DNA of 64,000 nt from the NCBI GenBank assembly GCA_907165135.1, contig OU015570.1:1116001-1180000 (forward strand), in the 5' to 3' direction. Position 1 is the stretch's first letter. Every line of letters begins with the position of its first letter. Below, in pieces: positions 1 to 64,000 of this stretch. The position numbers and the translations under genes were made by a program. The notes beneath the pieces were generated by a model, which did not search any database, was not told the origin of the DNA, and was given only the letters and a program-made list of their open reading frames with translations. The DNA is from Oikopleura dioica. Lineage: Eukaryota; Animalia; Chordata.

Positions 1-1
1 T

Positions 2-773
2 GAAGTTAATTGTGAAGTCCCTAGCGGCTTCTTTTGCCTCGACTGTCTCGAACGATATTTTCTATTATTCTCGATCAGACTTAGCAAAAACAACTGCGAA
101 ACCTTCAAAACTTTTCTCGCCGAACATGGAACTACAAAATACCACGTCAAGTATCAAATGGTGCCACCTCACAGAAAGCCAAGAAGCCGTCGAAGGCGTC
201 AAGCTCAAATTCTAGCTTCCGTTGGTGTCCCGATACTGCTGTCCGGAGCGACAAGCTTTGTTACAAACAAAATCATGGACAGGAAGCAGAATGAAAAAAT
301 CTAAAATAAGCGGAAAACCGTCCAGATGTCGTCGCTTCAGCAAAAAGATCAAACACAACTCGTACAATCTGACATTCAAAAAATTGATTTCGAATTCGAT
401 CATATCTACGAGACAGTGAACAAAGTAACTGAAAGGCAATGCAATTGGAAAATTTGCAAATCGAACAAGTTTCTTTTAGCCAGAAATGTATTCTGAACTC
501 GAAAAAACCGAGGATCTTGTTTATCCCGAGCTATCGGAAATCTACAGAAAAGTAAAACCGCTATCATTCTACATCATGGCGATTTGTACCGTAATATCAG
601 TCGCAATGATATTGTTCTTTCTCTTCAAATACATCCATCAAATGAAAAAGAAAATTTTCAATCGTTTCAGAAGTCAAGAAAATCAATATCACGAAAATCA
701 ACCACTTGCGCCACAAACATCAACAAGAAATCGAAGTCGTTCTTCTAGAAGCTTTCGCCAATACAACCTCTAA
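2..773 (+). pseudogene. env: env-like glycoprotein (C-terminal half) of an LTR retrotransposon, element A
   Basis: Manual translation from nt 2 gives ...HRKPRSRRRR|QAQILASVGVPILLSGATSFV (furin site plus hydrophobic peptide). Stop at 302-304, then a heptad-like region, a frameshift, and the ORF 486-773 TM helix IMAICTVISVAMILFFLF with a basic tail. Confidence 0.7.
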
Positions 774-799
774 ACCAGCATCATATACAACTCTTCTCT

Positions 800-1250
800 T
801 CCGCCGCGCTCAACATTCTTGCCCGCTACGCCACGCTCACCAATTTTCACACCTCGTCGCTACCATCAACTCCGCTGGCGCGCAGCGCCTGCCACAACGC
901 CACGTTCGTCCCTTACTACTCCGTCGCGCGACTCGATGTCCAACTTCACACATTGCCGCGCCCGGCGCGCGCAGAGCCTGCCAGAGTCAACGCCACTTTC
1001 TTCACTTACTACTCCGTCGGGCCACTCGATGTCCAACTTCACACCTTGCCGCGCCCGACGCGCGCAGCGCCTGCCCCAACGTCACTTTCGTCACTTACCA
1101 CTCCGTCGCGCCCGCCGCTGTCCAACTTCACACCTTGCCGCGCCCAGCGCGCGCAGCGCCTGCCTTACCTCCGCTTTCGTCACTTACCACTCCGTCGCGG
1201 CACTCGCCATCCAACTTGACACCTCGCCGCTGCTCCGCGCAGTCAAAAAA
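800..1250. repeat. GC-rich tandem repeat, ~90 bp unit, 4-5 degenerate copies
   Basis: Recurring actccgtcgcg...tccaacttcacac.ttgccgcgccc..cgcgcgcagcgcctgcc. Confidence 0.8.
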
Positions 1251-1602
1251 TGTACAATTTTCTAAAAGAAAAATTATGACGTCACCAACATTCCTCGGCT
1301 GCAGAAAAGCAAGGTTTATGGTTTTTATTTTGGAAAACATAAAAATTCCTCAATTAAAGAAAAGTGTTATATTTGGATTCACAGCAAAAGAAAAAATGTC
1401 AGTAACTCAATCAGAACAATCAAGCAAAATATGCAAGAACTTGTCTTCGAATTTCAGACGAGTATTCATTCTGTAGCTCGTCAGACCAAGCTTGAACGAA
1501 AGTACGATGATACACCAACTAGCGATCTCGGAAGAAAGAATAGTCGTCCAGAAGCTCGCTGTGCTGAGGCATCCAGAGGGTTGGAGAGCAGGCGTCACCT
1601 AG

Positions 1603-1989
1603 TCAAAGAAGCTCTTGACAAACTTGGTCTTGGCAGAATTCATAGAGAATCCAACGAAAACGTCTTGTAAAGCCGCAGTCGAATTGCGGAGTCATGGTTT
1701 CAAGTACTGTATAAGTTTCCGCATAAAAACCGATGTAAGCGCCCACTGGTTCTCCCCAACGAAGCCGATACGACGCTGCGCCGACAATCTCTTCGCCATC
1801 GTCAAGACCTCCAGTTTCAGCAAAAATCCGAGCAACACGTCCGAGTCTTCGATTCCACTCTTGAAGAGTTTCTGGCTCGTTGAAATTTTCCATAACAAAT
1901 CGTAGATCATTCATTATCAACAAACAGCGATGATACTGAAGTACTCTGACACTTGAACTCTTGAGGAATTTGCTTACCTTCTGGATCAC
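1603..1989 (-). CDS. hypothetical ORF (128 aa) in the post-env region
   Basis: Non-repetitive, protein-like composition; no recognised motif. Confidence 0.3.
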   Translation of the reverse strand: MIQKVSKFLKSSSVRVLQYHRCLLIMNDLRFVMENFNEPETLQEWNRRLGRVARIFAETGGLDDGEEIVGAASYRLRWGEPVGAYIGFYAETYTVLETMTPQFDCGFTRRFRWILYEFCQDQVCQELL

Positions 1990-2100
1990 GAGAAGCCGCC
2001 GTATCAGCAGACGCTTTATCGCCAGGGCGCACTGAAATAAAAGTCAGAACTGAAGATATGGAAGCTCAAACTGAGAAAAAACAGCAAACGAGAAAATAAA

Positions 2101-2691
2101 ATGCCACGAAGAAACAGAAGAAGTTGCTACGACTGCGACGACTTTACGAAACGACATCGCCTTCTTGACCCTTCGCATTTATGGTTCAAGGAGACTCTCG
2201 AACATGGGGTATTCCAAAAGGACCAAATTGTCGCGACAGCAGATGGAGGCGAATTTTGGATACACGTTGTTGGTAAGAAATCCGGTCAATTAGAATATCT
2301 CAACTGCTCGGAACGAGGAATGATATGGTTTAAAATGGAAGACCCTACTTCAAGCGATATCAAGGATTTAAAAAAGGAACTAACCGAATTAAAAAAACAA
2401 CTGGCATCCCTTGAAGAAACTATGCTTGGCCCCTTCAGAAGCGCTAGTGAACTCGAAATTAGAAATGAACTCAGCAAAATTAGCGACAGTGACTCTAGCG
2501 AAAATGAATCCAGCGATACGGTACAGTTAATTATGGAATTTTTGGACATTTTTTGTCCCAAGATTTTCGCAAAAATGTCCAAAAATTTGATACGGGCACT
2601 TTTGAAAAGTGTCCCAAGAAAACCCCTTAAAAAAGCAAAAATGTCCAAAAATTTGATGTCCGAAAATTCCATAAAAAACTGTATAAAATAA
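2101..2691 (+). CDS. hypothetical protein (196 aa) with central coiled coil
   Basis: ATG-initiated ORF; IKDLKKELTELKKQLASLEETML heptads; followed by an A-rich tract. Confidence 0.4.
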   Translation: MPRRNRRSCYDCDDFTKRHRLLDPSHLWFKETLEHGVFQKDQIVATADGGEFWIHVVGKKSGQLEYLNCSERGMIWFKMEDPTSSDIKDLKKELTELKKQLASLEETMLGPFRSASELEIRNELSKISDSDSSENESSDTVQLIMEFLDIFCPKIFAKMSKNLIRALLKSVPRKPLKKAKMSKNLMSENSIKNCIK

Positions 2692-3247
2692 AAATATCAA
2701 AAATTCAAAAAAAAATAAATTAAATAAGAAACATTTTTTTTTCTTATTTCAATATCTTTGACAACAAACAATGCTGACAAGGATGCTACTATTCATATTG
2801 ACTGATCGATCCATTTCAAAAATCCTCATAACTCAATCCTCAATATTATTATAATTTTTTTTAATCCTCCTCATCGTATTTACTAACAAAAACGTGCAAT
2901 AATTATAAACTTCTAGCTTTATCTTTTTCATGAGGAGGGGAGTTGTATATATATTATTTCGTAATTTTTATGCGTGTGTAAAAATCTTAGAAAACCAACT
3001 GAATTAAAAAATCATTAAAATTTAAAAATAATCAACAGAAAAAGAATCATAAAATCTAACAAAGAAAAACAAAAAGAAGTTACTAACAAAAGTTACCTGT
3101 ATTTTTCTGTGAAAATTATCGCCACGTTCTTTTCGCTGTATCTCAAATCTATATTTCAAATCTTTATTTTTACATTGATTGCTTAAGCTCTTACCTGTTA
3201 TCTTTTATGTTTTCTTACTGATTTATTTCGCCTTTTCTCTTGGACTT

Positions 3248-3480
3248 GGGAGGGATGTGAGATCGGAATTTTCCTCGAGCTCACTTCTCCCTCGTCCCCC
3301 TCATCTTTTATCATTAGGCCAGGCACCCCGCGCACAAGAAAAAGCCCTGCACTACCTTTAACAACACACTCTCTGAATTACTGAATAAAACAATAGAACC
3401 GGCCAAGTAAGGTTCCCTTTCCTGCAGGAAACAAAGAGAACAACTACGAGAGAAAGTTCAGATCTCTCACTTTCTGGACA
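3248..3480 (+). repeat. putative PPT plus 3' LTR of element A
   Basis: gggaggga (3248-3255) directly followed by TGTGAGATC; aataaa at ~3385; gatctctcac (3461) roughly inverts the start; ends ...ggaCA at 3480. No partner LTR in the window. Confidence 0.45.
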
Positions 3481-3555
3481 TTCGGGGATAACAAGGGCGT
3501 TCCGTTACTTCGGTATTATTTTTAGATGCAGAGGTAAACGCGAAATTATCATATA

Positions 3556-4187
3556 CAGTACACTCGCACAATTTGGCCCCGCACAATTCGGCCCCTTTTT
3601 CGAATTTCGCTAAAACGTTAGAAAATCGCACAATTTGGCCCCCTGACCCTCTTCATTAAAACTAATAATAGAACGAAAGTTTTATTTTATAGATATTTAT
3701 TGTTTCTTGAAGAAAGACAGAATTGTAGACTGCTTCGTTTTCTTCTGGGTGAGAGTTGAAACTTGGATGGTCGCGACTTCTTCGGCGTCCATGTTTTCTT
3801 CGACTTCTTCGGCTTCCTTGTTTTCTTCGTTTTCTTCGACTTCTTTCGGCTCTAACTTCTTTTGACAATCTTTTGACTCCAGTTCTCTTCCATGAAGCCC
3901 GAATAACATCATCGCCAACTGTGAGTGAAAGTTCAGCGATTTTTTTAGCACCATTTTCCAAAGATTGTGAGCTCTTATCAGTCAAGATCTGGACCTTCTC
4001 TCCTCCATCGTTTGTAAAATGTCGAAGCCATGGGCTTTCCATGCTCAGCCTCGAAAATTTTACTCACTTCCTCCGGCTTCATTTTTTGGATGACGATAAT
4101 TCGGGTGTACTACAATCTTGTTTCGAGAGAGACATCTAAGCGAGTACTCCCTAATTTCTTCCTTGGCTTGGTTTTTCTCTTCTTCAT
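3556..4187 (-). mobile_element. internally deleted pogo/Tigger-like transposon remnant
   Basis: TA+CAGTACACTCGCACAATT TIR-like end at 3556. Minus-strand translation from 4187, MKKRKTKPRKKLGSTRLDVSLETRL*YTRIIV...KIFEAEHGKPMASTFY, aligns by eye with the HTH ORF at 47385. C-terminus KQSTILSFFKKQ* is a PIP box. Confidence 0.55.
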
Positions 4188-4303
4188 TTTGAAAAAAAGC
4201 GCAAGAAATAATCTATCTCTAGGTATCTTACATATCGCAAAAACAACTATTAAAGAACTATTAAAGAAAGGCTTAAATTTAGAAAGTTCGTATGCAACAT
4301 GTA

Positions 4304-5662
4304 TTATGACTCATAATTTATGAGTGACGGAAACTGATGCGGTTCGTACTCGACTGTCAAGCCTGAAAAAAGAAAATTACGGTATGTATAGAAATCAATG
4401 CAAGGCAAATCGAGTCCATTTTGGTTAGAGCAAATTTTTGAGATGAGGTCCGCATTTTTCGATGTCGGTGACTTAGAAACAGAACTAGCAATGACGTCTT
4501 TAACACTGTCCCTGAATAGCGTCCAGTGTTGTATAAGTGAGGTTTCGAAAATTTTTGTTCCAAGGTTTCTTTCGTCACGACATTCACTTTTGAGCAAAGA
4601 TTTTATCATTCCTTCTTCGTGTTATATGCTAACTTTTAGATTCGCAATATCCTTTGCGGCCTCATCATCACAATCGTAACTATCTATATCGGTTCCCTTG
4701 ATTTCAGATTTAAAGTACTCACTCTATGGTGTTCATATCCTAGTCCCACTGCATCACCTCCCATGAGTCCGGCAACTACTAATGGAACCACTATTTCCCC
4801 AAATTGCCTTCTTTGTCGGTGCAAGATTCTCGAATCTTGGACGATAAGGGGGTTTATTTCGACAATTCCGATATCGTCGCAATTTTTATCAGTATGGGTT
4901 TCCTTATTGTCTATCAAAATAGTTGTTTCCTGGTGCCCTGGGCCCGAATATAAATAAAAACTAAGTGTGTAATTTTTCGACAATTTACTCATGTCAATAG
5001 GCTGAAGAACAGGCGCATCAAGAAACAAATATTCCTCGTTTCCTTCTACGGAAATATCCCTTAGTGACAATTTATCTCCATCGGGCGTGATTGATTTCAT
5101 TTCCCCGAAACGATTTTCCTGTTTTTCTAGTTGGACCATTATGTAGTTAGGATGCTCTTGCACAACAAACATTTATTGAAGAGTTCTAACCTGCCCGTTA
5201 ATGACAACTAGAACCTAGTTTAAGTACAGTGACGGGGTCTCTATCCGTCATTTTACCAAGAATTGATGAATCCTTTATTTCAATAGTATCAGTATCTCTC
5301 CCTTGAAGGTGATTTCTACGTTCGTTGCCTCCACCCATTTTAAAAACAGTATTATGAGATTCTCGCTAGATTCCTTGAATTAATTCGAATTTACCAGGCG
5401 CAAATGGCGGCGGTTGGGTTTGCGTCCAATCCGCAGTTAGTTTATTGAACCGATCTATGGCAACTTCCGTTCAGTTTGTTCTGGTCGAAAACCAGCCTTG
5501 TAAATTAATTTTATCATTGATGACTATGCACCGCATTTTTAGAGCTAAGTCAGCCTCGGTTACATCAGAAACCAAGTAGCTGTCTATTGTGTCTTTTGAA
5601 AGAAAAAACGTATTCGCGATAACTAATCCTAAAGAATTAAGTAAAGCTAGAAACAGCCCCAT
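4304..5662 (-). pseudogene. env: env-like glycoprotein remnant, second element
   Basis: Signal-peptide-like MGLFLALLNSLGLVIA (5662); HRQRR|QFGEIVVPLVVAGLMGGDAVGLG furin site plus fusion-type peptide in ORF 4684-5172; fragmented by stops and frameshifts; lies downstream of an integrase C-terminus. Confidence 0.7.
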
Positions 5663-5819
5663 TTCCGAGACCGTAAATTATACTTTGGGACGTGCGGAGT
5701 AGAATCGATCTTCAAATTCCCGGTGTCAAGTGGCGAAGGTGCAATTTCCTTTAGGGGGTTTTCTACATTGTTTTTAAGATAACCGTTTTCGATAAAGAGA
5801 CCTTTATTCATAAGTGTTT

Positions 5820-5975
5820 ATATGTCAACTTCGTCAAGCTTGATCCTAAGCAAATTTCTACGATTACGTTTAGTGCGATGGCCAGTAAGAACGTGTTGAA
5901 GTTGATAAGATCCGAATTGTAAAATTTTCATGACCCGGTACGGGCCTGTGTTATGGCGAGTGTGTCCTCATTTAC
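5820..5975 (-). pseudogene. pol: Ty3/gypsy integrase C-terminal GPY/F module fragment
   Basis: Manual translation NTGPYRVMKILQFGSYQLQHVLTGHRTKRNRRNLLRIK. Confidence 0.6.
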
Positions 5976-6755
5976 TTAGCTTTCTGTTTACTGCATCGCA
6001 TGATATGCCGTGTCAATTGGTCACCTTGAAAATGGCAACCCGGATTTGGACAAACTTCTTTTTGGGCGCTAATTCTTTCGTTATGAATGATCAGAAGCGG
6101 CCAGATGACTGTATCTAAATTCTTGTCTCCGTCATCGACCAAAAGACGTAGAGGAGTATTTTTGTATTTTTTCTTTTTCGTGTGGAAAAGACGCGCATTT
6201 GGCGGGTCGTCAAGAACGTAAAGCTAAATGTCTTTTTCTAGCGCGAAACTGAGATTTTTGAGGTCGCGGAATCGAAGTGGGTGAAAACCAGGCACTTTGA
6301 AGTGTTCTTCTATACTTCGAATTTTGAAACTAAAAACAGATAAAATTTGATCTTGAAAAATGCTCACTTACGCAACTTGTGAGTGGCACGTGATTTGACC
6401 AATGTATTTTTTCTCCAAAGCCTGTATAAGTAGCTGATTGTCTAACCAGAACAACCAAATGTCCTCACTATCGACTTGAAAATAAACGGCTCGCTCACTG
6501 ATCAGGAAAAAATTATCAGGGAAGAATGTTTTATTTTTGCGGTCGTAGACAATCGCGCAGAAGTTGACTTCAAAATAGTGCTCCATTTCTGTGATCGAAT
6601 GGTGGGCCAATGAATTATGGAGCTGGCGGAGCAGTAGCCATCTTTCTTGTTTTCTTTTTGAACCAAAATAATCTACAGGGTTGTCTCCGAATCCGATAAC
6701 CGCGGCCATAAGCAAAAAGGGGTTGAATCCATCTCTTTTTCTCTCTTTCTTCACT
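5976..6755 (-). pseudogene. spliced ORF resembling the N-terminal region of Polinton/Maverick protein-primed PolB, ending in a C2HC zinc finger
   Basis: A 42-bp GTAAGT...TTTTAG intron (6330-6371) joins in frame ...HSQVA|FKIRSIEEHFKVPGFHPLRFRDLKNLSFALEKDI*LYVL...CPNPGCHFQGDQLTRHIMRC. One internal stop. Confidence 0.4.
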
Positions 6756-6756
6756 A

Positions 6757-8306
6757 AAGAGCGTTTTTGCCAATATTTTCCAAATTTTGTTATCTGAAAA
6801 AATCCCAACTTTAGAGCGTTTTTAGGAATTTTTAATTAATAATTAGAATGACGTTTATTTCAACCTGAAAAATCATTGAAAAAAATTGTTTTCTACGCTT
6901 TTTTCTCAGGTGAAATCATAGCCTCTGATTCAAAGATCGTAATTTTTTATCATAAATAGGTAAAAATGACCTCAGATGCATTTTTAGAGTTTTGGAAAAA
7001 TTCTTTTATGCATTTTCATTCATCATTTTTTCCCACTGTCATCCTAGTTTGATCGTTAATTTTCTAACTTAAGAGCGTTTTGGTCTACCCTTGTCATCTG
7101 AAAAACGCTCTTAAGATGGAAAACGACGGTTTGCGTTGTTTTTAAGATTTTACTTGATTTCACGTCATTGTATCATACAAAATCACTGACGGGATGAATC
7201 ATCTGATAACATTATTAATCTGATACTGATAAGGCATATTAACACGTGATTAATTTAGATGTGCGCATATTAACACGTGCGTAATTGAAAGTAACGGCGC
7301 GTATCACGTGTTCGCTCATATGGGTTTTCAAGAACCCGACCCATGCACGGACCAGGTGCAACCACTTGAAAAAGCGCGTAAATCTTCGGACCAATATATA
7401 CTACTGGCATCGAATTAAAAGATTTATTTTTCTCTTCCGATCCCCCGGGGACATAAAGCTTCAACAACCGCTTTAGTCACCAGTAAGAGTGGGACTCGGC
7501 TTGGGCAAGACTAGACAAGACTCTGGGCCAGACTGATCTCTCCCTATCCGAAGGCCTGAGGTAGCGGGGCGTGCTCAGCAGCGCCGGGGGTCTACCCGAC
7601 GGCCTTGCACACTCCTCCACACTCACTCCTCGATGACATTTTTCAGATCGGGAGGGGATCCCTTAATTCGGGTGTAGGGCGGGTACGTTCGAAATTTCGA
7701 ACGCCGTTGGAGATTTTTCGAAATATTTCTGAAATTGCTTATAAAAATGAGCTCATATGCGCTCCGCGCCTGATTTGTAAGAAAACCCTCCCATAATGAT
7801 GCCAACTTCCTTTACTTACACGATTTCTATGGTTTCAGCTCATATTTTGGTAAAGATTTTTGGAAATTTCAAGCGCCGTTCGAAAAATGGGCCCAAAAAC
7901 CGATTTCGAACGTAGCCGCCCGCCACCCCTTAAATCTCGTCGTTTTCCATCTTAAGAGCGTTTTTCAGATGACAAGGGTAGACCAAATCGCTCTTAAGTT
8001 GGAAAATTTACGATCAAACTAGGATGACAGTGGGAAAAAATGATGAATGAAAATGCATAAAAAGAATTTTTCCAAAACTCTAAAAATGCATCTGAGGTCA
8101 TTTTTACCTATTTATGATAAAAAATTACGATCTTTGAATCAGAGGCTATGATTTCACCTGAGAAAAAGCGTAGAAAACATTTTTTCAATGATTTTTCAGG
8201 TTGAAATAAACGTTATTCTAATTATTAATTAAAAATTCCTAAAAACGCTCTAAAGTTGGGATTTTTCAGATAACAAAATTTGGAAAATATTGGCAAAAAC
8301 GCTCTT
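6757..8306. mobile_element. foldback-type element with ~370 bp inverted arms
   Basis: 6757-7128 is the near-perfect reverse complement of 7938-8306; a further interrupted copy lies at ~14617-15380. Confidence 0.8.
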
Positions 8307-8417
8307 AAGTTGGGCGCTCTTAAGATGGAATCGGAAGAGACGATTGTTTATCCTCTCACTACAAAAAACGTCTCTTTTGAGACTAAAAGTGCTCATATGC
8401 AGCATATGATATGCTTA

Positions 8418-9072
8418 GGGCAGACGCACAAAAATCAACCCCAAGAAAGCATCAAGGTAGAAAGCTTAAACTTCGGGACATAATGTAGTTCGACCAAACT
8501 AAAAAATTGCTATTGAAAATTTTTTGGTCTGGTCACGTGGTCACCTAATAAAGGCCTCCGAAAAGCTAAAAAGCTTGACGACCTTGAACGCCTGATCAAG
8601 GTCGATCAGCTCATACCTCAGAAGAAAGAGCTCAAAAAGTTATATAAGTATTATACTAAGTAGTAAATAATATTTTTGGTGGCGCAATCACGTGAGGCGG
8701 TAGAAGGGAAAGAAGCCCCAAAAAATGGGTAAAATATGGAAAAATCAAGCTTCCACGGGTTCATTGTTTTGTTGTTTTGGACGTTTCAGCGAGCTCTTCT
8801 GCCTCACGTGATCGCACCACCAATAATATTATTAGCTCTGTCAAAATAACTTTTTGAGCTCTTTCTTCTGAGGTATGAGCTGAACGACCTTGATCAGGCG
8901 TTCAAGGTCGTCAAGCTTTTTTAGCTTTTCGGAGGCCTGTGTCACGTGACCACAGGACCAAACCAAAAAATTTTCAATAGCAATTTTTTAGTTGGGTGGA
9001 ACTACATTATGTCCCTAAGTTTCCGCTTTCTACGTTGATGCTTTCTTGGGGTTGATTTTTGTGCGTCGGCCC
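8418..9072. mobile_element. palindromic MITE with ~230 bp TIRs, TA-flanked
   Basis: TA|GGGCAGACGCACAAAAATC ... GATTTTTGTGCGTCGGCCC|TA; arms are complementary. Confidence 0.8.
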
Positions 9073-9195
9073 TAGGTTTGTTTCAAAAATAATTTTGTTT
9101 GACTTTAATAATTTCGCGAAAAAAATTTGAAAAAACTCGAAATTCTCGCGTTCGCGTGAGGAGAAATTAAAAATTGTGTGCGTGATCGCAAAAAG

Positions 9196-9871
9196 GGCTC
9201 ACACTGACTATGTCGCCAAATGTCGCCGAATGTCGCTGAATGTCACCAAAAATAACAAAAACACCATGTTCTCGAAAACTTCCATTCTTGGTCATAATAT
9301 CGTTTTCTTTTAAAAACTGTTCTGATCGTTAAAAATATACAGTGTGAAGCACTTTTAAGGCGGACCATTTTAAGGCCACTTTTTCGGTAAATCCCTAAAT
9401 TCTGTCATCCTAAAAATCCACTTTAAGGCCACTTTTTTCAATTTCTCCTTATTGCCTTAAATTTTGATTTCCTTTATACTTCTCTTATAAATATTTAGAA
9501 GATTAATTTTAAGATCCTATTTTATTTTTACTGAAAATTAATATTCTGTACTTAAAATTTCATTCAATAAACATACAAACCTACGGGAGGAGGAATGATG
9601 TGGGGCGCTGTACAGCCTCGTACAGTAAATTCGTAATTTTAATAGAAATTCACATAAAACTAGCCATTAGAAACCTAAACAAAACATCCCGTCGGGTAAT
9701 CGTTGTGCGCTTCGCGCCTGCAAACTATGCAGTGCATAGTAGGGAACTCAAAGATTAAGTCTCTCAATTTTCGCGGCTCTGTCATTTTTTAGAGTGATTC
9801 AATTTCGATAACAACATATTTTTCTTTTGTGAGGCTATTTTGAACGAAACGGCGACATAGTCAGTGCGTCC
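9196..9871. mobile_element. MULE-like MITE (atgtcgccga subterminal family)
   Basis: TIRs cactgactatgtcgcc/ggcgacatagtcagtg; near-duplicated flank cgcaaaa(a)g. Confidence 0.6.
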
Positions 9872-9894
9872 CGCAAAAGGGATAAAATTGCCGA

Positions 9895-10607
9895 CGGGCG
9901 ATTTTAGTACAAATCCGACAATAGCACAAATCCGAAAATAGTACAAGGGCCAATTTTAATAAGGAGTAAAAATTTCAAATCCTTAGCCCCCTTTTTATTG
10001 TCTCATTGGAATGCCCATAAAAAGTTGCACTAGAAAACATGAGGTAAAGTGACTTAGTCATCGATAATGACGTCATTAGCGATGAGTAAAGTCCGAGATT
10101 TTCTAAACTTTCGGACGCTCTTTTTCCTAAAATATTTTTCGGTAAAATACATTAGATACAGGGTTTTGACCGTCTTAGGCCACTCTATGCAGGCAACCAA
10201 AAATGAAAAAATTTGAGTTGAAAAATTTTTTCATCTCTAGAAAAAATAGTTTTACATTAGTGATCAGATTTATTTTTCCAGGCCTGCATAGAGGAGCGTA
10301 AGACGATCATTTTCCATCTTCGAACTCTAATTTTCCTTCAGTAGAATAAAAATGAGAGCGTCCTAAAGTTTTGGGACTTTTGGAACTTCAGTCAATGTCT
10401 GTGACGTCATCGGACATGACTCAGCACACAAGACCACTTTTTCTGGAATAACTTTTCATGCTGTTTCCAATGAGCTAAAATAAGGGGGATTTTGGTTTTA
10501 AGTTTTCAACTTCTTATTGAAATTGGCCAAGTCCGACTTAAGTACAAATATTTTTGCTTTTACTATTGTCGGATTTGTACTAAAGTCGGATTTGTACTAT
10601 TGTCGGC
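9895..10607. mobile_element. old imperfect palindromic MITE
   Basis: tagtacaaatccgacaatag repeats inverted against ctattgtcggatttgtacta; internal halves partly complementary. Confidence 0.55.
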
Positions 10608-10850
10608 CCTTTTTGCGAAAAATCTCTAGAATGCTCATTCACCACCGGGACTTCGGACAAATTTTGCATTGTAAAATGTCCAAACGACTGAATGACGGAT
10701 GAGAGTCCGTCATTCAGGAATGATAATCGCGGTACTAAATGCGTCACTTTTTCGAAAATTTGTACTAAATGCGACGCTTTTCAAAAATTTGTACTAAAGT
10801 CGGCACTTTTTGTCAAAAAATTATAAAAAAGCGAAACATTTTTTGCATTA

Positions 10851-11009
10851 CTGTGGTGTGTGGAGTTGCTGCACTCTTAGCGGGTGCTGCGTTGCTGCAC
10901 CCTGACCCGCACTTTTTCTATTGTTTTCTTCTAGAAGTAGCAAAGTGAGTGCTGCGTTTCTGCACCTTTTACCGGCTGTCTAGGGGTGCAGCAACTCCAC
11001 ACACCACTG
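10851..11009. mobile_element. Tc1/mariner-like MITE
   Basis: TA|CTGTGGTGTGTGGAGTTGCTGCAC ... GTGCAGCAACTCCACACACCACTG|TA. Confidence 0.75.
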
Positions 11010-13419
11010 TAAGACTTTGCTCCCAGATGATTATTCAAAAAAGAGAAGCCAAACACACATACCGCTATTCTTTCGCTTAGCCAATCAAGGGCAAAGTTAA
11101 GTGCTTTTCGGGAATTTTGTGGTAATAAAACCAAGAAAGCCGGCAAATATCCAAACGATATGAGTTGTCTCCATTTGCCCAAGATTTTCTTCAGTCTGAT
11201 TTCGGGTATCGCCGATATGAATTACAGTGGGTTGCGCAGGTAGTTGCCCTAAAGTGGTGTGTAAAGTGCGGGTGAAGGGTCAACCAATCCTGCAATCACT
11301 TTGAGCGAGTCTAGAAAGGAACAATAGAAAAAGTTCCCGCTGAGTTGGGACGCTTTTCGCGCCCGCCGAAATGGTGGCTGCGATAAGCGCCCCGGAAAAG
11401 CGCTTTCTCCTCGAGCGAGAATGGCCGCCAAGTTGAGACGGGTGGCGCTAAGAGGACCGTCTCAACTCAGCGGGAACTATTGTAACATAAATTGATTGAT
11501 CCTATAACTTCATTTAATTGGCGTCTTAACCAGTGTCCGATAATTTGAGCTAACGATTAAACTCATATTGGCTAGACGCTCAAATTTTCTCAAATTGAGA
11601 ACTCAAAAGGACTTGAGAAAACATTTTGAGAAGATTTTAGAGTTTGCTTGAGAGCAGGAAAATCTCATGAGTTTTCAAAATTCAGATTGAGCGAGCGCGC
11701 TGATATGCCCGCCGGTTGGCCCGGCGGCGAGTCGGCCCACCCACAGCGGATCATTTTTCACATCGTAGGCCCGTTGCGTAAGGCTGCGCAGTTACAAAAA
11801 TCGTCCGCCCCGCCTAGACTGTCTCGTGGACCGCGAGCGCCACCTTAAAATTTGATTTCTCATGCGAGCTCTCATCTCTGACCTCAAATTAAAGAACTTG
11901 AGTTCTCAAGCTTTGTTTCCTTGAGTTTAAGCGTTAGTTCAAATTATTGGACCCTGGTCTTAACAGTCAATCCCGGCTTCAAAACTTTTATCCCAGCTTT
12001 CCTAGCGTCAATCATGGTGGCTCAAACGTCAATCCTGGTATCTACAGCGTCCATCCCGGCTTTTTCGATGGCGATCCGGGTGTCACTTACTTCAATCCTA
12101 GCTTCTCAGACGTCAGTCCCGTTGTCAATCATAGCTTCTCAAATGTTGATCATTATTGCTAAAACCAAGTCAAAATTATATATATATACGGTATATGTAT
12201 TGTGATGTTTTATTCCGAGTACTTTTGTCCATAAGGACATCATCAGGGCTAAGAAAACAGTAAGATAGAGAAAATTAGAAGGTGCTTACTGAGAAAGGCG
12301 CATGGCCAGACTGATTTGAAAATAAAATAACAGTCGAAAACAAGACAAAAACAACACCAAGTTCAGGCAAGTTTTGCAGGTGGAAAGGGAGCGAGCAAAT
12401 CGCCCCATAACTCTCAAGTCAAATTGTTTTGAAAAGGAGTCAGCAGGAGCAAGGATTTTTACGAGGGAGCTCCTTTTTCAGGGTGATGGAGCAGGCAGTG
12501 TTTCAAATTTGTGTTTCCCTATTTCCCTAAAATGGGAAACAGTTTCCCTGTTTCCATTTTTGACAGGGAACCGGGAAACAGGGAAACACGCATTTCTTCT
12601 GAGAGTGGGAAACAGGAAAACAGGGAAACAGCCATTTTTCAAAACAGGAAAACAGGGAAACCAGAGTTCGAAATCTAAGGGAGTAAATTTGGGAGCACGT
12701 AGGGAGCAGCAGCACAGGTTTCCAGGGCTGGGAGTAAATTGGGAGCTCCCAATTTCAAAAAATTTTGAAAATCAACAATTTTTAGTCTAGAATCTAATCT
12801 GCGCACCGAAAAATGAGAAACGCTGACTTTATAGTATTTTTCTTAGAAGAGACGTTTTTTTTGACTAGATATATTTATAAACGTCTCGTTTGAAATTTCA
12901 TATAAATAAATTGCCAAAATAACATCTAGTTTGTATTTAATTTTAAAATTTAAATTTAAATAAAATTTGATTCAAATAAAAAGCCTAGAATTGACCTAGA
13001 TTTGGTTATATACTTTCAATAAGAAAACATTGAAGTCATTCACCAAATTCGCCTATTTGCCATAATGCCTATTTATACTTTCTTAATCATCGCTATATTA
13101 TATTTTTTTTTTAATAACCATACAACGATGGTGTTGCTACTTAGAGTTTATGTTACAAAATGAAAAAATTTCAAAAATTTTTGAAATTTGAAAAAAGGGA
13201 GCAAAATTGGGAGCTCCAAAGGGAGCTCCCTTTTTGGGAGCAGGAGCACAGGTTTTTACGAGGGAGCTCCCTTTTTCCAGGGTAAGGGAGCGGGAGCACG
13301 AATTTTCTACCAGATTTCGAACTTTGAGGGAAACTGTTTCCCTGTTTCCCTATTGATGATTTTTTTCTGAGAGCCCCCGTTTCTATCAAAAACCCTCTCT
13401 AGAATGCAGTTTTGTTCGA

Positions 13420-13620
13420 TGGCACTCGATGTACCGCATTGACGGACGTACCGCATCGATGGATGTACCGCAATTGCGGTACATCGATTGTTTTGCAGAA
13501 ATGCGGTACGTCGATCGTTTTTGCCGTCAAATTTCCAGAACGCGCTTATTGGTCAGTGAAGATGCGGTACGTCGATCGTTTTTCATTCCTTATGCGGTAC
13601 ATCGATCGTTTTTAGGTTTC
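13420..13620. repeat. degenerate atgcggtac(a/g)tcgat tandem repeat, part of a dispersed repeat also at ~15410-15600
   Basis: Repeated motif; downstream cttacttatgaattcctggtcgac..ctgtcagccgaaga shared by both loci. Confidence 0.7.
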
Positions 13621-13899
13621 AAAAAGTAATTAAGGCTTTCAATTTGAAAGTTTCAAATCTTACTTATGAATTCCTGGTCGACCCCCTGTCAGCCGAAGAT
13701 AACAGCCCAAAATTTTAAAGTTTCAAAGAATTTTTAAAGACTGTTACTGTAAATATCCAGCCCTGATTTTAGGACCTATTAGGCCTTAAAGGCCATTTTG
13801 ATTATAAAAGGAGTGCACATTCTTCAATTTTGAGCCTAACCTTGCGCTCGATGCCAAATCGGACGATCTACGATCATCAGGCGTTCTGTAGGGAAACCA

Positions 13900-14168
13900 G
13901 GGGACGTGCATGTTATGTCCCCGAATGTCCCCGATTTTATTTTTTATAAAAAGTAAAATTATTTAGCAAATATTTTTGTTCTAGAAACTCAACAGTAAAA
14001 GGCGCGAAAAAGATGTTTGACCTGTCAGTTAAAGGAGTTTTCTTGGACGCACTGACTTTGTCGCCTAATGTCGCCATTTTGTTCAAAATAGCCTCAAATT
14101 AAAAAAATTCGCCGACATAGTCAGTGTCAGCCGGTCGTTCGGGACGTTCGGGGACATAACATGCGTCT
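13900..14168. mobile_element. MITE with TIR catgttatgtccccgaa, carrying a short nested relative at ~14045-14132
   Basis: gcatgttatgtccccgaa versus ttcggggacataacatgc inverted pair. Confidence 0.55.
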
Positions 14169-15934
14169 ACTGTACAAGATGGTTACTTAGCATTTTGTTA
14201 ATGCATTCGTGGTTTTAGTTTCAGCAATTTTTTGGACAATTTTGAGAAACCGATTTCAAATCGCTCAATAAAGAAAATATTAAAATATAAATGAAAAAAA
14301 GAAAAGAATTCGGATTGCTTTTTAGGCAGGATTGCTTTTGAAGTAAGAATTGTTCGACGTTGATTGAGGTGCAATGAAAGTTTTATCTGGACGACTATAT
14401 CCTAAAGGCTAAGCAATAACCTGCATAACCAGTAATTTATCTTTAATGGGTTTACTTTCAAGCTGCGACTCTTCACGCGCATTTGTATTGACAAGTTCAA
14501 AATACGCTTTTTCGGCAATTCTATCATAAGTCTGATGAGACATATTTACATGTGTGGCGTAAAAATGAAAGAAGTCAAATAAATATGCACTCTAGAAAGT
14601 AAGATACCGTGGTTTTTCATCTTAAGAGCGCCCAACTTAAGAGCGTTTTGCCAATACAGTCCTTGCGCACAATTCCGGAACTTTTTTTTCCAGCGAAAAT
14701 CGCAAAATGTCCGGAATTGTGCGGATTTCGAGATAAAATTTTTCTTCTCTAAAAAGTCTGTTTTCCATATTTTGTCATCTGAGAAAATCCAAACTTAAGA
14801 GCGTTTTTAGGAATTTTTAACCCCATGCGTCTCGGTCAGAGCACCCCTGTGCGACTCGCGTGGGAATTTTTTCACCCGCCCATCTAGAACAATGTTGTGC
14901 ATTATTTTACGCTTCTTCAGAGCAAAATGAGCTGACTCTCGTGTTATCACAGTCTGGGAGACAGATAATCTTTAATTTTCGGTGTTTTTAGTCGAGCTAG
15001 AGATTGTAATTTTGTAATGTACACAATGTAATAATTTTCATGTTCTCGAGTCGAAAACGCACCAGCTTCAAAGCGTTCATTGGATTCTCTAGACAAATTT
15101 TATGTTCTCGAGACAAAATGGTCATTTTCTACTATTTTTTACGATTAACTCGATGAAGAAAAATACTAACATATCATTTTTATAGTTTTAGCAGATTGGA
15201 AATCTGACGTTGATTCTTATTCTTTTTGAATTTTCTGATTTGGACAAAATTGGCCGAGAAATTTGCAAAAAAGGGGCGCGGGGAAAAATTGATTAATAAT
15301 TAGAATAACGTTTCTTTCAACCTTAAAAAATAGGTAAAAATGACCTTAGATGCATTTTTAGAGTTTTGGAAAAAGTTCATTTTTCGTCTTTTGCCGAAAT
15401 ATTTCTAGAACGCGTTTTTGGCAAGTGAGGATGCGGAACGTCGATCGTTTTTGTGAAAATGCGGTACATCGGTTGCTTTTCGCCTTCAAAAAGTGATAAA
15501 AGCTTTCGACTCTTACTTATGAATTCCTGGTCGACCCACCTGTCAGCCGAAGATTACGGCCCATTTTTTAAAGGTGTAAAGAAATTTTTGAAGACTAAAA
15601 CAAAAAAATGGTCATTTTTTGTTCAGAAGAAGCTATATCATATAGGCTATATGATATAGCCTATTATTCGCTTTCGCTTTTTACCAAAAATTTTCGCGAA
15701 AATTTCGCTCAAAAGAATTCTTTCCAGGAGTTGAAAATTTCGCCTTTTTTGCTTAGCTTTAGCTTAAACTCAAGTGGAAATTTTGCTGAATGAGCTAAGC
15801 TGGCACTTGCAAAAGCTGTGCTGAGAGAAATTTTACTGTTTTCAAAGTAGCCAATATTGTGAGATGCGCTGAGCTCAGCTGTCCTTCCCAAAAAATCATT
15901 GAGCTGAGCTGACTCTTCAAATTCATTCAATTAA

Positions 15935-16066
15935 CCCGTTAACAGGGTGGTCGATTTCGCCTACGCTTTTGCCTATCTGTGATTGAGTGAAATCATGAAT
16001 CCGGGCATGCGATTGGCTACTCATTTCCACGCGTGGCCGTGAGACGGCCACGCGCCAGTTAACGGG
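15935..16066. mobile_element. piggyBac-like MITE (132 bp)
   Basis: TTAA|CCCGTTAAC ... GTTAACGGG|TTAA; internal 11-bp-stem hairpin cgcgtggccgt-gag-acggccacgcg. Confidence 0.8.
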
Positions 16067-16278
16067 TTAATCAGAGCAAGGCAGCCAAGATTTAAAAATG
16101 ACCTGATTTGACCTGAGCTGAGCCACACAGCCTCTTCAGCTCACTAACCTTAGAAAATTTGCAATTTGAAAAATCGGAGCGGGAGTCCGAATGAAGTGGT
16201 CTCTATTTTCCTGAGTCGCCGCTTGCCCAAGATCTGTGTTTGCCCAACTTGGGGAATCGGCGAATTGGAAAAACGGCG

Positions 16279-16728
16279 GGGCGCACTGGTTATGTCGCCG
16301 AATGTCGCCGAATGTCGCCGAATGTCGCTGAATGTCGCCGAATGTCGCCGAATGTCGCCGAATGTCGCCACTTATTTTCGAAAAAATAGGAATTATGAAA
16401 GAAAAATTGTTTTTTTGGCTCAAATATTCAAAACAAACTTGTTCTAGAACCGTAAAAGGCGGGAATAGTAGGAGGCGCGGCAATAGAAGTGTGTCCAGCC
16501 CGACCAGTGAGTTTCCTACCACAAATTGCGCGGAGCGCTTCCTTGCCTCGAAATTATGCTAAAACAGTTCTTGAACAAGTTTGTTTTGAAATTTCTTGGT
16601 TGAAAACTAGTTTTCTTTCCAAAAATCCTGGTTTTAAAAAATAGGTGGCGACATTCGGCGACATTCGGCGACATTCAGCGACATTCGGCGACATTCGGCG
16701 ACATTCGGCGACATAACCAGTGTCGACC
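16279..16728. mobile_element. MULE-like MITE with 9-bp TSD and decamer subterminal arrays
   Basis: TSD aaaacggcg (16270-16278, 16729-16737); TIR cactggttatgtcgccg; (atgtcgccga)n at both ends in inverted orientation. Confidence 0.8.
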
Positions 16729-18620
16729 AAAACGGCGATGTATTATAATTTAAATTGACTGATCTTATAATTTTATATATTGGCCTCCCCACAATCAATT
16801 CTGACATCACCATCTTTGATTATCAATCTATATAAATTTATTCACATCGCTGTTTGCCCAAGATCTCCGTTTCCAAAAGTAAGGTAAACGACGATTTTGG
16901 GAGACGGCGACTTGGGTAAACGGCGACGCGGGCAAACTGAGACCACCCTCCATAAAGTAATAAAAATGAAACCATACATGAAATGGACACTTTCTCAAAG
17001 GTTAAATAATTCCGGAAAATTTTCGCTTTTTTCGCTTTTAAGAAAAATTTTTCGCTTCGCTTCGCTTTCGCTCACGAAATTTTGATTCGCTTCGCTTCGC
17101 TTTCGCTTAAAATTTTTGAAAAATGTTCGCTTTCGCTTTTCATTTTTGGCCAAAATCCAGACCCCTGGCCTATATGGTATTAACAGTAGAGATATTTATA
17201 AGGAAAACTATCTCTATTATAAGTACTTAATATTCAATTTATCGTTCTTGAGGATCTCTCCAAGATAAACTCTATCTGTTGACTAATTCACGAATCTTGA
17301 GGAAAGCTCGAAAAAATGAAAAACGACGTTCAGGAAACCGAGTATATGAGCAATAATAATATTAGTAGACTCTGTCTTATATGATATAAGTTATATCTTA
17401 TAAGAAAGCGTCTTGGCAAATAAGTTCAGTGGGTTGCGCAGGTAGTGCACACTGTGTGATTGCGGCGTTGGTGCACCCTTGGGGCGCCCTGGGAATGTCT
17501 CCGAATGTCTCCAAAAATAAGAAAAATATTCTAGAAACTACGAATATCCGAATTTTGTTCGGACCAGAGTTCGTAATGTAAAATGTAACTGCCACTGCCA
17601 AGACGCGCTTTTTAAGGTTGGGGTATTTAAATCTCCCACTAACTTCTTTTTAGGCCCGGAACGCCATATATATTTAGAATCAGTAGGAAAAATCTAGAAA
17701 CTTGACCGTAGCCGATTCTCAAAAATCACTTCCGGTAGCGATTCTAGAGCCGGAAGTTAATGAAATTAAGGTGTTAGGGTGAAGTGTGACCTATCAAATT
17801 GATCCTCAGACGATTTTCTATCGTTTAAGAAAAAAATCAACACCAACGGGGATCAACCCAACCGGAAAAACTGAAAAGAATTTCATCATTTTATGTCTTT
17901 TTTAACAAATTTTACCGGTGGGTTTGACCACGTTTGAGACTGTTTCTTCTAATATATTGATTATAGGATGATTCAAAATCTTCTGAGCATTAATTTGATA
18001 GGTCACACTTCACCCTAATACCTAAACTTGAGTGACTGCCGAAATTGGCAGCTGCCAGTGGCAGCCATGGCAGTACTGCCAACAAATTTCGAACTCTGGT
18101 CCGGACGAAAAGAGGCGCGTAAATGAAAGTGCTACCTACCCGATCAATGAGTTTTCTACCACAAATTGCGCGGAGCGCTTAATTATAGGCTAATAACTTA
18201 TAAGGGACTTTCGATGCAGTAAGAGGGATGAGAAAGAATACCGATGATTTCAATGCATTGCCCCGAAAAATCGAGGTATCCATATATGGATACCTGCCCT
18301 TTTCCGCACGAAGGCGCTCTTGTGCTAGCCTAAAAAGTCCTCACCTCTTTCTTACTTTTGCTTCAGAGCAGACTCAATTAAAAAAATGACAAATGGAGGT
18401 GTTTTGACCTGTTGGTGGTGTTATTACGTAATAATATTAATAATGTAATAATAATCAAACTTATTAAATACAAAATAAATTAAAAAATTAAAAAAAACAA
18501 TAAACTAATTAATAAGAATTTATTATGAATTCTTAATCTTCGTAAGTTTAATTATCTTAGGAAGAAATTTAGAAAACTAATAAAAATTTCAAAATCGCTT
18601 GAACCTAAATGGATAAAAAA

Positions 18621-18692
18621 GTCACAGATCGAGATTCGAACTCGCAACGCACGCTCCATACCCCAGAGCGCTACCGCTAAGCTACTGATTTC
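18621..18692 (-). pseudogene. tRNA-derived sequence (SINE head or tRNA pseudogene)
   Basis: Minus strand has A box TAGCTTAGCGGTAG and B box GAGTTCGAATCTC, followed by a T-run; acceptor stem and anticodon loop are non-canonical. Confidence 0.6.
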
Positions 18693-19067
18693 CGATGAAA
18701 GCCCGAAATTTTTAGTCAATAAATTAAATAGAGAGGACCCTATTTTTCTTTAAATTTTTTGATTTTAGTTAAATGAACCCCCATCAAGAATCGCATATCG
18801 ACCTACCCGTTGTTGACTTTTAAGGAGGTGTGGGGCGGTCTGGCGAAAATTTGAATTTCAAAGTTTTCCTTCTATTTTTTAAATTAAATGGGCCGTCTCA
18901 GCCGAGTCACGCTAACTTGCCCAAGACGCTCACTTCCCCAAGGTTGTGCAATAAGCGTCTGGGATGATCCAGAGATGATTGTATAGCCCAAAAAATTTTC
19001 GAGCGGAGTGCAGCGGTGAGTGGAAAAAATAGTTGAGCGAGTGGAGTGGGTGAGCGGAGTGGATTTT

Positions 19068-19386
19068 CAGCCCCGTCCCTGGCTTTTTAAATTAAATGGG
19101 CTTGACGGCCCTTCGGGCCGTCTCAGCCCCGTCCCTGGCTTTTTAAATTAAATGGGCTTGACGGCCCTTCGGGCCGTCTCAGCCCCGTCCCTGGCTTTTT
19201 AAATTAAATGGGCTTGACGGCCCTTCGGGCCGTCTCAGCCCCGTCCCTGGCTTTTTAAATTAAATGGGCTTGACGGCCCTTCGGGCCGTCTCAGCCCCGT
19301 CCCTGGCTTTTTAAATTAAATGGGCTTGACGGCCCTTCGGGCCGTCTCAGCCCCGTCCCTGGCTTTTTAAATTAAATGGGCTTGAC
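19068..19386. repeat. 56-bp tandem array (~5.7 near-identical copies), each with the hairpin gacggccc-ttc-gggccgtc
   Basis: Direct reading; same family at 25790-25900, 40570-40626, 53620-54260, 59735-59820, 60378-60690 and 61110-61197. Confidence 0.9.
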
Positions 19387-19954
19387 TAAGGCTGGGATAA
19401 GAAGATAGGGTAGAGATGATCAGTCTCAGTTCTATCCCCAACCCCACCCACACCCGTTTCTAAATGAACCTCACTTTATTCTTCCTGAATTTTAATTATG
19501 GTTTTTTCTTCAAATGAATTAACATACTGAATTATTCCCTTGAAGAGATAATTTTTTCCTCAATTCGCTTAAAATTCTTCCATCTCCTGGGTCCTGCGGG
19601 GTCCTCCAAGATGTCACATGATAAAAATTTAGTAAATATATATTTAGGAGTAAAAATAAAGTTTTAAATATGGTTCCCCAAGAAGACAATTTAGTTTTCT
19701 GTCAAAATCTTCCATCAGGTGAGGTCCTCCGGGGTCCTCCGAAAATCCACGTGACTTCTTATCATGAAATGATTTTGTTTACGGGAGGAGAAATTAGTAA
19801 ATGAAGAATTCCCTGGAAGAAGATTCTTCTTCCTTCAATATAAAATTCTTCCACTAGGAGGGGTCCTCCAGGCATGGAAGAAGGAGATCAATGCTCGCTT
19901 GGTGTCGCTAATTCGTGCTTTAGTTTTCGGGGCAATCATCAAAAATCATCGGTA

Positions 19955-20399
19955 AAAACTATAAATAAGGCTAATGTTACTGGAAAATTGGCAAATTTAA
20001 GGCATTTCTGGTCCGTTTTTGCGAGAAAAAATGTTCATTTTCATATTTTTCACTTCGAAGGGGGTTGAGTACAATCGGTAAGAGACGATATTTTCACTTT
20101 TTGATTTTTGAGATTTTTGACAATTAATTTTTTGGTTTGGTAAAAATCATGGTTTGGTAAAATTCCTGATTTGGTAAGATTTCAGAAATTTTCCCAAACC
20201 AGGATTCTTACAAAACCATGACTCTTACCAAACCAGGAATTTTACCAAACCAGGAAGTGAAAATATCGTCTCTTACCGATTGTACTCAACCCCCTTCGAA
20301 GTGAAAAATATGAAAATGAAAATTTTTTTCGCAAAAACGGACCAGAAATGCCGCAAATTTGCCAATTTTCCAGTAACATTAGCCTTATTTATAGTTTTT
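19955..20399. mobile_element. palindromic MITE, ~140 bp TIRs
   Basis: aaaactataaataaggc...gatattttcactt inverted at 20255-20399; TA flanks. Confidence 0.8.
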
Positions 20400-20799
20400 A
20401 TTCTTTCTAATCCCTCTTACTGCATCAAAATGACTCATTATAGAGTTTTTTGTTCCTCAGAATCAGAAGAATCCGATTCAATGGTCAGAAAATGATTTTA
20501 AGGGGTACCAAAACTCGACCTAGGTACCCTTAAATTTCTCGAGTCACGTGACTTGTTAATTTTATTTATTTCAGTTTAATTTTTTATTTCGATTTTCGTG
20601 TTACTCAGATCACGGGAGTAATTTTTACAACAAAAATCTTTCGAGTGTAATTGAAAATTTTGTCGAAAATCGGCTTTGAAACGGTTAATGGTGTCTGGAA
20701 CCGACAAAAATTGAGTTTGCTGAATCCATGCTTCTGATTGGTTGAAAATTTCAGAAAATGAGCGCCACTTAAACGCGCTTCAGCGCCATCCAGTTACAG

Positions 20800-21400
20800 G
20801 ATCATCAGAAACGTAAGCAAGCGGGCTTTGAGCGATTGATCCATCAGCGTCAGCAGGAGTGCCTGTTTGTCGATCGTCCACGTTGTAATGAAAAATGAAA
20901 TTCAAATTGAGCAAGGCTGACATTTGTAGCCAAATTTGCGAGTATTTCTAGAAATAATTCTTGTGTTTTTCGAACTGTTTTGATCTCATTTTCAAGATCA
21001 CAGGTAAGAAGCTCGTTCCAGAGTAATCTTTTCGATATGAACATCTTATCTTTTGTCTCAAGAACATGAGGGCCAATAGGTTTAAGGCTCTCGTTTTTTA
21101 CGATCTTGTCGCGTCTTTTTATTGGGATAACAAAGCTGTATGGGGAGCAAGCAATTTAAGCTCCTATTCTCGTCGATGAGCTTTTTTGTAGAGAATAATT
21201 TGAACTCGAGTGCATGCGGTGGGTGCAAATATCGAATACAAAAAGGGGTCCAACGAGTCGAATAGCCATCCAATTGGGCTTGTGCGGGCCATGACCGGGT
21301 TTAATCTCAAGCAGGTTCCCTCTGCATTAAAGCTGACTAGTCGGTTTTTGAATTTTGAAATCATGGAGTCAACGAGTTCCATGTCACAATAATATTTTTG
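20800..21400 (-). pseudogene. env: env-like remnant of element B
   Basis: QDRKKR followed, with a frameshift, by ALNLLALMFL, then heptad-like LENEIKTVRKTQELFLEILANLA; lies downstream of element B pol. Confidence 0.45.
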
Positions 21401-21622
21401 CAGCTAGCTGTTTTTGATGGACTTTCTTCATACAGTCGGCATCTAGGTTGTCTCACAGTAAAACTTCTGGGAGATTGGACATTTCCCTTGCACAAGCTTT
21501 GAGCCAGGATACCACACCGCGCTACTAGCCTAGATATGGGGGCGCAACGGAGCCCGGGCGCTGATATGAAAAGCGTCAGCAAGGAGATGGAAGAGAAAGC
21601 TTATTTATATAAATTATATAAA

Positions 21623-21760
21623 GGTTAGGGTTAGGGGGCACTGGGCAAAATGACAGAACAAACTTACCCGAGGGGGATAGGCTCGGTAACCCTAAGTAAC
21701 CCTAGACTAGACCCCGGCATCTTAGGCCCGAAAGGGCGGAGCCCCGAGGTAAGGAGCACT
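21623..21760 (+). mobile_element. non-autonomous Helitron-like element, copy 1 (others on the minus strand at ~42100-42262, 48847-49010, 55307-55468)
   Basis: Four ~150 bp copies; 3' hairpin GGGC-GGA/GAA-GCCC about 12-16 nt before a CTAG/ATAG/GTAG-like end; no TIR or TSD seen. Confidence 0.55.
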
Positions 21761-21786
21761 AGAATTTGATAAATTTCTGACCAAAC

Positions 21787-22615
21787 CAGTCAGAGTAAAA
21801 GAAGGCGCGTAAATAGAAGTGTGACCTGGTCAATTAGTGAGTTTCCTTCCCACTAAACCCCGGAGCAGGCAGAAAATAATATCAATATCATTAAGTCTTT
21901 TTATATATAAGAACAATTGTAAATTCTTCTGGTTCTGAATCTAAAAGCGATAAGCTTTCCTTTTCAATCTCCTCGCTGATGCTTTTCATATCAGCGCGCG
22001 GGCTCCGTTGCGCCCCCATAGCTAGGCTAGTAGCGCGGTGTGGCATCCTGGCTCAAAGCTTGTGCAAGGGAAATGTCCAACCATCCAAACATCTTCCTCT
22101 TTGTCATCATTGTAGAGAATTTGTATCTCATTTGTTTTTGATTTTTGAAAAAGATTCTGGCGCTTTTGAGATGGCGCTAGAATAACAGTATTTTCAAGAT
22201 CAGTCAGAGTAAAAGAAGGCGCGTAAATAGAAGTGTGACCTGGTCAATTAGTGAGTTTCCTTCCCACTAAACCCCCGGAGCAGGCAGAAAATAATATCAA
22301 TATCATTAAGTCTTTTTATATATAAGAACAATTGTAAATTCTTCTGGTTCTGAATCTAAAAGCGATAAGCTTTCCTTTTCAATCTCCTCGCTGATGCTTT
22401 TCATATCAGCGCGCGGGCTCCGTTGCGCCCCCATAGCTAGGCTAGTAGCGCGGTGTGGCATCCTGGCTCAAAGCTTGTGCAAGGGAAATGTCCAACCATC
22501 CAAACATCTTCCTCTTTGTCATCATTGTAGAGAATTTGTATCTCATTTGTTTTTGATTTTTGAAAAAGATTCTGGCGCTTTTGAGATGGCGCTAGAATAA
22601 CAGTATTTTCAAGAT
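21787..22615. repeat. tandem duplication of a ~414 bp unit containing an inverted copy of 21475-21585
   Basis: Identical ORFs at 21979 and 22394; the segment gctgatgcttttc...aatgtccaa is the reverse complement of 21475-21585. Confidence 0.9.
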
Positions 22616-22769
22616 CATAATTTTGCTTTTTATAAGCATTTTTTCTTTTGTGTCTTTTTTGATTTTGAGTAGGCTTTACTGAATGTAACCAACAAGCATT
22701 CATCCCTCATTTTTTTGATTTTGAGGCTTTACAGAAAAGGTGAATTTATATCTTCTCCCTTCTCCTCTT

Positions 22770-25700
22770 TTATTTTTGAGATTTTCTTGGTCGTAGTCTT
22801 TTTGACCAGGCGTTTGAATGATTAACATTTTCTATTTCATCTTGTGAAATTGACGGTGCATTTGTAGCTGGCTCAGATATTACTGTATTATCTTTTTTTT
22901 CAGTTTTCTCAGTCTTGCGGGATATTTGTGACTTTCTGTCTTGCAGTAATTTGATGTTTCTATCATCATTATTTTGTGGTGATTTCATTCCTTGCTCGTC
23001 TTTGATTGTTTTGAAATTTGTCGAATCGCCAATCATGTTTTTAAGGGTACTATCTTCGATTTCCAGAAGGTGTCTTTTCGAAAGATGTATAAGAATCGGT
23101 TATTAGAAATGGATTCTTCATTAAATTTTATGATTATACCTAATTGACAACTATTCAAAATTATCAATACATCTTGAGATATGGCCTCTAGAAGTTTTTC
23201 GAAAAAATTTTGAACTTCGATTTTTTCGATCAAGTGCTTGTTCGAAAGCTCAGAGCAAGAGCAGTATGTTGCTAGCTGTATCTATCGCGACATCAAGATA
23301 TTTTAGATTCTAGAGCCAAAAATGTGTCGCAAACTTTTAAAAAATGCTCAATTTTCGCGAAATCGGCGAGACACAATTTTCAAAAAATTATTTTTGGTAT
23401 TTTTAGTTTTTCAATGAAAATATCCTTCTGTAATTTTAAAGATTAATGTTCAAACTTTATGTAAAAAATAAAATAAAGCCAAGTTATCAGACTTGTTTTT
23501 GAGTCATTCAACCGTTTATATAGGCCATTTTGGCGAAGATGACCACTTCAAGCAAAAATTTAGCCGCTTTTCGGTTAAGCAATTGATAAACCCCTCTGTA
23601 ATAGTTAAGATCTAGGACAGATCTTATCAATGAGCCCATATGAACTCAGCAATCATTCACAAGTTCCGAGTTATTCAAAGCTCAAGTTGGGGAAATCGAA
23701 GATAGTACCCTTAAGGGACGTATAAGTGATATGTGCCTTCTGTATTCACGTTTTGTAAGATCACATTTGACAATGTACGAGTCTTTAGAAATTCTCTTGT
23801 GGACAAAATAAGGTCCAGTCCAATTGGTCCCGAGTTTCCCATCAGAAATATTCGGCTTCCAGACGAGTACTACTGTACCTATTTCTAGAACAGGGCAGTT
23901 GTTTTTGTCTCGTCGGTCATGTTTTTGGTATCGTTCCACTTGGAATCGTTGGATAGCAGGATATAATTCTGTGATGTTGGTGGTGCACAGATGTAGTTAT
24001 TGAGAGCTTTTATAAAAGGCTCTTTTGCACCATCTTCAGATTCTCCAATTTTGAATGGAACGTGAAAAGCTCGACCATAAAGGGCTTCATTGCTGGAAAG
24101 ACCATCTAGTGTTTCTTTCGGCAAATTGTTGATGTAATATTTGGCTTGTTCCCATTTTTGCGACCAGTTTCGTAAGTGCGAATAACTCTTTTACACGCAT
24201 ACTTCTTTTTAAATCGGGTCCAGTTAGAGCTTTCGAGAAGTATCCAAGGGTGATGAGCTTGTCATCTTGGTACTGGTACAATGTCCCTCCAACACTTTGA
24301 CCAGAGCTGTCTGTTACGAGTAAGAGCTTCGAGCCAAGTTTGAAGTGGCCAAGTGTCGGTTTCTTAGTGAGCTCAGAGTTCATTTTCGAAAACGCGTTCT
24401 GGTGTCGATCAGTCCAGATGAACTCTTTTTTTAAGACTGGTGAGCTCGTATAAGGGCGCTAGAATTATTGACGCGTCCTTAACGTATTTTGCGTTAAAAG
24501 TGACCATTCCGAGATATCTCTTCAATTCTTTTCTTGATGTATGAACTGTGATTTTGTTGATTGCATCGATGTGTTTATCTGTCGGCTGGATTCCTGCTCT
24601 TGAGATTTTGTGACCAAGAAATTCTGTTTCGCGCATACAACGGATATATTTTGATGCGGACAATAAAAGTCCATGTTTTTGACATTGCTTCAGGATGAAT
24701 TCTAGGGTTTTCATGTGGCTTTGAAAATCACTGTCGATGCAGATGAGATCATCGAGATAGATAATTATTGAAGGGTGATTCATCAGCTTTGACATTATAC
24801 GCGAAAAAGCACTTGGCGCAATAGCGGTGCCATACAACATTCTGTTTGCTTGATAGTGCTTGTTTCCGAAGGAGAACGCCAGTTTGTGGAAGTCTTCTGC
24901 TGCACACTGAATTTGCCAGTAACCTCGGTGATAATCAAGAGAACTGATGTAGCAGGCATCGCCGGAAGTGAGTTTTTCGCCAATTCTGTTGAATACAGTA
25001 AGCATGTGGGGTAGTGGATATCTGTCCTTGATAAGCATTTTATTTAACCCTCTAGCAGTGTTGGAAAAAACCCGCCCGCGAACCCCGCGGGGGCGGCGGG
25101 CGGGGGCTGCGGGCGCCCGCGCCCCCCGTACCCGCAAAAAATTTCGGATCTGGCCCCCGCGCCCGCCCGCGACCGCAAAAAATTTCTGATTTGGCCCCCG
25201 CGCCCGCCCGCGACCGCAAAAAATTTCTGATTTGGCCCCCGCGCCCGCCCGCGCCCGTACAAATTTTTTTCAGCCGCCCGGGGCCCCCTTCCCTCGCCTT
25301 GAATTTAAATTGAGCTTGACGGCCAAATGGCCGATTCCCCCCTTTTTCTCCCTCCTTGGTTTTTGAATTCAAGGGATTCCCCTGTTTTTTCAACTCTTTA
25401 TCACAGGTCTCATGGCATGTTAACCTTACAACGACAAACCGGAATTTCACCCGCCGACGACAATTGTGGCATGTATGGCACATGGATTTTAATGCCATCG
25501 TTTGATCAATAGAATGCCCGAAACCAAAGCCTAACCCAAACCAAAACAGAGCCCGAAACCTAAACTCGAACATGAACCTAGTGTCCATCCCAGTCTAGTG
25601 ACCAAAATGGAAGAAATGGAAGAAAAGAGAAAAATGGGCGTTAAAAAGTTTTTGTGCCATATATTCCTAGCTTTCTGAGAATCATTTTGATGTATCACAC

Positions 25701-26992
25701 TATCCCTTAACAAACATCTTAACCCGAAATTTTTGCCCACGTAAAAATGGGTATAAATAGTACTAAGCGTGAAAATGGCGATTTTTTCCGCCTTCGGGCC
25801 GTCTCAGCCCTGTTCCATGATTTTTGAATTTAAGGGCTTGACGGCCCTTCGGGCCGTCTCAGCCCTGTTTCAAGATTTTTGAATTTAAGGGGCTTGACAA
25901 TGGCTGGGAACTCTAAGTTGATCAATCTCAGTTTTGTCCCCAACCCCACCCACACCCATCGTTTGAAAAATTCAAATTATCTTAGTTTATAACTCTATTA
26001 TGGTTTTTATCAAAAATTATTTTTTTTATTTGCTGATTTCTGAACCCGCGGGGCTTGCGGACGCGAGGGTTACGGGCGCCCTCCACCCCCCGGGCGCCCG
26101 CGGGCGCGAAAATCTGCGGGGCCCCCGCCCGCGCCCGCCCGGACCCGCACGAAATTTTTGAGTTGGCCCCCGCGCCCGCCCGGACCCGCAGGAAATTTTG
26201 GAATTGGCAACCGCGCCCGCCCGCACCCGCGGAAAATTTTGAAATCGGCCCCCGCGCCCGCCCGCGCCCGCGGGAAATGTTGCGGGTTTTCCAACACTGC
26301 CCTCTAGCGTCAAGGCTTATTCTTATGCTTGAATCTGGCTTCTTCAAAATAATCAGCGGTATGTTAAAGTCAGATTGTGTCTCTTCGATAATCCCCAATG
26401 ATTTCCAACTGTCAATTTCGTTTTCAACTTGGTCTCGGATGTGCACTAGAATCGGTCGTGTTGGTTTGTGGCTCGATTTTGATTCGTCGTGAGTTGGTAA
26501 AGCGAACCTGAATCCGTGAAGTTAACCAAGATCTTCACTTGACATTGAGAATGAGAGACGATACTTCTCCACAAGTTCAGTAAGAATCGCTTATTCGACG
26601 TCAGTTGCGGCGCCAAAGCTTCCAATTTTCGGAGAAAAATTGACTTCATTAGCTAGAGACTCGCGTGTTTTTCGGAATATTTCAAGTGAAGCGGCTTCTG
26701 ATTCAGATTTGAGGTCCACTTCAATGATTGCTGAAATTTTGATAAGATTTGACGCGTTTTCTGGAGATACTGTATTGACTCTGTAATTTTCCAGCGTAAC
26801 GTAATTCTCTCCAGCATTAAAGGACAATTTTTTCAGGCAATCGAGCCCAAGTATAATCGGTACACTAAGGTCATTAACCACCAAAGGAGAGCGATTCAGG
26901 GTAAAATATCCATCCGGTGAATTGATTCGAAGTTCCACTTTAGAGCACATTGTTTTTCTGGATCTTAAGGGACTCCGCCGACCCAGCTTCAC
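22770..26992 (-). pseudogene. pol: Ty3/gypsy pol (protease C-terminus, RT, RNase H, integrase C-terminus), element B
   Basis: PIILGLDCL; IPLIILKKPDSSIRISLDARG|LNKMLIKDRYPLP; YLDD; LLVTDSS...YFSKAL; WTGPYFV GPY/F; integrase core deleted. Confidence 0.92.
25056..26299. mobile_element. hAT-like non-autonomous element inserted in RT
   Basis: Perfect 8-bp TSD ccctctag (25048-55, 26300-07); TIR CAGTGTTGGAAAA; GC-rich cccgcgcccgccc subterminal repeats. Confidence 0.9.
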
Positions 26993-27329
26993 GCGCGCGG
27001 CTCGCTCTTCTTCACTCTCACTTTCAATGGGGACAATATTTTTCGATTTTCTTGAAATTTTAGGACCTAACTAAATCTTTTATTCTCTTTCACATCCACC
27101 TTTTAAAATTTTCATACGTTGTAGTTACGCTGAGTGGCGGCAAAAACTTGGACGCTCGATTTCAAGTGTACATAAGTACTCGAAATAATCGGATTGAGAC
27201 TTTGATACTCGACTCATTGGAAAGCCCGTAGTCTCTTCTATAAAGGCTACGCTGTGAGATTATTTGAAAATAAATAAAATTAATATCATTGAGCGATAAA
27301 ATAAAGGGACACAGCGGAGGCCGCGCGCT

Positions 27330-27958
27330 AACAATGTAAAAGGGCGGATTTCACGCCGAGCAATCCAGGTGACCCGCATTAATCCCTCGATAATCAGATA
27401 AGAAAACAATTCTTGGAAATCTAACAGCCTCCGAAATTTCTACTATGAAGTAGAGGAACTTGTCCGAACAACCTTAACTACTGGAAGTGAACCAGTTCCG
27501 GACGAGATCGTCAAGCAAATTGCCTTAGAGGAATTCCTAAGCAAATTGCCAAAGAAAATCCAGAATCATGATATGCTTAATGAGTTTCGTAAAAAGGTTG
27601 ACAGTAAAAAACGCAAGTATGACGATGTCATTGAAAAATGCATCGAGTTATTCCACAAATACAAAAATGGTGAAATGGAAGTCAATACCATTCGCAATGA
27701 CAAACAAAACTCCGGAAAATTCAAGTCTTACAACAACCGTAAGCCTGGCAATAAACAAGGCGGAAAGGTAATTTGCCATTATTGCCAGAAGCCGGGTCAT
27801 AGGAAACCGGATTGTTGAAAATTAAAGTACGACATGTCACAGAAGAAAGATGGCGAAAAACAGAAAATTATCTGTAATTTTTGCCATAAACCCGGCCACA
27901 AAGCGAATGTTTGTCGAGCGAAACTTGCGGGCGACACTGGGAAATTGATCGGGTAGGT
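27330..27958 (+). pseudogene. gag: gag remnant with two CCHC zinc knuckles
   Basis: CHYCQKPGHRKPDC*...CNFCHKPGHKANVC; stops and frameshifts. Confidence 0.85.
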
Positions 27959-27959
27959 A

Positions 27960-28166
27960 ACACTTCGAGCAAGTCAAAGTGATTGTTGTTGCAGAGGTGG
28001 TGTTTCGATGGACGAGTTTGTATCTCTTTTTTCTGTCGCCGTGCTCGAACCACCATGCGACTCCATCTTTTCTGTCGGATGTTGTGATCTCGATGAGAAA
28101 TCCTTTTTCTTCGCTTCCTCTCTTGTCGTCTGTGTCAAGTTTTTTTATTTCTTTCAAAAAATCCAT
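27960..28166 (-). pseudogene. possible FLYWCH-like or transposase N-terminal fragment
   Basis: ITTSDRKDGVAWWFEHGDRKKRYKLVHRNTTSATTITLTCSKC; pattern resemblance only. Confidence 0.2.
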
Positions 28167-28446
28167 TTTTTGATTTTTAAGGAATGAGCAAAATGAAGAA
28201 AAAGATTCCCCTTATATGAGGAAATTTTGGTGAATCGGCATTCTATTTTAAGAACTGAATCCTCCGGTATCGAACTAGAAAGGCGGCAAAAAAAGGTGAC
28301 AAGTCTCACGCTCCATCCGAAAGAGCTATCAATTCGATTGAACTCGCTTCTCCATCGCCAATTCATTATAAAGATCGCTGGGACTTTCGTAATGTCCCCC
28401 ATCATATCAGCAGAAAATTATCAAAACTAATTGCCCCTTACCACTT

Positions 28447-29110
28447 GGGTTAGGTTCCTTGGGTTAGTTTCTACCTTGGGTTAGTTTCTACCTTGAGTTA
28501 GTTTCTACCTTGGGATAGTTTTTACCTTGGGTTAATTTCTACCTCGGCTTAGTTTCGAAAGGTTTCAGGGTTAACAAGACCTCCGGGAAAGTCCTCAGGG
28601 AAGTCTCGTCCCTCGTGGAAGTCTCGTCCCTCGTGGAAGTCTAGTCCCTCGTTGAAGTCTCGTCCCTCAGGGCAGTCTCGTCCCTCAGGGCAGTCTCGTC
28701 CCGCAGGGCAGTCGCGTCCCTCAGGGAAGTCTCGGCCATTCGGACGATAGGCGGCCGGTCTTTAATTCGACCTGGACGCGAAGAGTACTCGAACCTTGGG
28801 TAATTCCTCGGGTAATTCCTTCTGCCTTTGGAAGTTTTTGCCCTCGGAAGTTTCTGCCTTTGGAAGTTTTTGCCCTCGGAAGTTTATGCCTTTGGAAGAT
28901 TCTGCCTTGGGAAGTTTCTGCCCTCGGAAGTTTCTGCCTTGGGGAGTTTCTGCCCTCGGAAGTTTCTGCCTCTGGAAGTTTCTGCCCTCGAGAATTTCTG
29001 CCTTTGGAGGTTTCTGCCCTCGGAAGTTTCTGCCTTTGGAAGTTTCTGCCCTCGGAAGTTTCTGCCCGGAAGTTTCTGCCTTGGGAAGGTTCTGCTTCGG
29101 GAGATTTCTG
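28447..29110. repeat. three adjacent 16-18 bp minisatellites
   Basis: ttgggttagtttctacc (28447-28550); ggaagtctcgtccctc (28590-28730); ggaagtttctgccctc/ttt (28820-29110). Confidence 0.85.
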
Positions 29111-30062
29111 CCCTGGGTTTATTCCTACCCTGAAAGTCTTCAAGTTAGCATTTTCGCGTCTGCTGTACGTGGAAGTTGTCAACCACGCGTTTTCGCGTTT
29201 GGGAGGTTGAGGACCTCGGCCATGGTAACTCCGCTAACGACGTCAAAATCTGTAGGGAGGTTCCGGACCTCGCTCTTATCGCCCGTCCGGCTCCGGTAAA
29301 AGCCCTAACAACCACAAAAGTCTAAGGGAGGTTTTCAACCGCGGCCCTTATCGGCTCTTTCACTTTTACTCTTCCCTGGCTGGCAAGAGAAGGCCCTTGT
29401 AAATAGTTTTTTTACGACCTTTTTTGAATAAGCAGATTGTTTGATAAAACCACAGTGAGACAAATATAGGGAATGTTCTATCATTAGGGCTAGAATCGGA
29501 AGCTTAAAAGTGGGGCCGCAACGCCGTAAACACAACATTATCGTCGTAAATCTGTAAGGCGGAGCACGCTGAAGTCGGTCAAAATATCATAGATGTCTTG
29601 CAGAGCAGCTGGTACCGGAGAGATGCCATAAATTCCAAAATTGCGAAATGCGCACCACGAGGGGGCCAGAGCTCGACTAAGGAAGACCGGAAAGAAAAGA
29701 ATCGAGACCAGATCATTCGCACACTTCGAGAAAAGCAAGACAACCAGAGTTCGATTAATCATCAGCTCTTCAAAACTGAGAGAATTCGCCACGGCGCCCA
29801 TTATGCCAGACACAGTTGCCAATCTCGGTACAAAGGTAGTTATACTTGCAAATTTAAAAGTAAACGGGAAAACAGTAGTTAAAAAGAGGGAATAACAAGA
29901 AAAATTAAGTACCACTTGACCGAAGAAAACATCAGCAATTTCTACGAAATCATCAGCCTAGCAATTCCATCTATCAATCCGCCAGAACACGTTCTTAGGC
30001 TCATTAGGAACCTCAAGGAACGAAAAGAATACCTCCGGAGATTGACATAAAGGAAGAACGCC

Positions 30063-30656
30063 ATGCTCTTCGGCGACGTGCTGGCTCTCGCAACGAAAGT
30101 AGACCTGGACTCGCCCCTTCACGACATCACGTTCCTAGACAACCCAAAAACGGCATTTGCCGTGATCGCCGAGATAGCTCGCCTCAGGGATCTTCACGAG
30201 AACACGCTCGGGTGGCCAAGTGCTCACGACAGCTTCGAGATCAAATTCGCACTACGAGACTTCACGGCCGCGGAACGAATTTCCGGTTGTCTGACATCGG
30301 CCATCTGGGCAGACAAAGAAGATAACCCCGGGAGTGTAGATTACACTCCGATCGTGAATTGGGTGCTCAAGCAGAAGAACAGGCAACACTCAACGGCAAC
30401 AATCAGACAAACAAGGGGATGCCTCGACGACGCCGCCAACATTCTTCTTGGTGTCACAACAGACGACGACTGCATCCTCAGCCTCCGCGTGCACCGAAGA
30501 CTCACTGTTGATGAACACTTCCGCATAACCGAAATAGTGAACTCGTCCCTCAACGACGCAACATGGACCGTGACTCGACGAAGTGGATGGATGCGAATCG
30601 CAAGCGAGGCCATTCTTCACCGACTCTTGAGCGGAGAAGTCCAGCTGATCGAATAA
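30063..30656 (+). CDS. hypothetical protein (197 aa), intronless
   Basis: Open ATG-to-stop frame with globular-protein composition; no motif recognised. Confidence 0.45.
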   Translation: MLFGDVLALATKVDLDSPLHDITFLDNPKTAFAVIAEIARLRDLHENTLGWPSAHDSFEIKFALRDFTAAERISGCLTSAIWADKEDNPGSVDYTPIVNWVLKQKNRQHSTATIRQTRGCLDDAANILLGVTTDDDCILSLRVHRRLTVDEHFRITEIVNSSLNDATWTVTRRSGWMRIASEAILHRLLSGEVQLIE

Positions 30657-31396
30657 TGCCAACAACACGTAGAAGCCAATTCAAAGAAGAAATTCCACTC
30701 AAACGTCCTTGCTGCTTATTGCCATTGTTTTCGATTTTCCTTCTATCACAAATCTTAACTCAACTCGGACCCGTTTATTTTCCCTAAAAATTGCATCACT
30801 TAAACATAAATCCTCTTCCATCACCAAATTACCAGCGTTTTATCAAATCAACATGCTTTTGATCTGATTCCTTTCCGGAAATAAGAATATCAAACGAAAT
30901 AAACTGCGAAAGGTTACTAACGGTCAATCCTTTAGAAAAATGATCATGGTCATGAATGTGATGCAGACGCTTTACGAACTAGCGATGATCGAATCCCAGA
31001 GCCCCGATGGAATTTTCCTGGACTTCACACCGACCGAGTTTTTTCTTCGACCCCGGGGGAGTTCTAAGGTAGGAGAGGGGAAAAAAGAAGAGTATACGGA
31101 TTAACGACTCGTTAAAGATGGGCCAGAGAATGCGAATCATCACAATTCTACTTGGACTCGCGCAGAATGAAAAGCCATACAAAAGATGCCAGATTGCTTA
31201 CTGGAGCCTTTGGAGAGAACTCATGCGAATGGATTTAAAGATCGTGGAAACAATGAGCGCGGAAGCCGTTGGAATTTACCTGGAAATAGTCACTCTTGAA
31301 GCAAGAAAGAATTTTAGCTGAAAGTAAAGGAATGAGCTGTAAATAAAAAAGCAAAAGGGAGAATGAACCCTCGAGATTATAAAACCTCTATTCAGC

Positions 31397-31813
31397 ATGA
31401 CGCATGACGAACTTTTAAAAATATACACGATTCTTAACTTAGACTCAGCAAGGCGTAGATGTCGAGAGAATGGTATTCTCGGGAACGGTTTGATAACTCC
31501 AGGAATTCTCGATCAATTAGCAGAAATGGAGTCGGCAATAAGAACGCCTTGCCTAGTTAGTCTGGCATCCGAATTCTTCGAGCATAAATCACACGCAAAT
31601 AGAAACATGGACCCGAGAGAAGCTACGCTCATACTCGCCCGCTTGGCCGGGGAGATTCTGGACCTCGTCTTTGAGAACAAAGAAGACAGCCGGCAACTAA
31701 GAGTCGCATCTACAATACTTAAGAGTAGTCTTCTTCTTGAGGAATACGAAGATAGTGATAGAACAATAAGATCTGCCATTCTCGAGATGAACCTCAACTT
31801 CTTGATTGAATAG
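31397..31813 (+). CDS. hypothetical helical protein (138 aa), intronless
   Basis: Open ATG-to-stop frame; no motif recognised. Confidence 0.4.
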   Translation: MTHDELLKIYTILNLDSARRRCRENGILGNGLITPGILDQLAEMESAIRTPCLVSLASEFFEHKSHANRNMDPREATLILARLAGEILDLVFENKEDSRQLRVASTILKSSLLLEEYEDSDRTIRSAILEMNLNFLIE

Positions 31814-31849
31814 AAGTAACTCACTGGATCAAATTTAGAATGGGAAATG

Positions 31850-32700
31850 CATCAATTCAGTTGACCCCGAAACTGCCACGTATCTGGTAGTCCCTCCGAC
31901 CATCTTCCTCGGAACCTTGGGAATCATTGTCTGCGTTTGATTGTCTCGGATAGGAGTTACGGCCTATCCGAGATAAATCCGCCTTTCAAGTCGCCCAAGC
32001 AATGTTCAGTATCTTTATGGTACGGGGCCCGCCGCTTAATGTCACGTCCGACAATGCGATGGAATTTAAAAACGGCATGCTTGGGAGTCTACTAAGATCA
32101 TTCGGAGTAGCCGAAGCACATGGAACACCCTACCGACCCCAATCACAGGGTCTCGTCGAACGCCTGAATTAAAAATTTAAAAAAGCTGTTAGAACTTATG
32201 GGAGCCCAACAAGCTAGGACTTGCTTCTCCCTGGAATCGCATTATCAATTAACCTAACGGTTCATAAAGCTTTAGGAATCTCGCCTTTCTACGCATTACA
32301 TGGATGGAATACTGCACGGAAGAAAGCGAGACCCTGAAAGATGTACCATACAAGCATAGAGACTGGATCGCCTTAGCCGGGAAACATATGACTAAAACTC
32401 TTAGCCTGCTATCAGGCCGAGCGGTTCGTCCTGCGGAGAAATCGGTTTCTGACGCACCCGGTGTATAAGACGTTAACCAGGAAGTATTGCTGAAGCACGA
32501 GCAGCCACCAGCTGTATGTGGTAAGGTATTCCAGCCCTGGAAAGGCTGATTTTTCGTGAAAAAGCGCATTGACACGAATGCGTACCTGCTCAGTAATCCA
32601 GAAGTTCCTCGACGCCATTTCATTGCGCATAGGTCACGGATACGACCTATCGACCGTCACAAAGATGGCGAAGACTCAAAAGAAGAAGAAGGTCGACCCG
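31850..32700 (+). pseudogene. pol: Ty3/gypsy integrase (core plus GPY/F), 5'-truncated
   Basis: EPWESLS; GIIVCV.LSR; PIRDKSAFQVAQAMFSIFMVRGPPLNVTSDNAMEFKN...TPYRPQSQGLVERLN; GISPFYALHG; QPWKG*FFVKKRIDTNAYLL. Confidence 0.9.
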
Positions 32701-33085
32701 AAAAAGTAAGTGGCTATTGATAACCAAGTCTTCAAAAGAAATATAGGAACTAGATGAGACGACCGAGGAAAACGAGCTCGAATGTCCAGAGCCACCGAGG
32801 TATCCGAAAAGAAAGAGAGCTCCGGTCAACTTCTGTCAGCTTAGACCAAGGTAACTCCCTAAGGGACAGGGATCAACGATAAGTCATAGAACTAAACTGT
32901 TGTTAAAGGCTACCGAGGAACGCTGCGAAAAAAAAAGAGCCCCATTATTACAAATGGAGACAAATAGAAGAAACAAAGAAGAAGAAGTTTATGCTGTTTG
33001 AGTTGAAAAAGTTCAATCCCTTTTAAATTCAAGAAAAAAAAAATAAGTTGTTTATGGGACCCTGTCTGAAAGGAAAACATTTAGA

Positions 33086-33352
33086 ATGTATTATGATGGC
33101 GTTCCAAATATAAGTGTGAGTTGCAACAGCCTGGCAACCAGCGACAGCCGTGTTCGAGCGACATTGACCGCGATTGCTCAAAATACCTGGCTTGCCTTTG
33201 GCCTCCTCGCGCTTATTTTTCTGGTTGGGTTTGGCGTGGGCAAGACTGTAACACTGTGTTTCCTGAGAATCCTCAAAAAAAGAAAAATCCGTGATATTTC
33301 AGGAAGAAAAAATGAACAGACACTACCGTCATCTCCGACCATAGTAATGTAA
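33086..33352 (+). CDS. small single-pass membrane protein (88 aa; may be the tail of a longer decayed ORF)
   Basis: WLAFGLLALIFLVGFGVGKTVTLCFL followed by polybasic RILKKRKIR. Confidence 0.5.
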   Translation: MYYDGVPNISVSCNSLATSDSRVRATLTAIAQNTWLAFGLLALIFLVGFGVGKTVTLCFLRILKKRKIRDISGRKNEQTLPSSPTIVM

Positions 33353-33721
33353 GTGTCTTAATATGGGAAAAGATTAACTTAGCCTTCTTAGGCCTACGTC
33401 TTTTCAACGGGAGCCCTGGCCTCAAAGAGCGATGCTCTACCCCGCCCTCCTGGAAAGAGCATCTCCGCACAATTCCGAATACTTCGTATAAATCGCAGAA
33501 AAGCGAGACGCTCTACAATGTCACTGTTAAACCTCAATTCCATTATGTCTCCTGATGAGTGAACATAACTTGATTAAGCCGAGTAATTATGCTATCCCTT
33601 TCAGACTGTCGCATAGGATAATTAATAACTTAAAGGTGGTTGACCGAAAAACAGTGAGCGGCTCAGTCCACAGCGCAGAGTTAAAAATCGCTAGTGGATT
33701 GGATTCAAATCATGCCTTTCG

Positions 33722-34789
33722 ATGCTTGTCGTCTGCTCAACGGAAGAAATCCGAATCCAAATCATGAACAATTTTCGGATCGCCTGCCCGCTTGATCAGC
33801 TACCTTGTCAACCGGACCAGTGTGAGCGCATTGATTTAGAAGTTTCAAAAGACTTCGAAAGAATCTACGAATTCAGTGAGAAACGCAACGCACATATTAA
33901 TGGATTTCGAACAGCTTACAAGGACTTGGGAAACCCGCACAAGATGGCTAGTAGATTCGAGCGCTCTTCTCATAAAGAACACGATGCTCGTGGACGAAGG
34001 AAGATATCGCTGCTTAATTGAAGCAAATAAGAAATGGAACGACGAGGGCATAATACGCGCCCTTGAGACAAATGTCGTCACATTAGTCCCACCCAAAATC
34101 ATTTCTCTCGAAAAGCATCGGCAAAATCTTAAAGCGCCACAGGATGAGTGGTAAGATGTAGCATCGTGTGTCTACGATCAAGGAAAACCGCCGGCAATGA
34201 TCGTCTGGACAAATAGTAATGGAGATAGGATCGAGACAGAATTTAAAACAAAAACTCGATCGAATGGGCAACGTACACGCCAGACAATATTTTTAAGCCC
34301 ATTGCCTGTTTAAATAATCTTGAAATCAAGCGCAAAATTATTCATGAACACGTAGAAGAATATTCGGCTGAAATCCGTCTCAACGTTATTTTCAGGCCCA
34401 CAAAACCGGTTATCAACAGAGAAGATGGAAAACTCACATGTGTGTCGACTGCGAATCCGAGCCCAAACATCACATGGACAATGACGAACGTAAATCAAGT
34501 TTTAATTTAATCCGTGGAGTCCGAGAACTTAACTCTGGAGGAAAATATAAACCCGCTCGACCTATACACCTGCTCCGCCAGTAATGTTATGGGAACGGAA
34601 AGCCTGACCATACGATTACCTAGAGAAATAGGGAAAGTTGTAAAGCACTTCCTACTGATCTCGGCTTTATTAACAATTGGACTCACTTGCGCTATAGTCG
34701 TCATCAATGTCTGGAAACTTATGCATCTGGAAGAAAGAGAAGTAAACGAATCACGCATAATAGTGGGAACGAGCTTTTCCGCCGTTTAA
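33722..34789 (+). pseudogene. intronless nectin/CADM-like IgSF type-I membrane protein (V + C2 + I/C2 domains, TM, PDZ-type end)
   Basis: FRIACP...SALLIKNTMLVDEGRYRCLI; VASCVYDQGKPPAMIVW...LEIK(R)KIIHE; LTCVSTANPSPNITW...LYTCSASNVMG; TM FLLISALLTIGLTCAIVVINVW; ends FSAV*. One stop and about three frameshifts. Confidence 0.85.
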
Positions 34790-35221
34790 TACGGAGGAAT
34801 CTTAACAAAATAAAAGGTCAACGGAAAGATGGTTATGGAGGCTAGTTCATAAAATTGTGAATTTGAACTGGTTTCATCTATCGTTCAAATTGGCTTTAAA
34901 TTCGACCGTCCAGAAACAGGAACGTAATTATGTTAATTCGAGCCTCTTATTTAAGCTTGCAGTGAGGAAGAGGTACGATAATAACAATCATCGTAACATA
35001 AACCAAATCTAGCGACTGGAACAAAACGGTGAAATTTTAACAAGTGAAGAGAACTCCTTCGGCCCGGCAAGACAAACAAAAAGTCTCGAACAATGAGATA
35101 TTCTTCCAACAATGTCAGATCTCATAATCACCCGCCGGTAAGCCGATTTCGCCTCATTCGCCATCATAAGGCCAGATTTATTGAAGTTAGTTCGAGATCG
35201 TTCGAGAATACAACAAACCAG

Positions 35222-35715
35222 GGAGGTTTTTAATCTCGCCCCTGCCGATTGTGAAATCAACAAGGAGGTTCTCAGCCTCGTCCCTGCCGATGCTGAAATC
35301 GCCAAGGAGGCTCTCAACCTCGCCTCTGCCGACGATATTGCAGCTTAACTGCAATCAGAAGATTTTGCAGCCAAACTGCAAAGCCGAAGATTTTGCAGTC
35401 AAACTGCACGGCCGAAGATTTTGCAGCCAAACTGCAAGGCCGAAGATTTGCAGCCAAACTGCATGGCCGAAGATTTGCAGCCAAACTGCATGGCCGAAGA
35501 TTTGCAGCCAAACTGCATGGCCGAAGATTTGCAGCCAAACTGCACGGCCGAAGATTTTGCAGCCAAACTGCACGGACGAAGATTTTCAGACCGAAACTAA
35601 GGGTGTAAGGCCAACCACGCCTCTGCCGACATCGGAATTGCCAAGGAGGTGCTCAACCTCGCCTCTGCCGACGCTGGAATCGCCGAGGAGGTTCTCAACC
35701 TCGCCTCTGCTTATG
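35222..35715. repeat. 42-bp coding-like repeat (xLAxADxEIAKEVL) interrupted by a 27-28 bp array (35340-35590)
   Basis: ggaggttctcaacctcgcctctgccgac units; tttgcagccaaactgca(c/t)ggccgaaga about 8 times. Confidence 0.8.
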
Positions 35716-36243
35716 CTGGAACCTGACTCAGATCGCCCGACTGGCCTTAGGCCACACAACTGGCCGCGGTCCACCCGACTCGCCCTTGTCCACCCGACAC
35801 GCTTCAGCTACAAAATGTGAACCCAGTTATCCGACTGGACTTTACCCCGAGACCGGCCGAGCGCCTTTGTCTTCAAGTGACAAAAGTGACTTTGGTCAAA
35901 ACAAGCAAGCTGTTGTGGATATACCAGGTAATGCTCAACTCAAAAGTCTGAAAATAATGTATAGAAATAATAGCTATCCTAATGGACGACTGGGATCTAG
36001 CAAGAGGAGCTTCGGCGCGGGGCCAAAATGGGTCCTCCCTTACACCGAGGCCGTTATGGGCGAGCAGCATGACCCTTCACACCGTAGCCGTTTCTGACAC
36101 CTGGAGTTGGCCCTTTATAAACCCTACTGCTTTTTACTTTTTATCATTCATATAGAGATAGTTCAATACTGCAATAAACAAGAGATAGATTAGATAACTT
36201 ATGTGTTTTTGATATATATAAGGATAGATAAGCAAATCCTACA
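35604..36243 (+). repeat. putative LTR
   Basis: TGTAAGG start and ...CCTACA end (TGTA/TACA termini); tttataaa at ~36114; aataaa at ~36173; followed by a PBS. The 5' boundary is uncertain. Confidence 0.55.
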
Positions 36244-36244
36244 A

Positions 36245-36257
36245 TGGTGTCAGAAGT
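36245..36257 (+). promoter_or_regulatory. primer-binding site TGGTGTCAGAAGT
   Basis: CA|A|TGGTGTCAGAAG, a common gypsy-type PBS one nt after an LTR-like CA end. Confidence 0.7.
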
Positions 36258-36999
36258 TTACGAATTCAACTAGCTCTTAGGAAAGACTTTCCCTTCATGT
36301 AAGTAACAGTCGGGTAGACTATAAAAAAGAGTCTGCGATGGACTTTAATCTAAGGGTCCGAAATGACCTACAAGCTACGAGTCCGGAATGACTTTAAAGC
36401 TACGAGACTGAGATGACTAAAAATATATAAATCCGAAATAATTTTGTAAACTTCGAGTCCAAGTGACTACATAAACACGTGTCTATATCGGAAATAGATA
36501 AGAGTCATCAATGACTGAAAATAATGAGTCTATTAGACTGTTAAAACACTGCTGGTTTGCAAACAGCTGTTTAAACGGAAGGTCGGTTGGCTCCTTCCTT
36601 GAGTTAATTCCACTCTCTCGAAGCACTTGAATTCAAGTACTTTCCACTTGAGATCAAGTGTTTACACCTGTCAGCTAAATAAACTAAACAAAGCATTATG
36701 AGCAATTTCCGGTGAGTAATTGCCCTGCACTTGAAGTACTTGGCACCTGAACATATTCTGAGCGCGAATTTTGAACAGGCAAAGTAGGCGCACTTGCGCA
36801 CGGGAACACTTGACTTTTTTTTTCGTTTCCGTTATTTGGACACGTGACTTATCAGAACTTGTGCTCAATTGACTGTCACACGCTTATGAAAATACCTTAC
36901 TTTTTTGAGTCAATGGAGCATTATAGCTCATATACGGATGAAATGAATGAGTAAAGCACTCTTTGAGGAACGAGTTGATCTTCGATGCAGGAAATTTAA

Positions 37000-37365
37000 T
37001 TAACTTTTTGGGAGATGGTAAAGTTTAACAATTTTCGGGAAAATGTTTAATTTTAACAATTTTCGGGAAAATGTTTAATTTTAACAATTTTCGGGTAAAT
37101 GTTAAATTTTAACAATTTTCGGGGAAATGTTAAATTTTAACAATTTTTTGGGAGATATAAATTTTAACAATTTTCGGGGAAATGTTAAATTTTCACAATT
37201 TTTTGGAGATGTTAAATTTTAACAATTTTCGGGGAAATGTTAAATTTTAACAATTTTTTTGGAGATGTTAAATTTTAACAATTTTCGGGGAAATGTTAAA
37301 TTTTATCAATCTTAAGGGAGATGTTTAATTTTAACAATTTTTGGAGAAATGTTAAATTTGAACAC
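37000..37365. repeat. ~30 bp AT-rich minisatellite (~12 copies)
   Basis: aatgttaaattttaacaattttcgggga units. Confidence 0.9.
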
Positions 37366-37515
37366 TTTTCCCGGAGTTGTTTACATCTCAGACCTTAAAT
37401 TCGACCCTGTGTTCAAATCGAACCTTATGTTCAAATCGAACCCTGTTCAGTCTCTTGAATTCAGTCAGGTATAATGAACACTTATTATCATTGATAATAC
37501 TTTTACGCGTCTAGA

Positions 37516-37740
37516 TTGGCCTTTTCAAAGGGAAGAAAAAGTGCTGAAATAGTCGTTACTGCCGCTCCACGATTACAAACGCCACTGAATCTACAAATTC
37601 CTCGCGCCCGCGTACCAAAAATCGAAACTTTGAATGCGTTTTTAAGGGTGTTTGAATGGAGACAGGGGGTCAAAAAATGGAGCGAAAAAGTCATTTTAGA
37701 CCACGTAGAATCCGTATCTGCCATCCAAAAAGAAAAATAG
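37516..37740 (+). pseudogene. possible gag N-terminal remnant
   Basis: ETLNAFLRVFEWRQGVKKWSEKVILDHV resembles a retrotransposon gag pattern and lies downstream of the PBS. Confidence 0.25.
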
Positions 37741-39309
37741 GGACTTTGAAAAATGAGGGGGATCCTTAAACTGCTCTCTTCGTTTAATTCTTCGTCATCT
37801 TTAATAAACAATATCAAAAATAAAAGGAATAATCCTCGAAAATGATAAATATTTTTGAAAAGCAAAAGCATATTAAAAATTTGGCTCCTTTTGAAAAGGA
37901 AACCTCGGCGGGGCACTGATCGGGCAAGAATCACTCCACCGATTTTGTGTTTTACCCTTGACTTTCTCCGTGAATTAACGGGAGGCTAACATTTATGCAT
38001 GAACTAACGCATGGGACTTAGTTGGTTTTTGTGGCCATTAATTAATTGTTTGAAAGATGAAAAGTAATAATGCTTTTTCGACAAAAATAAAAATACGATA
38101 TTATATAATTATTTTATAATAATTATTGAAATTATTTAATCATAATTTTTATGTGTTATGAAAATAAGTTTCATATTTTTTTGAAAGATAGATAAAATAT
38201 TTATAAATTATATTTCCGGACCGGAAAAAGAGCTTCCGTACCGGAAGCATGTGTTTATATTAAGAGTGTATATTGATCTTTCTATTTGTAATTACAACGC
38301 ACGTGATTTCGGAGAACCTCGGAGGACCCTTATTTGCCGGGTGTAAGACCTAATTTCCAATCATTCTTCCTTTTATTCTTCACAAAATGAAAAGAACATT
38401 GTTAATGAATTAAATACAGTTTTCCCCTTTTGTGAACCCAAATTTCGTGGAGATTTTCTTTATTTTAAAGGGTTTTTGTGGGACATATTTGCAAGGATAA
38501 TGTTCCACTTTTGTGGATATTTGTCCAGCTTTTTTATAAAAAATTAATGGCCTCAACCGTGTTATTGACTAAAAATGGTATAAAAGGCAGAAAAAAATCG
38601 TTTTGATGATGAAACTTCCCATTTTTCGAAGAAAAATTTATCAAAAAATTTGAAGGCTCTACGACGGGAGATTTTTTGAAGACTCTTGCCCACTTTTGTG
38701 GACATTTTTATGAAAAGTTGGGACAAAAAATGTCCACAAAAGAGGAAAATATGAATTGTATCATAACGATATTTTTTACGCGTTTTTTAAGCGAAGGGCC
38801 TAGATATGACGTCAAATGTGCAAATTGGGGATAGATAAGAAGGCGAAAATGGAGTTTTTATCTAAAAAATTGCTACAAAATTTTCAAAAATATTTTTAAA
38901 AAATCTTCCAGTAAGAGTATTAGTAGGGTCCGTACACAAAAATTCTAACTATTTTATCACATAAGTAAATGAGTTGAAATTTTAAGGGGTTAATTGGTTG
39001 CCCTATACAAATATAAATAAGCATTTTTTCATAAATTTTGAAAAAGGGTTGAGGAGTAAATCGCAAAAATAGGCTGAAAAATAGCCTTCTCCATCGATTT
39101 CAAAAATTTTTATTATTTCAAGTTATGTAAAAAGGGGGATTTTGTAAGGGAGAATATCCCTTACATTAGTGTTTGAGTTGAGAGAGCAATATTCTGTTCT
39201 CAGTCACAATGACTTTCCCTATGTTTGGTCGCCGGAGGGCGCTAATTGAGTGAAGATGTTAGGCAAGAATCGCTCTTGCCTGTAGCAAACGCTTGTGTCC
39301 ATTTCTGGT

Positions 39310-39395
39310 TACTTCCGGTCAACTTCCGGTCAACTTCCGGTCCACTTCTGGTCACTTCCGGTCCACTTCCGGTCACTTCCGGTTCACTTCCGGTT
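39310..39395. repeat. (cacttccggt)n decamer array
   Basis: Direct reading, about 8 copies. Confidence 0.85.
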
Positions 39396-41931
39396 CACCT
39401 CCAGATCATTACTATAAGTGCAGATCGATCCATATACCTTACTAGTGCATTACTGAGCTAATGCTCACTTAAAACAGCGCCATCTAGTGTGTGCTCTCTC
39501 AATCTAGTGTCAGCTCTCTAGCGCCACCTAGTGGACACTCAGGAATAGCTCTCTAGTGACCTCTAGTGGTGATACACTAGCGCCACCGATGGTGAGCACA
39601 AAAACATATGTTTACAAATAACAATGTATTGACTCAATGTGTGGGTCAATGATTCACTTCTGACGCTTGAATGACATCATCCGAAGAGACTCCTGGAACC
39701 TTCTAGCGACAATGACTCACGCTGACGAATTATGACATCATATTGGAGAAGATATTTGATTCTTCTATTACTGTTCTAAGAAGCTACATGATTATTCTAT
39801 TACTGTTCCACGAAAGTTCTCGAACATTCTTATTATCCCTTTCTGAGTATATAAGGGCGATTTTCGCCTCAATAAATCATTCTAACGAACCAAACAAAAA
39901 CACTTGTCTTTTTATCCAGCAGAAGAAACCAGCAAACAACAGCAGAAGCAACAACACCAGCAGCAACAACACCAGCAGCAGCAACCACAACGGCCGCTGA
40001 GCAATCAGTGGTAACAAGTACTCTCACGGGTACTTGCGAACTCAGGTCTACCGAAGACCGTCTACGCCTTAGTAGAGCTGTTTTGAGTCTTGAATCTTGT
40101 AGTCGCAGTGTATTGTCTATTTAGTCGTACACGCATAGACCCAAGTATAAAAACCCGAGCAGGAATTTGACTAGCGTCAGGAGACCGGTACCAGGGTACT
40201 TTATTTGTGCCCTATTAGATTTTTATTTTAATTTTCAATAAAAAAGTTTGAAACACGACGAGAACATGTTCAAATTGGAGAATAAAGCTCAAGAATGAGC
40301 CTTTTTGCAGCGTGCCGCGGGTGCAGCACCCCACTTTCCTTATTTGGAAGTGGTAGGGTGAGCGCGGCGTAAAAAGAAAAATACCACGCTCAGAATAATA
40401 ATTATTCAAATTATTTGAAAATAAAAAAGGTATTTAAAGATAAGTTGTAAAGATTAAGTCTCAGAAAATTAACTTAAAATAGAAAACAAATTTGAATTAT
40501 ATAATATAATTTAAATTAAAATCTCTTATGAATAAATCATATTATGATTAAATTATAATAAATTCTAATAAAAATCTCAGCCCGTCTCAGCCCCATCGCT
40601 GGCAAATTTAAATTAAGGGGCTTGACATAGGCCGGTCCAGTCCCCAACCCTTCCCGCTCCCTTTTTCCAATTTATCTTTATACACACGTTTTTATTTTTT
40701 CTTATGGATTTTATTTAATTATTTAAAAAACCTCACCCTCACCATATATTTCTCTTTATAATTATTTATTAATATCAAATTATTATTATTTCTGAAAAAA
40801 AAACTAACAGAGCTTTTATATCTAGCTCTCAATTTTTCGCAAATTTGCGCGGCCACCCTTTATCACGCGCTCCCGTGCTTGATCGAGCGCTGCGCGCCGC
40901 GTTCAAAACATCGGCGAAATTTACAGTTTTTTGTAAATTACGGGCGATGGAGTGGGTGTTTCAGATTTTTGAATTTGAGTTTTGTTCGGTCTTCCGGTCA
41001 TATTGGTACCTTCAAATTTTTTGAAGTCGATGGACAACATATTGAACCCGAAAATGCCCATTTTTGACGAATGATATCTTTTCAACCCTTTAGTTTAGGA
41101 AAAAGGTAAAAAAGCAAAATCACTTAGATTAGCTATTTCTAAAATATATTGGAAAATCAAAAAGATTGAGCTTTTATTTCGGGTACCTAATTTTTGTGTA
41201 CGGACCCCGGTATTAGTCTTCCATGAGAATAAGTTCCCCAAAAGAAGGGGTCCTCCAAAATCTTATGACCAAAAAAGGTCAAATAAAATAACATCAATGT
41301 TTGGTCTCTTCCACCAGATTTTTCTTCCAGCTTACTGTGTCCTCCAGAAAGGTCCTCCGAGAGTCACGTGGTAATATCAATACAATTTCAAAATTATTAT
41401 ACATGAAAGTATTTCTTCAAAACAGATTTTGGTATTTCTTTTCCGGAGTCGAAAAAGTCTTTTCTAGAATTTTGAGCTCTCCCAGGATCAGGTCTTTCAG
41501 TAGGCGGAGGTCCATAGCGGTAGTGAGAACGAATTGCCATTTTCAAAACAAAAGACTTCTTCTCCATTGAAAAACTGCTGGTCTAATTCTGCATCGTAAT
41601 CATCGCTGTCGCTTATGATTTCAGGTTCTGCAGCCATTTCAAGGTCATCCAAGCTCACTTTCGCGCCATTTGAGCCTTTTCTAACTTCGCACTTGATTTC
41701 TTCGTTGTCTTCCTTGATTTCGTCGACTTCTTCTGCTTCTTCTTTGACCTTGATCTCCTCCTCGACTTCTTCTGCTTCGACTTTGACCTTGATCTGTTCC
41801 TCGACTTCTTCTGCTTCTTCTTCGACCTTGATCTCTTCCTTGATCTCTTCCTTGATTTCTTCGGTATTTCAAACTTTCCTTTTGCAACTCGTTTTTCAAT
41901 TGTTTCATGTTTTTGCGATTGAGGAAGGATG

Positions 41932-42439
41932 CAATTAGCCTGGGTCTCAGACCCAGGATTCATTTCAAAAGTGACGCCTGGGTCTCAGACCCAGGATACC
42001 CCCTCAGAAGTGACGCCTGGGTCCAATACCCAGGATTTATTTAAAAATGAGCAAATTGGGCAGACTTCGTCGATTTATTGTCTGAAAATTTTCAGAACTA
42101 TTTGCCCCTTACCACGGGGCTCCGCCCCTTAGGTCCTAAAATGCCGGGGTCTAGTCTAGGGTTACTTAGGGTTACCTTCAGTAACCCTAACTAACCCTAG
42201 CCTATCCCCCTCGTGTGAGTTTGTTCTGTCATTTTTGCAGGTGCCCCCTAACCCTAACCTTAATTTTAGCAAATACTAGACTCCTTATCAATTATTTATA
42301 GGAGGAAATTGTTTTTTTCTTCTAATAACGCTCATCTCCAATTTTCGGACCCAGGCGTCACTTCTGAGGGGGAATCCTGGGTCTGAGACCCAGGCGTCAC
42401 TTTTGAAATGAATCCTGGGTCTGAGACCCAGGCTAATTG
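41932..42439. mobile_element. MITE with TIR caattagcctgggtctcagacccagg, containing a Helitron-like copy
   Basis: Inverted ~90 bp ends; interrupts a decayed acidic/basic minus-strand ORF (41500-43378). Confidence 0.75.
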
Positions 42440-43522
42440 TATACTTCCGCGATTGATACTTATTGCGTTTTTACAAACTTCATCTCCAACGTAAAATTTC
42501 ATCATCTCGCTGTAGGGAACTCGGCATTTATTTAAAGTTTATAGTTAAAGTTATTTAAAGTTTCCTTCCAGTTTTTCGTATTTTAATACTGTTTATCGTA
42601 AGGGTCAGTAACCTCGGCGTAAAACTGCATGGAACAATGGCATAGATCTTCTTTACGAGTGTCTTTTTGCGTTTGGAAGCATTTGTAACAACGGACATTA
42701 AGTCGCCATTGAAAAACTAAGAGACGTTACAAATTGATTTTAGAAGTGAATTTAGCTCTTAGCTGAAACAGGATTTTTTCCTATGATTTTACTGTATTTT
42801 TGACCACCTGATTACTCCACCACCAGTAATGGTGTTGACTACAGACCTTTCTCTACATGACACAAAAGAGATAACTGAAAAATATTGAGTTTAAGGTAGT
42901 CAAAAGCGCTCCACCATTTTGCAGCAGTATAAAAAAAACCTGTTTGAGATAATGAACGTAATTAACACCAACTGTAATCACCTTTTGACTCATCGTAATG
43001 GGGCTCATTGGGCTTACACTTCCATTTTTTGAAATCAGTCGGATTTCGTCCGTAAAATCTGAAGATGCTTGTCATCATCAACACGAAAAAACTGACGTTT
43101 CCGCCGTTTCCGTGAGCCTGGATTGAGAGGAGTTTTTTAAGTTTGATTTTTGATATAATTTTGTTAAATAATCTTTCAAATAGATAGAACTTTTCCTCGG
43201 GAGAGTTGTAAGTAGCAAACTCTTTCAGTTCTTCGACTTCAATCTTGTCAGGCGGAGCAATAGTTGGGAACTGTTTGTCGAATTCATCTCTGCTCCGTTT
43301 TTGAGTTTTTTTCTTTGCATCTTTCTTATGCTTCTCCCGTGTTTCAGCATTTTTCTTATCAGATTTTTTCTCTTTCATCTTTTTTTTGACTCCAAGACGT
43401 AGGAGTAATTACTATCAGAATGATAAAAACTTTTATCACTAGAGTTCTAGAAGCAAGACACTTTACAAATCGTAATTTATTAATTCAGGCTTCAATCTAT
43501 CGACACATTCAACTAACTACTC

Positions 43523-43825
43523 GTCATTGATGCTTCCAGTCCATCCTTGCAATTCTACCAGAGAGGCGTCTCCCCAGAAAACCTTGATCACGGTGTTCTC
43601 GCTGTTGGTTACAGAACTGAGGTGAGATTATGAACATGTGATTAGATATTAACAATGTTTTAAGGATGGCGAGCACTACTACCTCGTCAAGAACTTCTGG
43701 TCCGAGCCTGGGGAAACAACGGCTACATCAAAATGGCCCGAAACAAGGACAACCACTGCGGTATCGCCTCCTACGCCGTCTACCCGGTAGTCTCATCTGT
43801 CGACAACAAGGGCGAGCCATTGTAA
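43523..43825 (+). pseudogene. CTSL: cathepsin L-like cysteine protease, C-terminal fragment
   Basis: IDASSPSLQFYQRGV..ENLDHGVLAVGYRTE | 43-bp intron gtgag..tttaag (43622-43664) | [38 protein letters not shown]; frameshift and deletion. Confidence 0.9.
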
Positions 43826-46800
43826 ATTAAACTCGACTGATCCTGCCACAATCAACACTCATGAACCCAGCTCTTCTCCATCATCCGAAACTCCTTGAGG
43901 CGACCGCTTTGAAGATTTGGTCAAAGTTGTTTTCATTACACTTTCCGTTCTTTCTTTTCAGTGCTCAACATGTATGCAAAAAACTAGCTCAGTAATTTTC
44001 TTGATTTTAAATTCTTAGCCTATCCGAAATTTTCTGTCAGTTCCACTTCAATTCTTTAATTCATTGGAAAGTTAATAAAAAAGAAATTCAACTTGAAGAA
44101 CTGCGAAGTTTGTCCAAATGCGTGCCGATCATTTGAGAACTACTGCGTATTTTTTGCTTTTTTTGCATGCTTATTATCACTTTATTGAATAAAACCGATT
44201 TTGGTTGAAAGAATGAAAAATATCTTTATTAACAAATTATGCAAGGATAAATGGAAACAAGGAGGTATGGACAGCATCGCTCTTAAAATCGTTTGCATAA
44301 TCGGTCGGCCCTAAAAGAAAATCTCAAAAGGTTAAGACGTGAAGGAAGCTTACCTTAAATTCAGGAGGCAGAAAAAGAGCAACTAACGAATATGCCGAAA
44401 ATGAGATAAATGACCAATTGACTTTTCTTTCCTTCTTTTTGCATCTTAATTCGTGTCTTTATTTCATTAAAACGTAACAGTAAAAACAATCAAATTAAAT
44501 TTTTTACAATGAACAATTACACGGTTTTAGTCATTTAGAGAATTTTTACATGGTTTTAGTCAAAATAGGTTGGTTTTTTACCTTTACACGGATTCAGACA
44601 ATTTCACCTTATTGAAACCATGTAACGGCTGAATCCGTGTAATTACACGGTTTAAGATATACACGGTTTCACCTTTACACGGTGTCAGGTATTTACACGG
44701 TTTTATGCCCGATCCTCCGCGGCATAGCTATTACATAACAAATTGACTCGGTTAGTCTGCTCTGAGAATGATGGAAAAAATAATTCTTAAAATCTTTTAG
44801 ATTTTGTTTTTAATGAGCAATACTATTTTTGTTGATAAAAACTTTTCAATTTAATGAAAAATTTATATTTAGCATATTAGTGGCAAGTACCCCTAAGAAA
44901 AGGATGCAGATAGGCTCTTATGCAGCATAAGTTATGCTTCGCAGTTCATTTTCGTTAGGTCTGACCGTTCGATGCTTCTAATCGTCTTGGTTCCGATGAA
45001 ATTGCGCGTCATTGAAAGCAACGTTCCAGTAGAAATTTTTAAGAGCAAGAAGAAATATCAAAGTCGTTGAATCGCGACAAATGTGTTTTTCTACAATTGG
45101 ACTGGCGATAAACTGCGTAGATAGATACTTCTGCAGGTCGATTTGCACTTTGAGAGGGGCATTAGACCAAACTCAGGGGTTGAATTTTGAGGCAGTTTTT
45201 GGATTTTTTCAATTATTCTAATATTTATATATCTAATATAATAATGTAAGTTCTTGTTGGTTTCATAAGAATAATCATTCTTCCGTTTAAAGAGGGCCTC
45301 CAGATGCTGCTTCGTTTTTAACCAATCAGAGCGCGCCTAGCTTTCTCATGGCGATTCATAACAAACTGCTAGAATTAAAACTACCAGCACAAGAAAATGG
45401 TGAATTTTTAGAGAAACTTTCGAAAAGGAAAATGATTTTTTATATAAGCGCTCTCATAATTTTGCAACGCGGAGTTTGTGCTGCACCGCTAAATTTGAAA
45501 AACCGAGAGAAATCGGCGATTTCGGGGTCGAATAAGAAATTCAACAGTGTCATTTTTTCGCCGTATTTGATAATCTAAGTTACATTCGAATTTTCATCTT
45601 CGATATTGAGGGTTTTTCTTTTTAAAAAAATTGGGTCCTCCAATCGTGCGGAACCCTAGCTTTTGTTTGATCTAAAATTCTGATTTTTTTCGGTTTACAG
45701 ATTCCGGGTCTGTGAAATGAAGAAGGGCCTTTTAAGTGATCAATAATCAATCATACGGAATCGTGTACTCCCGGTAAAAATTGGTAATTCCAGTATCGAA
45801 ATTAGCAGTGCTGAAAGAAAAATGAAATCATTTAAAAAACAATAAAAAACAGGAGTCAATTACTGACAACAAGTAAGATATGAGTCGTATATCATATGAG
45901 ATTCGATAAATTTATTTTAAATTTTGCAAGAAAGTCTGTATAAATTTTTCGATAGATCAAACGAGAACAAACAATTAATTAGGAAGTCCAATATTGTCGG
46001 CCAAGAGTCCTTTTCTTCAAACTTATTTATGTTAACGCTTGTTCCTTAAATTTTTCTTGGTTTTAAGTTTAAGGAATCTTCACGGCAGCGCAAGCGCCCG
46101 ATTTGAAAAATCCACGTTTATTTGCCATCAATTTAAAATTTTCTTTTTCAAGAAAACTTGTATTTTCCTAGCTTATTCCACATATGATATTGTAGTGGTT
46201 TTCCTACTGTTTACGCTATGAAATATGGGATTCATGCGCGCGGTCAACGTAATAATGCTCATTGAGCCGTGTCGCACCAAACGCCAAGGCTGCCACTTCA
46301 TCAGGCATTGACAGCTCGCCCCTCTCCATCCTAGCGTTATGGCCAACGCCGAGTTAGTACGACCAAGTCTAAGTCCGTGCCACCGATGAATGTTGTTCTC
46401 TTCTATAAAAACGACTCGACCCCTAAAATTGTATCATTCCATTCCCTGACTTTCCAGGTAGTACAACACTAATATTTTTTCTATTTTCTGTTTAAACCTA
46501 TCAGGATAAATAAACATATTCGAGATTGATTTCCGATAAAGAAATAGGTAGACTATACTTTAAAAAATGTTTATTGTCTTCGTGAGTAGAAGACGGGTGA
46601 AGACTACCTTAAGTCGTCTTCAGAAGGGACAGAAGAGCAAATTCTTTATTGGGTTATACATCTTCGTGAAAATAAAACCATATTGGAACAAATTCAATTG
46701 TGTGTCCCTAAAATTTATTTGTACTTCTGTTTGGGTGAGAAAAAAGAAAGATAATCTCCAAAATTTTAACTGAGGAAAACTGTTCCAAAGATACCGAATT

Positions 46801-47112
46801 TTGGTGAACTACAGGGCAGAGAAGGCTGATTGGGCTACTCTAGGCCAATCCGAGGCGTGGTTGAACCACCCTCGGAGCCTTTCTGCGTTGTTATTTTCCT
46901 AAATCGGTAAAACTTACTTTTTTGGGCGTTTTCGAAGTATAAAATTTTCGAACTGACGAGAATCGCTAAAAACGCCCTCTCAACAACATATGTTCTAGAG
47001 ATAGGCCGTCCTGAATTTTGATTGGCTTAACTCAACAATATCCTCAGCCTCGGGGGTGTTTAGCGATTCTCGTACCTAAAACCCTTGGTTAAAAAAGTAA
47101 CAGGTGAAAATA

Positions 47113-47868
47113 CAGTGAAACCCTAACTTAAGGCCACATTTTGGATGACAGCTAATTTGAAAAATGGCCTTAAGTTGGGTGATTCCCCAACTAAGTTAAA
47201 TGACGCTTAAATTTTTCGATTTCTGGAGTAAGGGACTAAATCATGGGAATCAAAAATGAAAGGCGAAGGGTTTTATCAGAAATTTCTCGCACGAACTAGG
47301 AATGAATTGTAAAAACTGAATGCGCCATTTGAATCAAACCTTAGGTTATTTTTTCATTCTCTTTAAAATATATTTGCTGCAAACATGTCGCAAGAAGAAA
47401 AGAGAATCCACATGACATTGGCCGAGAAAAAAAGATATGCAGAGATTCTAGTGAAGACGCCGAAGGAAAGTGATGCAAAGAAGATTATTAATGGGATATT
47501 TCGAAAGAAACATGGTGGAAAAGACCTTCCGACGCGGACATTTTCTCGACTTTATGATCAGCGGTTCAAAATCTTGGATTCTAAATCGAAACGAAGGTTT
47601 CAAATGCCTCATTAATCGAACATTTAATCAATCGAGCAATTTGTAAAGAAGATCAAGGAAGAAACCGGAAAAAGGAAAATCAAAATCAAAACACGTGGAC
47701 TTTCTAATTTCATTCTAAAAATAAGGAACGATTTTTTCCCGATGATGAAGAAATCCAGCAGCTACAAATTGAAAAAAAGGCCTAAAGTTGGGTTTTTTTC
47801 GGATGACAGGATTCGGGGATTTTTCAAAAAAGTGGCCTTAAGTTGCTCGGCCTTAAGTTGGGGTTTCA
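47113..47868 (+). mobile_element. pogo/Tigger-like deleted transposon with CENP-B-type HTH ORF (47385-47760)
   Basis: TA|CAGTGAAACCCTAACTTAAGGCC and inverted GGCCTTAAGTTGGGGTTTCA; KRIHMTLAEKKRYAEILV...TFSRLYDQRFKIL. Confidence 0.75.
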
Positions 47869-49320
47869 GATCGGGTCACTCATGAGAGTTTTCTAAATTT
47901 TTTATAATTTTTGACCTAGAGTGACCTCAGATGACCCCAAATGACTTCTTAAACATTTTTTAATAAAAAAACATAGATAAAAAGTGTTTGGGAGGCATTT
48001 GTGACACAAATGGTGTACTTTTTGTGAAAAAGTACTCAATTTTTGTCGAGTTCCCCAACTTCAAGAGCCTATAGCTCCTCAGGAACCCCCGGGTCTCAGT
48101 ACTTTTCTATATCTCAAAATGACCCTCAGAGCCTGGGCTACAATCTGGGATAGGAGGCACCTTCTGAAAGGTCGAGTTATTGCCTCAAAAATTCTAATTT
48201 CTGGAGTTGGCCAGATTTTGGGACTTTGGACGTACCTAAATGCCCTCAGGGTACGAGATCACCCCCAAGTATCAATAGTCAAAATGTTTCCCAGCTTCTG
48301 GGCTTTCTAAAACTGTATTATAAGCCCACCCTACTAAGCCCTAAAAAAGTCAAATTATTAGTGATTTCCCCTACTTATGAGCTGGTACAGAAGTTGGAAG
48401 GCAGCGGACAAGCCAATAGGAAGGACACTGTTCACATAAATTGTGCTTCTTACTACCTTCGGGCTGCCGCCCGGGGGGGAAGAATGATGGGATTATCTCC
48501 ATCACCTTCTCACTCTCGGGCGCTAGCCCGCAACTTCAAATATATACTCCGTTTTTATCAGAATAAATGAGATAATTAACAATACGATCTAGAGAGTGTA
48601 CGTCCACCTTGATTGCATAAAGCTGACCTTCAGAGATGGAAGTATGCAATTTGTCTGGTCCCTCGGACCAGAATTCGACCAAAATCTGAATTCTTGCACT
48701 CGGGACCAGAATTCCAATCTGAACTCGAATTCTGGTCCCAATGGCCAGGAAGTCAACAATCGAGCTCAAAAAGGACTCAAAAATCGGGAAAACTCTGACA
48801 AACTCCAGTTGAAAATCGTCTGAATGATATCAGAAGAATTTGATCTACTCCCCGTGCCCCTCACCACGGGGCTCCGCCCTTTAGGTCCTAAAATGCCGAA
48901 GTCTAGTCTAGGGTTACTGAGGGTTACCTTATGTAACCCTAACTAACCCTTGCCTATCCCCCTAGGGTGAGTTTGTTCCTTCATTTTGGCCAGTACCCCC
49001 AAACACTAATATTGACTAGAAATATGAGACCAGAATTGAATGTAATTACTCGTATAATTCGTATCAAGAAGTGAATAATAATAATTGGGACCAGAATTGG
49101 GGTTCAAAAGCGAATTCTGGGCCCAGGGACCAGAATTCAGATCATGGTCGAATTCTGGTCTGGAGGACCAGACTAATTGCAACCCTCCTCAGAGATATCT
49201 CCACCATTTGGTGACAGAAGAGTTTCTGCCCACATCCCGCGATGAGATATACATACAATGTCACGGCGGTGGATGGCGAATTCTTGGATGCCATCGGCAT
49301 CCTTGAACAATCGCTAGACG

Positions 49321-50800
49321 ATGGCACATCAGATTCTGCCGTGCTCAGTTATCTCAAAATATGAAAACTCCAATGCCATGACGCCGGTCCCTCTAAGGAT
49401 AAGGACAAGCTTGTTTGAAAGGACAGTAGATTTGTACGATCTGGACATAGGTAGACTAATCTGTGTTCCAACAAATCGGCTGCCAAAGGAAAGGTGCTAC
49501 GAACTGAAGGCGCCACAAGAAATGACAGATGTCACAAAGATTATAGAAGAATTAGACAATATATCGCCGGAGCTAAAAAATCAAGTGAATACGTTCAAGA
49601 TTGGTCAGGCTACGCAGGTCAGGACCGAAGACATGGAGAGCCTAACAAGGAATGTCGAGACTTTTCTAGAAGAAGGGCGTCAGAAACTTCACTCTCAGGC
49701 TCCGTTGGATGTAACATCAATTCTACCGGAGTATAAGCAGTTCACTATAAGCAGTTCAAGGCTAAAATGAGTGAACTTCGTCAGACAATCGATGATTCGC
49801 AAGGGGAACTAGCGAAGGATGAAAACTCGATCAGAAGATTGGAAGCGGAGAATGCCCGGATAAGGGACCAGGCGAGAGATCTGAAAGAGATCTGAAAGAG
49901 ATTCTTCAAGGAATTAAGGGATTTCGTAGACAAATATCTCCAATACGAATTTCTCCCTCGAGGAAGACGCTCAAGAAATCCATGTCATCAGCGACGCAAT
50001 CGACCCCGACTGGTCCCGAGAGGCGCCCGGACGGGCAGACAGAGACCGTGGATGAACCAGGGGCAGCGACCCTTAATGAACCACCGCCGGTGGCAACCGC
50101 AACGGTAACCACAGCTGAAGGCCGGCCTCATGGTGGTCCTATCCCTGTGCGACCGCAAAGCTCTGGTAATAAACAAGATAACAGCCAGGTAGCGCGTGAA
50201 AGTGTCAAGAGAAGTCAACAGGAGGCGTTGGAAACCCTACGGAGAATGGAAAAAACACGGAAAGGATCAATCGATCAATGGAAGAAGAGGGTTCCATCGG
50301 AAGACAAGTTCGGAATATGGCAAAGAATGCATCCCGATACATGCAAGAAGCCCCGGAACTAGATGAAGACAGAGGTTGAAGCCGAGAAAGACGAGTGAAC
50401 GGCAGGCGTCGAACAAGTCCGTCCATTGAAAGGTATCGCGATAGTAAGGATCATTTCTATGATCAGTACGGATATCGTTTTGATTATGACTATGGGGAGG
50501 AACCGCCTCCGGCAGGACCATGCCTACCTTACCGGATAGACGCGGCGAATCGTCAGGTTCCCGGACTTGTGCATGGCATGCCCGAAGGCGAGTATCGGAA
50601 CAGTGTCCCTGATAAGGGGAGCGGATGAGGACAAAGAGGTCCACAGAGATGGGATCTACCGGAACCCTACCGACCAGAATTTTATCAAGGCCGACAAAAC
50701 ATGTATCGCGGATGAGGCCAGGATAATGGACATGGTCGGTATTCAAACACAAAGACGAATATCAAGGCTCCCATCTGGCTGGGCGGGAGAATAATTCTGT
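49321..50800 (+). pseudogene. decayed gag-like/ORF1 region (coiled coil, Pro-rich)
   Basis: Series of frameshifted plus-strand ORFs upstream of a protease. Confidence 0.45.
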
Positions 50801-51305
50801 GGACAAAACTTTTCTGTGGAAACAGAACTATTCTGTGAAAAAACAGAACCATTCTGTTTGAAACAGAACTATTCTGTGTCGAGCTGAGCAAAATTCACTT
50901 TGATTATGTCGTAGATAGCCTTTAATACTCTGGAACTCATGTCAAAGAGTGGAAAAGGATTGACTTCAGTCGGTCTTTGAATCTTGCAGCCAAAAAGAAT
51001 CTATAACAATGATAGTTTGTTAGTAGAAGCTGAACCGAAGAGGCTCTGAAGCACGCTACGGGCCTACGGCCCTTGCGCGCATTTTCTGATAGAGAGCTCA
51101 TTGGGTTGGCAGGGGCAGTCTTTTTCTACCGCTGGGACTCATTTTTGGCAGCAAACAACTTCTGCATTCGCACATTTATAGTTGTTTTCGCCAAAAATTT
51201 TTTTTTTCTCACAGAATTATTCTCCCGGAAAGGGGGGGTATTATCGTGAGAATAATTCTGTTTTCCACAGAATAGTTCTGTGCACAGAATTATTCTCCCG
51301 GCTGC
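50781..51305. mobile_element. MITE with gggagaataattctgtg TIRs and acagaa repeats
   Basis: Inverted 17-bp match at both ends. Confidence 0.65.
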
Positions 51306-51683
51306 CCCTCCCATCTGACAAAAGGGAAGTTCTCAAGCGCAGCGAGTCAGCAGCCAGAATGACTACATCGACTTTCTGTTGGTCTTTCGAGATGTCACGT
51401 CCATGACGGACTTCGAGATTATCTACTGCAGCCTCGAGAAAAGTGAACGGATGGATATCTTTCGGGAGCTTTTAGACTCTAAAATTTAGAGGAAACACGA
51501 AACCACCTTCCATCGTTCATTGATCACCTTCGAAAGGCCCACGGCGGCTCGGCGATGCGACAACGCGCAAACTTGGACTCTCTGAAACAGGGCTCGATGA
51601 AATCGCCGCATTTAACCCTTTTAAATCATACAATTTAATCATTCTGGCCTTTCTCACTTACTTACTTATAAACTTACATAGTC

Positions 51684-52790
51684 ATGATTCCGCGGATACC
51701 CGTGTTGTTAGCAGACATTGCTCTGGCGAAGCGCCCGTCATCAATTTATGCCACCCAGGTGTTGGTGGACACAGGAGCAGAACTAGGATTGCTCCACCAA
51801 GATCACCCCCTAAGTGCAGAAGCAGACAATTTGCCACAGGCAAAGAAGTTTGAAGGCTTCAATGCGAGGATTTCGGGAGGATCGAAGAAGGTCGTTAGTG
51901 TCACTCTCAGACATCCACGTAGAGGGAACGTAATCGTCCCGGAAGTGAAGCTCTATATAATGGAGAACCAATCATTTGTAATGATCCTACCTTTTCCGAT
52001 TCTTTCTGATTTCCGGCTTGGGTTCGATGTGCGATATTGCATTATGACTAATCGTTGGTCAAACGAGAAGCATATTCTCCGGCTTCTTACGAATGACACT
52101 ATACGAATATCTCAAACGGTGTCTCTGGAGCCACTAGGACACGCACACATTCCTTATAATGACAATGTCATTACTGTTCGACTTCTCAGGCCTGAATGCA
52201 GAAGAAAAGGAGTTGGTCATGAGCCTGGTGGAAACATGGAATCATATTTACAGCAGATCAGACCTGGATATTGGGCTAGGCTTCCGGTACAACTACCCGT
52301 ATCGGATAAACACCTCAGTGGACAGTACTCAGCCAAGAATATTTCAGCAAGTGGCAGTGGCCTACCAGGAAGGCCTGCATCTGCATATTGAAACTCTCGA
52401 GGGGCAGTGGGTTGTCAGGAGAGTGCCTCGGATCGAGACAATAACCTGTTCATGGGTTATCGTCAAGAAATCATCGGGCAAGCTCCGAATTTGTCTCGAT
52501 CTTAGGCCTACAAACAACCTTTGTTGCGGTAGCACGGTGCGCCTTCTCAGGCTGAATCGAGCTTGCAGCATATCCAACTGAAAAATCTGATGATACTATG
52601 GAGATGCTTAGAACTGATGCTTAGATGTCAATTTCCGGATGAGGTCATGACCGACAATCACGCCTCTTATAGAACAGCGGAATTTGAGGAGTTGTGTAAC
52701 AACTTGGCCATTGCTAGGGATGGCATACAAAAAATTAAATCGATTGCGACGTCGCCAGGGAAAACAAAGGGTAGCATCTTGTAAAACGGA
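51684..52790 (+). pseudogene. pol: scrambled Ty3/gypsy pol (protease, RT N-terminus, integrase-core scrap)
   Basis: VLVDTGAE; WVIVKKSSGKLRICLDLRPTN; FPDEVMTDNHASYRTAEFEELC. Confidence 0.85.
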
Positions 52791-53255
52791 AAATTTTGAT
52801 TCAGATAGGACCCAAAAAAAATATTTTCGTAAGTAGGTACCTGGATTTTTAGGCACTTTTCTGTAACTCCTCTATATGATACAAAAATTAATTTTTTCAA
52901 GTGAAAAGTATATATAGTTCAAGTGGTAGTGTATTTTCATGTGAAAAATCCATTTCTGCAAAAAAATTCAACCGCGTAAGAAGAAAAAACCGAGAAAAAT
53001 GCATGCAAACTGTCTCGAGAGAAAAACAAAAATCGGTGGCGCGGCGATAACGTAACAGCGCGGGGGCCGCGTGGCGGTGCTGTTTGCCCGCTAGCCTAGC
53101 TCAGCATTGAAAGAGCTCTTTTTCTCTTTAACTAATTTTCAGAAATAGCTTATTATTTATTACTTTAACTTATTTCATAAATACTGATATTTATTAATAC
53201 TCTAGATTTTACAGTGTATAATTGAATCATAATCGATTAAAATTGAAGTAATCTA

Positions 53256-54260
53256 TTAACAAAAAATTTATAAAATACTAATTTTCTTCCTTCTTCTTTT
53301 CGAATAATTAAAAAAAGACTTTATTTTCATTCGCTTTTTTGTGCTCAATCTGTTCGCGTCGAATTTAATCTTCAAGTTCTTCGTCAAACTGCTCTGACTC
53401 CAACAACTCTTTGATTTGGTTGTATCCGTGATTTCCAGTCGGCTGGGTCGATTGTTAGATGATCAGATTTTTCCGGTGTCCAGTCTTCTCGTAGAACGAC
53501 CATGAATTTCCCGATCTACGACTTGGAAAGTTTGGGACGATCTTTGAGGAGAAAGATGGAATAAGAATCGTTGGAAGCAGATTTCAAGATTTATTGACCG
53601 CCGTTTCTGAATCAACCAAAGGGCCGGTAAGCCCCTTAAATTCAAGAATCAGAAAATGGGGCTGAGACGGCTCGATGGGCCGGCAAGCCCCTTAAATTCA
53701 AGAATCAGAAAATGGGGCTGAAACGGCCCGAAAAGCCGGGAAGCCCCTTAAATTCAAAAATCATAAAGTGGGGCTGAGACGGCCCGAAGGGCCGGCAAGC
53801 CCCTTAAATTCAAAAATCATAAAATGGGGCTGAAACGGCCCGAAGGGCCGGCAAGCCCCTTAAATTCAAAAATCTTAAAATGGGGCTTAGACGGCCCGAA
53901 GGGCCGGCAAGCTCCTTAAATTAAAAAATAAAAATGGGGCTGAAACGGCCCGAAGGGCCGGCAAGCCCCTTAAATTCAAAAATCAGAAAATGGGGCTGAT
54001 ACGGCCCGAAAAGCCGGCAAGCTCCTTAAATTAAAAAATAAAAATATGGGGCTGAAACGGCCCGAAGGGCCGGCAAGCTCCATGATTTAAAAAATAAGAA
54101 AATGGGGCTGAAACGGCCCGAAGGGCCGGCAAGCCCCTTAAATTCATTAATCAGAAAATTGGGCTGAGACGGCCCGAAAAGCCGGCAAGCTTCTTAAATA
54201 AAAAAAATAAAAAAATGAGACTGAAACGGCCCGAAGGGCCGGCAAGCCCCTGAAATTCAA
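53256..54260. repeat. ~365 bp unique segment plus ~12-unit GAA-hairpin array; direct repeat of 60012-60690
   Basis: attaacaaaaaatttataaaatac...ccaaagggccggtaagcccc is essentially identical at both sites. Confidence 0.9.
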
Positions 54261-54532
54261 GAACGACATATGCGGTCAATCTTCGGGGTAGGGATCCCGA
54301 AGAATAGACGATTTCAAATACGCTCAATCTTCGGGGTAAAATCCCGAAGAGCTGCCAATATAAAATGCGGTCAATCTTCGGGGTCCTGAAAATCCGGGGA
54401 CGAAGAATAACCATTGCACGATGCGGTGATTCTTCGTTAAGAAATCACAACTATCGAAAATATGTGACTGAATCAATCCGAATGCACGATGGCCCGATGA
54501 CTTTTCAACATCTCTATGAACTTCTGAGTGGC

Positions 54533-57386
54533 TCATAATTGATGTGAGTGACATAAAGTCCTCAATCGGTCTCCCGTTGAGCTTAGATAGATAAGGCCGT
54601 TTCCTGTGTATTTGAGAGACGTATCGCACGCGATGAAGATTTTTCGGTTTGGATTTCTTGAGTCGTACTCAAGGTGTGCTGTTCCGATACCATCCTTGAT
54701 GTTGTCTCGCAGTTTGGTCAAGCTTTTCACGATTTCATCCGTAAGCTTGTAGTTTTTCTTTTTGGCGATTTCTTTCGCCAGCGGTGCCAGAAGTTTGCTC
54801 ATTTCGGGCGTTTGTCTCATGAAATAGTTGAAGCATCCTTGGTACTGTTGCGCTTTTTTGAACGTCGTAGGAAAAGGCATGTCCAGTAAAGCTTTTACCC
54901 TTTTCGTTGGAACACTGATACCTTTTTCCCCGATCGTATAGCCTAAGAATTCAATTGATGATTGAAAGAATCCGCACTTTTGGATTCTGACGATTAAATT
55001 GTGGTTGTAGGTGGTCATGAGGGTACTTTTACCCTCGTTCGCTCTCATTCATGAACGAGGGTACCAGTACCCGCATTCGCCTTTTGTCTTGAATGAGGGT
55101 ACGAGTACCCCTGTTCGCTAATTTCTTTGAACGAGGGTACCAGTACCCGCATTCGCCTTTTTGTCTTGAACGAGGGTACGAGTACCCGCGTTCGCCAATT
55201 TCCTTGAACAAGGGTACCAGTATCCCCGTTCGCTCTTTTTCTCGAAAAATAGAGGAAGCATAATGTAAAATTTTTACATGGGGAGCTCCAATGATAAACG
55301 AATCCGAGTGCCCTTTACCACGGGGCTTCGCCCCTTAGGTCCTAAGATGCCGGGGTCTAGTCTAGGGTTACTTAGGGTTACCTTCAGTAACCCTAACTAA
55401 CCCTAGCCTATCCCCCTCGGGTAAGGTTGTTCTGTCATTTTTCCCAGTGCCCCCTAACACTAACCTCAAACCAAAAGAAGTACTTTCAGCTATAATTGTC
55501 TTTATATGCAAAATGTCGTTTTAGTAGAAAGTAAAGAGGGAGTCCCTTGCGTTGGAAATGAAGGGAGGACTGATAAAGAAGGTAACTTGGTACCCTCGTT
55601 CAGAGAAAATGCGAACGGGGGTACTCGGTACCCTCATTCATAAAAATATGCGAACAGGGGTACGAGTACCCTCATTCAAGAAATAGAGCGAACAAGGGTA
55701 CGGGTACCCTCATTCATGATGGAAAGCGAACAAGAGTACGGTACCCTCATGACCGCATACCACCTAAATTGTTCTCCTTGATTCTGTTGAGTACCGCGTC
55801 GATGGCCTGGACGTGGTGTTTTTCCGTAGATACCAAAATACAGTCATCCTGATAGTTTATCAAGAATCGGCCCTTATCAAGGCTTGACAACTTGTCAAAG
55901 CACTTGCTGGCGAATGCAGCAAAAATGCTCGGCGAGCTGCTGCATCCTTGCGTGATTCGCGTGTACTGAAGTTGACGTCGACTGTACATGAAGGCTGTGA
56001 ATTTTCTGCTGCTTTGTCTCAGTCCGAGGACATAGTAAGCGTTGGCCAAATCGATGCTGGCAAAAACAATTTTCTCTTCCGGAAATTTGTTTTTCAGCGC
56101 CGATATATGATTTGAGATCATCTGTAGAAGAACTCGCACGTTTACCGTAGGATAGCGGGGCATGATAAGACGCGAATTGACACTGTTAGCTCCGCTGCTG
56201 TAGCTGTTCACAGTGCGCAAGGCAACGCTTGATTTCAAAACAAACAAAACTGGCGAGTTCCAGGCTGAGCAGGTTTCTTCCACGATTAATCCAGTCTCCA
56301 GCTCCTCGATTTATTCATCAATCTTTGGAATGAGACAGTTTTTGATTGGATAAGGCGGTGTAAATGACAGTTCCGATCCATTCAGCTTCATTTCTGCCAG
56401 GTATTTTTGGCTTAACCCAGCGTCTGATGGGTTTCTCGCATAGTACCATTGATAACTTTCGAGAGTTCTTCGGAGGTTAGGTCGTTGTTCTATAGGTGAT
56501 TCTGCGACCTTCTTTGTTATTTCGGTGTCCACTGAGATTTTGCCTGTCAACTTATCTCGTCGGATTTTCCACTTCTTCAGATCTTCTTCGTGCAGGATTT
56601 TTTCAGCATGAGTTAGATCACTTATAGGCTATAAGTTATAGCTATGAGATTGTTGAGTCGAACTTGGTCCTCGTCTGGGTCGCTTTTTGTAGCTATAAGG
56701 CTCCCTTTCTCCAGAAAAACATGATTTTCTGACATGTTAGACATAGTCACGTGGTCCCAATTGCGCTGGAACGATTTTTCCTTCACGGTGACTTTATTAT
56801 CAGCTAGTTTGGCAACAGTTAGGAGATTTGGTATTTCCATTTTCTGGTTAGGCCACGTGTTGACCCAAACGACTTGCTTTCGTTATCGAGGATGAAGGTA
56901 AATGTCTTCCTTTAGAACGATTCCTTCCTTGGTCGGCTGGATTTTTATTTCCAATTCTTTAGAGAAAGATTGGTTGTCCACACCTTCGCGCGAGTCAAGT
57001 TGGAGAATTTGATTTAGTTGCAGGACATGCTCACTTTGGCCTTTCCTAAGCTCGATGTTGCGCAATATATCCATACCGATTATGGCTGAAAAAGCCATTG
57101 AAGATGAGTCGCTGAGTACCAAAAATTTCACGTTTGTGATTTCTAGGTCGTTGTAAGGCATCCTGATGTTGCACCTGACGCATGTTGTTGATTCCGCAAA
57201 GCTTTCTTCCACAGCATTAGCAAGCTTGGTAACCGGGTTGGTTTCCTTTTCAAAGTCGGGCGGCACGTTTTCATATGATAGCAAGCTAGCTTCAGCGCCG
57301 GTATCAATGAGGACGTTTTGCAAAGGGTGAATTGCTGTATCGTTCTCATTGTACTGGACTAATGTACAATTTATAATAGGTAGAAT
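54533..57386 (-). pseudogene. pol: Ty3/gypsy pol of element C (protease, RT, start of RNase H; integrase absent)
   Basis: VLIDTGAE...IIGMDIL; WNSPVLFV; SIDLANAYY; QGCSSSP; YQDD; KCGFFQSSIEFLGY; IACDTS. Confidence 0.92.
55003..55764. mobile_element. TIR MITE with GG termini and 8-bp TSD (Merlin/hAT/MULE-like) inserted in RT
   Basis: TSD taaattgt (54995-55002, 55765-72); 24-bp imperfect TIR GGT.GTA.G.GGTCATGAGGGTAC; gagggtacgagtaccc subterminal repeats; nested Helitron-like copy. Confidence 0.85.
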
Positions 57387-57396
57387 CTATTCAGGG

Positions 57397-59103
57397 TTAC
57401 ATTTGGATAAAATTTGAAGATTGGTATGAGTCTTTCTTGTCTTGCTCGACATTCATTGTGTTCATCTGACGTCGGCGTCGTGGCTTTGGGCACTCCTTAT
57501 GCCAGTGTCCTTTTTCGCCACAGTTGAAGCACTCACCTTGTCCGGGTTTCGTCTTTCCCTGTGAGCTCTTCTGGTTGCCTTTGTCTTCAGTTTTTCCACC
57601 GTTTTTCTGGCCGCCTTTCTTGAAGCAGCTTGACGCGCTATGTCCTTTCTTTCCAAAATTCGTGCAATTTGGAGCGTTTCTGCATTCGCTGAGGGTGTGG
57701 CTGTCCGTGTTGTGGTAAGAACACCATTTTTTCTTTCTGCCTTCTTCTCCACTTTTCTTCTTGTTGTTTCTGTCAATAAGAGCGTTTATACTCTTTCGAG
57801 TCTTGTGAAGATTAAAGATTCGATTTGCGAGTGCAACGCGTCTGCCAGGATCGTTTGGATCGTAGACATCCAGTCCCCAAGTTTCGCTCGTTTTCACGTA
57901 TGATGGGATAAGCCGTTCAAAATGCTCCATAGCTGTACTGTTGACGTCTGTTGCATCGAGCGTTGGATATTTTATTCGAACAAGCTTTCTTATATTCTCG
58001 AAAAATTTTCGAAGATCCTTGTCTCTTTCTTCGGAGAACGCGAGCGTGGACAGATTCATACTAGCCTCACTTTCATCAATCTGGATTTCCTCCTTCACGA
58101 CGTCCAAGAGTGTACCATAATCGTGTTGGGACCTGTTTTCGAATTCCTCGATGATATTTCCGAAGTTTGCCGCTGGAATGTTTTCAAGAACTAGTTGTAT
58201 CTTTTCTTTGTCAGTGAGCTTTTTCGATCTTCCCAGCTCGACCATAAAGACGATTTTCTTGCCCCAGTCTTTAACTGACAGCCCTGATTGTTTGAGTGGG
58301 GGAATTCTGTGTTTTTTCCAGCCGCTTGAATTGGTCTCTTCGTTTTCTTCCTTCGGTTCGGGCGCAGCAGTGGTGTTGACCATTTTAGAAGCTGCATTTA
58401 CCCGTTTGATCGGGGTTCTGCCCGCTTGAGGTTGGGGTCTCGTTTCCCAGATACTTCGTACCCTATTGTACCTTTCAGTATCATCCCTCAAGGATTCGTT
58501 GATCTGCTGTGTAACTTCTTCTTCAAGCACATCCTCCGCGTCCTGGTATACTGTTTCTTCTCCAGAGCTCATCATCGTTGCGTCTGCGTCCGGCAGAGTA
58601 TTTGCTGCATTTGATGGATCCATTGTTTGTTTTACCTTAAGTTCCAAGTAGGTGTCCTTGGGTGTTCCTAGTTGGCCGAGAGTATAGATTTGATTCAGTG
58701 CAGTTTTGATGGTATCCGAAAGTTCGCTGCAATCGTTGTTAACGAGTTCGTTAAACTGTACAACGGCTTGACGATTACGTAACTGCGCGTCCTCTTTATA
58801 TTGCTTGAGAGTTGAATTATAGTTAACAACTTCGTTTCGGTAAGTTTAAGACTTTAACTGGATCGGTAGTATGAAAAAACGTTGGTTGAATTCGCAAAAT
58901 TGATACTCGAAAAAATGAAGATTCAGTTCTTTGAGTCTGTCGATGACAATTTGTTTTTCCGGAACGACAGGGTTCTCCTCGTAAGTAGCCTTGGTTCGGT
59001 CGTCCTCAAACAGTAAGGCCAAAAAGAAGGCAAAACTTCGTATACTTCTTGTAACCTGACTAGTGTATCTCAGTTTACTTTGCAGATATCTGTCTGCATT
59101 CAT
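57397..59103 (-). pseudogene. gag: gag of element C with three zinc knuckles and one premature stop
   Basis: MNADRY start at 59103, in frame with the 416-aa ORF apart from one TAA; CSYHNTDSHTLSEC, CTNFGKKGHSASSC, CFNCGEKGHWHKEC. Confidence 0.9.
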
Positions 59104-61525
59104 AAATATCCGTAACCCTTCCTTCGGCGGCGTGTCCAAGTGACGCTTCACCAGTCACCAGATGAGGGGGTCGTGTCTTCCGTGTCTTCCAAGACCACGC
59201 ACCTTCTCTATAATGCAGATACACTTTACAACGCTGGTTTGCCGTAATTGAGTTTATTCCGGAAACGGGGGAATTGACGACTGAGTACAGTAAGTTGAAA
59301 CTGCGCGAGCTGCGGCTCGAGTGGCTTCCCGCAGTGTAGTTGGGGGAACCGAGCACGCCAATGGATATTGACGTCAATTAGGGTATTCACAACCCCTTAC
59401 ACTGGAGACCAAAAATGCTCCTTTTTTAATAACGAATCCAAAAATATAACCAAAATTTTGAAAAAACGAAAAAATTTTTCTCGACGACCCCCTCCTTAAG
59501 GCTTAAAAATCATTTCACTTTAACCAAAAGTGAACCCTTATAAATATTTACTTTTTAGAAAATATAATACGTTCGCTAAACTTGTTTTTCTTTGAACCCT
59601 AACCAATTAGTAGAGAAAACGAATTGACGAATTTGCTGTAAAATAGCTAAAATACATATCTAGAACATTTCGGATTTGACCCTCCGAATCCCTGGGTTTC
59701 CGATTTTGCCCAGGGATTGGGAGGGTACCCGGCTGAAACGGCCCGAAGGGCCGGCAAGCCCTTTAAATTCAAAAATCAAAGAATGGGGCTAAGACGGCCC
59801 GAAGGGCCGGCAAGCTCCTTAACGGTAATGGTATACATCGGCGCGGCGCCACTCGCTCGATCCGCGCTCCGCAAGAACCTATTTCTCACGAGGCCGTAAA
59901 ATCTGAACGGATCGAGATTTTTCAAAGATTAAAACAGATTCGGAATCCTCAAAGTCTTTTCTATAAACTGATCGAAAATTAAAACAATTTTCAAAGAGGA
60001 ACACTGTGAAAATTAACAAAAAATTTATAAAATACTAATTTTCTTCCTTCTTCTTTTCGAATAATTAAAAAAAGACTTTATTTTCATTCGCTTTTTTGTG
60101 CTCAATCTGTTCGCGTCGAATTTAATCTTCAAGTTCTTCGTCAAACTGCTCTGACTCCAACAACTCTTTGATTTGGTTGTATCCGTGATTTCCAGTCGGC
60201 TGGGTCGATTGTTAGATGATCAGATTTTTCCGGTGTCCAGTCTTCTCGTAGAACGACCATGAATTTCCCGATCTACGACTTGGAAAGTTTGGGACGATCT
60301 TTGAGGAGAAAGATGGAATAAGAATCGTTGGAAGCAGATTTCAAGATTTATTGACCGCCGTTTCTAAATCAACCAAAGGGCCGGTAAGCCCCTTAAATTC
60401 AAGAATCAGAAAATGGGGCTGAGACGGCTCGATGGGCCGGCAAGCCCCTTAAATTCAAAAATCAGAAAATGGGGCTGAAACGGCCCGAAAAGCCGGGAAG
60501 CCCCTTAAATTCAAAAATCAAAAAATGGGGCTGAAACGGCCCGAAGGGCCGGCAAGCCCCTTAAATTCATAAATCAGAAAATTGGGCTGAGACGGCCCGA
60601 AAAGCCGGCAAGCTCCTTAAATAAAAAAATAAAAAAATGAGACTGAAACGGCCCGAAGGGCCGGCAAGCCCCTGAAATTCAAGAATCAGAAAATTAATTT
60701 TACATCGCAATTTGTAAAGAGCGCTACTTCTTCTCGCGCCTCTCCGCTGCATATTACTCTCTTTTCAAAAGAGCGCACATAATTTTTGAAAGCCCAAATG
60801 AAAAATCTGAAACACAGGAATTGTAGAGCTGACGATTCTCTACAAGACAGTCCAATTTTAAAAAAATTTGGATGAGAAATTATGGAGAAAATGTCATTTG
60901 AAGGAAACTGGCACTTTTCACAGTGTTCCTCTTTGAAAATTGTTTTAATTTTCGATCAGTTTATAGAAAAGACTTTGAGGATTCCGAATCTGTTTTAATC
61001 TTTGAAAAATCTCGATCCGTTCAGATTTTACGGCCTCGTGAGAAATAGGTTCTTGCGGAGCGCGGATCGAGCGAGTGGCGCCGCGCCGATGTATACCATT
61101 ACCGTTAAGGAGCTTGCCGGCCCTTCGGGCCGTCTTAGCCCCATTCTTTGATTTTTGAATTTAAAGGGCTTGCCGGCCCTTCGGGCCGTTTCAGCCGGGT
61201 ACCCTCCCAATCCCTGGGCAAAATCGGAAACCCAGGGATTCGGAGGGTCAAATCCGAAATGTTCTAGATATGTATTTTAGCTATTTTACAGCAAATTCGT
61301 CAATTCGTTTTCTCTACTAATTGGTTAGGGTTCAAAGAAAAACAAGTTTAGCGAACGTATTATATTTTCTAAAAAGTAAATATTTATAAGGGTTCACTTT
61401 TGGTTAAAGTGAAATGATTTTTAAGCCTTAAGGAGGGGGTCGTCGAGAAAAATTTTTTCGTTTTTTCAAAATTTTGGTTATATTTTTGGATTCGTTATTA
61501 AAAAAGGAGCATTTTTGGTCTCCAG

Positions 61526-61580
61526 TGTAAGGGGTTGTGAATACCCTAATTGACGTCAATATCCATTGGCGTGCTCGGTT
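61526..61580 (+). promoter_or_regulatory. LTR remnant (40 bp, TGT...CA) plus PBS-like TGGCGTGCTCGG; mirror copy at ~59347-59401
   Basis: TGTAAGGGG...TATCCA|T|TGGCG about 260 nt upstream of the gag ATG. Confidence 0.4.
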
Positions 61581-61824
61581 CCCCCAACTACACTGCGGGA
61601 AGCCACTCGAGCCGCAGCTCGCGCAGTTTCAACTTACTGTACTCAGTCGTCAATTCCCCCCGTTTCCGGAATAAACTCAATTACGGCAAACCAGCGTTGT
61701 AAAGTGTATCTGCATTATAGAGAAGGTGCGTGGTCTTGGAAGACACGGAAGACACGACCCCCTCATCTGGTGACTGGTGAAGCGTCACTTGGACACGCCG
61801 CCGAAGGAAGGGTTACGGATATTT

Positions 61825-63531
61825 ATGAATGCAGACAGATATCTGCAAAGTAAACTGAGATACACTAGTCAGGTTACAAGAAGTATACGAAGTTTTGCCT
61901 TCTTTTTGGCCTTACTGTTTGAGGACGACCGAACCAAGGCTACTTACGAGGAGAACCCTGTCGTTCCGGAAAAACAAATTGTCATCGACAGACTCAAAGA
62001 ACTGAATCTTCATTTTTTCGAGTATCAATTTTGCGAATTCAACCAACGTTTTTTCATACTACCGATCCAGTTAAAGTCTTAAACTTACCGAAACGAAGTT
62101 GTTAACTATAATTCAACTCTCAAGCAATATAAAGAGGACGCGCAGTTACGTAATCGTCAAGCCGTTGTACAGTTTAACGAACTCGTTAACAACGATTGCA
62201 GCGAACTTTCGGATACCATCAAAACTGCACTGAATCAAATCTATACTCTCGGCCAACTAGGAACACCCAAGGACACCTACTTGGAACTTAAGGTAAAACA
62301 AACAATGGATCCATCAAATGCAGCAAATACTCTGCCGGACGCAGACGCAACGATGATGAGCTCTGGAGAAGAAACAGTATACCAGGACGCGGAGGATGTG
62401 CTTGAAGAAGAAGTTACACAGCAGATCAACGAATCCTTGAGGGATGATACTGAAAGGTACAATAGGGTACGAAGTATCTGGGAAACGAGACCCCAACCTC
62501 AAGCGGGCAGAACCCCGATCAAACGGGTAAATGCAGCTTCTAAAATGGTCAACACCACTGCTGCGCCCGAACCGAAGGAAGAAAACGAAGAGACCAATTC
62601 AAGCGGCTGGAAAAAACACAGAATTCCCCCACTCAAACAATCAGGGCTGTCAGTTAAAGACTGGGGCAAGAAAATCGTCTTTATGGTCGAGCTGGGAAGA
62701 TCGAAAAAGCTCACTGACAAAGAAAAGATACAACTAGTTCTTGAAAACATTCCAGCGGCAAACTTCGGAAATATCATCGAGGAATTCGAAAACAGGTCCC
62801 AACACGATTATGGTACACTCTTGGACGTCGTGAAGGAGGAAATCCAGATTGATGAAAGTGAGGCTAGTATGAATCTGTCCACGCTCGCGTTCTCCGAAGA
62901 AAGAGACAAGGATCTTCGAAAATTTTTCGAGAATATAAGAAAGCTTGTTCGAATAAAATATCCAACGCTCGATGCAACAGACGTCAACAGTACAGCTATG
63001 GAGCATTTTGAACGGCTTATCCCATCATACGTGAAAACGAGCGAAACTTGGGGACTGGATGTCTACGATCCAAACGATCCTGGCAGACGCGTTGCACTCG
63101 CAAATCGAATCTTTAATCTTCACAAGACTCGAAAGAGTATAAACGCTCTTATTGACAGAAACAACAAGAAGAAAAGTGGAGAAGAAGGCAGAAAGAAAAA
63201 ATGGTGTTCTTACCACAACACGGACAGCCACACCCTCAGCGAATGCAGAAACGCTCCAAATTGCACGAATTTTGGAAAGAAAGGACATAGCGCGTCAAGC
63301 TGCTTCAAGAAAGGCGGCCAGAAAAACGGTGGAAAAACTGAAGACAAAGGCAACCAGAAGAGCTCACAGGGAAAGACGAAACCCGGACAAGGTGAGTGCT
63401 TCAACTGTGGCGAAAAAGGACACTGGCATAAGGAGTGCCCAAAGCCACGACGCCGACGTCAGATGAACACAATGAATGTCGAGCAAGACAAGAAAGACTC
63501 ATACCAATCTTCAAATTTTATCCAAATGTAA
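61825..63531 (+). pseudogene. gag: gag, inverted duplicate copy
   Basis: Same translation as 57397-59103, including the stop at 62080-62082. Confidence 0.9.
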
Positions 63532-63541
63532 CCCTGAATAG

Positions 63542-64000
63542 ATTCTACCTATTATAAATTGTACATTAGTCCAGTACAATGAGAACGATACAGCAATTCA
63601 CCCTTTGCAAAACGTCCTCATTGATACCGGCGCTGAAGCTAGCTTGCTATCATATGAAAACGTGCCGCCCGACTTTGAAAAGGAAACCAACCCGGTTACC
63701 AAGCTTGCTAATGCTGTGGAAGAAAGCTTTGCGGAATCAACAACATGCGTCAGGTGCAACATCAGGATGCCTTACAACGACCTAGAAATCACAAACGTGA
63801 AATTTTTGGTACTCAGCGACTCATCTTCAATGGCTTTTTCAGCCATAATCGGTATGGATATATTGCGCAACATCGAGCTTAGGAAAGGCCAAAGTGAGCA
63901 TGTCCTGCAACTAAATCAAATTCTCCAACTTGACTCGCGCGAAGGTGTGGACAACCAATCTTTCTCTAAAGAATTGGAAATAAAAATCCAGCCGACCAAG
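63542..64000 (+). pseudogene. pol: aspartic protease start of pol, inverted duplicate, runs off the window
   Basis: ILPIINCTLV...LQNVLIDTGAEASLL. Confidence 0.9.

Follow-up and report, generated by a model that had tools for sequence, protein, structure and literature searches.

A decayed three-Ig receptor gene between a gypsy-type integrase and an LTR end in Oikopleura dioica, possibly a captured receptor in an env slot

Can a host receptor take the place of env in a Ty3/gypsy-type retroelement? The question is raised by a locus of the larvacean Oikopleura dioica (assembly GCA_907165135.1, contig OU015570.1, positions 1,116,001 to 1,180,000 of the forward strand, a stretch of 64,000 nucleotides hereafter called the window), where an integrase, a small membrane gene, a gene for a receptor with three immunoglobulin (Ig) domains, tandem arrays and an LTR end follow one another on the + strand within 2.75 kb (Table 1). 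A preliminary description of the window had proposed that an adhesion receptor travels here as retroelement cargo in place of env. The concept of a receptor standing in for env is not new. In CrocERV31, six copies carry a three-Ig nectin3 ORF that replaces env and is under purifying selection, and its identity to the host gene is about 76%; it is read as captured host mRNA (Chong et al., 2014, PMC4299795). The Oikopleura locus resembles CrocERV31 in having a three-Ig receptor ORF in the env place, but CrocERV31 is a vertebrate endogenous retrovirus, whereas here the integrase is gypsy-type, the host is a tunicate, the gene is a single broken copy and the slot holds an additional small membrane gene. 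A gypsy-type tunicate case with such a second gene would be new: the literature searched, a collection with most subscription journals outside it, yielded no description of an LTR element, gypsy or larvacean, with an Ig ORF, and a term search in the accessible text of a survey of env-bearing gypsy elements (PMC13524379) gave no mention of immunoglobulin.

The receptor gene is read along a first frame from 33695, a second from about 33940 to 34310 and the first again to 34789. As a control, the window was cut into 1242 six-frame pieces and scored with a profile built from 250 Ig domains of outside proteins, and four stop-to-stop pieces of this gene take ranks 1 to 4. Furthermore, phmmer searches of the PDB with pieces of the gene returned, among the matches listed, solely Ig-superfamily proteins (best E 4.9e-6 and 3.9e-5), and the alignments to nectin-1 (query 16–108, E 1.6e-4; query 14–103, E 0.028) span both domain junctions. 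Domain 2 resembles Pfam C2-set_2 (E 0.0022) and domain 3 Pfam Ig_3 (E 0.00026), each under the curated cut-off, and the C-terminal half of domain 1 is similar to V-set and I-set proteins; domain 2 lacks its second Cys at the expected position. The first half of domain 1 gives no Ig signal on its own and lies outside the top 20 of the 1242 profile-ranked pieces; there is no Trp between Cys 33785 and Cys 33945, there are two extra Cys, and we infer the V type of this half from its Cys spacing and from the second half of the domain. Of the three Ig domains described earlier, the second, the third and half of the first are thus borne out by profile, PDB or Pfam, whereas the other half went undetected as Ig. 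The membrane helix and the C-terminal S-A-V of that description were both found. With Ig domains built on a Cys/Trp core and one membrane helix, the translated product can be assigned to the Ig superfamily as a single-pass receptor. The ATG at 33722 is not secure as the true start, with too few hydrophobic residues following it to make a signal peptide of sufficient length. A fourth Ig domain further upstream (33531–33764 or 33316–33552), considered by eye and from two to four weak local matches per bin, was rejected because it had no Pfam or Ig PDB match and fell outside the top 20 of the 1242 pieces.

Table 1. Features of the integrase–LTR interval and its flanks (positions in the window; aa, amino acids; TM, transmembrane helix).
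Feature	Position	Strand	Remarks
ORF A, uncharacterised protein	29550–30656	+	one frame, two internal stops
ORF B, broken uncharacterised protein	about 30930–31813	+	adjoins the truncated integrase
Decayed gypsy-type integrase, core and C-terminal part	31850–32854	+	stop 32852–32854
Small single-pass membrane gene, exon 1	33086–33348	+	33-aa ectodomain, TM 33185–33241; unbroken
Predicted 43-nt GT-AG intron, small membrane gene	33349–33391	+	ORF-end intron scan
Predicted exon 2, small membrane gene	33392–33491	+	33 codons ending E-Y-F-V, stop
Three-Ig receptor gene	about 33695–34789	+	three-frame translation; no canonical introns
Leader and Ig domain 1 (V-like)	33695–34090	+	Cys 33785 and 34011; frame change near 33940
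Ig domain 2 (CD80-like C2)	34095–34390	+	Cys 34167, Trp 34206; stop 34152; frame change near 34310
Ig domain 3 (I/C2)	34400–34620	+	Cys 34439 and 34571, Trp 34475; stop 34508
TM and tail of about 25 aa ending S-A-V	34649–34789	+	helix 34649–34705, mean hydropathy 2.72; stop 34787–34789 directly after S-A-V
AATAAA	34809–34814	+	20 nt past the Ig gene stop
Tandem arrays	35235–35721		42-bp (35235–35332), 27-bp (35328–35586) and 42-bp (35612–35721) units
LTR-like segment	35604–36243	+	3' end 36243 supported; 5' candidates 34972, 35113 and 35604
PBS-like motif	36245–36257	+	the leader behind it contains a 25-bp repeat (36356–36422)

The family to which this receptor was first referred, nectin/CADM-like, is recovered in architecture but not in sequence. 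The members of the nectin, nectin-like (CADM) and PVR family have V, C and C domains, one membrane helix and a C-terminal PDZ-type ending (PMC7286890). The Ig gene likewise has a V-C-C ectodomain, made of three Ig domains with no fourth upstream and with half of domain 1 read by spacing alone, together with one membrane helix and a PDZ-type ending; it differs in its short tail, which by eye has no band 4.1 motif. The tail, of about 25 aa, contains no Tyr, ends in S-A-V and carries none of the afadin-type PDZ ending, band 4.1 and ITIM motifs of the family. Nectin and CADM consensus endings differ from S-A-V. In the PDB search, neurofascin, LRIG1, NCAM and contactin score above nectin-1, though the nectin-1 alignments are long and collinear, and domain 1 is equally close to the V domains of the butyrophilin/B7 type. 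One natural Ig piece of 104 aa, searched with HMMER against 1.84 billion representatives, gave 51 matches to generic Ig proteins, at 27–44% over short stretches and mostly summed across many repeats; three of four short matching proteins that were examined are V-set proteins, two of them with butyrophilin-type C domains. Sequence matches are therefore spread over many Ig proteins, and the product appears nectin-like by its architecture, while its sequence does not place it in the nectin family. A word search with the first frame of the gene read through (about 200 real residues) found none of 561 candidates (200–637 aa) to be related, and neither an intact copy nor a host parent of the gene, both of which had been named as possible support for capture, turned up in these word and HMMER protein searches with partial queries. 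No related locus was found in metagenome contigs searched with an integrase piece and an Ig piece, or in viral contigs searched with ORF A and an Ig piece.

The gene is dead, as first described, although the damage consists of in-frame stops at 34152 and 34508 and of frame changes near 33940 and near 34310, two of each, in place of the one stop and about three frameshifts counted before. Assembly error was rejected as the origin of these breaks. Four DNA runs from three studies (X1, which may itself be the source, X3, X4 and X5) were compared with the window at 80% likeness; the Ig gene lies inside one contig each in X1, X3 and X5, which agree with the window at the breaks and show, among the differences listed, no indel within the gene and none at either stop, and the coverage of X4 over the gene is thin and gapped. 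Contig depth across the gene is one in all four runs. Their contigs hold no second copy at 80% likeness or more (copies below 80% would escape), and no further copy with the same integrase and LTR flanks, as would be expected of mobile cargo, was found there. Introns were rejected as the cause of the breaks by an intron scan, except at the first frame change, where GA-AG candidates, 37 and 58 nt long and with a common end at 33914, would restore the frame; the second frame change and the second stop had no candidate, and the first stop solely frame-incompatible ones. GA-AG introns account for about 12% in Oikopleura (PMC4122922), and the first frame change may be explained by such a non-canonical intron of 37 or 58 nt, a type whose loose candidates are common by chance (six over the four breaks). 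The earlier statement that the gene has no introns is accordingly narrowed: about 1.07 kb lack a canonical intron, and because GA-AG candidates end at 33914, the word intronless is limited here to canonical introns. No poly(A) run follows the gene, the longest stretch of A being 5, and direct repeats in the flanks reach no more than 9 nt. Four RNA runs yielded 0, 0, 0 and 2 reads over 11 kb, too sparse to bear on expression.

On the upstream side, the core of the integrase (31957–32310) matches the gypsy-type P0002 in tblastn with E 1e-14. The protein is 43% alike to P0002 and P0003, two unnamed integrases, and resembles Pfam rve (E 0.00088); by these similarities it is classed as a gypsy-type DDE integrase. 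No gag, RT, RNase H or protease precedes it; ORFs A and B stand there instead, and the missing gag/pol part may have been deleted. The last 201 aa of ORF A have no Pfam match and no credible PHROG or Atlas match and form a singleton cluster without a longer relative. Its start (29550–29680, + strand) shows a His/Cys pattern that by eye is like an integrase zinc finger, with a weak PHROG HNH match (E 0.017); Pfam and tblastn gave the zinc finger no support. ORF B has no Pfam match over 31367–31810, and by eye it contains a candidate 49-nt GT-AG intron (31069–31117). Upstream of ORF A, at 28457–29114, three tandem arrays with 17-, 18- and 16-bp units adjoin one another, and they show no likeness above controls to the arrays near the LTR. 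Counted by eye, breaks affect about 10 of 335 codons in the integrase versus 4 of 355 in the Ig gene, a difference that is not significant (p 0.11) and that allows a similar age for the two. Beyond the window locus, a diverged X1 contig of 3484 letters matches the integrase end (32761–32820) with 8 differences and runs 2467 letters past it, as against 2380 letters in the contig of the window locus itself. The letters with which the diverged contig continues are related to those of the window at a level that 10 of 3000 random places equal, for a motif picked post hoc, and X4 has the same loose end at the integrase end. The diverged contig would fit as a hint of a sibling element, in a family whose layout includes a long post-pol region.

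Between the integrase and the Ig gene lies the small membrane gene, which the preliminary description did not place there and which bears on the argument through its intron. An intron scan of ORFs of at least 80 aa found 2 of 169 in the window that end on such a GT-AG intron and gain an extension of at least 30 aa, against 0 of 3107 simulated ORFs, of which 7 had any intron. The two introns are of 43 nt (33349–33391) and 42 nt (6371–6330), and the two ORFs are probably the two spliced fragments that had been held up as a contrast to the intronless Ig gene. The lengths of 42–43 nt agree with those given before, and one of the two lies inside the integrase–LTR interval. Introns of this size, like the env-bearing gypsy fragments of the window, fit Oikopleura. 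By this prediction the small membrane gene is likely spliced. Reverse copying of a spliced RNA should remove any intron in sense orientation, and the intron within the interval therefore sits badly with passage through RNA, unless the genomic RNA evades splicing as that of Tor3a must for its env (PMC4402516).

The small membrane ORF, with six K/R among the 15 residues after its helix, passes a filter for proteins like sORF2 and FAST (60–210 aa, one membrane helix, an ectodomain of 10–50 aa and a polybasic patch), one of 2 among 106 ATG ORFs in the window to do so, the other being a broken env tail. Since the sole other ORF to pass is an env tail, the small gene may be an env remnant. Its E-Y-F-V ending is, we assume, of the PDZ type and like the endings of CADM proteins. 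The insect sORF2/FAST-like proteins lie in sense behind pol in 7 of 22 lepidopteran cases, and some sORF2 also have no MGxxxS/T motif (bioRxiv 10.1101/2025.03.14.642691). The small membrane ORF is like them in its position, in sense behind pol, and in its build, with an ectodomain of 33 aa, a single membrane helix and a polybasic patch; it is unlike them in the absence of the MGxxxS/T myristoylation motif from its N-terminus, in having no Tyr right after the helix, in being likely spliced and in its PDZ-type tail end.

Downstream of the Ig gene, the tandem arrays of 35235–35721 occur also at other loci in the DNA runs. The 5' end of the LTR is uncertain because 35604 has the 42-bp repeat on either side of it; at that point the purine tract is weak (9 of 12, with 78 of 829 TGT sites equally good), and the alternative start at 34972 has a 10-nt purine run ahead of it at 34964, chosen post hoc. 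Other copies in X4 and X5 match the LTR end up to 36263 and then continue into a diverged leader, whose relatedness is equalled by 28 of 3000 random places, again for a motif picked post hoc. The PBS-like motif presumably stands for priming by tRNA-Leu. A PBS and leader behind an LTR are the mark of a 5' LTR. No partner LTR and no target-site duplication were found within the 64-kb window, and a tandem duplication of one unit was rejected, the leader past the PBS having no upstream match. The position first given to the gene, between a gypsy integrase and an LTR with PBS on the same strand, is upheld for the integrase, the LTR end and the PBS, and left unsure for the 5' end of the LTR. Further along, in a stretch at about 49205–52900 (+), a second PBS-like motif near 49212 is followed by uncharacterised ORFs, a protease and RT fragments.

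Taken together, these data favour, over each of its rivals, the reading of the Ig gene as a receptor captured into the env slot of what is now a dead Ty3/gypsy-type LTR element, though this reading is itself evenly balanced between true and false. Position, strand, spacing and the lack of canonical introns fit the cargo that had been proposed, and none of the support sought for it appeared. In its favour are the roughly 1.07 kb without a canonical intron, with nectin-1 aligning straight across both domain junctions, and the lack of any sign of a junction (repeat, poly(A) or duplication) between 32854 and 35190. Debris of transposons makes up most of the window, and env-like fragments occur in two further elements, in one case directly after an integrase tail. 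Against the cargo reading, a PBS and leader come after the LTR, in the manner of a 5' LTR, and the integrase has nothing upstream of its core and adjoins an unrelated ORF, a truncation that makes the locus a patchwork. The single copy in the four DNA runs, the lack of a specific relative in the protein searches, the missing partner LTR in the window, the weak purine tract, the likely spliced gene in the interval and the GA-AG intron that may explain the first frame change also count against it. That the Ig gene travelled with the element is plausible and unproven.

The main rival account, possible but less probable, is that host DNA, comprising the spliced small membrane gene, the Ig gene and perhaps ORFs A and B, decayed in a repeat-rich region between unrelated insertions of an integrase and an LTR. 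The intron inside the interval, the PBS and leader behind the LTR, the single copy in four DNA runs and the failure to find a 5' LTR or target-site duplication in the window would all follow naturally, the more so as nested transposon fragments across the window make chance neighbours common; yet all parts lie on one strand, no junction is visible between the integrase stop and the Ig gene or between the Ig gene and the arrays, about 1.07 kb lack a canonical intron, and the limited protein searches found no parent gene. Introns would also survive in an element that moves without an RNA step, and one likely and one possible intron, the absence of RT, RNase H and protease ahead of the integrase, five ORFs on one strand and tandem arrays at both ends of the block could be taken for the remnant of a DNA-mobile element, such as a Ginger-like transposon or a Polinton-like virus, whose integrase was gypsy-type and whose cargo took up several genes in the block from ORF A to the Ig gene. 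This is unlikely, given that the block ends have no inverted or direct likeness (best local scores of 31–32 against controls of up to 57), that ORFs A and B match no family and that an LTR end with PBS closes the right end. Least probable, at a very low level, is a processed pseudogene that a non-LTR element made independently and that came to lie here by chance: the lack of canonical introns, the AATAAA and the single copy agree with it, whereas the longest run of A counts 5 and no flanking direct repeat exceeds 9 nt, although both marks could have been lost with age.

If the Ig gene is captured cargo, host mRNA for a three-Ig single-pass receptor would have entered the post-pol (env) slot of a Ty3/gypsy-type element by template switching during reverse transcription, a step that would remove introns and leave no poly(A) tail. 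The receptor would be made from a subgenomic RNA, as Tor env is; in Tor4b of Oikopleura dioica, pol and env are set apart by a gap and env has an internal promoter (Henriet et al., 2015, PMC4402516). Cells expressing the element would display an adhesion-type receptor that holds them against a neighbour, and particles would pass over. The authors of the CrocERV31 study speculate that nectin binding aids infection (PMC4299795), and a decoy or interference role may also be conceived for the Ig receptor. Later, the 5' part of the element would have been lost and all its genes would have decayed in a repeat-rich region, with the LTR that ends at 36243 serving both as the 3' LTR of this element and as the start of a second, truncated unit. 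A more ambitious version, to which we attach little credence, is that a gypsy-type family of a larvacean exchanged env for a contact kit, in which a small FAST/sORF2-like membrane protein and a captured nectin-like receptor would together attach a somatic cell that expresses the element to a germ cell, so that particles cross with no virion envelope.

Capture of host sequence by LTR elements has been described across animals, where pieces of host mRNA, at times from two genes, lie inside a discontinuous LTR element as a result of template switching (Tan et al., 2016, PMC5131818). Those retrocopies are young and have known parents and microsimilarity at their joints, none of which is readable at the Ig locus, and the captured piece here looks like a whole ORF. 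Tor Env, in turn, has a furin site, a fusion tripeptide and conserved cysteines, and the portions of that report available to us name no Ig ORF for Tor elements (PMC4402516). Third ORFs are very varied in bdelloid elements (PMC5408684). Were the cargo reading correct, a three-Ig receptor would have taken over from env on two occasions, once in a reptile retrovirus and once in a retrotransposon of an invertebrate chordate, which would suggest cell adhesion as a selected substitute for an envelope. It would bear on how somatically expressed elements gain access to the germ line, in an animal with embryos that lend themselves to injection and observation, and would record an Ig receptor lineage without a close relative in the protein collections searched. 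Should it be no more than host DNA flanked by insertions, the gene is a pseudogene of the ordinary sort.

The remainder of the window offers material for comparison. An ordinary env slot is seen at about 4300–5950 (−), where an integrase-like tail directly precedes a broken env-like ORF; this ORF includes a hydrophobic peptide and a basic cleavage site and had no PDB match; at 1–773 (+) there is a broken C-terminal env-like part with a basic cleavage site, a hydrophobic peptide, a Cys-rich stretch, a membrane helix and a tail. The ORF at 5972–6835 (−), which contains the predicted 42-nt intron (6371–6330) and a C-terminal Cys/His finger, has no Pfam match and resembles, we presume, the region ahead of Polinton DNA polymerases. 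At 27402–27958 (+), a gag end with zinc knuckles points away from fragments of protease, RT and integrase at 22770–27070 (−), an arrangement that reflects either an inversion or two elements. Identical direct duplications of at least 300 nt occur at 21855–22569 and at 53255–53554 and 60012–60311. Finally, 56928–60012 and 60915–64000 form an inverted duplication of about 3 kb, 100% identical, that contains a gag gene and reaches the end of the window; it is either a very young palindrome or an assembly artefact.
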